Below, in pieces: positions 1 through 64,000 of a DNA stretch of 64,000 nucleotides. Origin of the DNA: a virus; the IMG/VR virus record IMGVR_UViG_3300042482_000679. One strand, written 5' to 3'. Each line of letters begins with the position of its first letter. Position 1 is the first letter of the stretch. The notes under the pieces are model-generated. The model was not told where the DNA came from and did not search any database. It saw only the letters and a list, made by a program, of their open reading frames with translations. The position numbers and the translations under genes were made by a program.

Positions 1-310
1 ATTTAACCATATAGGTCAAACCTTTTTCCATTCGTTCATCACCGTGAGTATCTAATTTGTCAATAACAATCCCGTGTTTTGACATTGCTTCTTTTTGAGC
101 TCCTTTGGAGTTTCCGTAGAAATTTAATCCACGTAAATCACCAACCCAACAAAATGGAATGAATGTATCTTTTCGGATTTCTTTACCCTTACCAGGAATT
201 TCTTTGATTTTATAAATGGAGTCTGAGGCGTAATCAAATTCTACCGCCACGATAAATTCTTCAGGGTCGTTCCCTTCCAAGAATTCTTTGATTTCTTGTT
301 GTTCAATCAT
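1..310 (-). CDS. Probable family B DNA polymerase, N-terminal part (runs off window)
   Basis: Manual translation from ATG at 310: MIEQQEIKEFLEGNDPEEFIVAVEFDYASDSIYKIKEIPGKG..., open to the window edge. Resembles N-termini of PolB from related large phages (recalled); no catalytic motif inside the window. Confidence 0.55.
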   Translation of the reverse strand, partial: MIEQQEIKEFLEGNDPEEFIVAVEFDYASDSIYKIKEIPGKGKEIRKDTFIPFCWVGDLRGLNFYGNSKGAQKEAMSKHGIVIDKLDTHGDERMEKGLTYMVK

Positions 311-325
311 AATTTAAGTTTTACC

Positions 326-409
326 GAGTGACTTATTTTCTTCCACACCGTGTGGAGTTTGTCTTACTCATTCAACTATAAATATAGATTGTAAAAGTGA
401 ATCTGTCAA
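326..409 (-). promoter_or_regulatory. Promoter plus structured 5' leader of the polymerase gene
   Basis: Minus strand TTGACA-N17-TATATT overlapping TATTTATA. Nested stems GAGT/ACTC, GAC/GTC, TCCACA/TGTGGA at 326-369. Confidence 0.55.
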
Positions 410-787
410 TTAGCAACAAGCAGTTTTTGCAATAAAGCTGTCTTCAACATTAATATACAACTCTTCTCTAATAGGAACAATTAAATCACCCTCAAAGTTC
501 TTGATTAAGAATTGTCCTTTGTATCTACCAGGAGTATTTGTGTCCCTTGCAGTAAATTGATAGTAGATATAATATTCTGTTGGAGCTCCGTCAGCCAAAA
601 TTAAACTAACAATAGAACAGGGCGCTGAAACAATCTTGGGAATACCCGTTGCCTCATTAATCATTGAGAAGTATATTGCTGAAACCTCTAAAAGGTCCAT
701 CAACTCCAAATAACCTGACCTACCGTCTTGAACGACCTGCATTTTTAATACAGGTAAAGTAGCATTTTTTCTGATAAAGAATTCCAT
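410..787 (-). CDS. BppU N-terminal-like (Ig-like) virion/baseplate protein
   Basis: FFIRKNATLP start and YQF..RDT..PGRYKGQF pattern; TATTTAT motif upstream. Confidence 0.5.
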   Translation of the reverse strand: MEFFIRKNATLPVLKMQVVQDGRSGYLELMDLLEVSAIYFSMINEATGIPKIVSAPCSIVSLILADGAPTEYYIYYQFTARDTNTPGRYKGQFLIKNFEGDLIVPIREELYINVEDSFIAKTACC

Positions 788-805
788 ACAAAGATAAATA
801 CTTTG

Positions 806-2485
806 TTAAGACTCTTTTCTCAAGCTTCTGTCATAATGTTCAAATCTATCGTGCTCAGTTGGGGTTGCAAATAACAATGCCGACTTGATATTACCCTTTT
901 TAGTTTCTTGGAAAATGTAACTCATCCAAGTTTGTTCAAAAGGACGGTCCCACTTTGTTGTTAAGAACATTTTCTCGTTTCCATATCTTGTAACAACTTG
1001 TGGCCAGTTACAATAATAAACTTCACCAATACCATAAGGTAATCCTTGATATGAATATACTGCGTCAAATTTAGTTCTTGGCGCATTAGGGTCTAATCCT
1101 TGAACAGGTAGGTTTGGTTTTTCAGGCCAAAACTTTTCTCTAACTGTTTGAGGAACATTATACCAAGACCATTGAACTCCATTGTCCCCAAAAAACTCAG
1201 AATAATTTAGTTTCAAAAAGTCTAATGAGTTTTCTCGGGTAATCTTCATAGACTTATTGTATAGGTCCTGAATATTTCTAATGAACCCATTTCTACAAAC
1301 AGTATCTTTACCATCATAGAAGAACATATCGTCTTCAAAGAACCAATAAAAATCAAAACCATTTTCTTGTGCGTGTTCAGCGATAAATTGTCTACCACCA
1401 CAGATACCTAAGTTATCTTTTTTAATGTGTTCAAACTCGTATAACTTACAAAGTTCCGAGTATTCCTCGGTAGTTGACAAGTCACTTGAATTATCTAAAA
1501 GATATTTCTTTTTAGGTTTTGTTAAGAAATTTTCATCATATAACTCCATAGACTTAATCAATGTTTTAAATTGATTAGGACTATTGAATGTAATTACATA
1601 GAGTGAGGTGTTATCATAATCTAAATCACTATAAGACTGTTTACCTGAAATATTTTTAACTTTATAGGTATCATTTTTAACATCTTCACAAAACTTAGAG
1701 ATAAGTCCGTTACCATCAATTTCGTGGTAATCAAACATATCGTTGTGTCTGTATAACATAATACTGAATAAAGATTCTTCAGTGCCCATTAAACCTCTAC
1801 CTAAAGTCTCACTTAAAACACTATAATAAAGACTATTAACGTCTGTTATCATACTTTTTAATCCACCAAACAAACCTCCTCTACAAACAAGTTTTACATC
1901 TTGTCCTGCGTAATCATTAATCGTTGGGTATTTGAATCCGTGAATTTCATTTTCAGCGTCATATGGGAACGCCACAAACCCAAATCTTGGAAATACCTTA
2001 TCGAATTTTTCTTGAATTTTATCGTGTGTAAAATATCCAGGATGAACCGTATTTGTAATACCTGCATCAATCCAAAACAAATGTGTGGAGTCAAATTTGT
2101 CAAATATTTTTGCATCGTGCAATACAAACATTTTTGACATAACAAGAGGGTTATACATATCAAGTTTTGCTTGAGTTGATTCTGGCAGCCATCCCGATTG
2201 ACTATACCATTCAGGGTTTGTTCTTATAGACTGAATGATTTCATAAAAATCATTTTTAAACCATTCTTGAGGTCTTACAATAAATTGGGTATTTTCATTA
2301 TTTCTATTTGGTTGTGAAAATACGAATTCTTCAAGTTCTTTATCACCAAAAATAATAAAGTTAGTGTCTTGTCTTAAAAGTTCCGAGAACTTTTGTAGAT
2401 AATGGTCAAACGACCTTGACCATCCTTCAGTCAAAGAGTCACGTTTAATATTCCAAAGTCCGGTTACAAATGTAATTTTACTCAT
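806..2485 (-). CDS. HtrL/YibB (WlaTC)-like glycosyltransferase fused to a GT-A domain
   Basis: N-term TFVTGLW, YNPLVMSK, FWIDAG; C-term NLGICGGRQ and FFEDD (DxD-like). Confidence 0.7.
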   Translation of the reverse strand: MSKITFVTGLWNIKRDSLTEGWSRSFDHYLQKFSELLRQDTNFIIFGDKELEEFVFSQPNRNNENTQFIVRPQEWFKNDFYEIIQSIRTNPEWYSQSGWLPESTQAKLDMYNPLVMSKMFVLHDAKIFDKFDSTHLFWIDAGITNTVHPGYFTHDKIQEKFDKVFPRFGFVAFPYDAENEIHGFKYPTINDYAGQDVKLVCRGGLFGGLKSMITDVNSLYYSVLSETLGRGLMGTEESLFSIMLYRHNDMFDYHEIDGNGLISKFCEDVKNDTYKVKNISGKQSYSDLDYDNTSLYVITFNSPNQFKTLIKSMELYDENFLTKPKKKYLLDNSSDLSTTEEYSELCKLYEFEHIKKDNLGICGGRQFIAEHAQENGFDFYWFFEDDMFFYDGKDTVCRNGFIRNIQDLYNKSMKITRENSLDFLKLNYSEFFGDNGVQWSWYNVPQTVREKFWPEKPNLPVQGLDPNAPRTKFDAVYSYQGLPYGIGEVYYCNWPQVVTRYGNEKMFLTTKWDRPFEQTWMSYIFQETKKGNIKSALLFATPTEHDRFEHYDRSLRKES

Positions 2486-3359
2486 CGATTTTATTTAATT
2501 CTTCTAAAATTTTATAGAAACTTTTGTTTTCAACAAAGTAACTGTCAGGGGTTTCTCTTGGAGCGTTATCTCTACACCACCAAGTATCAAAATGTTTTCT
2601 AACAAAATATTCTGAATGGTTGTAAAACATTAGTGTCATAAACAATTCTTCAGGAAAAGGTCTTTTATCCTCTTCAATAATCTTGTCAGCGTAATTCTCA
2701 AACATAGGTACTAATGTCTCCCATAATTCTCGTTTACCACCGAACATACCACCAATAATATGAATTGTTCTATCATAATTGGTATACCATTTTGGGTCAA
2801 CTGTTTGAGACCAAAAATTTCTATCATTATCTTTACCAATCAAAAAGAATTTATCTCCTGAAAATTCTACAACATTTTTTAAAAAATCATTATTAAATAA
2901 CGATGACTCATAAAACTTTCTTGGACCGTTTTCTACCGTAAGGTATTTGTTCGGTATTAATCCGCTATGTGATAAACCAGCATCAATCCAATAATAATAA
3001 TCGTATGTTTTATCTTCGTTCCACCACCAACTAAACTTTTGATATTGTATTTCAAAACATCTATCACTTTTTTTAGCGTCTTCATAGTTTTTATACTTTT
3101 GAAGTAGTGTTTCATATCTTGTGGTTCTTAAGTTAGACAACTCAAATTTTAATTTATCTTCAGATATACCATTTTCAACATAAAAGAAATTTTTTAATCT
3201 ATCAATTTCTCTTGTTGAGGTATAACACACAAAATCAGCATCGGTCATTTTTAATAGTGAGAGAAGTGAATTTAAGTAATGACCAAATCTTGATGGTCTA
3301 CCGCCTAACTCAGTCCCATATAGGTCACCGTAAATACAGGTTATAAATTTAACTGACAT
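2478..3359 (-). CDS. HtrL/YibB-like glycosyltransferase
   Basis: YWIDAG, IIGGMFGG and EE motifs shared with the N-terminal domain of 806-2485. Confidence 0.6.
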   Translation of the reverse strand: MSVKFITCIYGDLYGTELGGRPSRFGHYLNSLLSLLKMTDADFVCYTSTREIDRLKNFFYVENGISEDKLKFELSNLRTTRYETLLQKYKNYEDAKKSDRCFEIQYQKFSWWWNEDKTYDYYYWIDAGLSHSGLIPNKYLTVENGPRKFYESSLFNNDFLKNVVEFSGDKFFLIGKDNDRNFWSQTVDPKWYTNYDRTIHIIGGMFGGKRELWETLVPMFENYADKIIEEDKRPFPEELFMTLMFYNHSEYFVRKHFDTWWCRDNAPRETPDSYFVENKSFYKILEELNKIDE

Positions 3360-4086
3360 AATAATATTCTTTATGAATGTTTTCTTTTTTCATTGTTTTA
3401 TTGTTTACGTTATTCATAAACTCATTAGGTATTTTTACCTCACTATAAAGGTTCCAATTGTATGTTTGACCGTAAAAATTATTACACATTTGTTGTGAAA
3501 CGTCTGACCAGTCATTAGTAATTTGTGGTGCTATGGGTAGAATTGGGCAATAACTTTGTTTTTTTAAATATACTTTTTGATATATGTAATCATCCACTGC
3601 GTAAAATCTTCTACGTTCATCTTCTTCTATGGAAATAACATCATCATATGATGATTCGTGATACAATATCATATTTGTTGCAAAAATACCTCTGTGTTCA
3701 GGAGACGCTGGTGGTAGATTAGTAATATCATTTAATAGTGGGTGTTTTTCGCTCCTATTAACATATCTATTTAAAGTTGGTGCCAAGTTAAAAACTGCGT
3801 ATTCAAGACTTTGACACTCATCTTCGATTGCTTTTAATAAAGATTTTGCATACGGCATAACAACACAATCATCTTCAATAATAAGAACTTCTTTATATCC
3901 TCTTTCTTTCGCAATTTTTAAAATAGCCGTGTGGGAAAGTGTACAACCCACGTGGCTATTAGTATCAACCGCCTTGAATAACTCAAAATCCCATTCAAGA
4001 TATTCCATTTCTTTTTTAATGGATTCTAATCTATCAGGTCTTCTTTCAAGATTTACTACAAATTTTGGTATTGTATTGAACTTCAT
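3349..4086 (-). CDS. GT25-like glycosyltransferase
   Basis: VVNLERRPDR, GCTLSH, LIIEDD motifs. Confidence 0.8.
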   Translation of the reverse strand: MKFNTIPKFVVNLERRPDRLESIKKEMEYLEWDFELFKAVDTNSHVGCTLSHTAILKIAKERGYKEVLIIEDDCVVMPYAKSLLKAIEDECQSLEYAVFNLAPTLNRYVNRSEKHPLLNDITNLPPASPEHRGIFATNMILYHESSYDDVISIEEDERRRFYAVDDYIYQKVYLKKQSYCPILPIAPQITNDWSDVSQQMCNNFYGQTYNWNLYSEVKIPNEFMNNVNNKTMKKENIHKEYYYVS

Positions 4087-4089
4087 TTT

Positions 4090-5337
4090 TTAAAGATTTC
4101 CTGTTAATCTATCACACCAACCCTTAGATTCTGAGTGAGGCCATACAACCCAATATTTAGGTTTTTCTGCTGTTTGGAATTCTCTCCATACTTTACAATA
4201 TCCATCAGGGTCTCTTAACATTGAAGTAATTTCATTTTTATCAGCGTCTTTTCTAAAGATTGTTTCATCATTTTCATTGTGGAACGCAACCACCCAAAAA
4301 TCATAATCTTTTTCAGGTACTGAAGAATAACCAATATCAATACAGTGTTTGAATACTTGTGCGAAATCGGCTTTCCAATCATCTTCAGACTCATAATTGT
4401 ATGGATTTGGCGGATATTTTTTATCAATTGTGTATTGCTGAACAGCTCTTTTTTCAAATAAAAGACCCGCATATTTTTCATAATCTCTTAAACTTCTAAC
4501 GGTACCAAAGCCATAAGGACCATCGTGACCTTCTTGAGTTTCACCGTCCATACCAAACAACTTTCTATTTGTTAAGTGTGAGTGATTATTTTTATTAACC
4601 CATTCTTTGTCATCATCCCATTGTTTTGTTCTTCCTTTACGAGTATACTCGTGCCAAATTAATGTTTTATGTGGGTGAAACAAATCATAACCCCAAGTAT
4701 ATGCTCTTGCGGCGATTGAAATTTCTTCTCCGTGGAAGTAATATTCGGGATTGTGTTGTACCTCGTTTGAGAATTCACCTAATGTAAAACAATAGTGTGC
4801 AGAATAGAATCTTGCGGGGATTGGTTCTTTTAAATCTTGCCAACCAGGAATTGTTTCAGGTAAGAAAAATACCGCACCTTCAGGAATAAATCTATCAAAA
4901 ACCATTCTCCAAGGGTCTTGAACTCTACCTGCAGGGTCGTTTTCAGGGTCAAATGATGAAACATATCCTGTTAATAAAGGTTTTTTATGACCTTTCTTTT
5001 GAAGTTGTTTAATCATCTTAATCATCTCGTCATCCCAATTAGGTGCGAACCTCATATGTGAGTCAATTTGTAGGGTATATTCTTCACCCTCATAAAGTTG
5101 TTGTGTTAAGTTTCTAGCCCAACAAACGCCTTTAGATTCTTCGTGTGGAATATCTAAAACTCTGAATCTTTTATCCCCTTCAAATTCTTCTAAACTGTCA
5201 AATTTATCATCGGGGTGAAATTGTCTTGCAATACCAAATCTAATATTTTTTGGTTTTTTAGCATTTTCCAACATATTCTTAATTGTTGGAACGAGTTGTG
5301 GGTCTCTATAGGACGCAATTTGAACAAAAATTTTCAT
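4090..5337 (-). CDS. GT60/GlcNAc-family polypeptide alpha-N-acetylglucosaminyltransferase-like protein
   Basis: IFVQIASYRD, GVCWAR, LQIDSHMRF (DSH), FHGEE, RAYTWGYD, WHEY motifs typical of the Skp1/Gnt GlcNAc-transferase family. Confidence 0.85.
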   Translation of the reverse strand: MKIFVQIASYRDPQLVPTIKNMLENAKKPKNIRFGIARQFHPDDKFDSLEEFEGDKRFRVLDIPHEESKGVCWARNLTQQLYEGEEYTLQIDSHMRFAPNWDDEMIKMIKQLQKKGHKKPLLTGYVSSFDPENDPAGRVQDPWRMVFDRFIPEGAVFFLPETIPGWQDLKEPIPARFYSAHYCFTLGEFSNEVQHNPEYYFHGEEISIAARAYTWGYDLFHPHKTLIWHEYTRKGRTKQWDDDKEWVNKNNHSHLTNRKLFGMDGETQEGHDGPYGFGTVRSLRDYEKYAGLLFEKRAVQQYTIDKKYPPNPYNYESEDDWKADFAQVFKHCIDIGYSSVPEKDYDFWVVAFHNENDETIFRKDADKNEITSMLRDPDGYCKVWREFQTAEKPKYWVVWPHSESKGWCDRLTGNL

Positions 5338-5350
5338 TACACTTTTTTTT

Positions 5351-5386
5351 AAAAAATAAAAAACCCTCCAATAAAGTGGAGGGTTT
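5351..5386 (-). terminator. Intrinsic terminator after the mucin-like genes
   Basis: AAACCCTCCA-ATAAAG-TGGAGGGTTT hairpin followed by a U-tract on the minus strand. Confidence 0.8.
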
Positions 5387-5414
5387 ATATGAAAGTTGTT
5401 TTAAATAATTTGAA

Positions 5415-6734
5415 TTAACATCCGTTAGGGTCTGTCTGAACAATAACTCCTGAAGAATCTGTTCTGTACCAAGCGGTACCGTTAGACCAATATGCAACTC
5501 CTACAGGGTTTGATAATGGGTCAATTGTTTGATATAATGTCTCACCTAAGTTTGGTCCTACACCACCTGATACCGAACCATAAACTGTAATAGGACTAGC
5601 CGCACAAGCTAAGTTAGCGGTTGAGCCTGATGATAACGAGTAAACATAATTATTTCTTGTTGGTGTTGGTGTTGGTGTACTTGTTCCTGTGTTAGTTGGT
5701 GTTTGAGTATTAGTTGGAGTATTAGTTGCGGTATTAGTTGGTGTTTGAGTATTAGTTGGTGTTGGTGTGTTAGTTGCTGTTTGTGTTGGTGTTGGTGTTA
5801 ATGTTGGACATATTGAGAATCCATTTAATTCATAACCTGCAGAATCTAACTCAACAACTTGACCCGAATTCTGATAGAAACCTGACATATCAGTTGTTAC
5901 AGGTCCTGAAGGAGAATCATAGAAGAAAATATTTTGGTCAAAGAATTGATTTATACCATATATCTCAATAGACGTACCGTAATTACCACAAGCATCAAGG
6001 GCATTATTTGCGAAATTCACGGCAAATTGGAATCTAGCAGGTTCAGTTGTTGATGGTGTTGGAGTTGGTGTTTGAGTATTAGTTGCGGTGTTTGTTGGTG
6101 TTTGAGTAATAGTTGGTGTTGGTGTGTTAGATGATGTGTTGGTTGGAGTATTAGTCGGGGTTTGAGTTTGGGTACTAGTCGGAGTGTTAGTTGGTGTTTG
6201 TGTATTTGTAGGTGTTTGCGTTGGTGTACCTGTTTGAGTATTTGTTGGTGTTTGTGTTTGAGTTGATGTATTTGTTATAGTATTAGTCGGTGTCTGAGTT
6301 GGTGTATTTGTTGCGGTATTAGTTGGTGTTTGTGTTTGGGTATTACTTGGTGTGTTAGTTACAGTATTTGTTGGTGTATTAGTTACAGTATTTGTTGGTG
6401 TTGGTGTAGGCGTTTTGGTTTGAGTATTAGTTGGGGTTTGAGTATTAGTTGCGGTGATAGACGGTGTTGGAGTTGGGGTTCTTGTATTAGTTGGTGTTGG
6501 AGTATTAGTCGCAGTTTGAGATGGTGTTGGTGAAATAGGAGGGAATGTCTCCTCAACAATAGTAAATTGTGCTGATAAAGCAGCTTGAAACGTACCATTA
6601 ACCAACCAAATATTTCGTACTTGACCAGGTGTTAATAAGATATCGTATTCCCACATATTGTTGGAACACTCTTGATAAGAGAAAGTTAATCCCTGAGCTG
6701 TGTTATTAGTTAGTATGTATTTTTTACAAGCCAT
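5415..6734 (-). CDS. Mucin-like Thr/Pro-repeat protein with small Cys-containing domains (putative virion fibre/decoration)
   Basis: Long TPTNT/TPTQT tracts separating three small globular domains; no signal peptide. Confidence 0.7.
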   Translation of the reverse strand: MACKKYILTNNTAQGLTFSYQECSNNMWEYDILLTPGQVRNIWLVNGTFQAALSAQFTIVEETFPPISPTPSQTATNTPTPTNTRTPTPTPSITATNTQTPTNTQTKTPTPTPTNTVTNTPTNTVTNTPSNTQTQTPTNTATNTPTQTPTNTITNTSTQTQTPTNTQTGTPTQTPTNTQTPTNTPTSTQTQTPTNTPTNTSSNTPTPTITQTPTNTATNTQTPTPTPSTTEPARFQFAVNFANNALDACGNYGTSIEIYGINQFFDQNIFFYDSPSGPVTTDMSGFYQNSGQVVELDSAGYELNGFSICPTLTPTPTQTATNTPTPTNTQTPTNTATNTPTNTQTPTNTGTSTPTPTPTRNNYVYSLSSGSTANLACAASPITVYGSVSGGVGPNLGETLYQTIDPLSNPVGVAYWSNGTAWYRTDSSGVIVQTDPNGC

Positions 6735-7343
6735 TTTAGTAGTTCTTTATTATTAAATATCATCAATATGTTATTAACAACTGCCAGTGTCTATAATAAC
6801 TCCTGACCCGTTAGTTTGGATATAATTATGCCCATCAGAATAGAATGATGCTTCAGTTGTTGAGGTCATTGCAAAATTTAAATAAACAATATCACCATTA
6901 ATCAAATTTGAAAATAGTTTTGTCGAATATCTTGGTGCATTTCCCTGTGGATAGTTATTACAAGCATTTACCGACAAAGTATCATCAATCCCTAAATCAG
7001 AATATTCAAACACTACTTGTGTTGGGGTTGGAGTCGGGGTTGATGTACGTGTTGGTGTTACTGATTGTGTTGGAGTAGGAGTTAACGTTGGAGTAACTGA
7101 TGGCGTTGGTGTATTAGTCGGAGTCTGAGATGGTGTTGGTGAAATAGGTGGAAACACTTCTTCAGTGATTGTGAATTGTGCCTCTAAAGCCGCTTGAAAA
7201 GTTCCGTTAACTAACCAAATATTTCTAACTTGACCAGGTGTTAATAAGATATCGTATTCCCACATATTGTTGGAACATTCTTGATAAGAAAAAGTTAAAC
7301 CTTGTGAGGTGTTGTTTGTTAAAGTATATTTTTTACAAGACAT
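6513..7343. repeat. Direct repeat of an N-terminal domain: 6513-6734 vs 7122-7343
   Basis: Near-identical ~74-aa N-termini; 50-nt identical core at 6619-6668 and 7228-7277. Confidence 0.9.
6774..7343 (-). CDS. Short mucin-like Thr/Pro-linker protein, paralog of 5415-6734
   Basis: Shared N-terminal domain, TP linker, related C-terminal AC...SG..C domain. Confidence 0.7.
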   Translation of the reverse strand: MSCKKYTLTNNTSQGLTFSYQECSNNMWEYDILLTPGQVRNIWLVNGTFQAALEAQFTITEEVFPPISPTPSQTPTNTPTPSVTPTLTPTPTQSVTPTRTSTPTPTPTQVVFEYSDLGIDDTLSVNACNNYPQGNAPRYSTKLFSNLINGDIVYLNFAMTSTTEASFYSDGHNYIQTNGSGVIIDTGSC

Positions 7344-7352
7344 AATATTTTA

Positions 7353-9260
7353 TTAACTATTTAAACAAGTTATACAATTATTCCAAGGACCCGATATAAC
7401 GTCTGCGAATGTGGTTACTGTTGCAGTTGTTGTTGATATTATCGTGTAACAAGAAACACCATCATTAATTACATCTAATTTATAGATTTTACCCGTCTGT
7501 AAAGTATCATAAATACCAAACTGACCAACAAATCCTGAAGAACAATCTTGTACTAAATATTTTTTAGCCCCTTGAGGTGTGTCAGTAGGTGTTACTGACG
7601 GTGTATTTGTATTTGTTGGTGTTGGACTTGCGGTATTAGTTGGAGTCTGTGTTTGTGTTGGAGTCTGTGTTTGTGTTGTTGTATTAGTTGGGGTTTGTGT
7701 TGGAGTATTTGATGCCGTGTTTGTTGGTGTCTGTGTTGCGGTATTAGTTGGTGTCTGTGTTTGTGTTGCCGTGTTAGTCGGAGTTTGAGTCGGAGTTTGA
7801 GTTGAGGTATTGGTTGGTGTATTTGTTGCAGTATTTGTTGGTGTTTGAGTTGGTGTTGGCGTATTACTAGCAGTATTAGTTGGTGTCTGAGTAGGTGTGT
7901 TGGTGGCAGTGTTTGTTGGTGTTTGAGTTGCGGTATTTGTTGGAGTATTTGTTGGTGTTTGAGTAGGTGTATTTGTTGCGGTATTAGTTGGAGTGTTAGT
8001 TGCAGTATTAGTTGGTGTCTGAGTTGGTGTATTTGTTGCAGTATTAGTTGGGGTATTTGTTGCTGTGTTTGTTGGAGTCTGAGTCTGAGTTGGAGTTTGA
8101 GTTGGTGTAGGTGTGTTGGTTGCGGTATTAGTCGGAGTTTGAGTTTGGGTAGGTGTATTTGTTGCTGTGTTAGTTGGAGTCTGAGTTTGAGTTGGAGTTT
8201 GAGTTTGGGTTGGTGTTTGGGTAGGTGTAGGTGTAAGTGTTACGCATATTGAATACCCACCTGTTTCATTACCTGATGAATCCAACTCAACAACTTGTGC
8301 AGATTGTTGGTAGTAACCTGTCATATCAACGGTTACTGGACCTGACGGAGAATTGTAGAAGAAATTGTTTTGGTCGAATATAGTTTCAATACCATATATG
8401 GTAGTTGATGTTCCATAATTACCACAAGCCTCATCATATGTACCACCTTTGATAACTGAGAACGCATATCTTGGTGGTTCACTTGGGGTTGGAGTTTGTG
8501 TTTGTGTTTGTGTCGGAGTTTGTGTTTGTGTCGGAGTTTGTGTTTGTGTCGGAGTTTGTGTTGGAGTCTCTGTATTAGTTGGTGTTTGGGTTGGTGTTGA
8601 ACCTAATGTAGATGTTGGTGTCTGAGTTGGTGTAGATGTTGGTGTGTTTGTCGCAGTATTAGTTGGTGTGTTTGTTGCGGTATTAGTTGGTGTGTTTGTT
8701 GCGGTATTAGTTGGCGTATTTGTCGCAGTATTAGTTGGTGTGTTTGTTGCGGTATTAGTTGGCGTATTTGTTGCGGTGTTAGTTGGCGTATTTGTTACCG
8801 TATTAGTTGGAGTTTGTGTCGGAGTATTTGTATTACTTGGAGTTTGAGTTGGGGTTGAACCTAAAGTTGACGTTGGTGTTTGAGTAGGTGTAGGTGTCTG
8901 TGTGTTTGTAGGTGTCTGTGTGTTTGTAGGTGTTTGAGTTGCAGTATTTGTTGGCGTCGGCGTATTAGTTGTTGTATTAGTAGGTGTTGTTGTTGGTGTA
9001 ACAGTCATTGTTGGCGTACTCGTACTAGTTACCGTAGGCGTAGGTGTTGGGCTTACTGGTGGAACCGTAACTTCTAAAGTGTAAGTGTAGTCATATGTTG
9101 GAATGTACATTTCAAACACACCATAATAGTATGATGAAATATAATTAAATGGTATTACTTGCGTACCCAAATCTATTGTACCCCCCGAAGCAGGTAGATA
9201 CGTTACTTCAGCGGTTTGACCACTTAAATTATTACTTAAAATTCTAATTCCAATTGCCAT
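7353..9260 (-). CDS. Large mucin-like Thr/Pro-repeat protein
   Basis: Two very long TPT tracts; internal domain shared with 5415-6734; C-terminal domain shared with 53366-55039. Confidence 0.7.
   Translation of the reverse strand: MAIGIRILSNNLSGQTAEVTYLPASGGTIDLGTQVIPFNYISSYYYGVFEMYIPTYDYTYTLEVTVPPVSPTPTPTVTSTSTPTMTVTPTTTPTNTTTNTPTPTNTATQTPTNTQTPTNTQTPTPTQTPTSTLGSTPTQTPSNTNTPTQTPTNTVTNTPTNTATNTPTNTATNTPTNTATNTPTNTATNTPTNTATNTPTNTATNTPTSTPTQTPTSTLGSTPTQTPTNTETPTQTPTQTQTPTQTQTPTQTQTQTPTPSEPPRYAFSVIKGGTYDEACGNYGTSTTIYGIETIFDQNNFFYNSPSGPVTVDMTGYYQQSAQVVELDSSGNETGGYSICVTLTPTPTQTPTQTQTPTQTQTPTNTATNTPTQTQTPTNTATNTPTPTQTPTQTQTPTNTATNTPTNTATNTPTQTPTNTATNTPTNTATNTPTQTPTNTPTNTATQTPTNTATNTPTQTPTNTASNTPTPTQTPTNTATNTPTNTSTQTPTQTPTNTATQTQTPTNTATQTPTNTASNTPTQTPTNTTTQTQTPTQTQTPTNTASPTPTNTNTPSVTPTDTPQGAKKYLVQDCSSGFVGQFGIYDTLQTGKIYKLDVINDGVSCYTIISTTTATVTTFADVISGPWNNCITCLNS
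8636..8810. repeat. 24-bp coding tandem repeat (TPTNTATN units)
   Basis: About seven degenerate copies of GTGTGTTTGTTGCGGTATTAGTTG. Confidence 0.85.
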
Positions 9261-9291
9261 ATTCTAATAAATAGTTGAATCCAAATAAGAT

Positions 9292-11277
9292 TTATAAAAT
9301 GTCATAAGATAAATCGTTATTTGGTAATAATGTATAATTCAGGTCATTATTCGGAAGTAATACGAAACCTAAATCGTTATCAGGTATTGATATGTAATAG
9401 AAGTCATTTGCCGGTATAACAATAGTACAATCAATACAATCAGTATCTAATAAATCATACTTATTTTTTAGTAACCTAAAATTGTGTCTAATTTGTGACG
9501 CATCCAAAGGTTCGGTATACATTCTAAACGCACTGATATCACCAATGAAACTACCACCAAAAATCTCTTCTAAATGTATTTCAGTTGTTAAACCTGAATA
9601 GATTGTGTGTTCCAAATCATAATCAGTCAAACACTCAGGGTCTTGTTGATATGTAATTGCCGACAATGTCGGAGCACATCCACCCGAAAAAGTTAAGTTG
9701 TCTTTTAATCCTTGAGTTCCCCCACCTAATGAAATGTTGTATGGAACCCCAATTTGTTTTTCTTTATATGTGTTTAATGGTCGAGCAACAATTTCTTCAA
9801 AATCATCGATAATCATAAATTGTTTACCGTTAACATAAACATAAAGTTTACCTAACCTGTATTTTCTTTGTTGAATCCAATAATCGTTAATTTCAACAAC
9901 ATCCGTTGTTGCGGGAACGTCTTTAGGGTTGTGTGTAATTGGGGGTTCAATTAGGGAGACGCTATTGTTTGCTGTGGTTGCGGTATAAATCTCAGTGACC
10001 AATTGTCCTAATCCACCAAGAGAATATTGGTCCTTACAATCTAACCAATCATTTCTTCTAAACACAACATCAATTTGAACCCAGTGTTCCACATTTGGAT
10101 ATGTTGTTCCTGTACATCCATCAAAAATTCCTTTTGATGAACACCACTCGATTACCGTGGTTCCTGTTACAAATGTTGTTCCTGTTTCACAAGTTCCCGT
10201 TGTAACACAAGAACCCGTTATTAGATACTCTTTAACACAGACTTTAGGGTTACCAGTATCACCGCTAAGTCTAACTGACATACCGTTTGAAACCCCGTCA
10301 TATAACGGGTCTAGTTCAGGATATTCGGCTTTAACCTCACACTGACAAGCACATCCACAACTACAGTTTTTGGATGTTCCTCCTGACATTTGATAAACGT
10401 GAATACACTGATTTGAATTTGTGTAACCTGTTTCGTGACAAAGACAAGTTTTCATACAAGTCAAACCTGATGTTACTCTTGTATATCCTGTGTCACTTTC
10501 AGGACTTCCGTCAGGATAGTGATAAAATTTATTTTCGGCTCTTGTCCCCAAATAGAAGAAGGTACCTTTGTTATTTGGGTATCTATTATTAATACCGACA
10601 CTTGTATCACCTGTCCATCTGTATTTTAATAAAAACTCAGCGGTCCAACCTTGATTAGTTCTAACAGGGAATGTATCATAATCGTATCCTTGTAATTTAA
10701 AAAACCCTTGGAAGAATCCTCCGTTAAGTGTTGCCACGGTTCCGATACGACCGCCAGCATTAGACCAACTTAAATTATAGTTATATGAGTTGTCATTCCA
10801 CAATCTGTTTGAAGGAGTTGTACTACCAGTAATTGGATGCATTTTAAATCTCCTATCGTACTTGTATCTGTTATATGTTTCGGCGGTTGTTGTGTACAGT
10901 CCTGTCGTAATGTCTATTGAAACCCCTGACATTTGTAATGTCAAACCATTGTCAATTCCTGTAAGTCCTACGTCACACAATGTTGACGCACAAACACAAA
11001 AGTTTGGGTCAATGTTTTTTGGGTTGTAATAATTTTCAGAAACTATTGTGTCATATAAAAATTCGTTTCTTAAAGGAGCAATTGTTGTTCCAGTAGAATT
11101 GAAATCAAATTTCAAAGGCATTCTATTACCATCATCTTCAGCGATTAGAAATGGTGAAAAGATAACCTCTTGGTTATAATCTTTTTCGTCAGATGCTAAA
11201 CAAAAATCAGTTACTTGGTTTACCGGTAGTAATCCAATTCTACGATAATTGTATTGATTAATATTTTGATATGCCAT
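9292..11277 (-). CDS. Cys-rich LamG/concanavalin-like virion protein
   Basis: KLYVYVNGK...ISLGGG...FIGDISAFRMYTEPL..SQI LamG-type ending; four 10-aa xPxNDL repeats at the C-terminus. Confidence 0.6.
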   Translation of the reverse strand: MAYQNINQYNYRRIGLLPVNQVTDFCLASDEKDYNQEVIFSPFLIAEDDGNRMPLKFDFNSTGTTIAPLRNEFLYDTIVSENYYNPKNIDPNFCVCASTLCDVGLTGIDNGLTLQMSGVSIDITTGLYTTTAETYNRYKYDRRFKMHPITGSTTPSNRLWNDNSYNYNLSWSNAGGRIGTVATLNGGFFQGFFKLQGYDYDTFPVRTNQGWTAEFLLKYRWTGDTSVGINNRYPNNKGTFFYLGTRAENKFYHYPDGSPESDTGYTRVTSGLTCMKTCLCHETGYTNSNQCIHVYQMSGGTSKNCSCGCACQCEVKAEYPELDPLYDGVSNGMSVRLSGDTGNPKVCVKEYLITGSCVTTGTCETGTTFVTGTTVIEWCSSKGIFDGCTGTTYPNVEHWVQIDVVFRRNDWLDCKDQYSLGGLGQLVTEIYTATTANNSVSLIEPPITHNPKDVPATTDVVEINDYWIQQRKYRLGKLYVYVNGKQFMIIDDFEEIVARPLNTYKEKQIGVPYNISLGGGTQGLKDNLTFSGGCAPTLSAITYQQDPECLTDYDLEHTIYSGLTTEIHLEEIFGGSFIGDISAFRMYTEPLDASQIRHNFRLLKNKYDLLDTDCIDCTIVIPANDFYYISIPDNDLGFVLLPNNDLNYTLLPNNDLSYDIL

Positions 11278-11287
11278 AGTGTATATG

Positions 11288-11315
11288 ATAAATACCCGGG
11301 TTAGATGTATTTATA
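11288..11315. promoter_or_regulatory. Divergent pair of TATTTAT putative late promoters
   Basis: ATAAATA at 11288-11294 (serves minus gene) and TATTTATA at 11308-11315 (serves plus gene). Confidence 0.65.
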
Positions 11316-11328
11316 GATAAAAAAACTG

Positions 11329-12120
11329 ATGATTAATCTTAATGAGGAATATTTCGAATCAGGATACTACTTTCTTTTGAGAGAAAAGAAGGATGGGATA
11401 CATATGTGGTACTCTGTATCTAAGACTATTAATGAAGCCAGAGAACAAGATGATTATATTAAATTCCCAAAAGATATGTTAAGCAAGGTCCAAAAATATT
11501 TGGATAGGTTAACAAAAAATAAAAAGTCAAAAACTCAAAAAGAAGTTAAGAGTGAATTGGAAGAATTGGTCGATGGTGACGGAAACTTAAATTCATCAAG
11601 AGTTCCTATCCTTGACCCAAGATTGTTTCCTAAAAAGACTATGGACCAAACAGTTGCTTCTGCAACACAACCTTCAGGAAACCTATGGTGGACATCAAGA
11701 GGTGGATGGGGTAGGTCTGTTCAAGCCGAAGAAGATATGTCGGGAGCATTTGGGTATGAAGAAACTAAAGATTTACCACCAAAACAAACCATCAAAAAAT
11801 TGGCGGATATGGGTGTTGATAACCCTGTTGAAAGAGCGATTGAATTTGGTAAAGACCCAAAAATCAAGCAATCTAAAAAAGCTCGTGGTAGTAAAATGAG
11901 AATTAGATTACAAGAAAAAGAAGCAATTGATAGTTTCAGAAAAGATGAAATGGAAAAAATTGTAAAAGAAATTTTACTCTCAAAGAAAAAAAATGATAAG
12001 GACCTTACTAAAAAGACAAAAGAAACAAATATGTCCAAAAAAAATAAAATGGATGTTTTAACAAAAAAAATTAGTAAGACATTAAAAAACAACATAATTA
12101 ATTCATCTCGTGAACAGTAA
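11329..12120 (+). CDS. Hypothetical protein (possible internal head protein)
   Basis: Long ORF, charged, LNE/INE motifs. Confidence 0.6.
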   Translation: MINLNEEYFESGYYFLLREKKDGIHMWYSVSKTINEAREQDDYIKFPKDMLSKVQKYLDRLTKNKKSKTQKEVKSELEELVDGDGNLNSSRVPILDPRLFPKKTMDQTVASATQPSGNLWWTSRGGWGRSVQAEEDMSGAFGYEETKDLPPKQTIKKLADMGVDNPVERAIEFGKDPKIKQSKKARGSKMRIRLQEKEAIDSFRKDEMEKIVKEILLSKKKNDKDLTKKTKETNMSKKNKMDVLTKKISKTLKNNIINSSREQ

Positions 12121-12601
12121 TCTTTATAATACTAGTTTAGGTGTTGTTATTTTGCCGGATGAAATAAAAAATCATCTTAGAATTTGTTTTGCCAAAGCCA
12201 AAGGTGCCGATGAAAATACCGAAGGTTTTAATAGAAACAAAGAACTTCAAAACCAAACACAAATCACTTACAAACAATTAAAAAGAATTAAAAACTTTTT
12301 TGATAATTTTAAGGGTAATGACACCGATTTATCTTGGATTTTAAATGGTGAGGGTGTTATGAAATCTTGGGTTGATAACTCGTTAAATCAAATGAGGAAC
12401 AACTCACATCAAAAAAATCAAGAAGATACTAAACCTGATGATTCAAAGGTGACACATAGTGATTTAAAAACTAATATGTCCGACTATATGAGACCATCTA
12501 AACAACACAAAACAACTTCCAAAAAACACTCAACATCTGTTTTTGAATCTAAAGTTGTTGATAACCTTAAAAGGATAAACGAAATAATGTCAAAATTATA
12601 A
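12110..12601 (+). CDS. Hypothetical protein
   Basis: GTG start overlapping the upstream stop; operon context. Confidence 0.6.
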   Translation: MNSNLYNTSLGVVILPDEIKNHLRICFAKAKGADENTEGFNRNKELQNQTQITYKQLKRIKNFFDNFKGNDTDLSWILNGEGVMKSWVDNSLNQMRNNSHQKNQEDTKPDDSKVTHSDLKTNMSDYMRPSKQHKTTSKKHSTSVFESKVVDNLKRINEIMSKL

Positions 12602-12604
12602 TTT

Positions 12605-12904
12605 ATGTCAAGCTCAAGTCCATATAACATTGATTTAAGTCAAACAGAATCAAATCAATTAACAGCAATTGCAGACGCTGAAAGAAAAAAATTAATAACT
12701 CGTAATGATTTTGCACAAAGTGTTGATGAGTATGGTGTGACCAATTCTCAAGCACTTGCAGATGGTGATGAAATGGGTCGTGGTACTGGTGTATTCTTAG
12801 ATGTGTACAATGATACTGCGGGTACCAGCACCGATATTTTTGAAAGAAAAAACGAGATTAAAATTAACAAATACGATAAATTTAAAACATACCCTAATTT
12901 CTAA
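12605..12904 (+). CDS. Hypothetical protein
   Basis: Tight operon packing; TAATG overlap with next gene. Confidence 0.6.
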   Translation: MSSSSPYNIDLSQTESNQLTAIADAERKKLITRNDFAQSVDEYGVTNSQALADGDEMGRGTGVFLDVYNDTAGTSTDIFERKNEIKINKYDKFKTYPNF

Positions 12905-13284
12905 TGAAATTATTGTCCACTTTTAAGGGATTGCTGAATGAGGTTGCGTCACTAGACTCAATCCAAAATGCAATTCGCAATAAACAAAAAGTGGTAATTT
13001 ACTACGATGGTGACGAACCAGGTGGTAAAGGTTTGAGGGTTATCGAACCCGTATGTTTAGGTAGGAGTAAAAGAAATAATTTAGTTTTAAGGGCTTGGGA
13101 CGATGAAGGAGCTTCGCATAGAGGTTACTTAGGTACAAGACCTATGCCGGGATGGAGACTATTTAAAGTCGATAAAATCGTATCTTTCAAACCAACAGGA
13201 GAAAATTTTGAAACTGCAAGACCAAATTACAATCCAAATGGTGACAAAAGTATGATTTCGATTATTATTAATGCAATATTTTAA
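12904..13284 (+). CDS. Stand-alone WYL-domain protein
   Basis: AIRNKQKVVIYY, RVIEPVCLG, LRAWD, WRLFKVDKI pattern. Confidence 0.75.
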   Translation: MKLLSTFKGLLNEVASLDSIQNAIRNKQKVVIYYDGDEPGGKGLRVIEPVCLGRSKRNNLVLRAWDDEGASHRGYLGTRPMPGWRLFKVDKIVSFKPTGENFETARPNYNPNGDKSMISIIINAIF

Positions 13285-13286
13285 TT

Positions 13287-13856
13287 ATGGACATAGAAAA
13301 GTTAATGATGGCAAAGGCCATTATGGATAGAACCAAACAAATGGACTCGGGAGAGGTTGCTAAACCACAACAAAGAATGCAACTAGAAAATTTTGATGCT
13401 CCACAAGCCAAATACAATTTACCAAGTGATTTAATGGAAGGTATTGGTCAACCACAAATGAACATACCTACCAAACAAAATAATGGTATGGGTTTTAGTA
13501 AACCATCGGTAGATGCAATTAAGAAATCTAAGTTACCAGATGAGATTAAAAGATTAATGATTGAACACCCAATCGACAATCCAAATACAATGTCGGGTCC
13601 AACATTATCTGATGACTTAATTGAAAAGGCATCAAGACTTATGGGCACTAAACCACAAGTTAACGAACAATCACAACCTCAAACCGTATCAAGTAATTCA
13701 GATATTAAAAAAATGGTAAAAGAAGCGGTACGTGAAATTTTGTCTGAAAGTGGTTTAATTACTGAATCTACAGAAAAGTCGAATGATGTTTTTACATTTA
13801 GAGTTGGTAAACACCTTTTTGAAGGTAAGCTGACCAAAATTAAAAAAATGAGATAG
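13287..13856 (+). CDS. Hypothetical protein
   Basis: ORF in operon; VKEAVREILSE motif. Confidence 0.6.
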   Translation: MDIEKLMMAKAIMDRTKQMDSGEVAKPQQRMQLENFDAPQAKYNLPSDLMEGIGQPQMNIPTKQNNGMGFSKPSVDAIKKSKLPDEIKRLMIEHPIDNPNTMSGPTLSDDLIEKASRLMGTKPQVNEQSQPQTVSSNSDIKKMVKEAVREILSESGLITESTEKSNDVFTFRVGKHLFEGKLTKIKKMR

Positions 13857-13910
13857 TCCTTTCTTATTATGATTTGAATTCGTATATTTTAGTTTAAAGT
13901 ATACGATATT

Positions 13911-15128
13911 ATGTCAAAAATTAATGTTTTATGTGTCCCATCTGACCGTTCAGGTGTTGGCAAATTCAGGTCGTTAGACCCCCACATTTTTCTTCAAAAT
14001 CAATATCCCGAGGATTTTTTTGTTGAGATTGATTACAATCCACCTATGAATGATTTGAATTTCTATAAGAAATTCCAAATTGTACATTTCCATAGAAGTA
14101 TCACAGGAGACTTTGATGCATCTAAAAAGTTAGTTGAGGAACTAAATAAAATGGGTGTTATCACAATTTGTGATATCGATGACTATTGGATGCCAAGCAA
14201 AGACCACCCAATTCACGATGTTATTATGTATAATAAAATCAATGAAAGAATTGTTGAAAGTCTTAAAGGGGCACAATACGTAACAACAACCACCACTTTA
14301 TTCGCAGATGAAATTAAAAAGATTAATAAAAATGTGTTTGTATTACCAAACGCAGTTAATCCCGAAGAACCACAATTCAAAGAAGTAACACCCGAATCTG
14401 ATAGACTCAGAATTGGTTGGTTAGGTGGTTCATCACATATGGGTGATTTGAAGTTGTTAGACAACTCATTTAATAAATTACTCCAATTCAAAGATAAAGT
14501 TCAATATGTTCTTTGTGGGTTTGACACAAGAGGTACGATTACTGAAATTAACGGTCAAACAGGTGAACAGAAGAAAAGACAAATTCTTCCTCACGAAACT
14601 GTGTGGGCTAGATACGAAGAAATCTTTACACAAAACTATAAAGTTGTTTCAGAAGATTTTAAAAATCATTTGATGAAGTTTGAACAAGGTGAAAAACCTG
14701 AGTTTTTAGGGGAGGGTTACCGTCGTGTTTGGACACTTCCTGTTACATCATATGCTAAAAATTATTCTAAGATGGACGTTTCATTGGCCCCAATCAAAAA
14801 CCATATGTTTAACAGAATGAAGTCTCAACTTAAAGTTATTGAGGCGGGATTCTATAAAAAAGCTGTTGTGGCGTCTGATTTGGGTCCCTACACACTTGAT
14901 TTGACACACTCATTAGACAAACACGGTAAGTTTACAGATGGTAACGCGCTACTAGTTAGTGAATACTCAAACGCTCACGATTGGGCTAAATATTTGGAGA
15001 AATTAATCAAAAACCGTAATTTTGCTACTGACTTGGGTGAGAGATTGTATGAGTCTGTTAAAGACAAATATGATTTGAAAAATGTCACTAAAGACCGAGC
15101 AGAATTGTACAAAAGTTTAATTAAATAA
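13911..15128 (+). CDS. GT-B (GT4-like) glycosyltransferase
   Basis: DIDDYW, IGWLGGSSH, FNRMKSQLKVIEAG, VVASD. Confidence 0.8.
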   Translation: MSKINVLCVPSDRSGVGKFRSLDPHIFLQNQYPEDFFVEIDYNPPMNDLNFYKKFQIVHFHRSITGDFDASKKLVEELNKMGVITICDIDDYWMPSKDHPIHDVIMYNKINERIVESLKGAQYVTTTTTLFADEIKKINKNVFVLPNAVNPEEPQFKEVTPESDRLRIGWLGGSSHMGDLKLLDNSFNKLLQFKDKVQYVLCGFDTRGTITEINGQTGEQKKRQILPHETVWARYEEIFTQNYKVVSEDFKNHLMKFEQGEKPEFLGEGYRRVWTLPVTSYAKNYSKMDVSLAPIKNHMFNRMKSQLKVIEAGFYKKAVVASDLGPYTLDLTHSLDKHGKFTDGNALLVSEYSNAHDWAKYLEKLIKNRNFATDLGERLYESVKDKYDLKNVTKDRAELYKSLIK

Positions 15129-15129
15129 T

Positions 15130-15849
15130 ATGATTAAGATTCCATTACCTAAAATTCTTTTTCTTGACATTGAGACTGTCGGACTAACAAAAGACTATGA
15201 CCATTGCAAAAAGGAATACCCAAAAATTGCCGAACAATTTGATAAGTATTTTGATTGGTTTTTGAAAAGGTTCCCTGAAGACCAACTGATTGGTAAAAAC
15301 GAAGATGAACAAAAAAATCTTGTGTTTTCTTCACGAGCAGCTTTGGTTCCTGAATTTGCAAAGATTGTTTGTATCAGTGTTGCGTTTGTTATGGAAAATG
15401 GTGATATTAAGAAACAAACATTCCACAACGATAATGAACAACACTTGTTGGTGGATTGTCAAAAGTTACTTGACCGTTGTGGTAGATTAGAATTTTGGTT
15501 GTGTGGACATAACCTTAAGAACTTTGATATTCCTATGATGGCAAAAAGAATGATTATCAACGGATTAATGCCACCATCAATCTTACCGTCTTATGACACA
15601 AAACCTTGGGAGATTAGAGCGATTGACACCAAAGAAATTTGGCAATACGGTGCATACACAGCAATTGGTTCTTTGGACCTTATGTGTACCTGTATGGACG
15701 TTCCATCTCCTAAAGAAGGTGAGGTTACAGGGGCTAAGGTTCACGACGCGTATTGGAATAAAGGTATGTTAAAAGAAATTGCCGAATATTGTGAAAGAGA
15801 TGTTCAGGTATTAATTGATGTTGTTCAAAAATTAAAAGCACTTATATGA
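15130..15849 (+). CDS. 3'-5' exonuclease (PolB exo-like, DEDD)
   Basis: FLDIET, GHNLKNFD, YCERDV motifs. Confidence 0.85.
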   Translation: MIKIPLPKILFLDIETVGLTKDYDHCKKEYPKIAEQFDKYFDWFLKRFPEDQLIGKNEDEQKNLVFSSRAALVPEFAKIVCISVAFVMENGDIKKQTFHNDNEQHLLVDCQKLLDRCGRLEFWLCGHNLKNFDIPMMAKRMIINGLMPPSILPSYDTKPWEIRAIDTKEIWQYGAYTAIGSLDLMCTCMDVPSPKEGEVTGAKVHDAYWNKGMLKEIAEYCERDVQVLIDVVQKLKALI

Positions 15850-16454
15850 TTGATTTTGAATCAGACCCAGAATTAAACGATGAGATTAAAAGACTCTTCG
15901 ACGAAATTAAAAATTTTAAAGACGAGAATGATGATGAGGATTTGATGTCCGAAATTGAATCCCGTTTAGGTTTACCTTTTGACGAATTTGAAAAGTTATT
16001 AGGGGACGCCTTAACAAAAAAACCATTGTTCTATAAAAAACTACACGAAGATGCTGTAGACCCAAAGTACGCATATGAAACCGATTCAGGTTTTGATTTA
16101 CACAGTGTAGAAGAAATCCATTTCTTACCATTTGAACGTAAGTTAGTTCCAACAGGATTATCATTTGATATTCCTGAAGGTTTTGAAATTCAAGTAAGAA
16201 CTAAAAGTGGGTTGGCAATTAAACAAGGACTTATGGTTTTGAATAGTCCTGGAACTGTAGACCAAGGATACACAGGTGAGGTCAAAGTTATTCTAATGAA
16301 TATGAATAATATGGCGGTTACCGTTGAAAAAGGACAGAAGGTTGCTCAAGGCGTTTTATGTCCTGTAGAATCAGGTAAAAAAGTTTCTTTGGTGGAAGAT
16401 GAATTTGAGGATAAAGAACGTGGTTCAAATGGATTTGGTTCAACAGGAATTTAA
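15846..16454 (+). CDS. dut: dUTPase with acidic N-terminal extension
   Basis: SGFDL, RTKSGLA, NSPGTVDQGYTGE, RGSNGFGSTG. Confidence 0.95.
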   Translation: MIDFESDPELNDEIKRLFDEIKNFKDENDDEDLMSEIESRLGLPFDEFEKLLGDALTKKPLFYKKLHEDAVDPKYAYETDSGFDLHSVEEIHFLPFERKLVPTGLSFDIPEGFEIQVRTKSGLAIKQGLMVLNSPGTVDQGYTGEVKVILMNMNNMAVTVEKGQKVAQGVLCPVESGKKVSLVEDEFEDKERGSNGFGSTGI

Positions 16455-16464
16455 AAAATAAGAT

Positions 16465-18084
16465 ATGATTACTATTGGATATTCTACCCGAGAAAGTAAA
16501 CCTGAGTTTATTGAATACTTAAAAACCTCATCAGGTTATGCCAAAAATGTTAGGGTTATTGAGAAAGTTAATAATGGTGAAAAATCACTATCACAAGTTT
16601 ATAATGAAATTTTAAATGAAAGTGAAACTGATATTGTAATCTTTTGTCACGATGATATCTATTTTGATAGTACTGGATGGTATCATAAAATACTAAAACA
16701 TTTTGAAAAAACAGATTACGGAATTTTAGGTGTTGCTGGTACCAAATTTATGAGTGAAAATGGTACTTGGTGGTCCGACAGAAGAAAGATGTATGGTGTT
16801 GTTAATCACGAAAGTGGGGGTAAAAAATGGGAATCAAAATACTCCACATCATTAGGAAACGGTATCGATGATGTTGTTGTTCTTGACGGTGTTTTTTTAG
16901 TGGTTCATAAGAATAGAATTAATCATAACTTTGTCGAAGAATTTGAGGGATTTCACTTCTACGATATTCCATTTTGTTTTGAGAACTTTTTAAGTGGTGT
17001 AAAACTTGGTGTTATGTATAACGTAAGAATTACTCACAAATCAGTTGGTATGACTAACGAACAATGGGAGATAAATCGAAAAAAATTCGAGGAAAAATAC
17101 AATCAACATCTACCACAAAAATTGGCATTAGACCCTAAGACAAAATTAAAGATTTTGTTTACTTGTTTATCATTTAAAACATTGACAGGTTCTGAACTTT
17201 ATGTATACCAATTAGCCAAGTCACTTAAGAAAATGGGACACGATGTTTCTGTTATGTCAGAAATTGGTGGTCCTTTAACTGATATGGCAAAAAAAGATGG
17301 TATCAAAGTTTATTCAATTAGAGAACCTTTGGGCTATAAATTAGGAGATGGAAAGTGGAGTTTTCAAAATGGTGAAATTTCACAACCAAATGTCCTATAC
17401 CCTGTTGGAGAATTGATGGTAGATTTAATTCACACTCAACACAAACCAATCACAGAACATATTTGTAGACTTTATCCAAACATACCAAAAATATCCACAA
17501 TACATTCTGAAGTAATTGATTTGGAAATTCCATATGTTCACGAATCTATTAAAAAATACATTGCAATCAGACCTGAAATTAAAGATTATTTGATTACTGA
17601 ACACTCAATCGACGAGGAAAAAATTAAAGTAATTTACAACCCAATTGATAATACAAAATTTAAATCATCGACAACAAGTGAGGATTATGTTCTGTTTGTC
17701 GGTACTTTAGATTATTTGAGAAAAAATACAATTTTTGATTTAGTTGAGAAAACTAAAGAAAGGGGTTTGAAATTAGTGGTTGTTGGTGAAGATAAATCAA
17801 TTTATTTAAACGAATTAAAAAGTCACTCTCACGTAGAATATTATCCTGCGACTTGGTCGGTTGAGAAATATGTTTCAAAGTGTAAAGAAACTGCAGGTAT
17901 TCAATTAGGGAGAACAACTATTGAAGGTTGGATTTCAGGTAAACCAGGTTGGATTTATAAAGTCGATGCTCAAGGGAATATAATGGATATTGAGTATCAC
18001 GAACCCCCAACTGATGTGGATAAATACTATTCGGAAAATGTTACTAAACAAGTAATTGATGAATATCTTTATTCGGTAGTTTAA
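16465..18084 (+). CDS. GT-A (glycosyltransferase-like) plus GT-B fusion
   Basis: FCHDDI, LDGVF, FHFYD in N-term; GSELY..LAKSLKKMGHDV and VIYNPID in C-term. Confidence 0.75.
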   Translation: MITIGYSTRESKPEFIEYLKTSSGYAKNVRVIEKVNNGEKSLSQVYNEILNESETDIVIFCHDDIYFDSTGWYHKILKHFEKTDYGILGVAGTKFMSENGTWWSDRRKMYGVVNHESGGKKWESKYSTSLGNGIDDVVVLDGVFLVVHKNRINHNFVEEFEGFHFYDIPFCFENFLSGVKLGVMYNVRITHKSVGMTNEQWEINRKKFEEKYNQHLPQKLALDPKTKLKILFTCLSFKTLTGSELYVYQLAKSLKKMGHDVSVMSEIGGPLTDMAKKDGIKVYSIREPLGYKLGDGKWSFQNGEISQPNVLYPVGELMVDLIHTQHKPITEHICRLYPNIPKISTIHSEVIDLEIPYVHESIKKYIAIRPEIKDYLITEHSIDEEKIKVIYNPIDNTKFKSSTTSEDYVLFVGTLDYLRKNTIFDLVEKTKERGLKLVVVGEDKSIYLNELKSHSHVEYYPATWSVEKYVSKCKETAGIQLGRTTIEGWISGKPGWIYKVDAQGNIMDIEYHEPPTDVDKYYSENVTKQVIDEYLYSVV

Positions 18085-18135
18085 AGTCCTTATTTATTTT
18101 TACTAAAAAATTATTATTTTAGTATAAAAATTAAT

Positions 18136-20112
18136 ATGATAGTTCTTACAACAACATATAATTGTGAAAATTTTGTAGAAAGGTCTTTACTGAGTATAAT
18201 GAGTCAACGTTTTAAAAACTTTACTTGTTATATTACTGATGATATGTCTACCGACAATACAGTGTCAATAATCAAAGAGACTATTAAGGGTGACGATAGA
18301 TTTGTATTGATTGAAAATACAAAAAAGATGTATCAACCAGGAAATTACGACCAAGTAATCAGAGGTTTAAACATACCTGATGATGAGGTTTGTGTTGAAG
18401 TAGATGGTGATGATTGGTTACCTAATTCAAATGTATTAGGGTTTATTGACGATGTTTATAAAAACCCTGATATTTGGATGACAAGTGGTTCATTTAAGTA
18501 TCACGATGGTAGACTTGGTTTTGCAAAAAAACCACATAATTTATTAGACATTAGAAAACAAACTTTTACCCTAACGCATTTAAGAACTTGGAAATCTTGG
18601 TTATGGAAAAAAATTGAGCAGTCTGATTTAATGGATTCTAATGGCGAATATTGGTCGGTTGCTGGGGATTTATCATTTATGTTTCCAATGGTTGAGATGT
18701 CAGGCGAAAAACACTTTAAGTTCATACCTGAAATTTTATACGTCTATAACGAATCAAACCCGTTAAATGACCATAAAGTTAATATGTCAGTTGTGAATAA
18801 TACAACGTCAATAATTAGGAATAAGAAACCATACAAAAGATTATCAGGTTCCGAATCAACAAACCCACACGATTTAATTACAAATCAAAGATTTGATGTG
18901 ATTGTTAAATATCTTTACGCACAATCTATAATTAAAAATTATCAGACAGATACGTACAAAAATTTATACAAAGAACATTTAATAAAATGGAATAATTGTT
19001 TTGAAATTTCAAACCCATCAAAAAATTCATTCGAGGTATTTGACAATACTTTTAAAGATATTATCACTAATATAAGTGAGAATGGATTTGACCCACAAAT
19101 ATCAAAAATCCCTGTGGTGAATGATAAATATATTGTTAATGGTGCTCACAGATTGGCCGCGAGTTTAGCTTTAAATAAGAATGTTTTTACTGAAGAATCT
19201 ACAAGTATTAAAGACGGTCAACTAATTTGTTCTTGGGAGGGTGAATTCAAAAAATTAAATTTAAGTGAAACTCTATGTGATAGAGTTGCTCTTGAATACG
19301 CAAAATTAAAAAATAACACTTATATTGTTAGCGTTTTTCCATCAACAGGAGGGAATATCGAAGTACCTCTTTCTATTCTAAAAAAATACGGTTCTGTATT
19401 TTATTACAAACAAATAAAATTAGAAAAGAACGGTCCTCTAAACTTTATGAGAGAGTTATATGCCGGTGAACAATGGGCTGGTAATCATCAAAACAATTAC
19501 ATTGGTTATAGACAGAAAGAAGGTTTGTGTTTTACACAAAACGCACCTGTAACAATCTTCTTAGTTGAATTTGATAGTGTTGAGCAGTCTGTAAGAGCTA
19601 AAGAAGAAATTAGGAATCGTTTTAATATAGGAAAACATTCTGTTCATATAAATGACACTCACGACCAAACTATCAGACTTTCACAATGTGTATTTAATCA
19701 GAACTCAATAAAATTTATGTGTGATAGTACCCCATCAGATTACAGAAAATTTGATGGTTTATTAAATAGTTTTAAAAAATATATTGAGGATAATAATTTA
19801 GATATTGATGAATATGCGGTAACCGCAAGTTCAATACTATCAATCTATGGTCTTAGAGAAGGTAAAGACTTAGATTATATCCACACAAAATCAGCACCGT
19901 TAATTAAAGTAAGTGATGATATACAATCTCATAATTCATATGGTATTGGTAGATATGAACTTAATTATGATGAAATAATTCACAATCCAGTTAATCATTT
20001 CTATTCGAGAGGGGTCAAATTTGTTTCCCCAAAAATAATAAAAGATATGAAAGAAAAGAGGAACGAACCGAAAGATATTAACGATATAAACCTATTAAAT
20101 AGTATATTGTAA
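18136..20112 (+). CDS. GT2 glycosyltransferase fused to ParB/Srx-like and nucleotidyltransferase-like regions
   Basis: TYN, DDMSTD, VDGDDW; later IVNGAHRLA and LSIYGLREGKDLD. Confidence 0.7.
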   Translation: MIVLTTTYNCENFVERSLLSIMSQRFKNFTCYITDDMSTDNTVSIIKETIKGDDRFVLIENTKKMYQPGNYDQVIRGLNIPDDEVCVEVDGDDWLPNSNVLGFIDDVYKNPDIWMTSGSFKYHDGRLGFAKKPHNLLDIRKQTFTLTHLRTWKSWLWKKIEQSDLMDSNGEYWSVAGDLSFMFPMVEMSGEKHFKFIPEILYVYNESNPLNDHKVNMSVVNNTTSIIRNKKPYKRLSGSESTNPHDLITNQRFDVIVKYLYAQSIIKNYQTDTYKNLYKEHLIKWNNCFEISNPSKNSFEVFDNTFKDIITNISENGFDPQISKIPVVNDKYIVNGAHRLAASLALNKNVFTEESTSIKDGQLICSWEGEFKKLNLSETLCDRVALEYAKLKNNTYIVSVFPSTGGNIEVPLSILKKYGSVFYYKQIKLEKNGPLNFMRELYAGEQWAGNHQNNYIGYRQKEGLCFTQNAPVTIFLVEFDSVEQSVRAKEEIRNRFNIGKHSVHINDTHDQTIRLSQCVFNQNSIKFMCDSTPSDYRKFDGLLNSFKKYIEDNNLDIDEYAVTASSILSIYGLREGKDLDYIHTKSAPLIKVSDDIQSHNSYGIGRYELNYDEIIHNPVNHFYSRGVKFVSPKIIKDMKEKRNEPKDINDINLLNSIL

Positions 20113-20115
20113 AAT

Positions 20116-20715
20116 ATGCCAATATCAGATAACCTAAAAACAATTTTTGTCCATATACCAAAAAACGCTGGTACTGCAATTACTAATAGTAAAATTGCAA
20201 GATTTTATATGGGTGGTCACGATTCGGCAAAAGAAATTAAAAATAAAGAACCTAAAAAATGGGACGAATATTTCAAATTTGCCGTCATTAGAAATCCTTG
20301 GGATAGGGTCGTTTCCAATTATGAGTATGCTCGTATGGAAAAAAGTTATTGGCACCACGTAAGTGACACGAATGTTGGCGCGGCTCATTTCGATTACCAT
20401 ACATTGAAAGATAAAACATTTGAGGAGTGTGTTAATATGTTGTATGAAGACAGGTCGTCTTTAAAACATCAAGGTTGGGCACCTCAATATGTGTGGATAT
20501 CTGATAATGAAAAAAATATTTTAGTTGATAAAGTTTTTTATCACGAAACTTTAGAAACTGATGAGGAGTTTAATAAGTTAATTCCTGATTTAGAAAAGGT
20601 AAACTTTAGTGATAGAAAAAGCAACAATTACAAAGATTATTATACTGAAGATTTGATACGTAAGGTGTCAGAGATTTATGAATATGATATAAATTTATTT
20701 AAATTCAAATACTAA
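20116..20715 (+). CDS. Sulfotransferase (Sulfotransfer_2-like)
   Basis: 5'-PSB FVHIPKNAGT and 3'-PB RNPWDRVVSNY; C-term YEYDINLFKF. Confidence 0.85.
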   Translation: MPISDNLKTIFVHIPKNAGTAITNSKIARFYMGGHDSAKEIKNKEPKKWDEYFKFAVIRNPWDRVVSNYEYARMEKSYWHHVSDTNVGAAHFDYHTLKDKTFEECVNMLYEDRSSLKHQGWAPQYVWISDNEKNILVDKVFYHETLETDEEFNKLIPDLEKVNFSDRKSNNYKDYYTEDLIRKVSEIYEYDINLFKFKY

Positions 20716-20718
20716 ATT

Positions 20719-21168
20719 ATGATTTATTGGTTTACAGGCCAGCCAGGCCACGGAAAAACGGTTTTATCTAACCATTTAAAAGGTTATTTAGAATCAAATT
20801 ACAAAAAAAATGTCATTCACATTGATGGTGATGACATTAGAGAAATCTTTCAGAATAAAGACTATTCAAGGGAAGGTAGAATTAAAAACATAACATTCGC
20901 ACAAAACTTGGCACATTTTTGTAGTCACAAAGGATTTGACGTTGTTGTTAGTGTTGTTGCACCATATAAAGAAGTTCGAGATTCTTTTAAGGAAAGAATG
21001 GGTGAAAATATGGTAGAATTATATGTACACACAACTGAGGAAAGAGGACGTGAAAATTACCACGTCGCAGATTACGAAGCACCAACTGAAAATTATGTTG
21101 ATGTTGATACAACAGATGAATCACCAGAAGGTTCATTGGTTTACATTATTAATGAATTAGATATATGA
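20719..21168 (+). CDS. cysC: Adenylylsulfate (APS) kinase
   Basis: WFTGQPGHGKT P-loop, IDGDDIR, YSREGRIKN, YEAP. Confidence 0.85.
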   Translation: MIYWFTGQPGHGKTVLSNHLKGYLESNYKKNVIHIDGDDIREIFQNKDYSREGRIKNITFAQNLAHFCSHKGFDVVVSVVAPYKEVRDSFKERMGENMVELYVHTTEERGRENYHVADYEAPTENYVDVDTTDESPEGSLVYIINELDI

Positions 21169-21506
21169 AGAAATTTAACACCTATTTTTGTGACATAGAT
21201 GGCACAATTTTTAAGTATAGAAAGTTTACTGATATACCAGTCACAAAACCTGAAGTAATAACATCAGTTGCTGAAAAATTAAATGAATGGTTTTATGAAG
21301 GTCATCATATTGTTTTAACTACCGCAAGACCTGAAAATTTGAGAAGCCACACTGAATTTGAATTAAAAGATAATAATATAAAATACAATCAATTGGTTAT
21401 GGGTATCGAAAGAGGTCCAAGATATCTAATAAATGATATGGACCCTGATAAAGAAGGTGAAAGAGCAATTGGTATAAACTTAAATAGAGATAAAGGATTT
21501 GAATAA
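21165..21506 (+). CDS. Small HAD-family phosphatase
   Basis: DIDGT, LTTAR, YNQLVMG, IND. Confidence 0.8.
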   Translation: MKKFNTYFCDIDGTIFKYRKFTDIPVTKPEVITSVAEKLNEWFYEGHHIVLTTARPENLRSHTEFELKDNNIKYNQLVMGIERGPRYLINDMDPDKEGERAIGINLNRDKGFE

Positions 21507-21507
21507 A

Positions 21508-21912
21508 ATGGAAAATTGGACTAAAAAAATTCACGTAGGGTCGTCCTTACCCGCTAAAGATGGACAATACGCAATGTTTGTTGGTAGATGGCAACCACTC
21601 CATCCTGGACACCAAGAACTTTTTAAACAAGCAATGGATGAAGGTAAGAATGTTTTAATTTGTATTAGAGACATTGCCCCTGACGAAAAAAATCCATTTG
21701 CTGCCGAAGAGGTTAGACAAAATATTATGGAACATTACTCAAATGAATGTGAGGAAGGAAAGGTAAAAGTTATGGTTATTCCAGATATCTGCTCAATAGA
21801 ATTTGGAAGAGGAGTTGGTTACGATATTATTGAGCGTATACCACCACAGCAAATTGCAGATATTTCAGCAACTAAAATTCGTGAACAAATGAAAAAAGAA
21901 GGTAAATTATGA
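21508..21912 (+). CDS. HxGH cytidylyltransferase-like nucleotidyltransferase (possible minimal ATP sulfurylase)
   Basis: GRWQPLHPGH and ISATKIR; ATG at 21508. Confidence 0.75.
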   Translation: MENWTKKIHVGSSLPAKDGQYAMFVGRWQPLHPGHQELFKQAMDEGKNVLICIRDIAPDEKNPFAAEEVRQNIMEHYSNECEEGKVKVMVIPDICSIEFGRGVGYDIIERIPPQQIADISATKIREQMKKEGKL

Positions 21913-22142
21913 TTGATGTAAAAATTAGATACAATACGGTTTGTGATGATAATCACATGTATTGGAGAATTTTAATAAACGGTGTTGAACATACTTGTTC
22001 AAATATCTTAATAGAAACACCCATGCACACAACTATTGATACGGTGTATGACCCATCAAGAGAAAAAATGGTAACAAAACACCATATCTCTTGTATGGCA
22101 TCTGAAGTTATTTGGAAGGGTGATGTTGTAATTGTTAAGTAA
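21909..22142 (+). CDS. Hypothetical protein
   Basis: Overlapping start/stop with both neighbours. Confidence 0.6.
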   Translation: MIDVKIRYNTVCDDNHMYWRILINGVEHTCSNILIETPMHTTIDTVYDPSREKMVTKHHISCMASEVIWKGDVVIVK

Positions 22143-22363
22143 TGGTAAACGTTAAAAGACATATTGGTAAAACTATAAGTTACCGTTTGATTGGGACACT
22201 TACAACAGTGTTAGTAGCATATTCTTTTGGAGCGGATATAAAATTAGCTTCCTTAATGGGTGTTGGTGAATTATTATTTAAACCAGTAATCTACTTTTTA
22301 CACGAAAGAGTTTGGTACAAATACATAAAATTTGGGTTGATAGAAAAAAAAGATGGAAATTAA
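22142..22363 (+). CDS. DUF2061-like small membrane protein
   Basis: RHIGKTISYR...YFLHERVW. Confidence 0.8.
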   Translation: MVNVKRHIGKTISYRLIGTLTTVLVAYSFGADIKLASLMGVGELLFKPVIYFLHERVWYKYIKFGLIEKKDGN

Positions 22364-22913
22364 AGATATACAACATTCTGAAAATTGGTTTAATTACCAA
22401 GAATTTTACAATGAAATTGCTAGTAAAAAATATGAAACTTTAGTTGAGTTAGGTACTTGGAAAGGTCACTCACTATCTTATTTGGCAAAAAAATTATTAG
22501 AACAAACTTACAAATTTGAACTATACGGAGTTGATTTATTTGATGATTCGTACATTCACACCAAAGAAGGAAACGAATATTTAACACCACAAATGAAATA
22601 TATTTATGATGTTTATAATCAAAATTTAATTGATGCCGGTGTTAGAGATGTTGTTAAAGACATTAAAGGTAATACTTGGGACGCCGCAGCTCAATTTGAA
22701 GATGGTAGTGTGGATTTTGTGTTTATTGATGCAGACCATAATTATGAGTCAGTAAAAAAAGACATTCTTTCTTGGTTACCAAAAATGAGAGAAGGTGGAA
22801 TTATGTCAGGTCACGATTATTGGAATCATACTTGTGGTGTTAAACAAGCAGTTGATGAACTTTTTCCTAATGTAATCATCGGTACAAATAACATTTGGAT
22901 GGTTAAATTTTAA
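22353..22913 (+). CDS. Class I SAM methyltransferase (Methyltransf_24-like)
   Basis: VELGTWKGHS, VFIDADHNY, GGIMSGHDY. Confidence 0.85.
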   Translation: MEIKDIQHSENWFNYQEFYNEIASKKYETLVELGTWKGHSLSYLAKKLLEQTYKFELYGVDLFDDSYIHTKEGNEYLTPQMKYIYDVYNQNLIDAGVRDVVKDIKGNTWDAAAQFEDGSVDFVFIDADHNYESVKKDILSWLPKMREGGIMSGHDYWNHTCGVKQAVDELFPNVIIGTNNIWMVKF

Positions 22914-22915
22914 TT

Positions 22916-23344
22916 ATGAAAAAAATTTCACATAGAGGTAATTTAAATGGTCGTATTCCTGAGAGAGAAAACTCACCTGATTATATTGTTGAGTCTTTAT
23001 CTCTTGGTTATAATTGTGAGATTGATGTTTGGGTGGTTAATGATGAATATTTTTTAGGTCACGACAAAGCTCAATACAAAATTGAGGAGACATTTTTAGA
23101 AAGCAATTTATTATGGTGTCACGCTAAAAATATTCAAGCTCTCGAAAAGATGTTAAAGAATAAAAAAATACATTGTTTTTGGCATCAAAATGATGATGTT
23201 ACTTTAACATCGAAAGGTTTTATTTGGACCTATCCAAATAAAGAATTAACAAAAAAATCAATCTGTGTTTTACCTGAACTAAATTCTTTTGATATGGGAG
23301 ATTGTTATGGGGTCTGTTCAGATTATATTCAACAATACAAATGA
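22916..23344 (+). CDS. Short GDPD/PLC-like phosphodiesterase
   Basis: ISHRGN, EN, EIDV, LGHD, WCHAKN. Confidence 0.7.
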   Translation: MKKISHRGNLNGRIPERENSPDYIVESLSLGYNCEIDVWVVNDEYFLGHDKAQYKIEETFLESNLLWCHAKNIQALEKMLKNKKIHCFWHQNDDVTLTSKGFIWTYPNKELTKKSICVLPELNSFDMGDCYGVCSDYIQQYK

Positions 23345-24702
23345 TAAAGTTAATAATTTTTGATTTGGATGGTGTATTAATAGATACAAAAAATATTCAT
23401 TTTGAATCATTAAATGACGCAATCGTAAAATATCAACCTGAATGTGTAATTCCTTGGGAAGAACATTTGGGTAAATTTGATGGGTTAAAAACAAATCAAA
23501 AGTTGGATATTTTAACTAAGGAAAAAAATCTTGATTCTAACCTGCATAATTTAATATGGTTAGAAAAACAAAAATTAACCATCGAGAAATTAACTGAAAC
23601 GGTTCCATCAAAACATATTGTCGAGTTATTTAAAAACTTATCTAAAGATGGGTATAAAATCGCCTGTTGCAGTAACTCAATTAGAAAGACGGTTTTAACT
23701 GTATTATCGAAACTTCAAATAATTGAGTTTTTCGATATTATCATATCAAATGAAGATGTGATTAATAGTAAACCACACCCTGAAATGTATTGGACTTGCA
23801 TTTCGAAAATGAAATGCTTACCGGAACAAACATTAATTATTGAGGACTCTCCATACGGGTTATTAGCAGCATCAAGGTCCCATTCAAAAATTATGAGAGT
23901 GTCATCACCAGATGAAGTTAATACAAAAAATGTATACAATAAATTAAGTGAGATTAATCATATTACAATGAAAAGCCCAAAGTGGTCAGACAAAAAATTA
24001 AATGTTCTTATACCTATGGCGGGTGCCGGTTCTCGTTTTGAAAAGGCCGGATATAGTTTTCCAAAACCCCTAATAGATGTTAAGGGTGAACCAATGATTA
24101 AGGTTGTAAGTGAAAACTTAAACCTTGATGCGAACTTTATTTACATAGTTCAAAAATCACACAGAGAAAAATACAATTTAGACACATTATTAAATTTAAT
24201 CAGTCCAAACTGTAAAATAGTTGAAGTTGACGGTGTTACGGAAGGTGCTGCGTGTACCACCCTTTTAGCCAAAGAATTCATCAATAATGACGATTCGTTA
24301 ATCCTTGCAAACTCAGACCAATTTATTGAGTGGGACTCTAACGAGTTTATGTATAAAATGAAAGAAACTGATGTTGATGGAGGTATTGTAACATTCGAAT
24401 CTACCCACCCAAAATGGTCTTTTGCAAAATTAAATGAATTTGGTTTTGTTAGTGAAGTTGCCGAAAAGAATCCAATTTCTGACATAGCAACTGTAGGAAT
24501 ATATTACTGGAAGAAAGGTTCTGATTATGTAAAATATGCAGAACAAATGATTAGTAAGAACGTAAGAGTTAATAATGAATTTTATGTGTGTCCTGTCTTT
24601 AATGAGGCAATACCTGACGGTAAAAAAGTGATAAATTACCGTATAGACAAAATGTGGGGTCTTGGGACACCGGAGGATTTAGTAACATACTTGAACAAGT
24701 AA
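23341..24702 (+). CDS. HAD phosphatase fused to sugar-phosphate nucleotidyltransferase
   Basis: FDLDGVL, KPHP, IEDS; then PMAGAGSRF, PKPLI, EK, LGTPEDL. Start set at ATG 23341 (ATGA overlap). Confidence 0.85.
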   Translation: MIKLIIFDLDGVLIDTKNIHFESLNDAIVKYQPECVIPWEEHLGKFDGLKTNQKLDILTKEKNLDSNLHNLIWLEKQKLTIEKLTETVPSKHIVELFKNLSKDGYKIACCSNSIRKTVLTVLSKLQIIEFFDIIISNEDVINSKPHPEMYWTCISKMKCLPEQTLIIEDSPYGLLAASRSHSKIMRVSSPDEVNTKNVYNKLSEINHITMKSPKWSDKKLNVLIPMAGAGSRFEKAGYSFPKPLIDVKGEPMIKVVSENLNLDANFIYIVQKSHREKYNLDTLLNLISPNCKIVEVDGVTEGAACTTLLAKEFINNDDSLILANSDQFIEWDSNEFMYKMKETDVDGGIVTFESTHPKWSFAKLNEFGFVSEVAEKNPISDIATVGIYYWKKGSDYVKYAEQMISKNVRVNNEFYVCPVFNEAIPDGKKVINYRIDKMWGLGTPEDLVTYLNK

Positions 24703-24739
24703 TTCTTTTTTTTAAAATAAAACCTTTTATATTTTTAAA

Positions 24740-25582
24740 ATGAAAAAAATATATTTTGCAAATACTTCTTGGGGAGACTCAGAATCATTAGTAAGAAACA
24801 TTATTGACCAAACCCCAAATAGTTTAGGTGTTTGGGAAGATGTTACATACACATTAAATAAATCAGAGTCGGATTTTATTATCGTGCAAGATGGGACCCC
24901 TGAGGATGTTGATGACTCCAAAGTAATTTATTTTGGTAGAGAACCTAAACACGTAACAGTTGCGTATTATGAATGGAAAAGAAATTCATATGGGAACTAT
25001 CATCACGAAGCAGGTAATTGTTGGTTACCATCGACTTGGTGGGTTAAACACCCATTTAATGAGTTGTTTGATTTAAACCCAACAAAGACTAAAAAACTAT
25101 CCGCAATAGATTCTGGTAGAATTATGACAGAATATCATCATTTTAGAAAAGAATTGGTTACAAAATTGATGACGAATTATTCACAAGATGTTGATGTTTA
25201 CGGACATATCAGACCAGGTCACGCCCTACCTCCTAGAGATAAAAAACAAGGTTTAATTGATTACAATTACAACTTAGTTATTGAAAACGGTAAAACTGAT
25301 TTTTATTTCAGTGAAAAATTTGTTGACCCAATTTTATTACTTACAATGCCAATTTATTCAGGTTGTAAACAAATTAGTAAGTTTTTTCCAAAAGGTAGTT
25401 ATATCGAATTTGATGATTCTAAAGGTATCGATTATGCAATTAGTCAAATACTTGAAATTGCAAATTCAAACTATAGAGAAGAAAATATTGAAAATCTAAA
25501 AGAAGCAAGACACTTAGTCCTAAACAAATATAATATTTGGCCAACAATAAAAATGGCGATTGACAATAAAAAAGTATTATAA
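24740..25582 (+). CDS. GT10 (alpha-1,3-fucosyltransferase-like) glycosyltransferase
   Basis: YNLVIEN...YFSEK..DP...PIYSG matches the GT10 motif. Confidence 0.75.
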   Translation: MKKIYFANTSWGDSESLVRNIIDQTPNSLGVWEDVTYTLNKSESDFIIVQDGTPEDVDDSKVIYFGREPKHVTVAYYEWKRNSYGNYHHEAGNCWLPSTWWVKHPFNELFDLNPTKTKKLSAIDSGRIMTEYHHFRKELVTKLMTNYSQDVDVYGHIRPGHALPPRDKKQGLIDYNYNLVIENGKTDFYFSEKFVDPILLLTMPIYSGCKQISKFFPKGSYIEFDDSKGIDYAISQILEIANSNYREENIENLKEARHLVLNKYNIWPTIKMAIDNKKVL

Positions 25583-25995
25583 TGGAAAAAATATATTCAA
25601 AAGTAGACCCATCTAAACTTCTTCATTTAATTGTTAGAAAAGATGACATCACTCCAGGAAGACAAGATGTAATCTCTGAAGAAAACTTTATCCAATGTTC
25701 AATCTTGAATATGGAGGAAGGTAAAACATTTAAACCACATAAACACATTTGGAAAGAAAGAACTCGTAATGTAATCGCCCAAGAAAGTTGGATTGTAATC
25801 CAAGGCTCTGTAAAATGTATTTTTTATGATATTGATGACACTATAATTGCCGAACCAATATTAAATGTGGGTGATGCCAGTTTCACTTTAGAAGGTGGAC
25901 ATAATTACTATATTTTGGAAGACAACACTTTGGTTTATGAATATAAAACAGGTCCATATGAAGGTCAAAAATTAGATAAAACATTTATTGAATAA
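25582..25995 (+). CDS. Cupin-fold protein (WbuC-like)
   Basis: PHKH...QE...GGH..E.KTGPY. Confidence 0.7.
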   Translation: MEKIYSKVDPSKLLHLIVRKDDITPGRQDVISEENFIQCSILNMEEGKTFKPHKHIWKERTRNVIAQESWIVIQGSVKCIFYDIDDTIIAEPILNVGDASFTLEGGHNYYILEDNTLVYEYKTGPYEGQKLDKTFIE

Positions 25996-25996
25996 T

Positions 25997-26533
25997 ATGA
26001 AATTACATCTTGGTTGCGGTAAAAGAGATTTTGGTCCTGAATGGATTCACATCGATGGGGCGGACTTCCCACACATTAAAAGTCACGATATTACAAAATT
26101 AGATTTTGAAGAAAATACAGTTGATTTAATTTATTCATCACACACTTTGGAATACTTTGATAGAATTGAAGTTATTGAGGTATTGAAAGAATGGTTAAGA
26201 GTTTTAAAACCAAATGGCGTTTTAAGATTGGCGGTTCCTGATTTTGAATCAATGGTTCATCTCTATATTGTTGGTGGTGAATTAGAATCATTTTTAGGCC
26301 CTCTATACGGTAGAATGGATATGGGTGACACCAAAATATATCATAGAACTTGTTATGACTTTAAATCATTAAAGACTTTGTTAGAAAACAATGGTTTTAC
26401 GGATGTATCAGTGTATGATTGGAGGGAGACTGAACATTCACACATTGATGACCATTCTCAAGCATATCTACCACATATGGATAAAGAACACGGAACTTTA
26501 ATTAGTTTAAACGTAGAATGTAAAAAAAAGTAA
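25997..26533 (+). CDS. Class I SAM methyltransferase (type 11-like)
   Basis: LHLGCG, SSHTLE, RVLKPNG.LRLAVPD. Confidence 0.85.
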   Translation: MKLHLGCGKRDFGPEWIHIDGADFPHIKSHDITKLDFEENTVDLIYSSHTLEYFDRIEVIEVLKEWLRVLKPNGVLRLAVPDFESMVHLYIVGGELESFLGPLYGRMDMGDTKIYHRTCYDFKSLKTLLENNGFTDVSVYDWRETEHSHIDDHSQAYLPHMDKEHGTLISLNVECKKK

Positions 26534-26534
26534 T

Positions 26535-27131
26535 ATGACACCAACATTTGAAATTGTTCAGGAATTTGAAAGTAAAGTTGCGGAGTTTTTTGGAGCACCG
26601 TTCGCAGTTGCTTTTGATAGTTGCACACACGGGATTGAAGTTGTTCTTAGATATTTGGAAACTAAAGAAATTTCAGTGCCAACAAGAACATACTTATCCA
26701 TCCCATTTTTAGCTAATAAATTAAACATTGGTTTAGAATGGAGAATCGAAGCTTGGCAAGATTACTACTACATTACAGACAGAGTAATTGATGCCGCTGT
26801 TTTATGGAAAAAAGATTCTTATATCCCAGATACATTTATGGGAATTAGTTTTCAATACCAAAAACACTTATCTTTAGGTAGAGGTGGGGTTATATTATTA
26901 GATAACGAACACGATAAAAATCAAATTAAAAAAATGTCATACGACGGTAGATTACCTATGATACCTTGGAGAGACCAAAACATCGACACTTTTGGTTATC
27001 ACTATTATATGACGCCAGAAACCGCAAAATTGGGTTTATCAAAACTAGAGGACGCAATCAACACAGAACCAAAAAAATGGGTGGTTACAGATTGGCCAGA
27101 TTTAACAGAAATGGATATTTTTAAAAAATGA
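26535..27131 (+). CDS. Short DegT/DnrJ-family PLP sugar aminotransferase-like protein
   Basis: FE..VAEFFG...AVA.DSCT, IDAA, SFQYQKHL..GRGG. Confidence 0.75.
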   Translation: MTPTFEIVQEFESKVAEFFGAPFAVAFDSCTHGIEVVLRYLETKEISVPTRTYLSIPFLANKLNIGLEWRIEAWQDYYYITDRVIDAAVLWKKDSYIPDTFMGISFQYQKHLSLGRGGVILLDNEHDKNQIKKMSYDGRLPMIPWRDQNIDTFGYHYYMTPETAKLGLSKLEDAINTEPKKWVVTDWPDLTEMDIFKK

Positions 27132-28108
27132 GTAAAGTAGCTTTTATAACAGGAATTAATGGTCAAGACGGTAGTTACTTGGCGGAACACTTATTAACTA
27201 TGGGTTATGAAGTTCACGGTATGGTTAGAAGAAATTCTATGTCCGAGAACCAAGATTCAAGAGTTTATCACTTAACAGACCAAATAACAACACATTATGG
27301 AGACTTATTGGATGAAAGTTCTATTGATAGAATTTTAGAAAAAGTAAGACCTGATGAAATTTATAACATTGGTGCACAAAGTCACGTAAGAATATCTTTT
27401 GATATGCCACAATTTACGGTTAAAACAAATGCTCTTGGTGTATTGAATGTTTTAGAGTCATACAGAAGAGTTGTACCAAACGCTAAATTTTATCAAGCGT
27501 CATCTTCTGAAATGTTTGGTAATAGTGTTGATGAGGATGGGTTTCAAAGAGAAACCACCCCGATGCATCCAGTATCACCTTATGGATGTTCAAAATTGTT
27601 TGGTTATTCTATCGTTAGAAACTATAGAAAGGCATACGGATTACACGCAACTAACGGAATATTATTTAATCACGAGTCACCAAGACGAGGTTCAAATTTT
27701 GTAACTAACAAAGTTGTTAAAACCGCAGTACAAATTAAACTTGGTCTTGAGAAAAAATTAGAATTAGGGAATTTAGACTCATACAGAGATTGGGGTCACT
27801 CAAAAGATTATGTTAAAGCAATGCATTTAATTATGAATCACGAAACACCTGAAGACTTTGTTGTATCAACAATGCAAACCCACTCTGTAAGAGATATGAC
27901 AAAATATGTTTTTGATAGTATGAATATGAACTATGAAGACTATGTAACACAAAATCCAATTTTCATCAGACCTGAAGAATTAAAATATCTTAAGGGAGAT
28001 TCTACAAAGGCTAGAACAATACTTGGTTGGAAACCTGAATATACATTTGAGTCAATGTTAGATGAAATGGTTGAATATTGGTATAACCATTTTTCAAAAC
28101 AACTATAA
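27128..28108 (+). CDS. gmd: GDP-mannose 4,6-dehydratase
   Basis: ITGINGQDGSYLA, AQSHV, QASSSEMFG, SPYGCSK, LFNHESPRRG, RDWGH. Confidence 0.95.
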   Translation: MSKVAFITGINGQDGSYLAEHLLTMGYEVHGMVRRNSMSENQDSRVYHLTDQITTHYGDLLDESSIDRILEKVRPDEIYNIGAQSHVRISFDMPQFTVKTNALGVLNVLESYRRVVPNAKFYQASSSEMFGNSVDEDGFQRETTPMHPVSPYGCSKLFGYSIVRNYRKAYGLHATNGILFNHESPRRGSNFVTNKVVKTAVQIKLGLEKKLELGNLDSYRDWGHSKDYVKAMHLIMNHETPEDFVVSTMQTHSVRDMTKYVFDSMNMNYEDYVTQNPIFIRPEELKYLKGDSTKARTILGWKPEYTFESMLDEMVEYWYNHFSKQL

Positions 28109-28245
28109 TGTCAGAAAAAAAACCAAAAAAACCGGAAAAACAAACCGAGGACAAACCATACATTTATGAAAGTCCTGATAAAGGAAAAACTATCTACAAA
28201 AGAAAATTAGGTGAATACCCGATTGAACGAGAACGTATAAAATAA
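28108..28245 (+). CDS. Small 45-aa phage protein (not in ORF track)
   Basis: MSEKKPKKPEKQTEDKPYIYESPDKGKTIYKRKLGEYPIERERIK; TAATG overlaps at both ends. Confidence 0.7.
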   Translation: MSEKKPKKPEKQTEDKPYIYESPDKGKTIYKRKLGEYPIERERIK

Positions 28246-28979
28246 TGAGGATGAAGAAAAAAACAAACAACCCAACACCAACTCCTGAGTATGGTGGTTC
28301 ACCAAGAACTAAAAAGGAACTGATTTCAACAATCATAAAAAGACAAACAAAAGAAAAATTTCTAAGTGAAAGTCAGAAGTTGTATTACGAAAAATTAAAA
28401 ACATCTGAAATCACAATTTGTTCGGGTCCTGCAGGTGTGGGTAAAAGTTACATAGCAATGAAAGCGGCTATTGACCTATTAGCTGACCCTAGTACACCTT
28501 ACGAAAAGATAATCATTGTTAGACCAGCGGTTGAAGCTGAAGAAAAACTGGGTTCTTTACCGGGTAATGTTGAAGAGAAACTTGACCCATATATCTTCCC
28601 AAGTTATTACCTTTTAAACAAAATTATCGGTAAAGACGCACGTGAAAAATTAAAAGATATTGAAGCGATTGAAGTATTCGCATTGGCTTATATGAGAGGT
28701 ATGAATATTGACAACTCAATTCTAATCTTTGAAGAAGCTCAGAACGCAACCCCCAATCAAATGAAATTGCTTTTGACAAGAATTGGGTTTAACTCCAAAT
28801 TCTTTATCTCAGGTGACTTAGAACAAACTGACCGATACAAAGATAAAACACACTCAGGTTTGTGGGACGCGATGAAAAGATTCTCAGATTTAGATAACAT
28901 CGGAACTCACGAGTTCAAAGATACTGATGTTGTGAGAAATCCTTTGATTACCAAAATACTAAAAAGATACGAAGATTAA
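28245..28979 (+). CDS. phoH: PhoH-family ATPase
   Basis: GPAGVGKS, RPAVE, LGSLPG, YMRG, EEAQN, TRIG, GDLEQ. Confidence 0.95.
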   Translation: MRMKKKTNNPTPTPEYGGSPRTKKELISTIIKRQTKEKFLSESQKLYYEKLKTSEITICSGPAGVGKSYIAMKAAIDLLADPSTPYEKIIIVRPAVEAEEKLGSLPGNVEEKLDPYIFPSYYLLNKIIGKDAREKLKDIEAIEVFALAYMRGMNIDNSILIFEEAQNATPNQMKLLLTRIGFNSKFFISGDLEQTDRYKDKTHSGLWDAMKRFSDLDNIGTHEFKDTDVVRNPLITKILKRYED

Positions 28980-28980
28980 A

Positions 28981-29571
28981 ATGAGAATCGCAATTGATGT
29001 TAACGGAGTTCTTAGAGACACTCTTTTAAGAATTGAACAGGTCTATACTAAGTTCTATGTTGATAATCCATTTATCACTGATGAGGAAAAAGAACCTTAT
29101 GAAGTGTTATCACCCGTAGAAACTTTAGATATTTCAAAACACCTGAAATTCAAAGATGAGGATGAGGTTTATGACTTCTTGTATAGAGAACATACTATGG
29201 AAATATTTGGTCACGCTCCGTCCGTAGAAATGACATCATTTAACGACTTCAACGAGTTTTATACTGACCACAGAGATAATAACGAAATTATTATTGTATC
29301 TGATGAGATTGGTAAATCAAAACCCGCAACATTATTCTTCTTATCTAAGTTTGGATGTTTAGTAGAAAAGATAAAATTCTACTCAGAAATCACCACTAAT
29401 TCTATGTGGGATGAAATAGATGTTTTACTTACGGCTAATCCTAACTTATTATTAAATCACCCTACTGATAAAATTGTGATAAAATTCAACACTGTCTATA
29501 ATACAGATATTGATATAACACACAATATTAATACTATTAAAGAACTTAAAGAAATTATAGAAAAATTATGA
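28981..29571 (+). CDS. HAD-like (5'-nucleotidase-type) protein with degenerate motif I
   Basis: IAIDVNGVLRD (DxN in place of DxD). Confidence 0.55.
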   Translation: MRIAIDVNGVLRDTLLRIEQVYTKFYVDNPFITDEEKEPYEVLSPVETLDISKHLKFKDEDEVYDFLYREHTMEIFGHAPSVEMTSFNDFNEFYTDHRDNNEIIIVSDEIGKSKPATLFFLSKFGCLVEKIKFYSEITTNSMWDEIDVLLTANPNLLLNHPTDKIVIKFNTVYNTDIDITHNINTIKELKEIIEKL

Positions 29572-29843
29572 TAGAAGTATTTGGACAAAACTATTATGTG
29601 GATTTCGATAAAATCGAATCATACATTGATACTATCGGTGACGAAAGTTTAAATCTTTCAGGTGGGACGGAAATGAAAATTAATGTTGTAAAATACGAGC
29701 TAATTAAATTAATGTTAGATGTTATTTTTAGTGAAATGGATATGGGAGACAATAAATTAGGACTTAAAAGTTCAGAAATATCCATACCATTTAGATTAGC
29801 ATTTAACTCATTATTAAACAAAAATATAATAAATCATTATTAA
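29568..29843 (+). CDS. Hypothetical protein
   Basis: ATGA overlap with upstream gene. Confidence 0.65.
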   Translation: MIEVFGQNYYVDFDKIESYIDTIGDESLNLSGGTEMKINVVKYELIKLMLDVIFSEMDMGDNKLGLKSSEISIPFRLAFNSLLNKNIINHY

Positions 29844-29844
29844 T

Positions 29845-30900
29845 ATGGACCAATTACAAATTGACAAGGTAAAACAATCTATAGACAAACTTAGAGATAA
29901 GTCGTCTAAAATTTATTTCTTTGTGCACGACACAAAAGGAAATGCGAAAGCATCAATAAAATACATTTATGATATGGCGTTGACTCTTAAAAGAGGGGGT
30001 TACAACGCAATCATTCTTCACGAGAAGAAAGATTACACAGGAGTTTCAGGATGGTTGAATGAGGAGTATATGAATGAAATCCCTCATAAAGTTATTGAAG
30101 GTGAGAATATTGAAATTGCACCTGAAGACTTTTTGGTAATCCCTGAAATCTTTGGGTTTATGATGGACCAAGTTAAAAACTTACCTTGTGGTAAAATTGT
30201 ATTAACTCAGGGTTATTCATATATGTTGGAAACATTACAACCAGGTCAAACTTGGAATCAGTTTGGTTTCTTAAAATGTATCACCACAAGTGAAGTTCAA
30301 AAAGACTACATTCAAAAAGTTATGAGAGGTCAAACTTTTGATGTTATCGAACCATTTATTGAGGATTACTTCAAAAAGTCTGAAAGACTTCCGATGCCAA
30401 TTATCGGTGTTCACTCAAGAGAACAAGAAGATACAATTAACCTAATCAAAACTTTCTATTTGAGATTCCCTCAGTTTAGATGGTTTACGTTTAGAGATTT
30501 ACGTGGATTGAGTCAAGAACAATTCGCTAAGGCAATCTCAGAATGTTTCTTAACAGTTTGGATTGATAGAAACAGTGCTTACGGTACCTTCCCATTGGAG
30601 AGTATGAAATGTGGTGTTCCAACAATTGGTATCCAACCAAACTTGAAACCTGAGTGGATGAATGAAACTAATGGTGTGTGGATTAAGGACGAAACTTTAC
30701 TACCTGAATTAATTGCCGATTGGTCTCAACATTGGTTAGAAGATGACATTTCAGAAGATGTCCTTAAAAATTTAGATATAACAATCGAACCTTTACCAAA
30801 TAAAGAGTCGTTTCAAAATAAAGTGATAGAAGTGTTCTCGGGATACCTTAATACCAGAGCAGAATCTATGGAAGAACAAATCTCAAAATTCGCAGAATAA
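29845..30900 (+). CDS. GT-B-fold glycosyltransferase-like protein
   Basis: LVIPE; SAYGTFPLESMKCGVP resembles the GT4 E-x7-E region. Confidence 0.6.
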   Translation: MDQLQIDKVKQSIDKLRDKSSKIYFFVHDTKGNAKASIKYIYDMALTLKRGGYNAIILHEKKDYTGVSGWLNEEYMNEIPHKVIEGENIEIAPEDFLVIPEIFGFMMDQVKNLPCGKIVLTQGYSYMLETLQPGQTWNQFGFLKCITTSEVQKDYIQKVMRGQTFDVIEPFIEDYFKKSERLPMPIIGVHSREQEDTINLIKTFYLRFPQFRWFTFRDLRGLSQEQFAKAISECFLTVWIDRNSAYGTFPLESMKCGVPTIGIQPNLKPEWMNETNGVWIKDETLLPELIADWSQHWLEDDISEDVLKNLDITIEPLPNKESFQNKVIEVFSGYLNTRAESMEEQISKFAE

Positions 30901-30901
30901 T

Positions 30902-31708
30902 ATGGAAGAAAAATTAAATTTATCAGTAATCCTACCCATCAAATCATCATTAGCATTAAATTTTGATGAGTATTTTAATAAAGCAATTACTTCATTAAAA
31001 AACCAAATGGTTGGTTTTGAAGAATTAATCATTGTTAGTTCAAATGAAGAACAACTAAAGTCTTACTTAGAATCATTTGATTTTGGTGACTTGAATGTTG
31101 TAAAATTAAATTACGATGGTGAACCAAATTATTCATCACAAATTAATTATGGTGTATCACAAGCCAAGGGTGAATGGATTTCATTTTTTGAATTTGATGA
31201 CGAATACGCATCAATTTGGTTTAAAAATGTTTTAAAGTATTCAAAATCATATCCTGAAGTACAAGCTTTCTTACCTGTAGTTGTTGATGTTGATGATAAA
31301 GAAGTTTTTGCTGGTTTCACAAATGAAGCGGTATTTGCCGCAAACTTCTCACAAGAAATGGGATATTTGACAAATGATATTCTACAAGATTATCAAAACT
31401 TCCAAAGCTCAGGTATGGTAATTAAAAAGAGCGTTGTCGAAGAGTTTGGTGGTTTTAAATCTTCAATCAAACTTACATTCGTATACGAATTTTTACTTAG
31501 AATGACATACAATTCGGTATCTATTATGACAATCCCAAGATTAGGATACAAACATACAAATATGAGAACAGGTTCATTGTTTTGGAACTACAAGTTTAGT
31601 GATGAGAAAATGGTTGAGGATGAGGTTAAGTTTTGGGTCCAAACAGCTAAAAAAGAATATTTCTTCTCAAATGATAGAACCATAAAGTATGAGAGTCAAA
31701 ATGGATAA
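30902..31708 (+). CDS. GT2-like glycosyltransferase
   Basis: LSVILP, INYGV..AKGEWISFFEFDD. Confidence 0.7.
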   Translation: MEEKLNLSVILPIKSSLALNFDEYFNKAITSLKNQMVGFEELIIVSSNEEQLKSYLESFDFGDLNVVKLNYDGEPNYSSQINYGVSQAKGEWISFFEFDDEYASIWFKNVLKYSKSYPEVQAFLPVVVDVDDKEVFAGFTNEAVFAANFSQEMGYLTNDILQDYQNFQSSGMVIKKSVVEEFGGFKSSIKLTFVYEFLLRMTYNSVSIMTIPRLGYKHTNMRTGSLFWNYKFSDEKMVEDEVKFWVQTAKKEYFFSNDRTIKYESQNG

Positions 31709-32460
31709 TGCTAGAGGTTCTATCAGCTACAACAGAAGAGTCCACCGCAAAAAAACGCGGTAGGAAATCTACAGGTCAAACTACGAATTATTTTGACGTA
31801 AGGGAAGAAGAGGCTGTTAAAAGTTTTCTTTTAGCGGAAACGCAAGAAGAAAAAAATAGAATTTATAACGAATTTCTACGTATGCCATTGGATAAAATGA
31901 TATCCTCAATTATACGTAGATACAAACTTTATAGAAAAGATATGGATTTCAGGGAAATCCATAACGATACTCATTCATTCTTAATGACAAAAGTTGATAA
32001 GTTTAAGCCTTCTAAAAATAAGAAGGCTTATTCATATTTTGGGACTATTTGTAAGAATTATTTGATGGGTCAAATAATTAAAGACCAAAAAGAAACTAAT
32101 CGTAAAGTTTCTTATGAAGACATATCAACCTCATTAGAAGAAAGAGCTGATATGATATATCATATTGATACCGAAGTCGTTGAAACTGATTTTGTGATAA
32201 AAAAATATTTGGACGAACTTAGAGGATTTATTGAAGAAGATTCTTTAAGTCATAGTGAGGTTAAACTAGGTTACGCCCTTATTGATTTATTTGAAAACTA
32301 TGAAGAGATATTTTCAGGTACAGACAATAATAAATTCAATAAAAACATTATTTTACTCTCTTTAAGAGAGATGACAAATCTTTCAACAAAAGAGATTAGA
32401 AACTCAATGAAAAAGTTTAAAAAACTTTATGTTGTGGTGCAAGGTAGAATAAAAACTTAA
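31708..32460 (+). CDS. Phage sigma factor, T4 gp55-like (late transcription)
   Basis: KFKPSKNKKAYSYFGTICKNY resembles sigma region 2.3-2.4; small size; precedes structural genes. Confidence 0.65.
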   Translation: MLEVLSATTEESTAKKRGRKSTGQTTNYFDVREEEAVKSFLLAETQEEKNRIYNEFLRMPLDKMISSIIRRYKLYRKDMDFREIHNDTHSFLMTKVDKFKPSKNKKAYSYFGTICKNYLMGQIIKDQKETNRKVSYEDISTSLEERADMIYHIDTEVVETDFVIKKYLDELRGFIEEDSLSHSEVKLGYALIDLFENYEEIFSGTDNNKFNKNIILLSLREMTNLSTKEIRNSMKKFKKLYVVVQGRIKT

Positions 32461-32477
32461 GAAAAATATTTATAGGT

Positions 32478-32849
32478 ATGCCAAGACCACAAAAAAAAGA
32501 GATTAATCTTACAAAAGAGTCAATGTTGTCTCTTATGCAAGAAATTTATAACGAAATTGTTGAGCAACGTAACACAGCAATTAGGATACAAAATAAAATG
32601 TTATCAATGATGAAGGAAGCATCAGATATGCAAAAATTAGGTCCTGTCATTGAAAAACAACAAAAAATTATAAACGACTGTGTAGAAAAAAAGTTAACAC
32701 TTTCAAAACTACAAGCAGGAATTTGGGAGAAGTCGTCATCAAATCAAGAATCATTTTCTTTATCTGATATGGACGATGAATTGATGCGTTCACTTATTGA
32801 TAGAGATTCTGACATCGATGATGATGAACCCACATACAAAATGAAATAA
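32478..32849 (+). CDS. Coiled-coil protein (possibly terminase small subunit-like)
   Basis: Helical coiled coil with acidic tail; TATTTATA at 32467-32474. Function is a guess. Confidence 0.4.
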   Translation: MPRPQKKEINLTKESMLSLMQEIYNEIVEQRNTAIRIQNKMLSMMKEASDMQKLGPVIEKQQKIINDCVEKKLTLSKLQAGIWEKSSSNQESFSLSDMDDELMRSLIDRDSDIDDDEPTYKMK

Positions 32850-32850
32850 T

Positions 32851-34989
32851 ATGCCGTATGACGTTTCAAATATATCACCAGATTTAACTGATGGGTACAA
32901 AAGTATCCAATCACAAATAGGTGCTTTTGGGGCATATACACAAGCAACTACATCACAAAAAGAAGTTTCATCTACGAAAGGTAATTCAGATGCACAAGGG
33001 ACTAATGCAATTGCACAACAACTCAATAGTGTCACTGAAGGACAGAAAGCGTTTCAAAGAAACGTACCAACAAGTTACGACCAACTCTTAAAATTAATTA
33101 AAAGTTCGGCAAACGCAAATTCACAAGGTCAGGGTGGTCTTGAAACAACTAGAGCACTAAGAAAAATATTATTGGATGCGGTATTCAAGATGGAACCGTA
33201 TGTTGCAAAAGTTATTGCAGATGAAGCGTTTAAAGCTTTAGGTTGTGCACAACAACAAACTTACCCATCTATTTCACAGACAGTATTAGATTCCTTACCA
33301 AGCTTATCTACATTACCGGCAAACGAATCAATTTATGTTAACTTAGAAGAAATTGATTTTTTTGGTAGTTTGAAGGTTAAACCAAATTCATTAGTTGGTC
33401 GAATATATTACGAAACAACAGGATTTACACAACTATCACCATACATAAACTATAGTGGAGCTAAAAAGTTCCCAATGAATTTTGAGCTACAAAATAGAAC
33501 TCAAAATTTAAATCAAACTTTTAAGTATGAATATGACTTACCTTATTACGGTAAATCAAATACAAATCTTTGGGATTTTGAATACGTTAAACAAAATGAT
33601 ATTGGGGCAACTGGAGATTATCTTAGGATGTTTTTATTACAGAGACCTGATAAGAGTGGACAGTATGTTCCCCCTCCAACAACAGGAAGTACATTAAAAT
33701 ACTCGGCAAATACGATAGTTGATTCTTTGGGTGATTATTACCAATCTATCAAGGTATTTGATAGTAGGGTTTTTGCTGCAAACTTAATAAATTTATTAAC
33801 GGGTTCTCTTTCCGTAGATTTAACATCAACTCAGGTTGAGGAGCAATCTAAATTTATATTAATTTTAAATAGGATTTTTGGTTTATGTGAGTCGGGTCCT
33901 AAAGAAATTGATGTTGCAGGAACATCAAAAATATCTGAATACGATAATATTGGTGATGAGTTTTTTGAATTTAATGAGGTAGATAATAACAATATTAATC
34001 AGTTTGTTAATGACGCCTTAAATGGTGTCGTGACATTCGTAGAATGTAATAATATCAATGTTCCTGTAAACAATCAGGTTATTTTAGAACAATTAACTCA
34101 AATAAATGATGACTTAAGTGTTAATGAACAAGTTGATTTACTTGAAGGTATTTTAGATTCAATTGTAGACAATTGGGAAAATACTTTTCCAGGAGTAGGG
34201 TTAAATGAGGCTTGGTTACAAAATATTTTACAGAAACTTCCTGTTGCGTTATTAGCGTCAATTTTTACACCAAAAGTTTTACTCCCTCTTTTTACATTTA
34301 AATCTGTACTAGAAAATCAAATTTTAGGGTTTGCAAATGAAATTATTCAATCAGGAAACAGTATTGTAATTTCAGGAAACTCATCAATCGCGTCTGCAAA
34401 TACAATCAATGATATTGTAAGTTCACAAGTTGCAAGTGGTGTTGATTTTGCAAGAAAATTTAAAAAATTTGTGTTCGGAGTTGTTGCCGCAGTTGCCGAA
34501 AAATTCTTAGAAATATTATTTGAGGAACTAAAAAAGAATCTACTTAGAATAGTTAAGTTAATACTCAAAGACATATATCGAACAACTAAAGATAAAAGAG
34601 TTTTGATTATTCAATCATTGTTAGAAGCGGGCGAATTTATTGTTCAAACAGTTGTTAATTACCGAGAATGTAAATCATTAGTTGGTGCGATTCAAAAAAT
34701 ATTAAAACTGATTAATAAAAAGTTACCAGGTACAGGAATTAATAAAGCACTTCTAGCTTTTGCGGATGCGTTACCAGGTTTCTCACCTGAAAGGGCGGCA
34801 ATAAATGCTATAGAATCTATGCAGGGATATGGATTACGAACAGGACCAACACCAGATGGTCAACCAAATAAAATGACATTTTACCAAATTGCAACACAAA
34901 AAGGTTTAAGCGTTGAGGACGCTAAAAATGGTGTTGTTGATATTGGTATTAGTGTAATAACAGGACTACCAATTGGAAAATCTCGATGA
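32851..34989 (+). CDS. Large hypothetical virion/baseplate protein
   Basis: 712-aa ORF in a late operon upstream of a gp5-like gene. Confidence 0.5.
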   Translation: MPYDVSNISPDLTDGYKSIQSQIGAFGAYTQATTSQKEVSSTKGNSDAQGTNAIAQQLNSVTEGQKAFQRNVPTSYDQLLKLIKSSANANSQGQGGLETTRALRKILLDAVFKMEPYVAKVIADEAFKALGCAQQQTYPSISQTVLDSLPSLSTLPANESIYVNLEEIDFFGSLKVKPNSLVGRIYYETTGFTQLSPYINYSGAKKFPMNFELQNRTQNLNQTFKYEYDLPYYGKSNTNLWDFEYVKQNDIGATGDYLRMFLLQRPDKSGQYVPPPTTGSTLKYSANTIVDSLGDYYQSIKVFDSRVFAANLINLLTGSLSVDLTSTQVEEQSKFILILNRIFGLCESGPKEIDVAGTSKISEYDNIGDEFFEFNEVDNNNINQFVNDALNGVVTFVECNNINVPVNNQVILEQLTQINDDLSVNEQVDLLEGILDSIVDNWENTFPGVGLNEAWLQNILQKLPVALLASIFTPKVLLPLFTFKSVLENQILGFANEIIQSGNSIVISGNSSIASANTINDIVSSQVASGVDFARKFKKFVFGVVAAVAEKFLEILFEELKKNLLRIVKLILKDIYRTTKDKRVLIIQSLLEAGEFIVQTVVNYRECKSLVGAIQKILKLINKKLPGTGINKALLAFADALPGFSPERAAINAIESMQGYGLRTGPTPDGQPNKMTFYQIATQKGLSVEDAKNGVVDIGISVITGLPIGKSR

Positions 34990-35192
34990 CAGAAGAAGAA
35001 TTTAAAATTATGATTGAAAGTTCTAAAGACGTTGATAAATTATCCAATAAGTCTTTAGAAACTAATATGGACAAACTTGCAACAGAGTTTGAAGATACTA
35101 AAAAAAACATTATTAATATGACATACTACTTAGATAGAGTTGAGCAACTTTATGACGTTATGTTAAAAGAACACAAGAAAAGAAACGGATAA
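34986..35192 (+). CDS. Small coiled-coil protein
   Basis: Overlapping start/stop with neighbours. Confidence 0.6.
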   Translation: MTEEEFKIMIESSKDVDKLSNKSLETNMDKLATEFEDTKKNIINMTYYLDRVEQLYDVMLKEHKKRNG

Positions 35193-36697
35193 TGGCAAGG
35201 TTATGGTATTACGCTAAAGTTGTTGACAATCAAGACCCTTTAAATCTTGGTCGTGTACGTGCACAAATTTTAACAGATGATACGGAAGCGATTAGACAAT
35301 CTGTAGAAGATTTTAATGTTGTAACGGATGCTTGGTCAGAAAAAGACCCATTTGTTTTTAACAGTTTATTACCAATATACATTTGGTCCGTTCCAAAAGT
35401 AGATGAACTTCTACAAATTTACTACCACGATACTGATGACTCTCAGTTTTTAAACGCGTACTACATACAAGGTCCTTTCTCAAGAATTCAAAATATTGTT
35501 TTAGAAAATTACGCTCAATCTGAAAGATATGGAGATATTAGAGGTATCAGATTAAATGGGTCAAAGTTTATTAGAAACACGGATGGTAGTTTTAAGAATC
35601 CTGACCCAAATGGAGTATTCCCCGACCCAGGAGATGTTGCAGTTATGGGTAGAGGGTCAACAGATTTAGTTTTAAAAGAAAACGAATTATTACTTAGAGC
35701 CGGGAAATACAAAGGAGAATTAGTTGGTGATAAAGACCCTGTCGGTAATAAAAACAGAGCCTTTTTACAACTATCAAAATTTGACACATCAAAGATTAAA
35801 GAGGCTCAAAAAACATTCTTCGAGATTAAGGAATCTAACCCCCAAGTTAAGTATCTTATTGAGTATATTATTAATAACCCCGAAAACTCATTACCAAACC
35901 CGATTTATAATGGTGTTTGTCGACTTTACAAATTAGTCCCTTCAGAAAGAACGTTAGCAAAGGCATTAAAGGTTGATTCAAATATTGAGGATTTAAAGGT
36001 TCTTGTTGCCCAAGAAAAGTTTACCAATTTAGAAGGAACACAACAAGTGATTGATTTTATTAACTTATTCATTCAAACTTGTAACTCTAAAAGAAAAACC
36101 GCAAGTGGTGTTGAATTGTTTGGTGTTTTAGAACAAAGATTTCCAATCTACTTTAGACCCGCACCATTTTTCTATACTCAAATGAGTGCCGGTAATTTTC
36201 AGACTCAAAGAACTTTATCAACCATATATCAAAAGATTAAGTTGAATCAAAACAACTCAGTTGGTGGTTATGGTTTAATATACGAACAGTCTAAAGTTGG
36301 TGTTCCTATTAAATTAATCAAAAATGTTGTTGAAGGTTTTAAAACTACAGGATTACCATCAACATTCGCGGCATTAGGGGGGAACAAAATTTATCTATTG
36401 TCTCAAACCTCTCAAATACCGGGTAAAAAGAAAATCAATTTTGATAATAGTCTCTATGGTATTGATGAAACTAAGTTTGTTACTGAGATTGACCCAAATA
36501 CCTCAAGTTTAGTTAGGGGTGAAGAGTTATTAGAGTTTTTGAATCAAATTGTTAGGTTCTTAATTTCACATACTCACGCTTATCCTGGTGAACCACCTTG
36601 TGTTGTTACAGAAGACGGTTCTACTGTTTCTGCAGTTCTTACAGCAAATAATGAAGCTCCATCCAAAGTTCTTAACCAGAATATTCGACTGAATTGA
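35192..36697 (+). CDS. Baseplate hub/spike protein, gp5-like OB-fold
   Basis: AKVVDNQDPLNLGRVRA, VPKVDE; C-term LVRGEEL...SHTH. Confidence 0.7.
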   Translation: MARLWYYAKVVDNQDPLNLGRVRAQILTDDTEAIRQSVEDFNVVTDAWSEKDPFVFNSLLPIYIWSVPKVDELLQIYYHDTDDSQFLNAYYIQGPFSRIQNIVLENYAQSERYGDIRGIRLNGSKFIRNTDGSFKNPDPNGVFPDPGDVAVMGRGSTDLVLKENELLLRAGKYKGELVGDKDPVGNKNRAFLQLSKFDTSKIKEAQKTFFEIKESNPQVKYLIEYIINNPENSLPNPIYNGVCRLYKLVPSERTLAKALKVDSNIEDLKVLVAQEKFTNLEGTQQVIDFINLFIQTCNSKRKTASGVELFGVLEQRFPIYFRPAPFFYTQMSAGNFQTQRTLSTIYQKIKLNQNNSVGGYGLIYEQSKVGVPIKLIKNVVEGFKTTGLPSTFAALGGNKIYLLSQTSQIPGKKKINFDNSLYGIDETKFVTEIDPNTSSLVRGEELLEFLNQIVRFLISHTHAYPGEPPCVVTEDGSTVSAVLTANNEAPSKVLNQNIRLN

Positions 36698-36722
36698 TAT
36701 TTATAATAAAATACTTATTTAA

Positions 36723-38231
36723 ATGTCTATCTTAAGGTCATATTTCTCAAAGAACGATACTATAATATCAAATCTTTATACCAATACTGCTCGTAACCCA
36801 GTTGCTGAATTAAACTTTGGTGCTTCGGATTTAATTGTACCCAACTTTGGTTTTACACGTTTTTTATTTGACCTTGATTTAACTTATCTTGAAGAACAAA
36901 TTGCTTCAGGTGTTATATCAACAGGTTGTACCACAGGTATGACTCACGTTTTAAATATGGTTAATACTTCATCGTTTGAAGATGACTTGATTAATACCAA
37001 TATGACAAATGGTAGAAAAAGAGCAACATCATTTGATTTAATTCTTTTTAGAATACCAAAATACTCAGGAAGTACAGGTGAACCTCAAGTATGGGATGAA
37101 GGTGTTGGGTTTGATTATAATGATTACGCATTAACTAAGAATGGTGTTAGTGGTCAATTATCTGTCATCCAACAAAACAATAACTCAGCCTTTTCAACAA
37201 GACCAACAAACTGGTATCAAAGAAGTACACTTAAGAATTGGTCAGTACCTGGTTTATATGACAATAGAAACACTTTAACAAGTTTGACGGGGTGTAACTA
37301 CTCTGCGTTAACAATCGTTGACGTACAACACTTTGAATTGGGTAATGAAGATGCAAGTTTTGATATGACTAATGAAATCAACAGTATTTTAAATGGTACG
37401 TTGACAGGTGTCACAGGATGGGGAATTGCTTATGTCCCTGATATTGAGAATATTACAGGTTTAACTGAGAGTTATAGTGTTGCGTTCTTTTCAAAATACA
37501 CACAAACATTCTACCAACCATATCTTCAAACAACCTATAATGATTTGATTAAGGATGATAGAAATTTATTCTTACAAAATCAGACAAATAAGTTATACTT
37601 ATATGTTTATCAAAACGGTGATTTTGTAAACTTAGATAATTTACCAACAGTATCTATTGAGGACTCTGCAGGAGATTTAGTTGTTACAGGATTGTCAACT
37701 TGTTTGATTACAAAGGGTATTTATGAAGTCACGGTTCCTAACGCCTTTTCAGCATACACAACACCTTGTATGTTCTATGATGTGTGGTCTAACTTAACAA
37801 TTAATGGACAACCCATTCCAAACATAACCAATGAATTTGTTTTAAGACCTTATACGTCAGGAATTCAGATAGGAACCCTATCCAAAGAACCTGAAAAATT
37901 TGGGTTTAGTTATTATGGTATTTTACAAAATGAAAAAATACTTAATACTGAAATTAGAAAAATTGGTGTAATCGCCAAAAAACTTTGGTCGTCACAGACT
38001 TTATTGATGGACATTGATGTTTACTATAGAGTTTACGTAAAAGAAGGTACCACTGAGGTTATCGTCCAAGATTGGACTCCTGTAAATAGAACCCCTAACG
38101 AATATTATTTCATCTTTGATATGAGAGACAAAATACCAAATGAATATTTTGTGGACATAAGGGTAAACACAAGTGGTGAGAAAGATATTTATAAAGACAC
38201 ATTACAATTCCAAATAGTAAACAAAAAATGA
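36723..38231 (+). CDS. Virion structural protein (beta-rich)
   Basis: Beta-rich composition; TATTTATA upstream. Confidence 0.55.
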   Translation: MSILRSYFSKNDTIISNLYTNTARNPVAELNFGASDLIVPNFGFTRFLFDLDLTYLEEQIASGVISTGCTTGMTHVLNMVNTSSFEDDLINTNMTNGRKRATSFDLILFRIPKYSGSTGEPQVWDEGVGFDYNDYALTKNGVSGQLSVIQQNNNSAFSTRPTNWYQRSTLKNWSVPGLYDNRNTLTSLTGCNYSALTIVDVQHFELGNEDASFDMTNEINSILNGTLTGVTGWGIAYVPDIENITGLTESYSVAFFSKYTQTFYQPYLQTTYNDLIKDDRNLFLQNQTNKLYLYVYQNGDFVNLDNLPTVSIEDSAGDLVVTGLSTCLITKGIYEVTVPNAFSAYTTPCMFYDVWSNLTINGQPIPNITNEFVLRPYTSGIQIGTLSKEPEKFGFSYYGILQNEKILNTEIRKIGVIAKKLWSSQTLLMDIDVYYRVYVKEGTTEVIVQDWTPVNRTPNEYYFIFDMRDKIPNEYFVDIRVNTSGEKDIYKDTLQFQIVNKK

Positions 38232-38707
38232 AAACAGTAAGACTTTCAGAAACAGAACTAACTAACCTAATAAAAAAAGTTTTAGGTGAAGATAAGGATA
38301 TGAGAAGTAACAGATATATGTTCTTTTCTAATTTAGAACAAATGAAAAGACAATGTGAGCTTCTTTTGGAGCTAGACGAAGACACTATCACAGAAATTCT
38401 TAACAATGGACACGACTGGGCTGATGACCATATAACAGAATCCAAAAACAATTTAGACCAAGTTTTTGATTTTATGATGAATGAAATCAATGGTGAGGGG
38501 GAAGATATGGAATACGACGAGTATGAATATGTTAACGAAGGTCGTAAAAAGACAGGGACTAAGTTATGTGCTCGTGGTAAAGCTGCTGCCAAATCAAAAT
38601 TTGATGTTTACCCTTCAGCATACGCTAATGGATACGCGGTCCAAGTCTGTAAGGGAAAACAACCTGGACTTGACGGTAAAAAAAGATGTTCAGGAACCTA
38701 CTGTTAA
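38228..38707 (+). CDS. Hypothetical protein with acidic middle and basic Cys-containing PSAYANG domain
   Basis: KFDVYPSAYANGYAVQVC; N-term RLSETELTNLIKKVL. Confidence 0.65.
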   Translation: MKTVRLSETELTNLIKKVLGEDKDMRSNRYMFFSNLEQMKRQCELLLELDEDTITEILNNGHDWADDHITESKNNLDQVFDFMMNEINGEGEDMEYDEYEYVNEGRKKTGTKLCARGKAAAKSKFDVYPSAYANGYAVQVCKGKQPGLDGKKRCSGTYC

Positions 38708-38756
38708 TTTTTTTATTCAAAAACTTTCATTATATTTGTAGTCAATAAACGAGACT

Positions 38757-39161
38757 ATGAGTACATTACTACACAAACTAAAACGTTTCATCCAAAAGAG
38801 TGCAATTAAAGCAATTCGGGTTTCTACACCACCACAAGAGAAATCTGAATATGAGAGAGATGCTATTAATATTTGTAAAAGACTAATAGCAAAACCTGAA
38901 AGTTTGTTATTACTAACCCCAATATCGTCTAAAAGATATATTAAAAACGATGCCTCAGGTATCTTTGTAATTTTAGAAGGTCGAAGTATCAAAGTAATAA
39001 ATCACGTATACTCTTACGTAGTATTTTTAGAAGACAAATCTTGGAATCAGTTAACTTCATTGTTTGATAATGAAGTTGAAAGCCGTAGAGAGGAATTTGA
39101 AAAGGAGATAACTGCAAATATTCGTCATTCACTCCAAACAATTTATAAGAATATAAAATGA
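38757..39161 (+). CDS. Hypothetical protein
   Basis: ORF with TATATTTG host-type -7 box upstream. Confidence 0.65.
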   Translation: MSTLLHKLKRFIQKSAIKAIRVSTPPQEKSEYERDAINICKRLIAKPESLLLLTPISSKRYIKNDASGIFVILEGRSIKVINHVYSYVVFLEDKSWNQLTSLFDNEVESRREEFEKEITANIRHSLQTIYKNIK

Positions 39162-39478
39162 AACAGTTTAAAAGTTTATTTGTATATGGTTTGATTGGAT
39201 ATCTATTTATCTCATCAATAGTTATTCTACTTACGTATAACGTATTACTTTATTTTGGTAAAGGTGGTAGAAAACCTATCACTAAAACTATTGAGGAAAA
39301 ACCTTATGTTTTTGATGATGAATCTAAAAAACCATTAAAAAATGATAGTAATAATACTGTCAAAATTCAAAAACAAACACCTAAAGTTATTCCGCAAGTT
39401 GTCCCACAAGTCAAAGATTCCTTTAAAGAAAGTAATGATAGTATTGTTAACCCTGTCGATTCTTTAAAGACTCCTTAA
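39158..39478 (+). CDS. Hypothetical membrane protein
   Basis: N-terminal hydrophobic segment. Confidence 0.6.
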   Translation: MKQFKSLFVYGLIGYLFISSIVILLTYNVLLYFGKGGRKPITKTIEEKPYVFDDESKKPLKNDSNNTVKIQKQTPKVIPQVVPQVKDSFKESNDSIVNPVDSLKTP

Positions 39479-39851
39479 GAACATTTAAAATAGTATTTCT
39501 AAGACTTTCATTTTTTTTAGTCTTATAGGACACCATAGTTGGTTTATTACCCTTACCAACTTTTGGGTCCTTTTTTTCCGCACGTCTTTTTTGTGCACAG
39601 GCAGCTTTTTTCTGTGCATCTGTCATTTTAGACGCTACTCCCGCCGCACGACATTTTGGATATCCTTTAGGGTCAGCATCAGGTCTACCACAAGGTGGAT
39701 GACCTCCACCTTCTTTTTTTCTACAAATATTAACCCAAGGACCTTTAGGTTGCTTAGAACCTTTTGGTTTTTTCTTAGTACCAAACCAAACCGCTAAATC
39801 TTCGTTTAACATTTTTTCGTAATTAGAATCTCTTCCCGCTTGTAATTTCAT
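39447..39851 (-). CDS. Basic Cys-containing hypothetical protein
   Basis: LAVWF, WVNIC, PCGR, YPKC; TATTTATA upstream. Confidence 0.7.
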   Translation of the reverse strand: MKLQAGRDSNYEKMLNEDLAVWFGTKKKPKGSKQPKGPWVNICRKKEGGGHPPCGRPDADPKGYPKCRAAGVASKMTDAQKKAACAQKRRAEKKDPKVGKGNKPTMVSYKTKKNESLRNTILNVLKESLKNRQG

Positions 39852-39881
39852 AAAAAATATCTTATTATTATAAATATCACT

Positions 39882-40106
39882 ATGGAAGATAATTTCGAAA
39901 ATACAGAACCTATTGGGGAATTGTTTGGTAATGTTTTATACAGAACCAATGAACAATTAAATGATTTAATTGATAATTTGGATGAAGAGCAGGCATACAT
40001 TATGATGAAGTTTGCCTGTGAAAAGGCGTTATACGCGGGTATCTTTACATTACCCGAAACCGAAATACTACTTAAATCTTTACGGAAAACACATAAGTTA
40101 GGATAA
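39882..40106 (+). CDS. Hypothetical protein
   Basis: 74-aa ORF ending at the bidirectional terminator. Confidence 0.55.
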   Translation: MEDNFENTEPIGELFGNVLYRTNEQLNDLIDNLDEEQAYIMMKFACEKALYAGIFTLPETEILLKSLRKTHKLG

Positions 40107-40135
40107 AAAAAAAAGGGGACCATTGGTCCCCTTTC
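40104..40135. terminator. Intrinsic terminator downstream of the capsid gene
   Basis: AAAGGGGACC-ATT-GGTCCCCTTT with A-tract on the left. Confidence 0.9.
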
Positions 40136-40153
40136 TGTTAGATTTGAGTTTGA

Positions 40154-41959
40154 TTATCTCAATTCTCTCAAGTCGAATGTTCTAACACCATCAACTGTGA
40201 TTCTACCATAGAATCTGTTGTTCACCATTTTCTTAGCGTATCTTGTCATAATACCTTTGATTGGTGTGAAGTTGAATGGGTTATACATTGTTGGTGTTAA
40301 TTGTAGAGGTACATACGGTGCGTAAATGTAACCTGTGTCAAGTAACGATGTTCCTTTATGTCCTAACAACACTTGGTTTGCTGGGAAGTAAGGGTCACGG
40401 TAAACTTGATATCTACCAGCCAATGTACCAACTCTCTCAATACCCATATTGTATTGGTCTTGCTCAGGAGCCGCATTTGATACGTGGAAGTATTCCAAGT
40501 CATCAAAGATAGCAGATACCTCAGAAGATACTACAATCCAGTTAGCTCCACCTCTTAAAGTAGATTTGTGGATTTGAGCTGAGATTTGGTTGATTGCTGT
40601 GATAAGAGTTTGGTTCCAGTCCTTTTGTGTGTAAGGAACTGCACTTGAACCTAATCTCTTCCATCCGTTGTAGTCCCAACGTAAGTTCCAAGCCGCACCT
40701 TTTCTAAGGTCTCTTAAGATTTCACGGTCGATTTCAGCCGCAACTTGCTCAGACAATAAAGCTGTTAATTCAGCTTCAGCGTCGATGTTGTGGAATGCCG
40801 CTACGTCTTGAGCCATTTCAGGTGACCATTGTGCTCTTAATTTTCTTTCTGTAACCGATACAGTCACTGACTGAAGGTCGAAAGAAACTTCACCGATTCT
40901 ATCTTCAAATTCAAGATTCTTGTAGATTCTATAAGTTGTAGAGAATGCTTGTGAAGCTGCTGACAATGAAGAGTAGAATGTTGAACCTGTGTAACCATCG
41001 ATTGAGTTAGCATCTCCACAAGAGATACAAACAGGAACCTGAAGGTCAACTTCCAAGTAGATTTTACCTTCTGCGTCACATACGTTGTAATATGTACCAC
41101 CGTCAGTTCTAGAGTTAGGGAACTCAAGAGTTACGTCTGAACCGTACTCAACAATACCTTTACCATATCTTTGAGTAACAACTCTGAATAAGTAGTTATT
41201 GTTTACGTTAGCAGCTGTTGTGTAGTTACCAGCCTTACCTCTAATAGTCAAGTCAGATAAGAATTCTTCAGTATCCATTGGTTGACCGTTAGGTCCGATT
41301 AATTGACCAGCACCTGCTGAAGCAAATCCTGTCATAACCAAAAGAACTTTTCTGTAGTTATCTAAACCATAACCTGAAGCAACTAACTCATCACCAACCC
41401 ATACTACAGTAGAGTTACCAGCTGTGATTGACGAGAAGCTACCTTTTGAGTAGTCGTAAAGACCTGGAGGGTCAAGAGCTGGTTCGTTACCTTCGTAGAA
41501 TCTATCGTAAAGGTCTTTAGTTGCGTTGTAATCATAACCACTATTTGGTTGTTGGTTAGCAGCCGCGTTAGGTGAACCATAAGGTGCCCAGTGTTCACCA
41601 AATGTTGATGTTTCAGTTTCGTAAGACTGAATGTTAGGTACGAAGTAGAACAATTTACCGATAGGAAGGTTCATAGCTTGTACTGAAACGATGTCGTTAG
41701 CCAAAAGTTTAGAGAAAACTCTTCTTACGATTGGGAAAACAACTGTTTCAAATGAACCTGAGTCAGCAGTTGATGCAGCTTCGTTAATGAGATATGATGC
41801 TTGGTTTTCATATAACTGAGCAACGTTCTCTTTTAGGTGGCCTTTAAGACCTTCAAGGAACCCTAATTTGTCCCATTTGTTGATTGTATCTTCTTTGATA
41901 ACTTTAAGGTGCTTAAGACCAATGTTACCAACAAGACCTGATTCTAATAATGCTCCCAT
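40154..41959 (-). CDS. Major capsid protein (T4 gp23-like)
   Basis: PIVRRVF..LLANDIVSVQAM, RKLRAQWSPE.AQD, AAEIDREI, YAPYVPL, GIMTRY. Confidence 0.97.
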   Translation of the reverse strand: MGALLESGLVGNIGLKHLKVIKEDTINKWDKLGFLEGLKGHLKENVAQLYENQASYLINEAASTADSGSFETVVFPIVRRVFSKLLANDIVSVQAMNLPIGKLFYFVPNIQSYETETSTFGEHWAPYGSPNAAANQQPNSGYDYNATKDLYDRFYEGNEPALDPPGLYDYSKGSFSSITAGNSTVVWVGDELVASGYGLDNYRKVLLVMTGFASAGAGQLIGPNGQPMDTEEFLSDLTIRGKAGNYTTAANVNNNYLFRVVTQRYGKGIVEYGSDVTLEFPNSRTDGGTYYNVCDAEGKIYLEVDLQVPVCISCGDANSIDGYTGSTFYSSLSAASQAFSTTYRIYKNLEFEDRIGEVSFDLQSVTVSVTERKLRAQWSPEMAQDVAAFHNIDAEAELTALLSEQVAAEIDREILRDLRKGAAWNLRWDYNGWKRLGSSAVPYTQKDWNQTLITAINQISAQIHKSTLRGGANWIVVSSEVSAIFDDLEYFHVSNAAPEQDQYNMGIERVGTLAGRYQVYRDPYFPANQVLLGHKGTSLLDTGYIYAPYVPLQLTPTMYNPFNFTPIKGIMTRYAKKMVNNRFYGRITVDGVRTFDLRELR

Positions 41960-41997
41960 TTTAGTATTTGGATTTTGTTTTTAGTTTATTTTTATTT

Positions 41998-43506
41998 TTA
42001 CATCTTCGCCATCAAATCTTTAATTCTTAAGAATTGTGGATTTTCGTATGTCTTAGATTCAATTAGACTTGTTGAAGAGCCTGAGCTCATTTGGTTGTTA
42101 AGTTTAGTTTCAACACTTTCGTTGATACTCTTACCCTCAACTTTACTCAATTCATCTTTAACAGTCTTGTAGAGTTGTTTTGATTCTTTTAGTGATTCAA
42201 CAGAATCAAATCTTCTCAAGATATTTATTTTTTCTTTCTTGGTAGTAGAATGTTCCGTGAACAATCTTGTAGCGTAAGCTAGGTTAGAATTAAAAACCGC
42301 AACTTCATTAAGTTTTTCTCTGAAAACATTCAATGCTTTTCTATACTCTTCGTTTTTCTCTCTAAGTACATTCATTTCAGTTTCAACAGATTCATAAGTA
42401 TAGTTACGATTGTTTGTAATTCCTTTTCTTAAACCTCTACCTTCTTTTGAACCCATACCATAAGTTCTAGCAGCTTCTTTGGTTTCTTCTTTTTTCTTAC
42501 GAGTTTCGAAGTGAGCATCATCTCTACGAGACTTAGTTGACTTAAGGTCTTTCTTAGCAATTTTACCGTGCTTCATACCTTCTCTTTCGTCTTCCTTGTC
42601 ATCGTATCCTTGACCCTCTTTAAACTCAAATTTTGCTTTACCAGTACCCATAGTTTTAGGTCCTTCTTTCTTGTCGTCAGAGAATCCTTTTTTAGGTAAT
42701 GAACTACCGTATTTAAATTTAGGATTTCCCATTCCAACGCCTTTAGGTTTAACAGTCATTTTAGCTTCCTCAAGGTTGTAACCTTCATTGTCTTCATCTT
42801 CTTCATACATTTCAGACATATCCATATCGTCCATTTCAGACATATCCATATCTTCTTCATCCATAACAATTTCATAGACTACTTCATCTTCTTCATCTAC
42901 TTCTTCTTGTTCGTTATAAAGTGCGTCTAAAACTGCATCCAAATCAGAATCTTCAACATCCTGTTCCATCATTTCATCTTCTTCACCAATTCCGTCAAAT
43001 CCGAAATAATCTTCTTCTTCATCGTATTGTTCGTCAAGTTCTTCGTCTTCTTCTTGTTCATTCATTTTAACAAGATACTCAACGTCATCACCGCTGTCTT
43101 TGATTGAGATTTCATCACCGTCTTTTTGAACAATGATTCCATCCTCATCAGACATACGTTTAAAGATTGTTAAGATGTCTTCTGCTGAAGCGTTAGTAAG
43201 GTCAATAGTTTCTTCGTCATCTTCAAACTCCATTTCGTCTTCGTCACCGAATTCCATTTCGTCTTCAGATTCTTCAGAATCCATATCCTCAAGGTTATCA
43301 GCTTCATCTTCCACTTCATCAGTGTCAAACTCCGCATCTAATTCAATCTCCTCATCTTCTTGCTCGTTGAGAGATTCTTTTACTAACTGACTGATTTCTT
43401 CCTTCATAGTTGAAGCAAGTATTCCTTTTGCGTTTTCGGCTATAACGTCTTCGACGTTTTTCATTTGAATTAAAGCCTCTTGAACCAAATTTTTATTTTC
43501 GGACAT
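41998..43506 (-). CDS. Prohead core scaffold protein
   Basis: Very acidic with C-terminal coiled coil, immediately upstream of the capsid gene; many LxE sites. Confidence 0.75.
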   Translation of the reverse strand: MSENKNLVQEALIQMKNVEDVIAENAKGILASTMKEEISQLVKESLNEQEDEEIELDAEFDTDEVEDEADNLEDMDSEESEDEMEFGDEDEMEFEDDEETIDLTNASAEDILTIFKRMSDEDGIIVQKDGDEISIKDSGDDVEYLVKMNEQEEDEELDEQYDEEEDYFGFDGIGEEDEMMEQDVEDSDLDAVLDALYNEQEEVDEEDEVVYEIVMDEEDMDMSEMDDMDMSEMYEEDEDNEGYNLEEAKMTVKPKGVGMGNPKFKYGSSLPKKGFSDDKKEGPKTMGTGKAKFEFKEGQGYDDKEDEREGMKHGKIAKKDLKSTKSRRDDAHFETRKKKEETKEAARTYGMGSKEGRGLRKGITNNRNYTYESVETEMNVLREKNEEYRKALNVFREKLNEVAVFNSNLAYATRLFTEHSTTKKEKINILRRFDSVESLKESKQLYKTVKDELSKVEGKSINESVETKLNNQMSSGSSTSLIESKTYENPQFLRIKDLMAKM

Positions 43507-43576
43507 ATATTTTTTTACTATAAATACTGCAATAAAACAAAAAATTTAATTTTTGTCCCATTAAAGAATTTAAAGC

Positions 43577-43615
43577 AAAAAAAAAGTGGTCGATTTGACC
43601 ACTTTATTTTTTTTT
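43577..43615. terminator. Bidirectional intrinsic terminator
   Basis: AAAGTGGTC-GATTT-GACCACTTT flanked by A and T runs. Confidence 0.85.
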
Positions 43616-43619
43616 GTTT

Positions 43620-43829
43620 TTAATCTATTACTTCGTCTATTTTACTTTCAGATACTGAAACGATTCTCCAATCGTGTTGAAAGCCTTGGTATTTCCCTGT
43701 TACTTTAGCTTCGACATCTGTAACTGAAAATCCCCTCACTAATTTCTCTTCTCTAATTTTTTTAATTCTTCCTGAGTTTTCATCGGGGAGTTCATAAACG
43801 ATTTTTGCAACAAAATATTTTTCATCCAT
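43620..43829 (-). CDS. DUF4494-like small protein
   Basis: YFVAKIVY...KKIREEKLV..FSVTDVEAK pattern, a Bacteroidota-type family. Confidence 0.6.
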   Translation of the reverse strand: MDEKYFVAKIVYELPDENSGRIKKIREEKLVRGFSVTDVEAKVTGKYQGFQHDWRIVSVSESKIDEVID

Positions 43830-43842
43830 AATTGTAAGTTTT

Positions 43843-44556
43843 TTATCTTGTTAAATAATCGTTTAATTTTTTCATTAAGTCAACAGACTTACCCAAAGAA
43901 TCTGAGTCTTTCATCTTTCTTTCTTCTTCTAAGTTTTCTTCGTAGTTATTTCTATCTTCAGGATTACTGAATAAGTAAGCACCTGGTGTAGATGGTGAAG
44001 ATACCAAGTCAAAACAAATTAATTCAAAATCGTCTTGAACTTCATTTTGTTCACCAACTTTTTTAAGAGAGCCGACACCACGAGATGAAACACCCATAGT
44101 AACACCTTGTCTCATTAGATTGGCAGCAATATCTCCTTTTGTAGATACGATACCTCTTTCGTGGAAACCTGGTGATGTCAATAATTTTAGCTTACCCATC
44201 AAAATATTATTGTCCCACCATATATCAGTAATAATATGCGCAACTCTATCTAAATCGATAAGTGATGATTCAGGGTGATTTAATTCAGATGTTGATAAAC
44301 CTTTCTTAATTGCTGTCTTATATCTCTCAGCTTCTCTTTTTAAAATCCTTTCAGGATAAACTCTACCATTTCTATTTGGTACACCATATTTTTGTAAAAC
44401 GGCGTAAAACTCAAAAGGATTTCTATAATCAAGTTCTTTTTGTTCCCTCATTATAGCTTCATTGAGACGGTCAGTTGGGGAGATATATCCCGCATCCATT
44501 TCAATAAGAATTCCTTTTCCTGTTTGGCCTGCTCCAAGTACTGAATAATTTTTCAT
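43843..44556 (-). CDS. Prohead core protease (T4 gp21-like)
   Basis: NRNGRVYP, ELNHP, GVSSRGVGS, DLVSSPSTPGA. Confidence 0.95.
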   Translation of the reverse strand: MKNYSVLGAGQTGKGILIEMDAGYISPTDRLNEAIMREQKELDYRNPFEFYAVLQKYGVPNRNGRVYPERILKREAERYKTAIKKGLSTSELNHPESSLIDLDRVAHIITDIWWDNNILMGKLKLLTSPGFHERGIVSTKGDIAANLMRQGVTMGVSSRGVGSLKKVGEQNEVQDDFELICFDLVSSPSTPGAYLFSNPEDRNNYEENLEEERKMKDSDSLGKSVDLMKKLNDYLTR

Positions 44557-44581
44557 CTATTCTTTTTCAAATAAATATACA

Positions 44582-45034
44582 TTAATAGATTGTTTGGAGT
44601 AAATCTGAGTTTTTGGTGGAGGAAAAGTTAAAATGATTGTTGTTTAAAATGTTATCCTTATAGACTCTTTTAAGGATTTTTTTGACTGAATCTTTAATTT
44701 CATTACATTTGAAATCACCGTCTTGTTTGGTGAAAAGATTTATTTCAAGATTCATAAATGATTTTTTATTGTATCTAATACCACTTGTTCGTAAGTCTAA
44801 ATCTACAATAAAATGTTGTTTGAATAATTCTGTGTTTATTGAATGTAAAACTGAATGTTTTACCTCTCTTGACATAATGGACACTATCCTATTCCAATTA
44901 TCATCTTCATTTATTGGGGTTACCCAAGTTTGAATATTCAAATAAATTGATTTTAGTTCTTTAGCGTCAACTGTCCCGTAAAAGCTTTTAATACTGTCGT
45001 ATTGATTTAGAGTAATTGTTTTGCCCTTCTTCAT
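44582..45034 (-). CDS. Hypothetical protein
   Basis: ORF; ATG of MKKGK chosen as start. Confidence 0.7.
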   Translation of the reverse strand: MKKGKTITLNQYDSIKSFYGTVDAKELKSIYLNIQTWVTPINEDDNWNRIVSIMSREVKHSVLHSINTELFKQHFIVDLDLRTSGIRYNKKSFMNLEINLFTKQDGDFKCNEIKDSVKKILKRVYKDNILNNNHFNFSSTKNSDLLQTIY

Positions 45035-45115
45035 TAAGGTCAACTATTATTGTCTCGTTTATTTTTTTAAAATATACTAAAAAATTATCAACAAAACAAA
45101 TATATTTAATATTGT

Positions 45116-45301
45116 ATGTTAATAGTAAAAGTAGACTCAAATATTGAAAAGGCACTAAAGACTTTGAAATCCAAAGTTATTAGAACAAAACAAATGCAAA
45201 GATTAGTTGAATTGAAAGAATTTAAAAAGAAATCTGTAGTTAAGAGAAGTCAGAAAGAATCTGCAAAACACAAACAATATCTTAGGACTCTTGGTGAATA
45301 G
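45116..45301 (+). CDS. rpsU: Phage-encoded ribosomal protein bS21
   Basis: MLIVKV..NIEKALK.LKSK...EF.K.SVVKR; position between protease and portal genes. Confidence 0.85.
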   Translation: MLIVKVDSNIEKALKTLKSKVIRTKQMQRLVELKEFKKKSVVKRSQKESAKHKQYLRTLGE

Positions 45302-45989
45302 AATCCTTTAATTGTTTTAATCTGATATAATTCATTAAATCAAAATTTTCAGATTTAATCTTTTCAATAGTTTCATTTAACTTAGTCTTCATATCTTTTT
45401 CAGATTCTTTTTCTGAAATGACAACTAGTCTCTCTATTGTAGATTCTTTAATTGTTTGGAATTCTTTTTCTAAATCATCTTTAGATGTTGCCATTAAATG
45501 AAAGACTTCTACTTTTGTAGATTCGTCTAATGTTTCCAAATATGATTGAACTGTTTGATTGGCAATATTGACCATAGACTTTAATGGAATTTTTACAGTT
45601 TCACTCACGTTAGTTTTGTTCTTCATTAAAGTTTCTATGATACGTTTTTTGGACAATACTCTTTCAGATAGATTTACGTTTTTGAAATAAACTAAATTAT
45701 CCAAATCTGAATATACGTTTTCAGATACCCCAACCCCATTTGGTAACTGAGTTTTGGTAACCAAATGTCTAACAATCTCAATACCTTCATTTAAGAATAA
45801 CTCAGCATCTTCTTTAGATAATCCTTGTGGTTTATAAAGGTCATCGTAGATAGAATATAATTTTGAAAATGATTTATTTTCAAGAATATTGTGTTTGAAT
45901 TCTCTTAAAGTTTTTTTAAAGTCTGATTGGTTCTTGTAGGATTCTACAAGACTCTTTTCAATTGCCGATTTTATTTGTCCAAATGTCAT
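45282..45989 (-). CDS. Hypothetical protein (head module)
   Basis: 235-aa helical ORF with TATTTATA upstream. Confidence 0.7.
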   Translation of the reverse strand: MTFGQIKSAIEKSLVESYKNQSDFKKTLREFKHNILENKSFSKLYSIYDDLYKPQGLSKEDAELFLNEGIEIVRHLVTKTQLPNGVGVSENVYSDLDNLVYFKNVNLSERVLSKKRIIETLMKNKTNVSETVKIPLKSMVNIANQTVQSYLETLDESTKVEVFHLMATSKDDLEKEFQTIKESTIERLVVISEKESEKDMKTKLNETIEKIKSENFDLMNYIRLKQLKDSIHQES

Positions 45990-46012
45990 TTTTAGGGGTT
46001 TTCATATAAATA

Positions 46013-47875
46013 TTACGAATTCAGCAACTTATCAAGTTCTTCACCCATTTTTCCTAAACTTTGTTGTCCAACACCTAAATCTAAAAATTTGTTACCATAC
46101 ATATCACTCTCTAAAAGGATATTCATATCTCTATCCATTTTGGATTCTGGCGCTAACTCTGGCGCGCCAGCTTCAGGTGCCGGTGGTGGAGGAACCTCTC
46201 CACCCGCTTCTGGCGCGGTCTCAAAACCACCGCCTCCACCTGCGAATATATCTTCACCTGGAGGTGGCGTTGTAGTCTCGCCTGCGGGTTCTTGACCTGT
46301 TGCTGGTAGATTACCTTGTTTGTTACCATAAAGTTTATCAATTGTATCAAAGATACCTGTTTTAGAAATAACTGTTGGTGTATTTTTAAGCTCTTCACCC
46401 ACAGCCTTTTCAAGTCTTTGTTGTAGTAGGTCAACTCTAATTTCTTCATCAGACCATTGGAATATATGTTTTTTGGCCCAAGTTGATGAGGTTGGTTGAA
46501 TACCATTTCCTGGGTCAGTAACCATATCTTTATACAATAACATTTTTTCTTTCCAAATGTCAATCTTAAGAAGGTCTGCTTGTGTTGATGGGTTTGTTAA
46601 TCCCAATTCAAAATTAGATATCTCTTCTTCAAAACCTAAAAGGAACAAGTGAATAATTGCAATTTTATTCATTTCTTGAACCATAGATTTTTGAATTCTA
46701 TTAATGGTTCTTGCAAATCTGATATCCATCAGTGCCAAGCTTTTACCATCACCTACGGTTTCTTCAAATCCTAAAAATGCTTTTGGTATACGAAGTGCTG
46801 TAACAAGTTTCTTTTGAATATATTCAATATCTGCAATTTCAGATAAGTTCTGTGCACCAGGTAATGTGTCAATTGGACTTGGCGCTGCAGGGTCTCTTAC
46901 AGGAATAAAATAATCTTGGTCAACCGCCATTTGGTTAAATCTCATATCTACGTTACCTGTTTTAGAATCAACAATTTGTTCTCTTTTAAACTTGTTGGCA
47001 ACACGTTGTACGTAAGCCTCAACATCATCGTCGTTCATATTTCCGACATATACTTTGAAGACCCTACGTTCAGGGGCTCTTGAAGTACGGTATATCAACA
47101 TCGCGTCCTCCGATAATAGAAGTTGTTTCCAAATTCTACGGGACTTTTCCAACATAGATGTACCATACGGCAATTTACGGTCATCACCCAATAATCTAAA
47201 GTGAGCAATTTCCCAAGGTTGGAATTCCATATTCTTTTCTTTCCAATAGAATTTCAATCCTTTATTTTTAGTGTAATCGTTACCTATGTTTGGAGATACT
47301 GAACCATCCATAAGTCCACTTTCAACCCTTTCAACTTCAATGTTTGGTAACTGAACACAACCAACAACACCCTTTTCAGGGTCCAATCTTAGATAAACAA
47401 AATTGTCACCATACTTACAAGTGTTTCTAGTCCACATAGGTAAGTTAGTGTTAATATCTAAGTTATTATTGAATAAATCCGCTAATACAGATTTAATCCT
47501 TTTTGATTCTGAATAAATCTGTAATACAAAACCATCTTCATTAGGTGTTGTAGATTCTTCAGCGTAAATGTCTAAGGCTGCAGAAATTTCTGGAGTATAC
47601 TCCATAGACTCATAGTCATAATAAGATGATAATCTATTTGGTTGGTAGTATACTGCTTGAGTGTATAAATTATTCTCTACCTTAGCAAATTGTCCTGCCA
47701 AGTAAGCGGTTTGTCTTGCTTGGAGTTTTTCCTTTTCATATTCGGCTTTATCGGTAGTTCTTAAAAGTTCTTTTTTATCAAACTTAAATACAGGAAAATC
47801 CTGATTCATTAACGCGTCAGGACCTAAGGCTCTACCTAATCTTTGCCAAACTGTAAATTGCTTATTTTCTGCCAT
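46013..47875 (-). CDS. Portal protein (T4 gp20-like)
   Basis: PEISAALD, QLLLSEDAMLIYR.SRAPERRVF, DYFIP, IDTLPG, ALRIP. Confidence 0.95.
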   Translation of the reverse strand: MAENKQFTVWQRLGRALGPDALMNQDFPVFKFDKKELLRTTDKAEYEKEKLQARQTAYLAGQFAKVENNLYTQAVYYQPNRLSSYYDYESMEYTPEISAALDIYAEESTTPNEDGFVLQIYSESKRIKSVLADLFNNNLDINTNLPMWTRNTCKYGDNFVYLRLDPEKGVVGCVQLPNIEVERVESGLMDGSVSPNIGNDYTKNKGLKFYWKEKNMEFQPWEIAHFRLLGDDRKLPYGTSMLEKSRRIWKQLLLSEDAMLIYRTSRAPERRVFKVYVGNMNDDDVEAYVQRVANKFKREQIVDSKTGNVDMRFNQMAVDQDYFIPVRDPAAPSPIDTLPGAQNLSEIADIEYIQKKLVTALRIPKAFLGFEETVGDGKSLALMDIRFARTINRIQKSMVQEMNKIAIIHLFLLGFEEEISNFELGLTNPSTQADLLKIDIWKEKMLLYKDMVTDPGNGIQPTSSTWAKKHIFQWSDEEIRVDLLQQRLEKAVGEELKNTPTVISKTGIFDTIDKLYGNKQGNLPATGQEPAGETTTPPPGEDIFAGGGGGFETAPEAGGEVPPPPAPEAGAPELAPESKMDRDMNILLESDMYGNKFLDLGVGQQSLGKMGEELDKLLNS

Positions 47876-47913
47876 ACTCTATAAAATTATTCAAACTAGT
47901 CTGAATATAAATA

Positions 47914-49680
47914 CTATCGAGAACCAAACAGCCATTTATATTTCTCATAATCATTTTTAGAGGGTTCATAATTCCTACTATGTTGTTGTTGATTCGGAAA
48001 TTGTGGTATTGACGGATTAAAATATTGTGAACTATCTTTATGTTCATTTACAGTTGTGGACCAAGAATCAATCATTGCTTTAGTGTGATTAACCACCTTA
48101 GTCAATGAAGGGAACGCCGCTTCAGCAGCATACAACGCCATTGAAATTGACATAATACAATCATCGTGATGTCCTCTTTGGTGGTCAGGTCTACCATTTA
48201 TGTATACAAATGTTCCCATTTCACCTAATAATCTACTTGACCTGACTTTAAAGTCGTGTCTAATTGCCTCCTCAAATGATGCAATGATTTGAACTCTTTT
48301 TGAATTAAAATTAATACCAGGTATTTTTTCATTTTGTTTAGGGTCATATTTCCATTTGTTGGTTAAGTCAACACCATCATAATAGAAATTTTTATACCCT
48401 AATTCTTGTAATCTTCTTGATGTCGCAACACCCATACCCCCCGTTAAGTCAACAATACATAAAGCATTATACATTGTTCCCCACTTGTACGCAATCTCTG
48501 CTAATACATCGGGTGGTATTTTACCAACAAATTCTAAAACCTGTTCTCTTGAGTCAAAATCAATGATTTCAATACACGAGAAGTCTTCTGAATCTCCCCT
48601 TGATACATCAACACCCATCACATATTTGTGATTATTTTCAGGTTCTTTCCATATCCAAAGTTGGTTACCCATTAATTTGGCTGTTGGTTCTTTTACATCA
48701 TTCTCAGAAATTTTTTGGGTTAATAAAGAATCAAATACGTTATCACCTGAACCCAAGAAATTACATTCCAATTCCTGAGCAACTTTTCGTTTGTCGTACT
48801 TGAGTTTTTTAACCATACTCTCAAACCAACTTGAACAAGGTTTATATCCTTGTTCCATATATGTTTGAATTAGTTCAATATCTCTGTCGTATGGATTTTC
48901 ATCGGGTAATTGTCTTACAACGTCTTTGGGGTATTCTTCCTTATTTAACAAATAATGAACAATATCCTCACATTTAACCATATACAAATCTTTGGTATAA
49001 CGAGGGTCACGGAACCAATACATTGGCGTGATTTTGAAGTCGTTCATACCTCTTTGTGCTTGGTCGTAAATTTCGTAGTAAATCGGGTCGTATCCGTTAG
49101 GTGTTGATATTACAACAACTTTACCACCCGTAGATAGTGAGGCCATACAAGCCGCCCAGAAATCACTGTCAGCTTCAATAAACGCCGCCTCGTCAAATAT
49201 TAATATCGTGGGGGTATAACCACGTAAGGCATCTTTAGATGTGGCAACCGCCTTAACTTCACATCCATTAGTTAATTTAAAGTGTCTGGCAGAGTTTTTT
49301 TCACCTGAGAACCCAATACCAACCCAGTTCGGCCATTGTTCCGTAAAAGCTCTAATTTTATTAGCAAATTCTACAGATGTTTCTAATTTATTGGCAATAA
49401 TAAGAATCTTTTCAGGTTTTTCTTTTCGAGCAAACGCTAATCGTTTACTTGCCCAACCTGCAGTAACCGTAGATACACCCGCCTGACGATACTTCAATGC
49501 AATGTTTTCATTATACATTTCGTAATCGTTAACAAGTGTTACTTGGTCTTTAAATAATTCTAAGGGAACATACTTTGATACTGTGTTATCGTATGTTTGT
49601 AGATATGTTTTAAGAGCATAAGGAGTGCTTTTCATACACTTCTTATACTCTATTAAAACTTGTTCTTTTGTTAAACTCAT
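47914..49680 (-). CDS. Terminase large subunit (T4 gp17-like)
   Basis: KYRQAGVST, IFDEAAF, ISTPNG, QELEC.F, GVDVSRG..EDFS, HDDCIM. Confidence 0.95.
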   Translation of the reverse strand: MSLTKEQVLIEYKKCMKSTPYALKTYLQTYDNTVSKYVPLELFKDQVTLVNDYEMYNENIALKYRQAGVSTVTAGWASKRLAFARKEKPEKILIIANKLETSVEFANKIRAFTEQWPNWVGIGFSGEKNSARHFKLTNGCEVKAVATSKDALRGYTPTILIFDEAAFIEADSDFWAACMASLSTGGKVVVISTPNGYDPIYYEIYDQAQRGMNDFKITPMYWFRDPRYTKDLYMVKCEDIVHYLLNKEEYPKDVVRQLPDENPYDRDIELIQTYMEQGYKPCSSWFESMVKKLKYDKRKVAQELECNFLGSGDNVFDSLLTQKISENDVKEPTAKLMGNQLWIWKEPENNHKYVMGVDVSRGDSEDFSCIEIIDFDSREQVLEFVGKIPPDVLAEIAYKWGTMYNALCIVDLTGGMGVATSRRLQELGYKNFYYDGVDLTNKWKYDPKQNEKIPGINFNSKRVQIIASFEEAIRHDFKVRSSRLLGEMGTFVYINGRPDHQRGHHDDCIMSISMALYAAEAAFPSLTKVVNHTKAMIDSWSTTVNEHKDSSQYFNPSIPQFPNQQQHSRNYEPSKNDYEKYKWLFGSR

Positions 49681-50984
49681 TATTTAGGACGGCTTAAGCC
49701 AAGTCCTGCTAAGAAATCATCAAAATCATCATCGTCATTGTCATCTGAACCACCATCTTCATTTTCATCGTAACTTTCGTATTCTTCTTTTACTTTGAAG
49801 GCAGTGTTCATCAAATCACGGAATTTATCAGTGGCTTTCTTATTTCTGTCTTTATCCTCTGAAATTACATCTCCAATAAGTCTAAGGAATTCGTCAGCAG
49901 GAAGTTTGTAAAGTTCCATTTGGAACCAGTTTATGATACCTTTATTCTCCTCCTCAAATACTTCATCAGGGAGTGAAAATCTTATCTTTTCAATAACTTG
50001 AGGACCAATTCTTAATGACCACGCCTCCATAGGAAGTGTATCAGTTTGACCCAAAACTTTTTCTCTCATAACAGGGTCTTGTGGTAATCCATAACGACCT
50101 TTAGCTTCTTCAAGACCTTTTAAAATTTCGTGACAAAGGATTGGGAATAACATACCCCAAGCCGAGATTGTAGTATCAGGTTTTTCTTCACCACCTTCAT
50201 CTCCACCACCATCATCATCACTATTATCTTGTAATTCAACTTTTCCACCAACACCTTGTCCTGTTTGACTCATCATTTCGATAGCTCTTTCATCTGTAAA
50301 GTAGTTAAAGTCATTTACAGACATAATTAACAAATATGCATCGTATAGTTGTGGGTTGATAGCGTTAAGTGCTCTTCTTACAGATGGTTTTTGGAAAATA
50401 TAGTGACCTTTTTTAGCCGCCCCTTGAATAACAGCATTGATGATGTTTCTTTTGTGAGTTTCAAGTTCAAGTAATTCTTCATCAGTCATTACATCTGCAT
50501 CGAAAGAAGACATTTCTAATTTTTGCTCAATTTCTTCTTCAACCTCATCATCAATTTCTTCGGCCTCCATACGGAAGTTATTCACATTGATTTGTTCACC
50601 TAAGTGTAAATCGAAGTTAAACCAATCCATTGGCATTTCAGACTCCTCAAGACACGCTTGTAGGGCTAAGTTTTTTAACTCATCAATATGTTGTTGTTCT
50701 ATTCTCCAAACTTGAGGAACCATTCTAAATGACTCTGCTTGTAACATTTGAAATAAGTTACGTGGAGTTACCAAAGTATCTTTACCTGTAACTGTACGTA
50801 ATTTATCAACAACTTGTTTAAAACGGTTAGTAACGAGTTTTTGAACGTCTTTTTCAGAACGTCTTAATGCAGGATTTTTTGCATATGGACTTTCAGGGTC
50901 ACCAAGTTTTCTTTCAAGACTTGGGTCCATTCTTTCAGGGTAATTCCCATAATCAATCTGTTCTTTAATTCTCTTATTTGCCAT
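49680..50984 (-). CDS. Hypothetical acidic protein
   Basis: 434-aa ORF translationally coupled to terminase. Confidence 0.7.
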   Translation of the reverse strand: MANKRIKEQIDYGNYPERMDPSLERKLGDPESPYAKNPALRRSEKDVQKLVTNRFKQVVDKLRTVTGKDTLVTPRNLFQMLQAESFRMVPQVWRIEQQHIDELKNLALQACLEESEMPMDWFNFDLHLGEQINVNNFRMEAEEIDDEVEEEIEQKLEMSSFDADVMTDEELLELETHKRNIINAVIQGAAKKGHYIFQKPSVRRALNAINPQLYDAYLLIMSVNDFNYFTDERAIEMMSQTGQGVGGKVELQDNSDDDGGGDEGGEEKPDTTISAWGMLFPILCHEILKGLEEAKGRYGLPQDPVMREKVLGQTDTLPMEAWSLRIGPQVIEKIRFSLPDEVFEEENKGIINWFQMELYKLPADEFLRLIGDVISEDKDRNKKATDKFRDLMNTAFKVKEEYESYDENEDGGSDDNDDDDFDDFLAGLGLSRPK

Positions 50985-51771
50985 TTTTCAAAAGTTTCAT
51001 AATTACTTGGATAACATCCTCTTTAGCTTTCTCTTTGTCAGATGCTTTAGGTGCAGGATTTTCACCCGGATTAGGGTTTTTTCCTGGGTGAGCAGGTCTT
51101 GTTCTTGGTTTTGTACCAGGTTTAACACCAGGTTTAACATCCGGTTTTGTAGGTGCGGTTGTTGGTTGTTCAGATAACATTTTCATAAAATCTCCTTTTG
51201 TCATTTTTGGTTGTAGATTTCTCTCCACCAAAGATACAATTTCTTTTTCAATTAAAGAAATGTAAGGGTCTTTTCCTTCTTTCAAAGATTGTTTTACATC
51301 TTTAACACACCTTTCATACTTGTTCTTTTGTTTTGCACTCCACTCACTTCTTTCAGTTGTTTTAAATTGTTTCCCTAATTGTGATGTACAAATAGCCCAA
51401 GCGTTATCTTTTGTTTTTTTATTTCCTTCAGTCATTTGACTTTCGGTTGGCATTCCGTCGCCATAATCATTATATCCGTCATCGGTAGATGGCCCTACTT
51501 GATGTGGGTCTTGAGTCCTTGCACCTTTTTCAAAATCCATAGGGTCCTCTTCGTCTTCAGTCATTTCAGTTTCAACTTTAACATTGATTCCTTGCGAGGT
51601 CATCTTTTTGATTTCTGTAGGGTCAGTACCCTTTTTAACAACAACAAGTCCCTGTTCAGATAACCCGAATTTTTTAAATAATGTAGTAATTTCAGATTCT
51701 TGTAAATTAAGAACTGTTTTAGGACTAAGTCCCATTTCAATTAACTTGAGAGCTTTTTTATTAGTTTTCAT
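50974..51771 (-). CDS. Hypothetical protein (probable internal head protein)
   Basis: Start MKTNKK; multiple LSEQ/MTE motifs; KP-rich tail. Confidence 0.65.
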   Translation of the reverse strand: MKTNKKALKLIEMGLSPKTVLNLQESEITTLFKKFGLSEQGLVVVKKGTDPTEIKKMTSQGINVKVETEMTEDEEDPMDFEKGARTQDPHQVGPSTDDGYNDYGDGMPTESQMTEGNKKTKDNAWAICTSQLGKQFKTTERSEWSAKQKNKYERCVKDVKQSLKEGKDPYISLIEKEIVSLVERNLQPKMTKGDFMKMLSEQPTTAPTKPDVKPGVKPGTKPRTRPAHPGKNPNPGENPAPKASDKEKAKEDVIQVIMKLLKNGK

Positions 51772-52153
51772 AAACAAATTCTTTTTCAAATGCAAGAATT
51801 AAATCTTTTTCATAAAGTTTATCTTTTACTGAAGTCTCTTCTTCACCAAAAGAAAAAACTAATCTTGTATCACCCAAATAATCTACTTCCCAAGCCAATG
51901 CAATTACTCCGTCAACTGAATCGTGCATTGAGAAATAATCTGAGTTTTGGATTAGTTCAAATTTTGTATCAGTACCTTTAAGAACACCTACTTTTTTGAT
52001 AAACTCTAAGTTTGGTGGAGAGGGATAACCATTTGCTGGTGAACTATCCCAAGAATCTCCCTCAACGTTTAAAGTATCAGAAAAAATAAACTCGTATAAA
52101 TTATCACCTTTATAGTCAGGACCAAGTCCATTCACATAAATTAGATAACTCAT
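51761..52153 (-). CDS. Hypothetical protein
   Basis: Coupled ORF in operon. Confidence 0.7.
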   Translation of the reverse strand: MSYLIYVNGLGPDYKGDNLYEFIFSDTLNVEGDSWDSSPANGYPSPPNLEFIKKVGVLKGTDTKFELIQNSDYFSMHDSVDGVIALAWEVDYLGDTRLVFSFGEEETSVKDKLYEKDLILAFEKEFVYEN

Positions 52154-53340
52154 AACAATAGACCTTCTTCAGATATTCTAACTTGTTTATTTTTATATTC
52201 AAACACCAAGTTATTCTTGTTTGTTTTTCCTATAAAATTATAAAAATTATTTTCTTCTAAAAATTTCTTAGCTGAAAGTTCTTGTTCGATAGTTTCAGAC
52301 AATCTTTCGATTTGAGTAACACTTTTTTTGGCGTTAGTCTTAACCTCATTCTTTCTTGACTCATACATCAATTTAGATTGTTTAACTTCAGAGTCAGAAA
52401 CTTCAAAATACTTACTTAAAACTTTGTCAATTTTAGATTCAGACATCGCATTTTCAAATGAATATGATTCTGTAGGTTCTTCAATTTCTACCTCACCTTC
52501 CATATCATCCCCCATTGCAGGTTCTTCAACATCAATTTCATCTTCCATACCCATATCAGCACCTTCTTCTTCGGCACCCTCAAGTTTGGACATAATGTCT
52601 TCCAAGTCTTCTTCACTTAGTTCTGTTAAATCAACTGCAGATAAAACCATATTGATAACGTATTTGATGTCTTCAGAAGTCATACCTTCAGCGTTATCAA
52701 AAGTTCTCATTTTTTGAGTTAACTTACCAGTTAATTTTTGGATTGTCTTGAATGTAACCTCCTCGTCGTCAGCAGGCTCTTCAACATCCATCTCAGCGTC
52801 AACCTCCATTTCATCATCCATTGGTGGTAAATCTTCTCCCGCCATATCATCTGCGGGCATATCATCCATTGGAACATCGTCAGCAGGTGCTGCTGGTAAA
52901 GCTGGTTCAGGAACCATAGGTGGTTCAGCAGGAACTGAAGGAGCTGCCGGTACATCTACCTCAGCCTTTTTAGTTTTGAAAACAAACTTTTTTTGTTCAC
53001 CAAACAATTCAGTACCTTCATCATTACCATTTAAAGTGTTAACTTCTTTGATAACTAAGTTTAGTCTTTTCAAAGCTTGTGAATATGAAGAATAATATTT
53101 TCTATTCTTCATTGGCTCAATATAATCAGACGTAGACTCAGTTAGTCCTTTTTTAATAATATAACCTTGTTTTTCTTTAACAATGTGATAAGTCATTCCA
53201 TCAACTAAGTTAATAGAATAATCTTGTGTTGATTCAGTCAAGGTACTGTTAGGAGTATTGTATTTAGCAATCTCCATAATTCTTTTTATTTTATCAGTTC
53301 CTTGTAACTTTTCACTACCGATAGGTTTTAGTTTTGACAT
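52150..53340 (-). CDS. Acidic hypothetical protein (head core-like)
   Basis: LTES motifs; acidic Pro-rich low-complexity middle. Confidence 0.65.
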   Translation of the reverse strand: MSKLKPIGSEKLQGTDKIKRIMEIAKYNTPNSTLTESTQDYSINLVDGMTYHIVKEKQGYIIKKGLTESTSDYIEPMKNRKYYSSYSQALKRLNLVIKEVNTLNGNDEGTELFGEQKKFVFKTKKAEVDVPAAPSVPAEPPMVPEPALPAAPADDVPMDDMPADDMAGEDLPPMDDEMEVDAEMDVEEPADDEEVTFKTIQKLTGKLTQKMRTFDNAEGMTSEDIKYVINMVLSAVDLTELSEEDLEDIMSKLEGAEEEGADMGMEDEIDVEEPAMGDDMEGEVEIEEPTESYSFENAMSESKIDKVLSKYFEVSDSEVKQSKLMYESRKNEVKTNAKKSVTQIERLSETIEQELSAKKFLEENNFYNFIGKTNKNNLVFEYKNKQVRISEEGLLL

Positions 53341-53365
53341 AGTTTTATTTATTTAATTTTCATTT

Positions 53366-55039
53366 TTAGCTGTTAATTCCATCGAATCCTCCGATTCTAA
53401 TAGCACTTAAATCTATAACAACACCCTTTTTATTTTGTGGGTTCCAATCAACTGGGTGAGGAGGTTGGTCGGGGAATGGCGGTGACTCCCAAGTACCACC
53501 ACTAAAGCTTCCTAAAATATCCGCAGTATACGCATATTGGTCGTTAACATCTAAACCAAAACCAAATGGAGTTGGAGTTGGTGTTGGAGTTGCGGTGTTT
53601 GTTGTTGTTGGTGACGGTGTTACGTCAGCAGTTGTTGATGGTGTGGGTGTGTTACTATTTGTAACAGTTGGTGTAGGTGTGTTAGATGCTGTAATTGATG
53701 GTGTTGGTGTTGGTGTTTTAGTAGGTGTGTTAGTTGGAGTTTTTGTTGGAGTTGGTGTTGAAGTTTGTGCCGGTGTTGTTGATGGTGTATTTGAAGGTGT
53801 TACTGTTTGAGTTGCGGTCTGTGTTGGTGTTTTAGTTGGAGTTGGAGTTGTTGTTGTAGTGTTAGACGGTGTAGGTGTAGGAGTTTTGGTATTTGTTGGT
53901 GTAGGTGTTGGAGTGGCATTTGTTAAACACTCGATACAATTTTGCCAAGGACCTGTTACAACTGTTGCCAAGTTATAAAGACTTGATGATGAACCACCAA
54001 TAATTGTTAAACATAATTCACCTGAACCTACAACATTTAGTTTATAAATTTTTCCTGTCGCTAAACTTGAGTCGTTTAATGCTAATGTATACGTACTAGA
54101 TGACGTACATTCCTGTACAAAATATTTCACTAAAGCTTCAGGACTTTCACTTGGTGTAATTGAAGGTGTAATTGAAGGTGTTGGTGTATTTGTAACCGTA
54201 GGAGTATTTGTTGAAGTTATTGTTGGTGTATTAGTTGGTGTGACCGCTGGTGTTCCTGTCGGTGTATTTGTTGCGGTAGTAGTTGGTGTGTTAGTTGATG
54301 TGACAGTCGGAGTATTAGTTGATGTTATGGTAGGTGTGTTAGTTGGAGTTACTGTTGCAGTATTAGTTGGAGTTACTGTCGCAGTATTAGTTGGAGTTAC
54401 TGTCGCAGTATTTGTAGGAGTGTTAGTCTGTGTTGCTGTATTTGTAGGTGTATTAGTTGGGGTTGATGTTGGAGTTGCGGTCGTACCTGTATATGGGTCA
54501 GTAGATGTTGGAGTTGGTGTTGTTGTAGAAGTATTTGTTGGTGTTTGTGTTGGTGTTGCAGTAGGTGTTGGGGTTGGCAAAGGCCCAACTTGTACAGTAA
54601 TTGAATCTGCGGTTGGTCCTGAACCCCAAGTCCAAGTATATGAACCAGTATTTATTCCCAAAGTTGCAAAACTTTTATTAGTAAAAGTTGCAATTGTTGG
54701 TCCTATTTCATTTCCAGAAACATATGATTCATCAAGATATAAGGTTGCTGTTCTTGGCGTACAACATTCACCAACACCAAAACTAAGACCACTACCTGAC
54801 CTATTAAATGAATTTGTAAAACTACCAGCACCCATATCATAGTTTTGTAACGCCAAACCAGTCCACGCTCTTACTTGGGTAATACCGGTGCTTAATAAAG
54901 AAACCCTGTCCTCAGATGGGTAAATTGTTGACCCTAAAGTTAAAGTAACACCTGATGTTAATGATGAAGTGTTAGCAGTACCTCCACCAGACATTACAAC
55001 GTCGGCTCCAACTTCAAGTATAGTAATTAATATTGACAT
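53366..55039 (-). CDS. Mucin-like Thr/Pro-repeat protein in the head module
   Basis: Two TPT tracts; internal KY.VQ.C...TGKIYKL...GPW.NC..CL domain shared with 7353-9260; TATTTAT upstream. Confidence 0.7.
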   Translation of the reverse strand: MSILITILEVGADVVMSGGGTANTSSLTSGVTLTLGSTIYPSEDRVSLLSTGITQVRAWTGLALQNYDMGAGSFTNSFNRSGSGLSFGVGECCTPRTATLYLDESYVSGNEIGPTIATFTNKSFATLGINTGSYTWTWGSGPTADSITVQVGPLPTPTPTATPTQTPTNTSTTTPTPTSTDPYTGTTATPTSTPTNTPTNTATQTNTPTNTATVTPTNTATVTPTNTATVTPTNTPTITSTNTPTVTSTNTPTTTATNTPTGTPAVTPTNTPTITSTNTPTVTNTPTPSITPSITPSESPEALVKYFVQECTSSSTYTLALNDSSLATGKIYKLNVVGSGELCLTIIGGSSSSLYNLATVVTGPWQNCIECLTNATPTPTPTNTKTPTPTPSNTTTTTPTPTKTPTQTATQTVTPSNTPSTTPAQTSTPTPTKTPTNTPTKTPTPTPSITASNTPTPTVTNSNTPTPSTTADVTPSPTTTNTATPTPTPTPFGFGLDVNDQYAYTADILGSFSGGTWESPPFPDQPPHPVDWNPQNKKGVVIDLSAIRIGGFDGINS

Positions 55040-55104
55040 TTAATTTTTCTTAATAAATATACATTTGGGTAGAATAATTTTCTAAATACTTGGACCTGCA
55101 ATAA

Positions 55105-55857
55105 TTAGTCGATATTTTTTACTTCAACGGAAAGTTCTTTATCCATTTGATTGTTGATAGTATCATACAATTTTTCAATAAGACCTGACCTTCTTAGATA
55201 TTTGAAAACCAAATTCTCATACGAGTATTCACCTTCTTTCTCCAAACCTGAAGTTCTATATTCTTTCAATTTATCCTTAAGAGCCAAAATTTTAGATTCA
55301 GTTTTTTCAACACCATCCTTTTTAATTTGGAGAATCAAATTTTGAAGTTTCTGTTTCCAAGAAAGAATTTTTGTTTCCAATAAATCTCTATCTATTTTTG
55401 AATTTTCTCTTTCGGGAACATTTAACCATTTATCATCTGAAATTGAATAAACACCTGAAGAATAATGAGCTTCTTTGGCATCTTGGGCGTACAACTCAAC
55501 CTCGTAACCAAAAATTACGATGTCGTGTTTTTCATTAAAAAGTTGTTTTTTAAGGTTAAACAATTCTTTGTGTAAATCTTCTTGTTTTTTGAATTGTGAG
55601 AAATCAATTACAACGTGTAAATCAAAGTCTGAAAATTTTGACCAGTTATAATTTGCCAACGAACCTGTTAATATAATATCTTCAACTTTAATATCATCAC
55701 CAAGACTATCGATAAAAGCATCCGCAATTTTTAATAAAGCCCTTTTTACTTTTGACTTCATTTTTGCATCTTTAGCTTCCTCAGGATTTTCCCAAACTTT
55801 AGGGTTTAAGGTTTCTCTAAGTGAAAAACTATCAATAATGTCGTTAACTTTCTCCAT
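55105..55857 (-). CDS. Pol-beta-superfamily nucleotidyltransferase
   Basis: LTGSLANYNWSKFSDFDLH (GS...DxD) plus VELY. Confidence 0.8.
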   Translation of the reverse strand: MEKVNDIIDSFSLRETLNPKVWENPEEAKDAKMKSKVKRALLKIADAFIDSLGDDIKVEDIILTGSLANYNWSKFSDFDLHVVIDFSQFKKQEDLHKELFNLKKQLFNEKHDIVIFGYEVELYAQDAKEAHYSSGVYSISDDKWLNVPERENSKIDRDLLETKILSWKQKLQNLILQIKKDGVEKTESKILALKDKLKEYRTSGLEKEGEYSYENLVFKYLRRSGLIEKLYDTINNQMDKELSVEVKNID

Positions 55858-55874
55858 TATTAATAAATAGATAG

Positions 55875-56120
55875 TTATTCTACTTTCTTATACTTGAATT
55901 TTTTTGATATCTCAGAATTGAAGAATTTACCCTGTGATTCGGACATTCTGAATTTTGTGTATGTTGCGTGTGGTACATCTTCATATTCGTATCTCACGCC
56001 ATTTTTGAACTCTGCAATCATTTTTTTGGTTGCAGTATCATATTCTGTTCTTGTAATATTACTTGACTCAATCTCGTTGAGTATTTTTGTTCCGTCTATA
56101 ATTTCTCTTTTAATTGCCAT
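55875..56120 (-). CDS. KTSC-domain protein
   Basis: SSNI...YD.....F.NG.RYEY.DVP...Y..F..SESQGKFFN. Confidence 0.9.
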   Translation of the reverse strand: MAIKREIIDGTKILNEIESSNITRTEYDTATKKMIAEFKNGVRYEYEDVPHATYTKFRMSESQGKFFNSEISKKFKYKKVE

Positions 56121-56409
56121 CGTTTAAAGGGAATAACTCATTTATCTTCTCCAATCTTTTGTGGATAATTAAATTTAAATCATTTTCTTCCAAATTAAAC
56201 ATATCAGACAATTCCTTCTTTAACATATGTAAATAATAATTAAACTCATCGTGAGCTTTAAATAATTCTACGGTCATATTCGAAACCTTAGCCGCGGTTT
56301 CCTCTGTATAACCAAGTCTTTTTAATTCTTTTCTAATTCTAATATAGGCATCAAAAAGTGATGAATAGTTAAAAGAACCATCAAGATATTTGTTCACTAT
56401 CTTTTCCAT
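56110..56409 (-). CDS. Hypothetical protein
   Basis: ORF with TATTTAT upstream. Confidence 0.65.
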   Translation of the reverse strand: MEKIVNKYLDGSFNYSSLFDAYIRIRKELKRLGYTEETAAKVSNMTVELFKAHDEFNYYLHMLKKELSDMFNLEENDLNLIIHKRLEKINELFPLNDGN

Positions 56410-56422
56410 ATAAGATAAATAT

Positions 56423-56450
56423 AAAAAACCCCCAACTTAGTCGGGGGTCT
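56423..56450 (-). terminator. Intrinsic terminator
   Basis: Minus strand CCCCCGAC-TAA-GTTGGGGG followed by TTTTTT. Confidence 0.8.
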
Positions 56451-56455
56451 TCAAA

Positions 56456-56902
56456 TTATTCATATTTTCTCAACTCGTTTCGTATCTCAATCGCTGATTC
56501 AAAATCTTGTGTTTCGATTGCCGATTTCAATTTAGACTGTAGTTCTTCTACCTTGTCTTTATTCTCTTCAATTGATTTAATCATATCACGAAGTTTAATT
56601 GCCAATAAGAAATCTTCAGTCTCAACCGCTCTTTCGAGTTCTGCTTTTAGTCTTTCAACTTTATTCTCAGATTGTTTTGGTTTTCTCAATTTAGATTTAA
56701 GACCATCTTTGTCACTTCCAAAGTAGGACTTATAAATTACGGTTGATTTCCAAGTACCATCTGGTGATGTGTAACTTTCACTGGTCCATTCACCTTCTTC
56801 ATCTTTACCCGTTTTAAAATCTTTTTTAAAGTCTTTAAAAGGGTCTCCACCGAACATTGATTCAAACATTTCGTTTAGGTCGTCAAAATTAAATCTTCTC
56901 AT
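56456..56902 (-). CDS. Tandem UVR (UvrB/C motif) domain protein, putative Clp adaptor
   Basis: LERAVETEDFLLAIKLRD and LKSAIETQDFESAIEIRN. Confidence 0.85.
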   Translation of the reverse strand: MRRFNFDDLNEMFESMFGGDPFKDFKKDFKTGKDEEGEWTSESYTSPDGTWKSTVIYKSYFGSDKDGLKSKLRKPKQSENKVERLKAELERAVETEDFLLAIKLRDMIKSIEENKDKVEELQSKLKSAIETQDFESAIEIRNELRKYE

Positions 56903-56950
56903 AGTATTTTTTTTATTAAATATAAATGTTTATTTTTGTAGAGACAATAG

Positions 56951-57058
56951 TCAATTTGAATGCCAAATGGAAATATATGACATTTTGTCAGTATCACAAA
57001 AAACTTAACTGACAATTTTTCAGTTGTTTGGATTTGTATGAAAATTGTTATACCTTTG
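56951..57058. promoter_or_regulatory. Divergent control region: two TGACA-N3-TGTCA palindromes, sigma54-like site (minus) and Bacteroidota sigma70-type promoter (plus)
   Basis: Palindromes at 56978-56990 and 57010-57022; minus TGGCA-TTCAAA-TTGA at 56951-56965; TTTG (57027)-N20-TACCTTTG (57051). Confidence 0.65.
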
Positions 57059-57075
57059 TAAAAAAATAGAAAACT

Positions 57076-59076
57076 ATGAATGGATTAATGGATGATGACG
57101 AAAAACCTCTAAGCCAACGTAAATCTTCTGATTCTTCAACACCTGTGTTGGACAATTTCAGTAGAGACCTTATTAAGTTAGCTGAAGATGGTAAACTTGA
57201 CCCTGTTGTTGGTCGTGAACAAGAGATTCTACGAATTGCACAAGTTTTATCACGTAGGAAGAAAAACAACCCAATTATCTTGGGGGAACCTGGTTGTGGT
57301 AAAACCGCGATTGTCGAAGGATTGGCAATGTTGATTCACAAAGGTGAGTGTCCAAAGAATTTGTTGGATAAACGAATTGTTACTTTGGATTTGACATCTG
57401 TGGTTGCAGGAACCAAGTATCGTGGTCAGTTTGAAGAACGACTAAAGGTTATCTTGGAAGAACTTCAAAACAACCCGAATATCATCGTGTTCATTGATGA
57501 GATTCATACGTTGATTGGTTCAGGTAACTCATCAGGTTCTCTTGATGGTTCCAACATCTTTAAACCAGCTCTTGCTCGTGGAGAACTCCAATGTATCGGA
57601 GCGACTACTTTGGATGAGTATCGTAAGTCGTTTGAGAAAGATGGGGCGTTGGAACGTCGTTTTCAAAAAATTATGGTTGACGCATCAACACCTGCAGAAA
57701 CTGTAATTATCCTTAACAATGTCAAGGATAAGTATGAGTCTTACCATAAGGTAACCTATTCAGATGAGGTAATTGAATTGTGTGTAAAGTTGGCTGACCG
57801 TTACATCACAGACCGTCAATTCCCTGACAAAGCCTTTGATATTCTGGATGAGGTTGGGGCTCGTGCTCAAACTGAGGTTAAAATACCTGAAGCAATTGAG
57901 GACCTGAAACGTAAAGCGGCTGAAATCAAACAACAAAAACTTGATGTTGTAAAACGTCAAAACTTTGAACAAGCAGCCGAATTACGTGACAAGGAACGTA
58001 AAATCTTGGCAAAACTTGAATCTGAAAAGAAAAAGTTTGAAGAGGAGTCATCAACCAATCGTACCTCGATTACTGTTGATAATGTTTATGATGTGGTTTC
58101 GTCTATGACAAAAATTCCTGTAAACAAAATGACAATCGATGACACTAACGCACTTATCAATATGGATAGTGTTATTAAGTCTAAGGTAATCGGTCAGGAT
58201 GAGGCGGTAGAAAAGATTGTTAAATCAATCCGTAGAAACCGAATTGGTATCAAAGACCCTAATCGTCCAATTGGTTCATTTATTTTCTTGGGTTCTACTG
58301 GTGTTGGTAAAACTCACTTGGCTAAACAAATCGCCAAAGAAATGTTTGGTTCAGAAGATTCGATGATTCGTGTGGATATGTCCGAGTATCAAGAAAAACA
58401 CACGGTATCTCGATTGGTCGGAGCACCTCCAGGATACGTTGGTTATGATGAAGGTGGTATGTTGACAGAACAAGTCAAAAACAAACCATACTCAGTAATC
58501 CTATTTGATGAGGTTGAAAAGGCTCACCGAGACATCTTCTCAATCCTACTTCAAATCCTTGATGATGGTCACGTTACTGATTCATTGGGTCGTAAGATTA
58601 ACTTCAAGAATACCTTGATTATTATGACCACAAACTTGGGTGTTAAAAAATTGTCTGATTTTGGTTCAGGTATTGGTTTCTCATCAAACAAATACTCAAA
58701 CGAAGAAGCCAAAAAACAGATGTTGATGAAAGAACTCAAAACTTTCTTCTCACCTGAGTTTTTGAACCGTGTAGATGACACCATCGTGTTCCAAACTTTA
58801 TCGAAAGAAAATATCGATAAAATCACCAAACTTGAATTGGATAAATTGGTGACTCGTTTGACTGATATGAATTATCAAATTACATATAGTCCTTCGTTGA
58901 TTGAATTTATCTCAAAAGTTGGGTTTGATGAAATATATGGAGCACGTCCTATCAAAAGGGCTATTCAAGATAAGGTCGAAGATTTTATCTCTGAGATGGT
59001 CCTGACAGGTAAAATCAAGGAAGGTAAAAAAATCAATCTTACCGTCCAAGATGAGACAGTAAAAATTGGTAAGTAA
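57076..59076 (+). CDS. clpC: ClpC-type AAA+ ATPase lacking the N-terminal domain
   Basis: [18 protein letters not shown]-domain (FEQAAELRD), [15 protein letters not shown] ClpP-docking loop. Confidence 0.9.
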
Positions 59077-59077
59077 C

Positions 59078-59105
59078 AAAAGGGGGGATGAAAGTCCTCC
59101 CTTTT
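59078..59105 (+). terminator. Intrinsic terminator
   Basis: AAAAGGGGGGAT-GAAA-GTCCTCCCTTTT. Confidence 0.85.
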
Positions 59106-59118
59106 ATATTTATATTAT

Positions 59119-59745
59119 ATGCGTGATAGAATTAAACAAATTTTACAAGAACAAATCGACCTTAAAAAAATAGGTATTGAAGTTGAACCTTCAGATAGAG
59201 TTGTACGTAGTATTTGTGATGCTAAGAAATTTTGTGATGCTCAAGGACCTATAACATTTGGTCAATTAAGAACTATTATCGAATCGGCAATAAAGGAACG
59301 ATTGGGTAAACATATTGGCGAGGGTGGGTTTAAAGCAACATTAAGATTATTACCTTGGTTTTTACCACAATTAGCGGTTGCGGGATTTGGTGCTGCAATT
59401 ATGAGAGCTGCAAATAAAATTATTAAACCTTCATTAACTGAAACCCAAAATTACAAGACTTGGTGGGGTAAAACAATTTTAAGACTTATGGATGCAGTTG
59501 AGGGTGACCTTCCTCTTTCAGACCCATTTAGTAAAATATTTTTTATATCAGATGGTTTAATGAGCTTAATGGACGATGAGAGTAAAGTTAAATTTGCTCG
59601 TCATATTGCAGAAATTGCTAACAGAATGCCAGACGATGAACCAGTGCCAGAGTTTTTTGTAGAAAACGAATTAAGAAATTGGGTTAATAAAAGATTTTTA
59701 TTAGACCCACCACTTGAACCAAAGGGAATAAAAAAAGAGGACTAA
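59119..59745 (+). CDS. Hypothetical protein
   Basis: TATTTA 6 nt upstream of ATG; N-term IKQILQEQ. Confidence 0.7.
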   Translation: MRDRIKQILQEQIDLKKIGIEVEPSDRVVRSICDAKKFCDAQGPITFGQLRTIIESAIKERLGKHIGEGGFKATLRLLPWFLPQLAVAGFGAAIMRAANKIIKPSLTETQNYKTWWGKTILRLMDAVEGDLPLSDPFSKIFFISDGLMSLMDDESKVKFARHIAEIANRMPDDEPVPEFFVENELRNWVNKRFLLDPPLEPKGIKKED

Positions 59746-59758
59746 TGTCCTCTTTTTT
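59731..59758. terminator. Bidirectional intrinsic terminator
   Basis: AAAAAAGAGGAC-TAAT-GTCCTCTTTTTT between convergent genes. Confidence 0.9.
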
Positions 59759-59761
59759 GTT

Positions 59762-60592
59762 TTAGAAAAGTAAAAACTGATGTGAGTTTTTATCTACTCT
59801 GTTAGTGTGGTGATAATTGTTACCAATTGATTCGATAATTTTTTTACCAATGTTAATACCGTTCTCGACATCTTCAATTACAACATATTCATATTTTGAG
59901 TGGTAGTCATAATAACCAATTGATAGGTTAATACAAGAGAAATCAAATTTCTTTCTCAAAGCGTATACATCAGTAAATGGGTGTCGTTGGTACTTCATAT
60001 CGTCTGTCATAGACTCTTTCAATACAACATCACAAGACTTGAAGAAATCAGAGTTTCGGTCAAACAATCTTTCACCAAAACAATATTCTGTAACCATCCA
60101 GTTCTCAGGTGCATCAAACTGAATCGCATATCCGACATTTTTGAAGAACTCAGGGTCAGCGTGAGATGAACCAATACAACCAATTTCCTCACTAACAAAA
60201 AACGCAACTTTCAAGTCAGGTAGTTCTTCCAATAAAGTCAAACAGGCAAAAACACCCGCCTTGTCATCACCACCAATACCTGTTGGATTTCCGTGGTCGT
60301 CATAAGCTTTCAAGGAAAGTTTCATTTCACCTTGAGCATTTTCTTTCATTTCTTCACGAACATTAATATTTGTCAATGAGTGGACCGTGTCCGTATGAGC
60401 AACAACACAAGGAAAATATTCAACAACTTCAGAAGTCTGTTTTGTAACATAAACGTTCATATGTTCATCAACCTGAAAGTTGTAACCTTTGTTGGTTAGG
60501 TAGTTTGTGAGGTATTCTACCATAATACCTTCGTGTCTTGATACTGTGGGAACTGATAGAACTTCCTTAAGTAGGTTTGTGTTGATTGTCAT
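59762..60592 (-). CDS. M20/M28/M42-clan zinc peptidase
   Basis: AHTDTV, GGDDKAG, SEEIG, QFD, YH. Confidence 0.85.
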   Translation of the reverse strand: MTINTNLLKEVLSVPTVSRHEGIMVEYLTNYLTNKGYNFQVDEHMNVYVTKQTSEVVEYFPCVVAHTDTVHSLTNINVREEMKENAQGEMKLSLKAYDDHGNPTGIGGDDKAGVFACLTLLEELPDLKVAFFVSEEIGCIGSSHADPEFFKNVGYAIQFDAPENWMVTEYCFGERLFDRNSDFFKSCDVVLKESMTDDMKYQRHPFTDVYALRKKFDFSCINLSIGYYDYHSKYEYVVIEDVENGINIGKKIIESIGNNYHHTNRVDKNSHQFLLF

Positions 60593-60617
60593 TGTATATT
60601 ATTTGTATACAAATATA

Positions 60618-61985
60618 CTAAAAACCTAACAGATTTTCAAAGTTAAATAACTTTTTATTGTAAATAAAATCATTAAATTTTTCATAGTCCATTGAAAAAT
60701 TTCTCTGTTGTAATCCTTTTTGGACTTTAAACTCAACTTTTAAAGTTTCAGGGTTGACACTATCAACAACCAATCTTAAATCAGGGTAATTTGGGAACGG
60801 AAGACTATACCCCTGTTTAAACTTACTAAAAATTTCTTTGGATATTCTGGACCATTCTTCAATTTGATAATCTTCCTCAAACTTCTCAAGTATCTTATCA
60901 AGGTTTCGTCCCAAATCAACATTAAAACCGTGACTATCAAAATCTCCTTGGTAGTTCCAATACTCTTCGTACCAACCTCCATTTATACCACCAACTTCAT
61001 TAAAAATCCCTTCCAATAATTGTTTTGGTGTTGCAGATTCCATATTAAGTTGGACTGCCCAAGTATAAAGAACGGCAACTGTTGCGGTTAATTCGTTATC
61101 TCTCGAGTCCCAACTAAAACCATTTTTTGAGAAAACATTGTTTAACTCTTTATAAACACTTTCTCTAACACCATCTCTTACTTCCTCATTGGCATAATAA
61201 TTGGCACTATCCATCATATCACCCAAAATACCCGGAACAAGTTTATTGAAGTCTCTATACAGTTTTGCCAAAACTTCTTCGTTACTAGAGTTATCAATAC
61301 TGATATCTTCCTCATTCCAATCAGGATGCAACAAAGAAAATATTTTCTTCATTTTTTCTTTGTTTTCATCATTATATTGACTTTGATACCAATATCCCTC
61401 TGAAAAATTTTCTCGTGTACTCCATTCATCAACAAACTGAAAACCATCATAACCACCATAACTTGATGTAACAGCATTAATAATATAAATGTCATCCTCA
61501 ACCAAGTTAAACATATTTTCATAATCATTCTCGCTTAATTTGAAGACAATTTTTGTTTCACCCTTTCTACTACCTCTTTCTATTACTTCAGAAACTTTTG
61601 GAAATCTATCTAAATAATCAGCATCGACTCTACCATAGATGTATTTTCTTAACGCAATTGGGAAGAATGGACCTGGTTTTGTAAGAGTCTCAATAAAGTC
61701 TTCCAATGTACCATTTGTTGTGAAATTTTTCAAATTAACCTCTGAAGATTTAGAATCAACAATTTTGTAGTCACTCTCAGTACGAGTTAATAAATAATAC
61801 TTCCCACTTTCATTGATAACATAAGCACCTCCAAGGGAAAAAGATTTTTCCAAATCTTCTACAGTTTCATCGTTCTGACACCAATTTGTGTTATCTTGGA
61901 AGTTATTACATAGTGCTTCCATATTGTAATATAGAACGATTGTATCGTTAAAAGATTCAAATATTTTCTTGTCAAACTTTGGCAT
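60618..61985 (-). CDS. Hypothetical acidic protein
   Basis: 455-aa ORF with TATTTAT upstream. Confidence 0.7.
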   Translation of the reverse strand: MPKFDKKIFESFNDTIVLYYNMEALCNNFQDNTNWCQNDETVEDLEKSFSLGGAYVINESGKYYLLTRTESDYKIVDSKSSEVNLKNFTTNGTLEDFIETLTKPGPFFPIALRKYIYGRVDADYLDRFPKVSEVIERGSRKGETKIVFKLSENDYENMFNLVEDDIYIINAVTSSYGGYDGFQFVDEWSTRENFSEGYWYQSQYNDENKEKMKKIFSLLHPDWNEEDISIDNSSNEEVLAKLYRDFNKLVPGILGDMMDSANYYANEEVRDGVRESVYKELNNVFSKNGFSWDSRDNELTATVAVLYTWAVQLNMESATPKQLLEGIFNEVGGINGGWYEEYWNYQGDFDSHGFNVDLGRNLDKILEKFEEDYQIEEWSRISKEIFSKFKQGYSLPFPNYPDLRLVVDSVNPETLKVEFKVQKGLQQRNFSMDYEKFNDFIYNKKLFNFENLLGF

Positions 61986-62026
61986 ATACTAATAAATACT
62001 TATATTTGTATTGTTCTTTGAAATAT

Positions 62027-62422
62027 GGGGGTGCCTTGGTATTGATTGGCGTTGCTGGGCATCGGGGGCACGTAGTGAGAAGTTTCCTATCACTATAATC
62101 TACGGAGGCGATTTTTAACTGGCAATACTTTTGCTAAACTTTCTGCTCTCGGTCTTATGAGAGAAGAAAAAGTTGCTGTAGCCTAAGAGGTATACACAAC
62201 ACGGGGTCGATGGACATTAACCTAGCAACAGAAGTCCTTTAAGGTGTGGTTTCTATCCAAAAAGGAACAAAACGGGTATGGTTCCCCGTAAGAACTGTCA
62301 CCGTCGCTGAGCGGTGTGAGAACTCAGATATTTCGGAAGGTATGAAAAACCTTGACCTAAACGTGTAGTCCCTAATGGTTAGGGCGAGCAAGACGGGGGT
62401 TCGACTCCCCCCACCTCCACCA
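62027..62422 (+). ncRNA. ssrA: tmRNA
   Basis: 5' GGGGGTG pairs with 3' CACCTCC-A-CCA giving G3:U; T-arm GGGGG-TTCGACT-CCCCC; tag ORF after TTAACT; TATATTTG promoter box at 62001. Confidence 0.95.
62121..62186 (+). other. tmRNA tag reading frame (A)GNTFAKLSALGLMREEKVAVA*
   Basis: Resume codon GGC after TTTTAACT; ends GTT GCT GTA GCC TAA. Confidence 0.8.
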
Positions 62423-62426
62423 AGTT

Positions 62427-62467
62427 AGATGTGGGAGTTTTAGTTGACTCCCATATCTCTTTTTTTT
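62427..62467 (+). terminator. Terminator after tmRNA
   Basis: AGATGTGGGAGT...ACTCCCATATCT hairpin followed by a T-run. Confidence 0.85.
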
Positions 62468-62478
62468 ATATTTTACCT

Positions 62479-62880
62479 GTGGGTAATCATTGTCAAGTTT
62501 GTAGTTTTAAATGTTGGGGTCGAGATGACCATCACGCCAGTTGTTGTTCTTTGGAAGATAGGAACTACATTATGGGTCCAATAGAAGACTATCAAACATT
62601 TCTAAAAAACCTTTCTAAAAAACTTGGTCGTGAAGTAAAGTTTGATGAGGTTTTTTATAACTATGAAACGGGGTCTAAGGTATTTCCTGATAGACCTGTT
62701 TGGCAAGATTTCCGTAGTTATCCAGCATTTAAAGTAGATTTCTCAACAGAAAACAAATATTGTATCAACTATAATAGACACTTAAGAAGTTGTATGGTGT
62801 ATGACATTAGACCTGAAACTTGTGTAAATTATTTTTGTGATTATTTAGAAAGAGAACTATTGATGAATGGTGAAGTATAA
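62479..62880 (+). CDS. YkgJ-like CxxCxxCC cysteine-cluster protein
   Basis: CQVC..KC..SCC and C..Y....C.VYDIRPETC..YFC; GTG start after the terminator. Confidence 0.75.
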   Translation: MGNHCQVCSFKCWGRDDHHASCCSLEDRNYIMGPIEDYQTFLKNLSKKLGREVKFDEVFYNYETGSKVFPDRPVWQDFRSYPAFKVDFSTENKYCINYNRHLRSCMVYDIRPETCVNYFCDYLERELLMNGEV

Positions 62881-62900
62881 TTATATTAGTAATCATAATC

Positions 62901-62987
62901 GGAGGTTTGGCAGAGCGGTCGAATGCGGCAGTCTTGAAAACTGCTTTACGGGAAACTGTAACCGGGGTTCGAATCCCTGAGCCTCCG
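62901..62987 (+). tRNA. tRNA-Ser (UGA), CCA not encoded
   Basis: GGAGGTT/AGCCTCC acceptor stem, anticodon loop CTTGAAA, long variable arm, TTCGAAT; followed by CTA. Confidence 0.95.
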
Positions 62988-62992
62988 CTAAG

Positions 62993-63025
62993 AAATCTTG
63001 GGACATCATCCCAAGATTTTTTTTT
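62993..63025 (+). terminator. Terminator after tRNA
   Basis: AAATCTTGGGA-CATCA-TCCCAAGATTT followed by a T-run. Confidence 0.85.
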
Positions 63026-63026
63026 G

Positions 63027-63058
63027 TTTGACAAATCCATTTTAAATCTTTAACTTTG
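63027..63058 (+). promoter_or_regulatory. Bacteroidota-type -33/-7 promoter
   Basis: TTTG-N20-TAACTTTG, 4 nt before the ATG at 63063. Confidence 0.75.
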
Positions 63059-63062
63059 AACT

Positions 63063-63392
63063 ATGGAACTATTAAAAGAATTTTGGACAAAAGTGAAAAG
63101 TGGTCTTAGAATCGTTGTTAACTACTTTTTCATTATCCTGGGTATGGTGGGATGCTTTACCATTGGATACTATTACAACGCATTACGTGATTTCAACAAG
63201 ATTGGTAAACCTAAAATTTATAAGGCAATTGACCACACGTTGGCAATCGACGAAAACAATAATGGCATCATTATTGAAAATCGTAGAGGTACCTACATTG
63301 TATTGGACGCTGAATTGGTGACCAAGTTCTTTGATATCAAAGCACGAAATATGTGGGGACAACACCAAACACCAAAACCTGTAGAGAAATGA
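63063..63392 (+). CDS. Hypothetical membrane protein
   Basis: One hydrophobic segment near the N-terminus. Confidence 0.65.
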   Translation: MELLKEFWTKVKSGLRIVVNYFFIILGMVGCFTIGYYYNALRDFNKIGKPKIYKAIDHTLAIDENNNGIIIENRRGTYIVLDAELVTKFFDIKARNMWGQHQTPKPVEK

Positions 63393-63463
63393 TGAGTGTT
63401 TGGTATAACCGAATTCTCCACCTGTTAGCAGGTATTGCGGTGGGGTATTTAATCTTTGTTTAA
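63389..63463 (+). CDS. 24-aa hydrophobic peptide
   Basis: MMSVWYNRILHLLAGIAVGYLIFV; ATGA overlap with the upstream stop. Confidence 0.45.
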   Translation: MMSVWYNRILHLLAGIAVGYLIFV

Positions 63464-63473
63464 AAAAAATGTT

Positions 63474-64000
63474 ATGACAGTAAAAAGGACCATTACAACA
63501 GTTTATCTCCTAATCACCATTATGGTGTTAACAGTAGGATACCAATTAGCCAAGAATAAATTCGTTTATCAACCTAATGGTATTGAAGAAATGGGGTATG
63601 AGTCCACTTTGCCAACGTCATTGTATATGTATAATCTACTTGAGGACAAGTCCGAAGAATACGGTATCCCCAAACATATCTTATACAATGTCGCTTATTT
63701 GGAGACACGTTATTGTGGTCCTTTTCACGTCAACTACAACCCACATCAAAGGTCTTATGCCGGAGCAGTGGGACCGATGCAAATCATTACAAGATACTCG
63801 CATTCATATGCGGGTAGACGAGTTAAAGAGACCGAATTAAAAAATAATCTGAAACTTAATATCGACATTTCTTGTAAGATGCTCAAAAAATTACACGGTA
63901 TGTATGGGCGATGGGATTTGGCTCTTGGATATTACAATACAGGTTATCCACAAGTTAATGGTTACGCACGATACGCATCATCCACAATTGATTACAAACA
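63474..64000 (+). CDS. SLT lytic transglycosylase with N-terminal membrane anchor (partial; not in ORF track)
   Basis: Manual translation MTVKRTITTVYLLITIMVLTVGY...VAYLETRY...GAVGPMQI...ALGYYNTG. Confidence 0.85.
   Translation, partial: MTVKRTITTVYLLITIMVLTVGYQLAKNKFVYQPNGIEEMGYESTLPTSLYMYNLLEDKSEEYGIPKHILYNVAYLETRYCGPFHVNYNPHQRSYAGAVGPMQIITRYSHSYAGRRVKETELKNNLKLNIDISCKMLKKLHGMYGRWDLALGYYNTGYPQVNGYARYASSTIDYK

Follow-up and report, generated by a model that had tools for sequence, protein, structure and literature searches.

A giant lake phage carries a candidate cytoplasmic mucin-type O-glycosylation locus pairing a GT60-type enzyme with Thr/Pro-tract proteins

In Gram-positive bacteria, the long Ser/Thr repeats of serine-rich-repeat adhesins are primed with O-HexNAc in the cytoplasm by GtfA/GtfB, a GT-B (GT4) pair, and extended stepwise by several soluble glycosyltransferases (GTs) encoded beside the substrate gene, after which the product is exported by the accessory Sec system. 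The GT60 acceptors of Dictyostelium are PTVT-type repeats, and Skp1-specific members of the family act on one residue. GT60 enzymes start mucin-type O-GlcNAc in protists (PMC8724618). According to PMC12619734, which cites Freeman et al. 2023, the virion glycans of actinobacteriophages sit at the C-termini of capsid and tail-tube subunits. Virions of Xanthomonas phage XacN1 contain Schiff-positive glycoproteins, which its authors, who did not give their identities, proposed to be made by two phage GTs, one being ORF334 (PMC5852040).

The window analyzed here is a 64,000-nt stretch of a giant lake phage (IMGVR_UViG_3300042482_000679) in which three genes for Thr/Pro-tract (TP) proteins, named by length, are followed by a row of GT genes (Table 1). 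With a probability of roughly 0.55, we propose that this locus encodes a cytoplasmic mucin-type protein O-glycosylation system acting on the TP proteins. All genes of the row lay where a preceding sequence-only reading had placed them, and on the same strand; its core genes are real, although the system proved larger than the extent first drawn (806-9260), taking in a 661-aa protein at the head of the TP genes, a distant fourth TP protein and an enzyme island. The terminator that had been said to divide substrates from enzymes was recovered by a terminator scan, with a 10-bp stem (5361-5386, five G-C pairs) and a T run. A Bacteroidota host is plausible: the closest bacterial homologues were in Saprospiraceae MAGs, and among cultured phages the best TerL match was that of a Flavobacterium phage.

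Table 1. Coordinates of the locus and associated features within the window
Feature	Position	Strand	Architecture, role or basis
559-aa enzyme, HtrL_YibB N-domain + GT-A-like C-domain (HtrL-fusion)	806-2485	-	Pfam
293-aa weakly HtrL-domain-like protein, candidate extender	2478-3359	-	BLASTP
GT25-family glycosyltransferase, 245 aa, candidate extender	3349-4086	-	PF01755
GT60/PF11397-type GT-A enzyme, 415 aa	4090-5337	-	Pfam, PHROG, AF2, Foldseek
Intrinsic terminator	5351-5386	-	between TP genes and GT genes
TP439	5415-6734	-	N-terminal module, 161-residue TP tract, Cys-pair module, 44-residue TP tract, C-terminal Cys-pair module
TP189	6774-7343	-	N-terminal module, 41-residue TP tract, C-terminal Cys-pair module
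TP635	7353-9260	-	N-terminal module, 196-residue TP tract, Cys-pair module, 217-residue TP tract, C-terminal Cys module
661-aa late protein heading TP gene row	9292-11277	-	G001 comparison, ESM Atlas neighbours
Glycan-enzyme island	13911-31708	+	Pfam
Fourth TP-tract protein, 557 aa	53366-55039	-	tract scan, Cys module

The lead enzyme matched the Pfam GlcNAc family PF11397 with 225.7 bits (E = 1.5e-66; bit-score cut-off 21) and phrog_24687 with E = 1e-166, a profile check that confirmed its earlier assignment to the GT60/GlcNAc family. Its DSH and GEE motifs (D92-S93-H94, G203-E204-E205) and H229 were invariant or nearly so among 39 homologues, with D92, H94, E204, E205 and H229 strictly conserved. 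Sequence and profile comparison with the PDB returned no match. For the AF2 model (pLDDT 95.8), which has an extra beta-rich C-terminal domain (residues ~325-414), the top Foldseek matches in the PDB were nearly all GT27 polypeptide GalNAc-transferases (E = 2e-10), led by GalNAc-T1/T2/T4 and TgGalNAc-T3, and an independent structure aligner placed mGalNAc-T1 (Z = 20.9, 278 aligned residues) and TgGalNAc-T3 (Z = 19.8) ahead of the next GT-A by 3-4 Z units. The supposed kinship to animal ppGalNAc-transferases is supported by fold, and we take this protein as a candidate polypeptide HexNAc-transferase that would prime Thr. Counting against the proposal, a fusion of the PF11397 domain with a TP stretch was present in only 1 of 150 representatives of the family.

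Among the partner enzymes, the GT25 first read in the gene row was verified (PF01755, E = 4.1e-15), and its gene was found in only part of the relatives. Two HtrL-like GTs had also been claimed, of which one stood firm: the HtrL-fusion matched HtrL_YibB over residues 3-253 (E = 7e-11), with sub-threshold matches for its C-terminal domain, whereas the 293-aa protein had no match in Pfam and only a weak BLASTP match to the HtrL domain of the fusion (E = 0.002), with WIDAG and GGxFGG motifs common to both; its homologues occur in XacN1 and in Gemmatimonadaceae, where they are fused to NTP_transf_5. The HtrL-fusion was the constant partner of GT60 in every lineage examined, either next to it or separated by a few genes in IMG/VR relatives, MAGs, contig L108, XacN1 and phage RAS14 (39-63% identity). 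By Pfam, the island encodes GT4-like, GT2_5+GT4, GT2, GT10-like and second GT2 glycosyltransferases, a sulfotransferase, an APS kinase, two methyltransferases, a HAD + sugar nucleotidyltransferase, a DegT-like fragment and a GDP-mannose 4,6-dehydratase, and it probably supplies and decorates sugars. No membrane-spanning segment was found in any of the enzymes, TP proteins or island proteins; as the sequence-only reading had assumed for a cytoplasmic site, they look soluble.

TP635, TP439 and TP189 (T+P content 49%, 39% and 26%, respectively) consist of small Cys-pair modules linked by Thr/Pro tracts of about 40-215 residues, in which the T+P fraction reaches 0.55-0.77 in 30-60-residue windows. 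All four Thr codons are in use (78/25/105/19 in TP635), which indicates selection on the protein rather than on a DNA repeat. A Kyte-Doolittle scan detected neither a hydrophobic N-terminus nor a membrane-spanning stretch (19-mer maximum ≤1.16), in keeping with the initial description of these proteins as signal-peptide-less. TP635 matches phrog_15511, and the N-terminal modules of TP189 and TP439 form one family. TP189 starts 9 nt past TP635, and because of this short spacing the two are probably co-transcribed. In an 18-sequence alignment of TP439, each module kept an invariant Cys pair while tract lengths varied; AF2 modelled the middle and C-terminal modules with a block-mean pLDDT of ~77-94 and gave the tracts values mostly below 50. 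No recognizable virion fold was found among the globular modules, and P/T linkers are common and often carry no glycosylation, which counts against a mucin reading.

The 661-aa protein has a probable concanavalin/LamG-like part, with viral Laminin_G_3 clusters among its ESM Atlas neighbours as a lead only; its homologue in the nearest relative, G001, is 97.7% identical over 659 aa and continues into a TP linker of 60 residues and a further domain of 178 aa. The 557-aa TP protein has a Cys module in common with the TP635 C-terminus and is encoded in that half of the window which holds the head genes, at ~3.7 kb from terminase. A promoter-like, late-type motif, TATTTAT, preceded 16 of 72 genes at a distance of 11-38 nt (background 0.005 per 40 nt inside genes), including those for the portal, the prohead protease, TP635 (13 nt), the 661-aa protein (17 nt before the ATG) and the 557-aa protein (20 nt), and none of the GT genes. 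From this motif, common to head genes, and by analogy, we infer a virion location for the TP proteins.

The GT60 and HtrL-fusion pair stood beside T/S/P-rich proteins in ~5 lineages, including Gemmatimonadaceae chromosomes; these lineages are few, and some of the records are related, G001-G003 making up a single lineage and XacN1 with RAS14 another. Among 80 IMG/VR relatives, a TP-rich ORF lay upstream of GT60 in most, and downstream of the HtrL-fusion gene instead in one sub-group (L039/040/043-045/047-049/061), while L108 (GT60 57% identical) had a 966-aa TP/STP ORF 1.6 kb away. Five loci, one of them on a contig of 1.17 Mb, came from Gemmatimonadaceae with a GC content of 67-70%; in these, a PqqD-domain protein ending in a T/P/S tail was encoded immediately upstream. 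Long S/T/P-repeat proteins were the divergent neighbours in two Saprospiraceae/Bacteroidia-labelled MAGs (L086, L088) and a Lewinellaceae one (L093), with RR-type leaders and T9SS-like C-termini by sequence reading, so that glycosylation there would need to precede export, a point against the proposal. TPTPTPT-coding tracts were present in 5/5 PF11397-positive phage records (8, 19, 7, 16 and 6 occurrences; reversed control 0) and 0/5 PF11397-negative large phages (1.66 Mb in all). The XacN1 module comprises ORF334 (GT60, 48% identity), ORF332 (293-aa homologue, 31%) and ORF330 (HtrL-fusion, 39%); it lies a few kb from the baseplate wedge genes, and its neighbour ORF325 is a 3313-aa protein containing a PT tract. 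The anticipated co-occurrence of GT60 and TP genes held across records and lineages but not as strict adjacency, since neither XacN1 nor RAS14 has a T/S/P-rich ORF immediately beside the module. Since other phages and bacteria show the same association, it is probable that the phage puts a sugar coat on fibre proteins of its own.

We infer the sugar, linkage, sites and virion location of the putative glycans as follows. Late in infection, modular proteins would be made as disulfide-type beta modules strung on Thr/Pro tracts. The soluble GT60-type enzyme, with its DxH...H metal site, would use UDP-HexNAc, most likely UDP-GlcNAc, to place the first sugar on Thr of TPT(N/Q/A/V)T repeats; the HtrL + GT-A fusion would extend it, further sugars would be added by the two variable enzymes (the 293-aa protein and GT25) and probably by island GTs, and deoxy-sugar, methyl and sulfate decorations could come from the island. 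Bottle-brush stalks would result, stiff and resistant to proteases and, if extended, measuring tens of nm; with exchangeable end modules, they would serve on the virion as adhesion/host-range fibres or a shielding coat. The proposal that the phage builds its own mucins is partly supported, through associations of family, fold, gene order, linkage, solubility and the late-type upstream motif.

An unlikely alternative is that the GTs and the island remodel host surface polysaccharide, LPS or capsule during infection (superinfection exclusion, receptor masking), with the TP proteins as ordinary fibre proteins that happen to be encoded nearby and whose P/T linkers bear no sugar. The GT25 and HtrL_YibB families take their names from LPS loci, the GDP-mannose dehydratase, GT10-like, sulfotransferase and methyltransferase genes resemble O-antigen/capsule loci, the large adjacent island fits equally well, the terminator parts TP genes from GT genes, and a survey reads jumbo-phage GT clusters in this way (PMC7824862). 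However, no initiating polyprenyl-phosphate transferase, flippase, polymerase or membrane protein was found within 1-32 kb, the solved folds nearest to the lead enzyme belong to polypeptide transferases, and both the T/S/P-rich company of the GT60 + HtrL pair, kept across lineages with quite different hosts, and the genome-level co-occurrence count against this reading.

Were protein glycosylation real, its acceptors could still be other phage or host proteins (capsid, tail, host factors), as the single-residue Skp1 enzymes within GT60 and the unnamed Schiff-stained proteins of XacN1 allow; we regard this as improbable, since no T/P tract occurs in the major head protein or in the products of other head genes and the recurrent neighbour is always a T/S/P-rich tract, whether on PqqD, T9SS-type or phage modules. 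Hypermodification of phage DNA against restriction, through glycosylated hydroxymethyl bases, appears highly improbable. The C-domain of the HtrL-fusion did weakly match a TET-associated GT (E = 4.8e-4, below cut-off) and a T4-type DNA glucosyltransferase PHROG (E = 1.4e-5), and a DNA polymerase gene adjoins the locus here and in XacN1, but those matches span only 35-60 residues of generic GT-A core, one complete relative has a thymidylate-synthase-like gene while another (98% complete) lacks it, a TET/JBP search, run without a positive control, gave no match, and polypeptide transferases come closest to the lead enzyme.

Collectively, glycosylation of the TP tracts by phage enzymes would resemble several described systems. 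Its novelty, as first claimed, is reduced by the glycosylation idea for XacN1 (PMC5852040) and by BFVD, where "Glycosyltransferase, GlcNAc" labels already stand on uncultured phage and giant-virus proteins, but the TP-tract link appears unreported: for phages and bacteria, our literature search found no paper that connects Thr/Pro tracts with GT60/PF11397. XacN1 shares homologous GT60, 293-aa and HtrL-fusion proteins and a proposed phage-encoded glycosylation (PMC5852040), whereas its module has a carbamoyltransferase and lacks GT25 and adjacent long TP genes, its P/T tracts being shorter and scattered, one of them in the giant ORF325. GT27 enzymes (GalNAc-T1 8v9q, GalNAc-T2, TgGalNAc-T3 8uhv) are the best structural matches, with the GT-A fold and DxH metal motif, yet sequence identity is only 10-14%, and the phage enzyme has no lectin domain and belongs to another Pfam family. 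With protist GT60 (Dictyostelium, Trypanosoma cruzi, Skp1 GlcNAc-transferase), it has in common PF11397, DxH and GEE-type motifs, the absence of a ricin-type lectin domain and, in its candidate acceptors, a similarity to Thr-rich, Pro-containing repeats (PMC8724618); protist mucin-type GT60 are Golgi membrane proteins acting on secreted substrates, whereas the phage enzyme, of predicted activity, is soluble, would act in the bacterial cytoplasm, carries a beta-rich C-terminal domain of its own and is accompanied by a fixed HtrL + GT-A partner. The serine-rich-repeat adhesins likewise combine cytoplasmic priming with extension by soluble GTs next to the substrate gene, as proposed here, and differ in their GT-B (GT4) primer pair and in accessory Sec genes, which are absent from the phage locus. 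As far as they are summarized in the source cited above, actinobacteriophages, like chloroviruses and giant viruses, modify their own structural proteins with virus-encoded cytoplasmic GTs, independently of host secretory glycosylation; here, in contrast to actinobacteriophages so described, a GT60-type lead enzyme would act on stand-alone modular proteins, the candidate acceptors, which carry long mucin-like tracts.

The window is part of a jumbo phage genome, with the genes for portal, prohead protease, large terminase and the major head protein at 40-50 kb; its closest relative record is a 115-kb IMG/VR fragment with an estimated completeness of 38%, and complete relatives measure 295-309 kb. 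The sequence-only reading had noted three genes for Thr/Pro-tract (TP) proteins, TP635, TP189 and TP439, next to a set of glycosyltransferase (GT) genes, and gene order and family matches confirmed this arrangement, with both groups lying in one gene row. Coordinates of these and other features are collected in the table.

Features of the phage window and of related loci (window positions unless a locus is named)
Feature	Position	Strand	Remark
661-aa protein	9292-11277	-	heads gene row
TP635	7353-9260	-	second in row
TP189	6774-7343	-	third in row
TP439	5415-6734	-	fourth in row, last before terminator
Intrinsic terminator	5351-5386	-	between TP genes and GT genes
PF11397 enzyme, 415 aa	4090-5337	-	first gene past terminator
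GT25	3349-4086	-	PF01755
293-aa protein	2478-3359	-	between GT25 and HtrL fusion
HtrL_YibB + GT-A-like fusion, 559 aa	806-2485	-	PF09612 in N-terminal part
125-aa protein, then DNA polymerase start	beyond 806-2485	-	end of gene row
TATTTAT sites (examples)	794, 9267, 11288, 43520, 44571, 46006, 47907, 55053, 61992	-	candidate element
GT4-like; GT2_5 + GT4 fusion; two GT2; GT10-like	within 13911-31708	+	Pfam
Sulfotransferase + APS kinase; two methyltransferases	within 13911-31708	+	Pfam
HAD + sugar-1-phosphate nucleotidyltransferase fusion; DegT-like 198-aa fragment	within 13911-31708	+	Pfam
GDP-mannose 4,6-dehydratase	within 13911-31708	+	Pfam, E 4e-115
Major head protein	40154-41959
Fourth TP protein	53366-55039
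ClpB/Hsp104-type double AAA+ chaperone, phage-encoded	57076-59076	+	AAA_2 E 6e-71, ClpB_D2-small
tmRNA gene	62027-62422	+	ARAGORN; tag peptide ending VAVA
tRNA-Ser(TGA)	62901-62988	+	ARAGORN
S/T/P-repeat neighbours of GT60 (MAG loci)	L086:8504-9649, L088:2684-3412, L093:7997-9751	-	leader containing RR
Gemmatimonadaceae cluster (MAG, 1.17-Mb contig)	L097:6233-12972		also L094, L095, L096, L099
XacN1 module (L003)	216551-223508		765-aa carbamoyltransferase between GT60 and 293-aa homologues

The three TP proteins are built like beads on a string, with modules of 60-80 residues separated by Thr/Pro tracts of 40-217 residues in which T+P reaches 0.55-0.77 in 30-60-residue windows. A Cys pair is invariant in every module (18 homologues aligned). 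The AF2 model of TP439 is confident for the middle and C-terminal modules (block-mean pLDDT about 77-94) and shows the tracts as disordered (pLDDT mostly below 50); the proteins thus carry the long tandem Thr/Pro-rich disordered tracts of mucin-like proteins. Neither they nor the enzymes contain a hydrophobic leader or membrane segment; the TP proteins therefore lack the secretory signal of mucin-like domain proteins, and any glycosylation of them must be cytoplasmic. Thr codon use is mixed, which indicates that the repeat is maintained at the protein level, and we rejected the possibility that the TP ORFs are DNA-repeat artefacts because of these mixed codons and the conserved modules. Comparison of the TP439 model with 48,161 chains gave a top Z of 5.1, confined to the poorly modelled N-terminal module, and no fold match exceeding noise for the well-modelled modules, a result that is not in itself evidence of a new fold.

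Profile and structure searches bore out the proposed GT60 identity of the 415-aa enzyme. It matched PF11397 (GlcNAc), which corresponds to CAZy GT60, with 225.7 bits against a threshold of 21 (E 1.5e-66), covering profile positions 2-44 and 97-351. D92-x-H94, H229 and E204-E205 are invariant in its alignment (39 homologues, 35-54% identity), and by analogy with GT27 D92, H94 and H229 would form the metal site. The AF2 model (pLDDT 95.8) adopts a GT-A fold, and almost all of its top PDB matches in Foldseek were GT27 polypeptide GalNAc-transferases; VIA-align, a second structural aligner independent of Foldseek, returned mouse GalNAc-T1 (Z 20.9, rmsd 3.7, 278 residues) and Toxoplasma GalNAc-T3 (Z 19.8), with the next GT-A family at Z 17.0. 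The enzyme thus combines the GT60 profile, a GT-A fold with DxH, a distal His and a GEE-type motif, and structural kinship with GT27; from its family, fold and gene linkage we regard it as a candidate polypeptide HexNAc-transferase. Searches of the PDB by sequence and by a 39-sequence profile gave no match, so no GT60 structure lies within sequence reach. In protists, mucin-type O-GlcNAc on Ser/Thr-rich domains is started by GT60 enzymes, which are related to GT27 but without its lectin domain (PMC8724618); in place of that domain the phage enzyme has its own beta-rich C-terminal one. The PF11397 family is large, counting 4563 representatives at 50% identity, with over 7000 close relatives, and the label 'Glycosyltransferase, GlcNAc' already stands on uncultured phage and giant-virus proteins. 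A TP-rich stretch is fused to the GT60 domain in one of 150 family representatives (P0138), which we judged too little for use as evidence, and scans of IMG/VR with single distant representatives returned no locus (P0203) and one locus (P0164).

The claim of two HtrL-like GTs held for one gene only: the fusion protein scored 42.6 bits against 24.1 for HtrL_YibB (PF09612, residues 3-253), with a Gemmatimonadaceae homologue at 50.5 bits, whereas the 293-aa protein had no Pfam match at E 0.01, HtrL_YibB included, and resembled its neighbour's HtrL domain at a BLASTP E of 0.002 only. The GT25 protein scored 56.6 bits against 24 for PF01755, and its best stretch was limited to positions 64-134 of the 199-position profile.

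Most of 80 contigs from the phage's own lineage, whose GT60 is 78-100% identical, have TP-rich ORFs directly 5' of GT60, which could be plain synteny; in one sub-group the TP gene is found downstream of the HtrL fusion instead. Distant loci are more telling for the tie between GT60 and T/P-rich proteins. At L108 (57% identical) the gene order is swapped and a 966-aa TP/STP protein lies 1.6 kb off, and in three MAG loci labelled Saprospiraceae/Bacteroidia (L086, L088) or Lewinellaceae (L093), with GT60 61-71% identical, a long protein of S/T/P repeats is encoded divergently beside GT60; the one in L088 is broken by unresolved sequence, and those of L086 and L093 have a C-terminal domain reminiscent of T9SS sorting domains. 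Five Gemmatimonadaceae loci (50-55% identical, GC 67-70%), one of them surrounded by ordinary bacterial genes on a 1.17-Mb contig, all have a PqqD-domain protein (Pfam E 1.5e-7) directly upstream of GT60 and the HtrL fusion, and these proteins end in a T/P/S tail of 60-110 residues. Clusters of this type start with an NTP_transf_5 domain fused to a 293-aa homologue and a P-loop protein without Pfam match, followed by the PqqD-domain protein, which bears an RRRxxVKLLAxxPLFPAIQ segment as well as its tail, and then by GT60 and the HtrL fusion; such an arrangement resembles a system for peptide modification (RiPP-like) or for glycoproteins. An HtrL-fusion homologue was found beside GT60 or a few genes off in all distant loci examined, so that GT60 and the HtrL fusion make up the conserved core, and the GT25 and 293-aa genes are variably present.

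Xanthomonas phage XacN1 and Stenotrophomonas phage RAS14 (GT60 45-48% identical) have many P/T tracts in their genomes and no T/S/P-rich gene immediately beside GT60. The co-occurrence of GT60 and TP repeats expected from the sequence-only reading was seen across large phages: a TPTPTPT-coding pattern was present in all five PF11397-positive records (8, 19, 7, 16 and 6 hits; reversed control 0) and in none of five PF11397-negative large phages (1.66 Mb in total), a crude control picked as nearest by terminase. As the positive records represent two lineages only, this result is supportive, not decisive. In XacN1, the homologue of our lead enzyme is ORF334, described as one of two phage glycosyltransferases, and purified virions gave Schiff-positive glycoprotein bands for which the phage enzymes were proposed as makers (PMC5852040). 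The same block encodes homologues of the 293-aa protein (ORF332, 31%) and of the HtrL fusion (ORF330, 39%), and a P/T tract occurs about 3 kb from the module in a 3313-aa protein encoded just after the genes for the baseplate wedge. The carbamoyltransferase within this module suggests carbamoylated sugars in the XacN1 glycan.

Several hints make the TP proteins candidate virion parts. The motif TATTTAT, a candidate late-promoter element, precedes 16 of 72 genes at a distance of 11-38 nt, an enrichment of about 50-fold over gene interiors, where it occurs about 0.005 times per 40 nt. Among these 16 are the genes for portal, prohead protease, TP635, a fourth TP protein and the 661-aa protein, together with one beside the major head protein gene, and none of the GT genes. 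The fourth TP protein shares a Cys module with TP635, and its gene belongs to the half of the window that contains the head genes, at about 3.7 kb from that for the terminase. Over 659 residues, the 661-aa protein and its homologue in the nearest relative (L005:3340-6036) share 97.7% identity, after which the homologue extends into a TP linker and an additional domain of 178 residues; the window's copy ends exactly where that linker would start, so that an entire C-terminal cassette distinguishes strains that are otherwise near-identical. TP tract lengths and module sets also vary widely among close relatives, as would be expected for fibre tips that can be exchanged. In four freshwater metatranscriptome studies, RNA-library contigs contained pieces of the HtrL-fusion, 293-aa, GT60, TP439 and TP189 genes with 0-3 differences, and among the pieces listed none spanned the TP/GT junction (5327-5402); with DNA carry-over possible, these contigs prove neither transcription nor its absence and were weighed neither for nor against.

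Taken as a claim that GT60 primes Thr on the TP proteins and the neighbouring GTs extend the glycan, the mucin-type interpretation of the sequence-only reading stands as the best-supported one, which we infer, with a probability of about 0.55, from the enzyme's family and fold, from gene linkage and from a single staining experiment on a relative. Its main rival, remodelling of the host envelope, has already been proposed for jumbo-phage GT clusters (PMC7824862). Here the wider locus is relevant, where a plus-strand island of glycan enzymes, interleaved with a PolB-exonuclease-like gene, dUTPase and PhoH, could act on host lipid-linked intermediates; all of its enzymes are predicted to be soluble, and no polyprenyl-phosphate transferase, flippase or polymerase was found in the wider locus, which would fit elaboration of a soluble acceptor. 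Because of these missing membrane steps, the kinship of the lead enzyme with polypeptide transferases and the tie of GT60 to S/T/P tracts across lineages, we consider envelope remodelling rather unlikely.

Less probable still is that the enzymes glycosylate proteins other than the TP tracts. Glycosylation of phage DNA by these GTs is very improbable: the TAGT match reached 20.6 bits against 27.5, TAGT and T4-GT matches being short and sub-threshold, and a ThyA-like gene is present in one complete relative and absent from another, so that the above-threshold profile and hydroxymethyl-base pathway that together mark DNA-glycosylating phage GTs were not found. A TET/JBP family search gave no match anywhere, its controls being equally silent.

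Beyond the mucin-type reading of this phage, we tentatively suggest, at somewhat less than even odds, that GT60 and HtrL/GT-A act together as a two-enzyme module, widespread among prokaryotes, by which Thr/Pro tracts receive mucin-type O-glycans in the cytoplasm. Its bacterial substrates may be the Gemmatimonadaceae PqqD proteins with T/P tails and the S/T/P-repeat surface proteins of Saprospiraceae/Lewinellaceae; in the very abundant jumbo phages of lakes it would build a virion glycocalyx of exchangeable fibres, aided by fucose-type, methyl and sulfate chemistry that the phages themselves encode. Such a module would be a bacterial-world counterpart of eukaryotic mucin-type glycosylation, possibly a relative of its ancestor. 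If true, a soluble GT60-type initiator tied to Thr/Pro tracts would carry mucin-type chemistry into the prokaryotic cytoplasm, and the large unnamed PF11397 family would gain a function. This phage lineage is common in lakes, with at least 90% of the sampled words in 18 lake or freshwater metagenome runs and 548 related stretches in IMG/VR, so a fibre glycan coat could matter in freshwater for host range, for the stability of particles and for their loss through grazing or adsorption.

Chloroviruses, giant viruses and some actinobacteriophages are established cases of virion self-glycosylation, and mucin-type O-glycosylation is regarded as a process of the eukaryotic secretory pathway. In actinobacteriophages the acceptor is a C-terminal extension of a capsid or tail-tube subunit, whereas the major head protein of our phage and its neighbours contain no T/P-rich stretch, only the four modular proteins being T/P-rich. 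No description of GT60 mucin-type initiation combined with viral self-glycosylation was found in the literature searched, and the huge-phage and moraphage papers do not address the GT60 module. Virus-encoded self-glycosylation and GT60 mucin-type initiation were thus known separately; what appears to be new is a soluble GT60 and HtrL pair tied to Thr/Pro tracts in both phages and bacteria.
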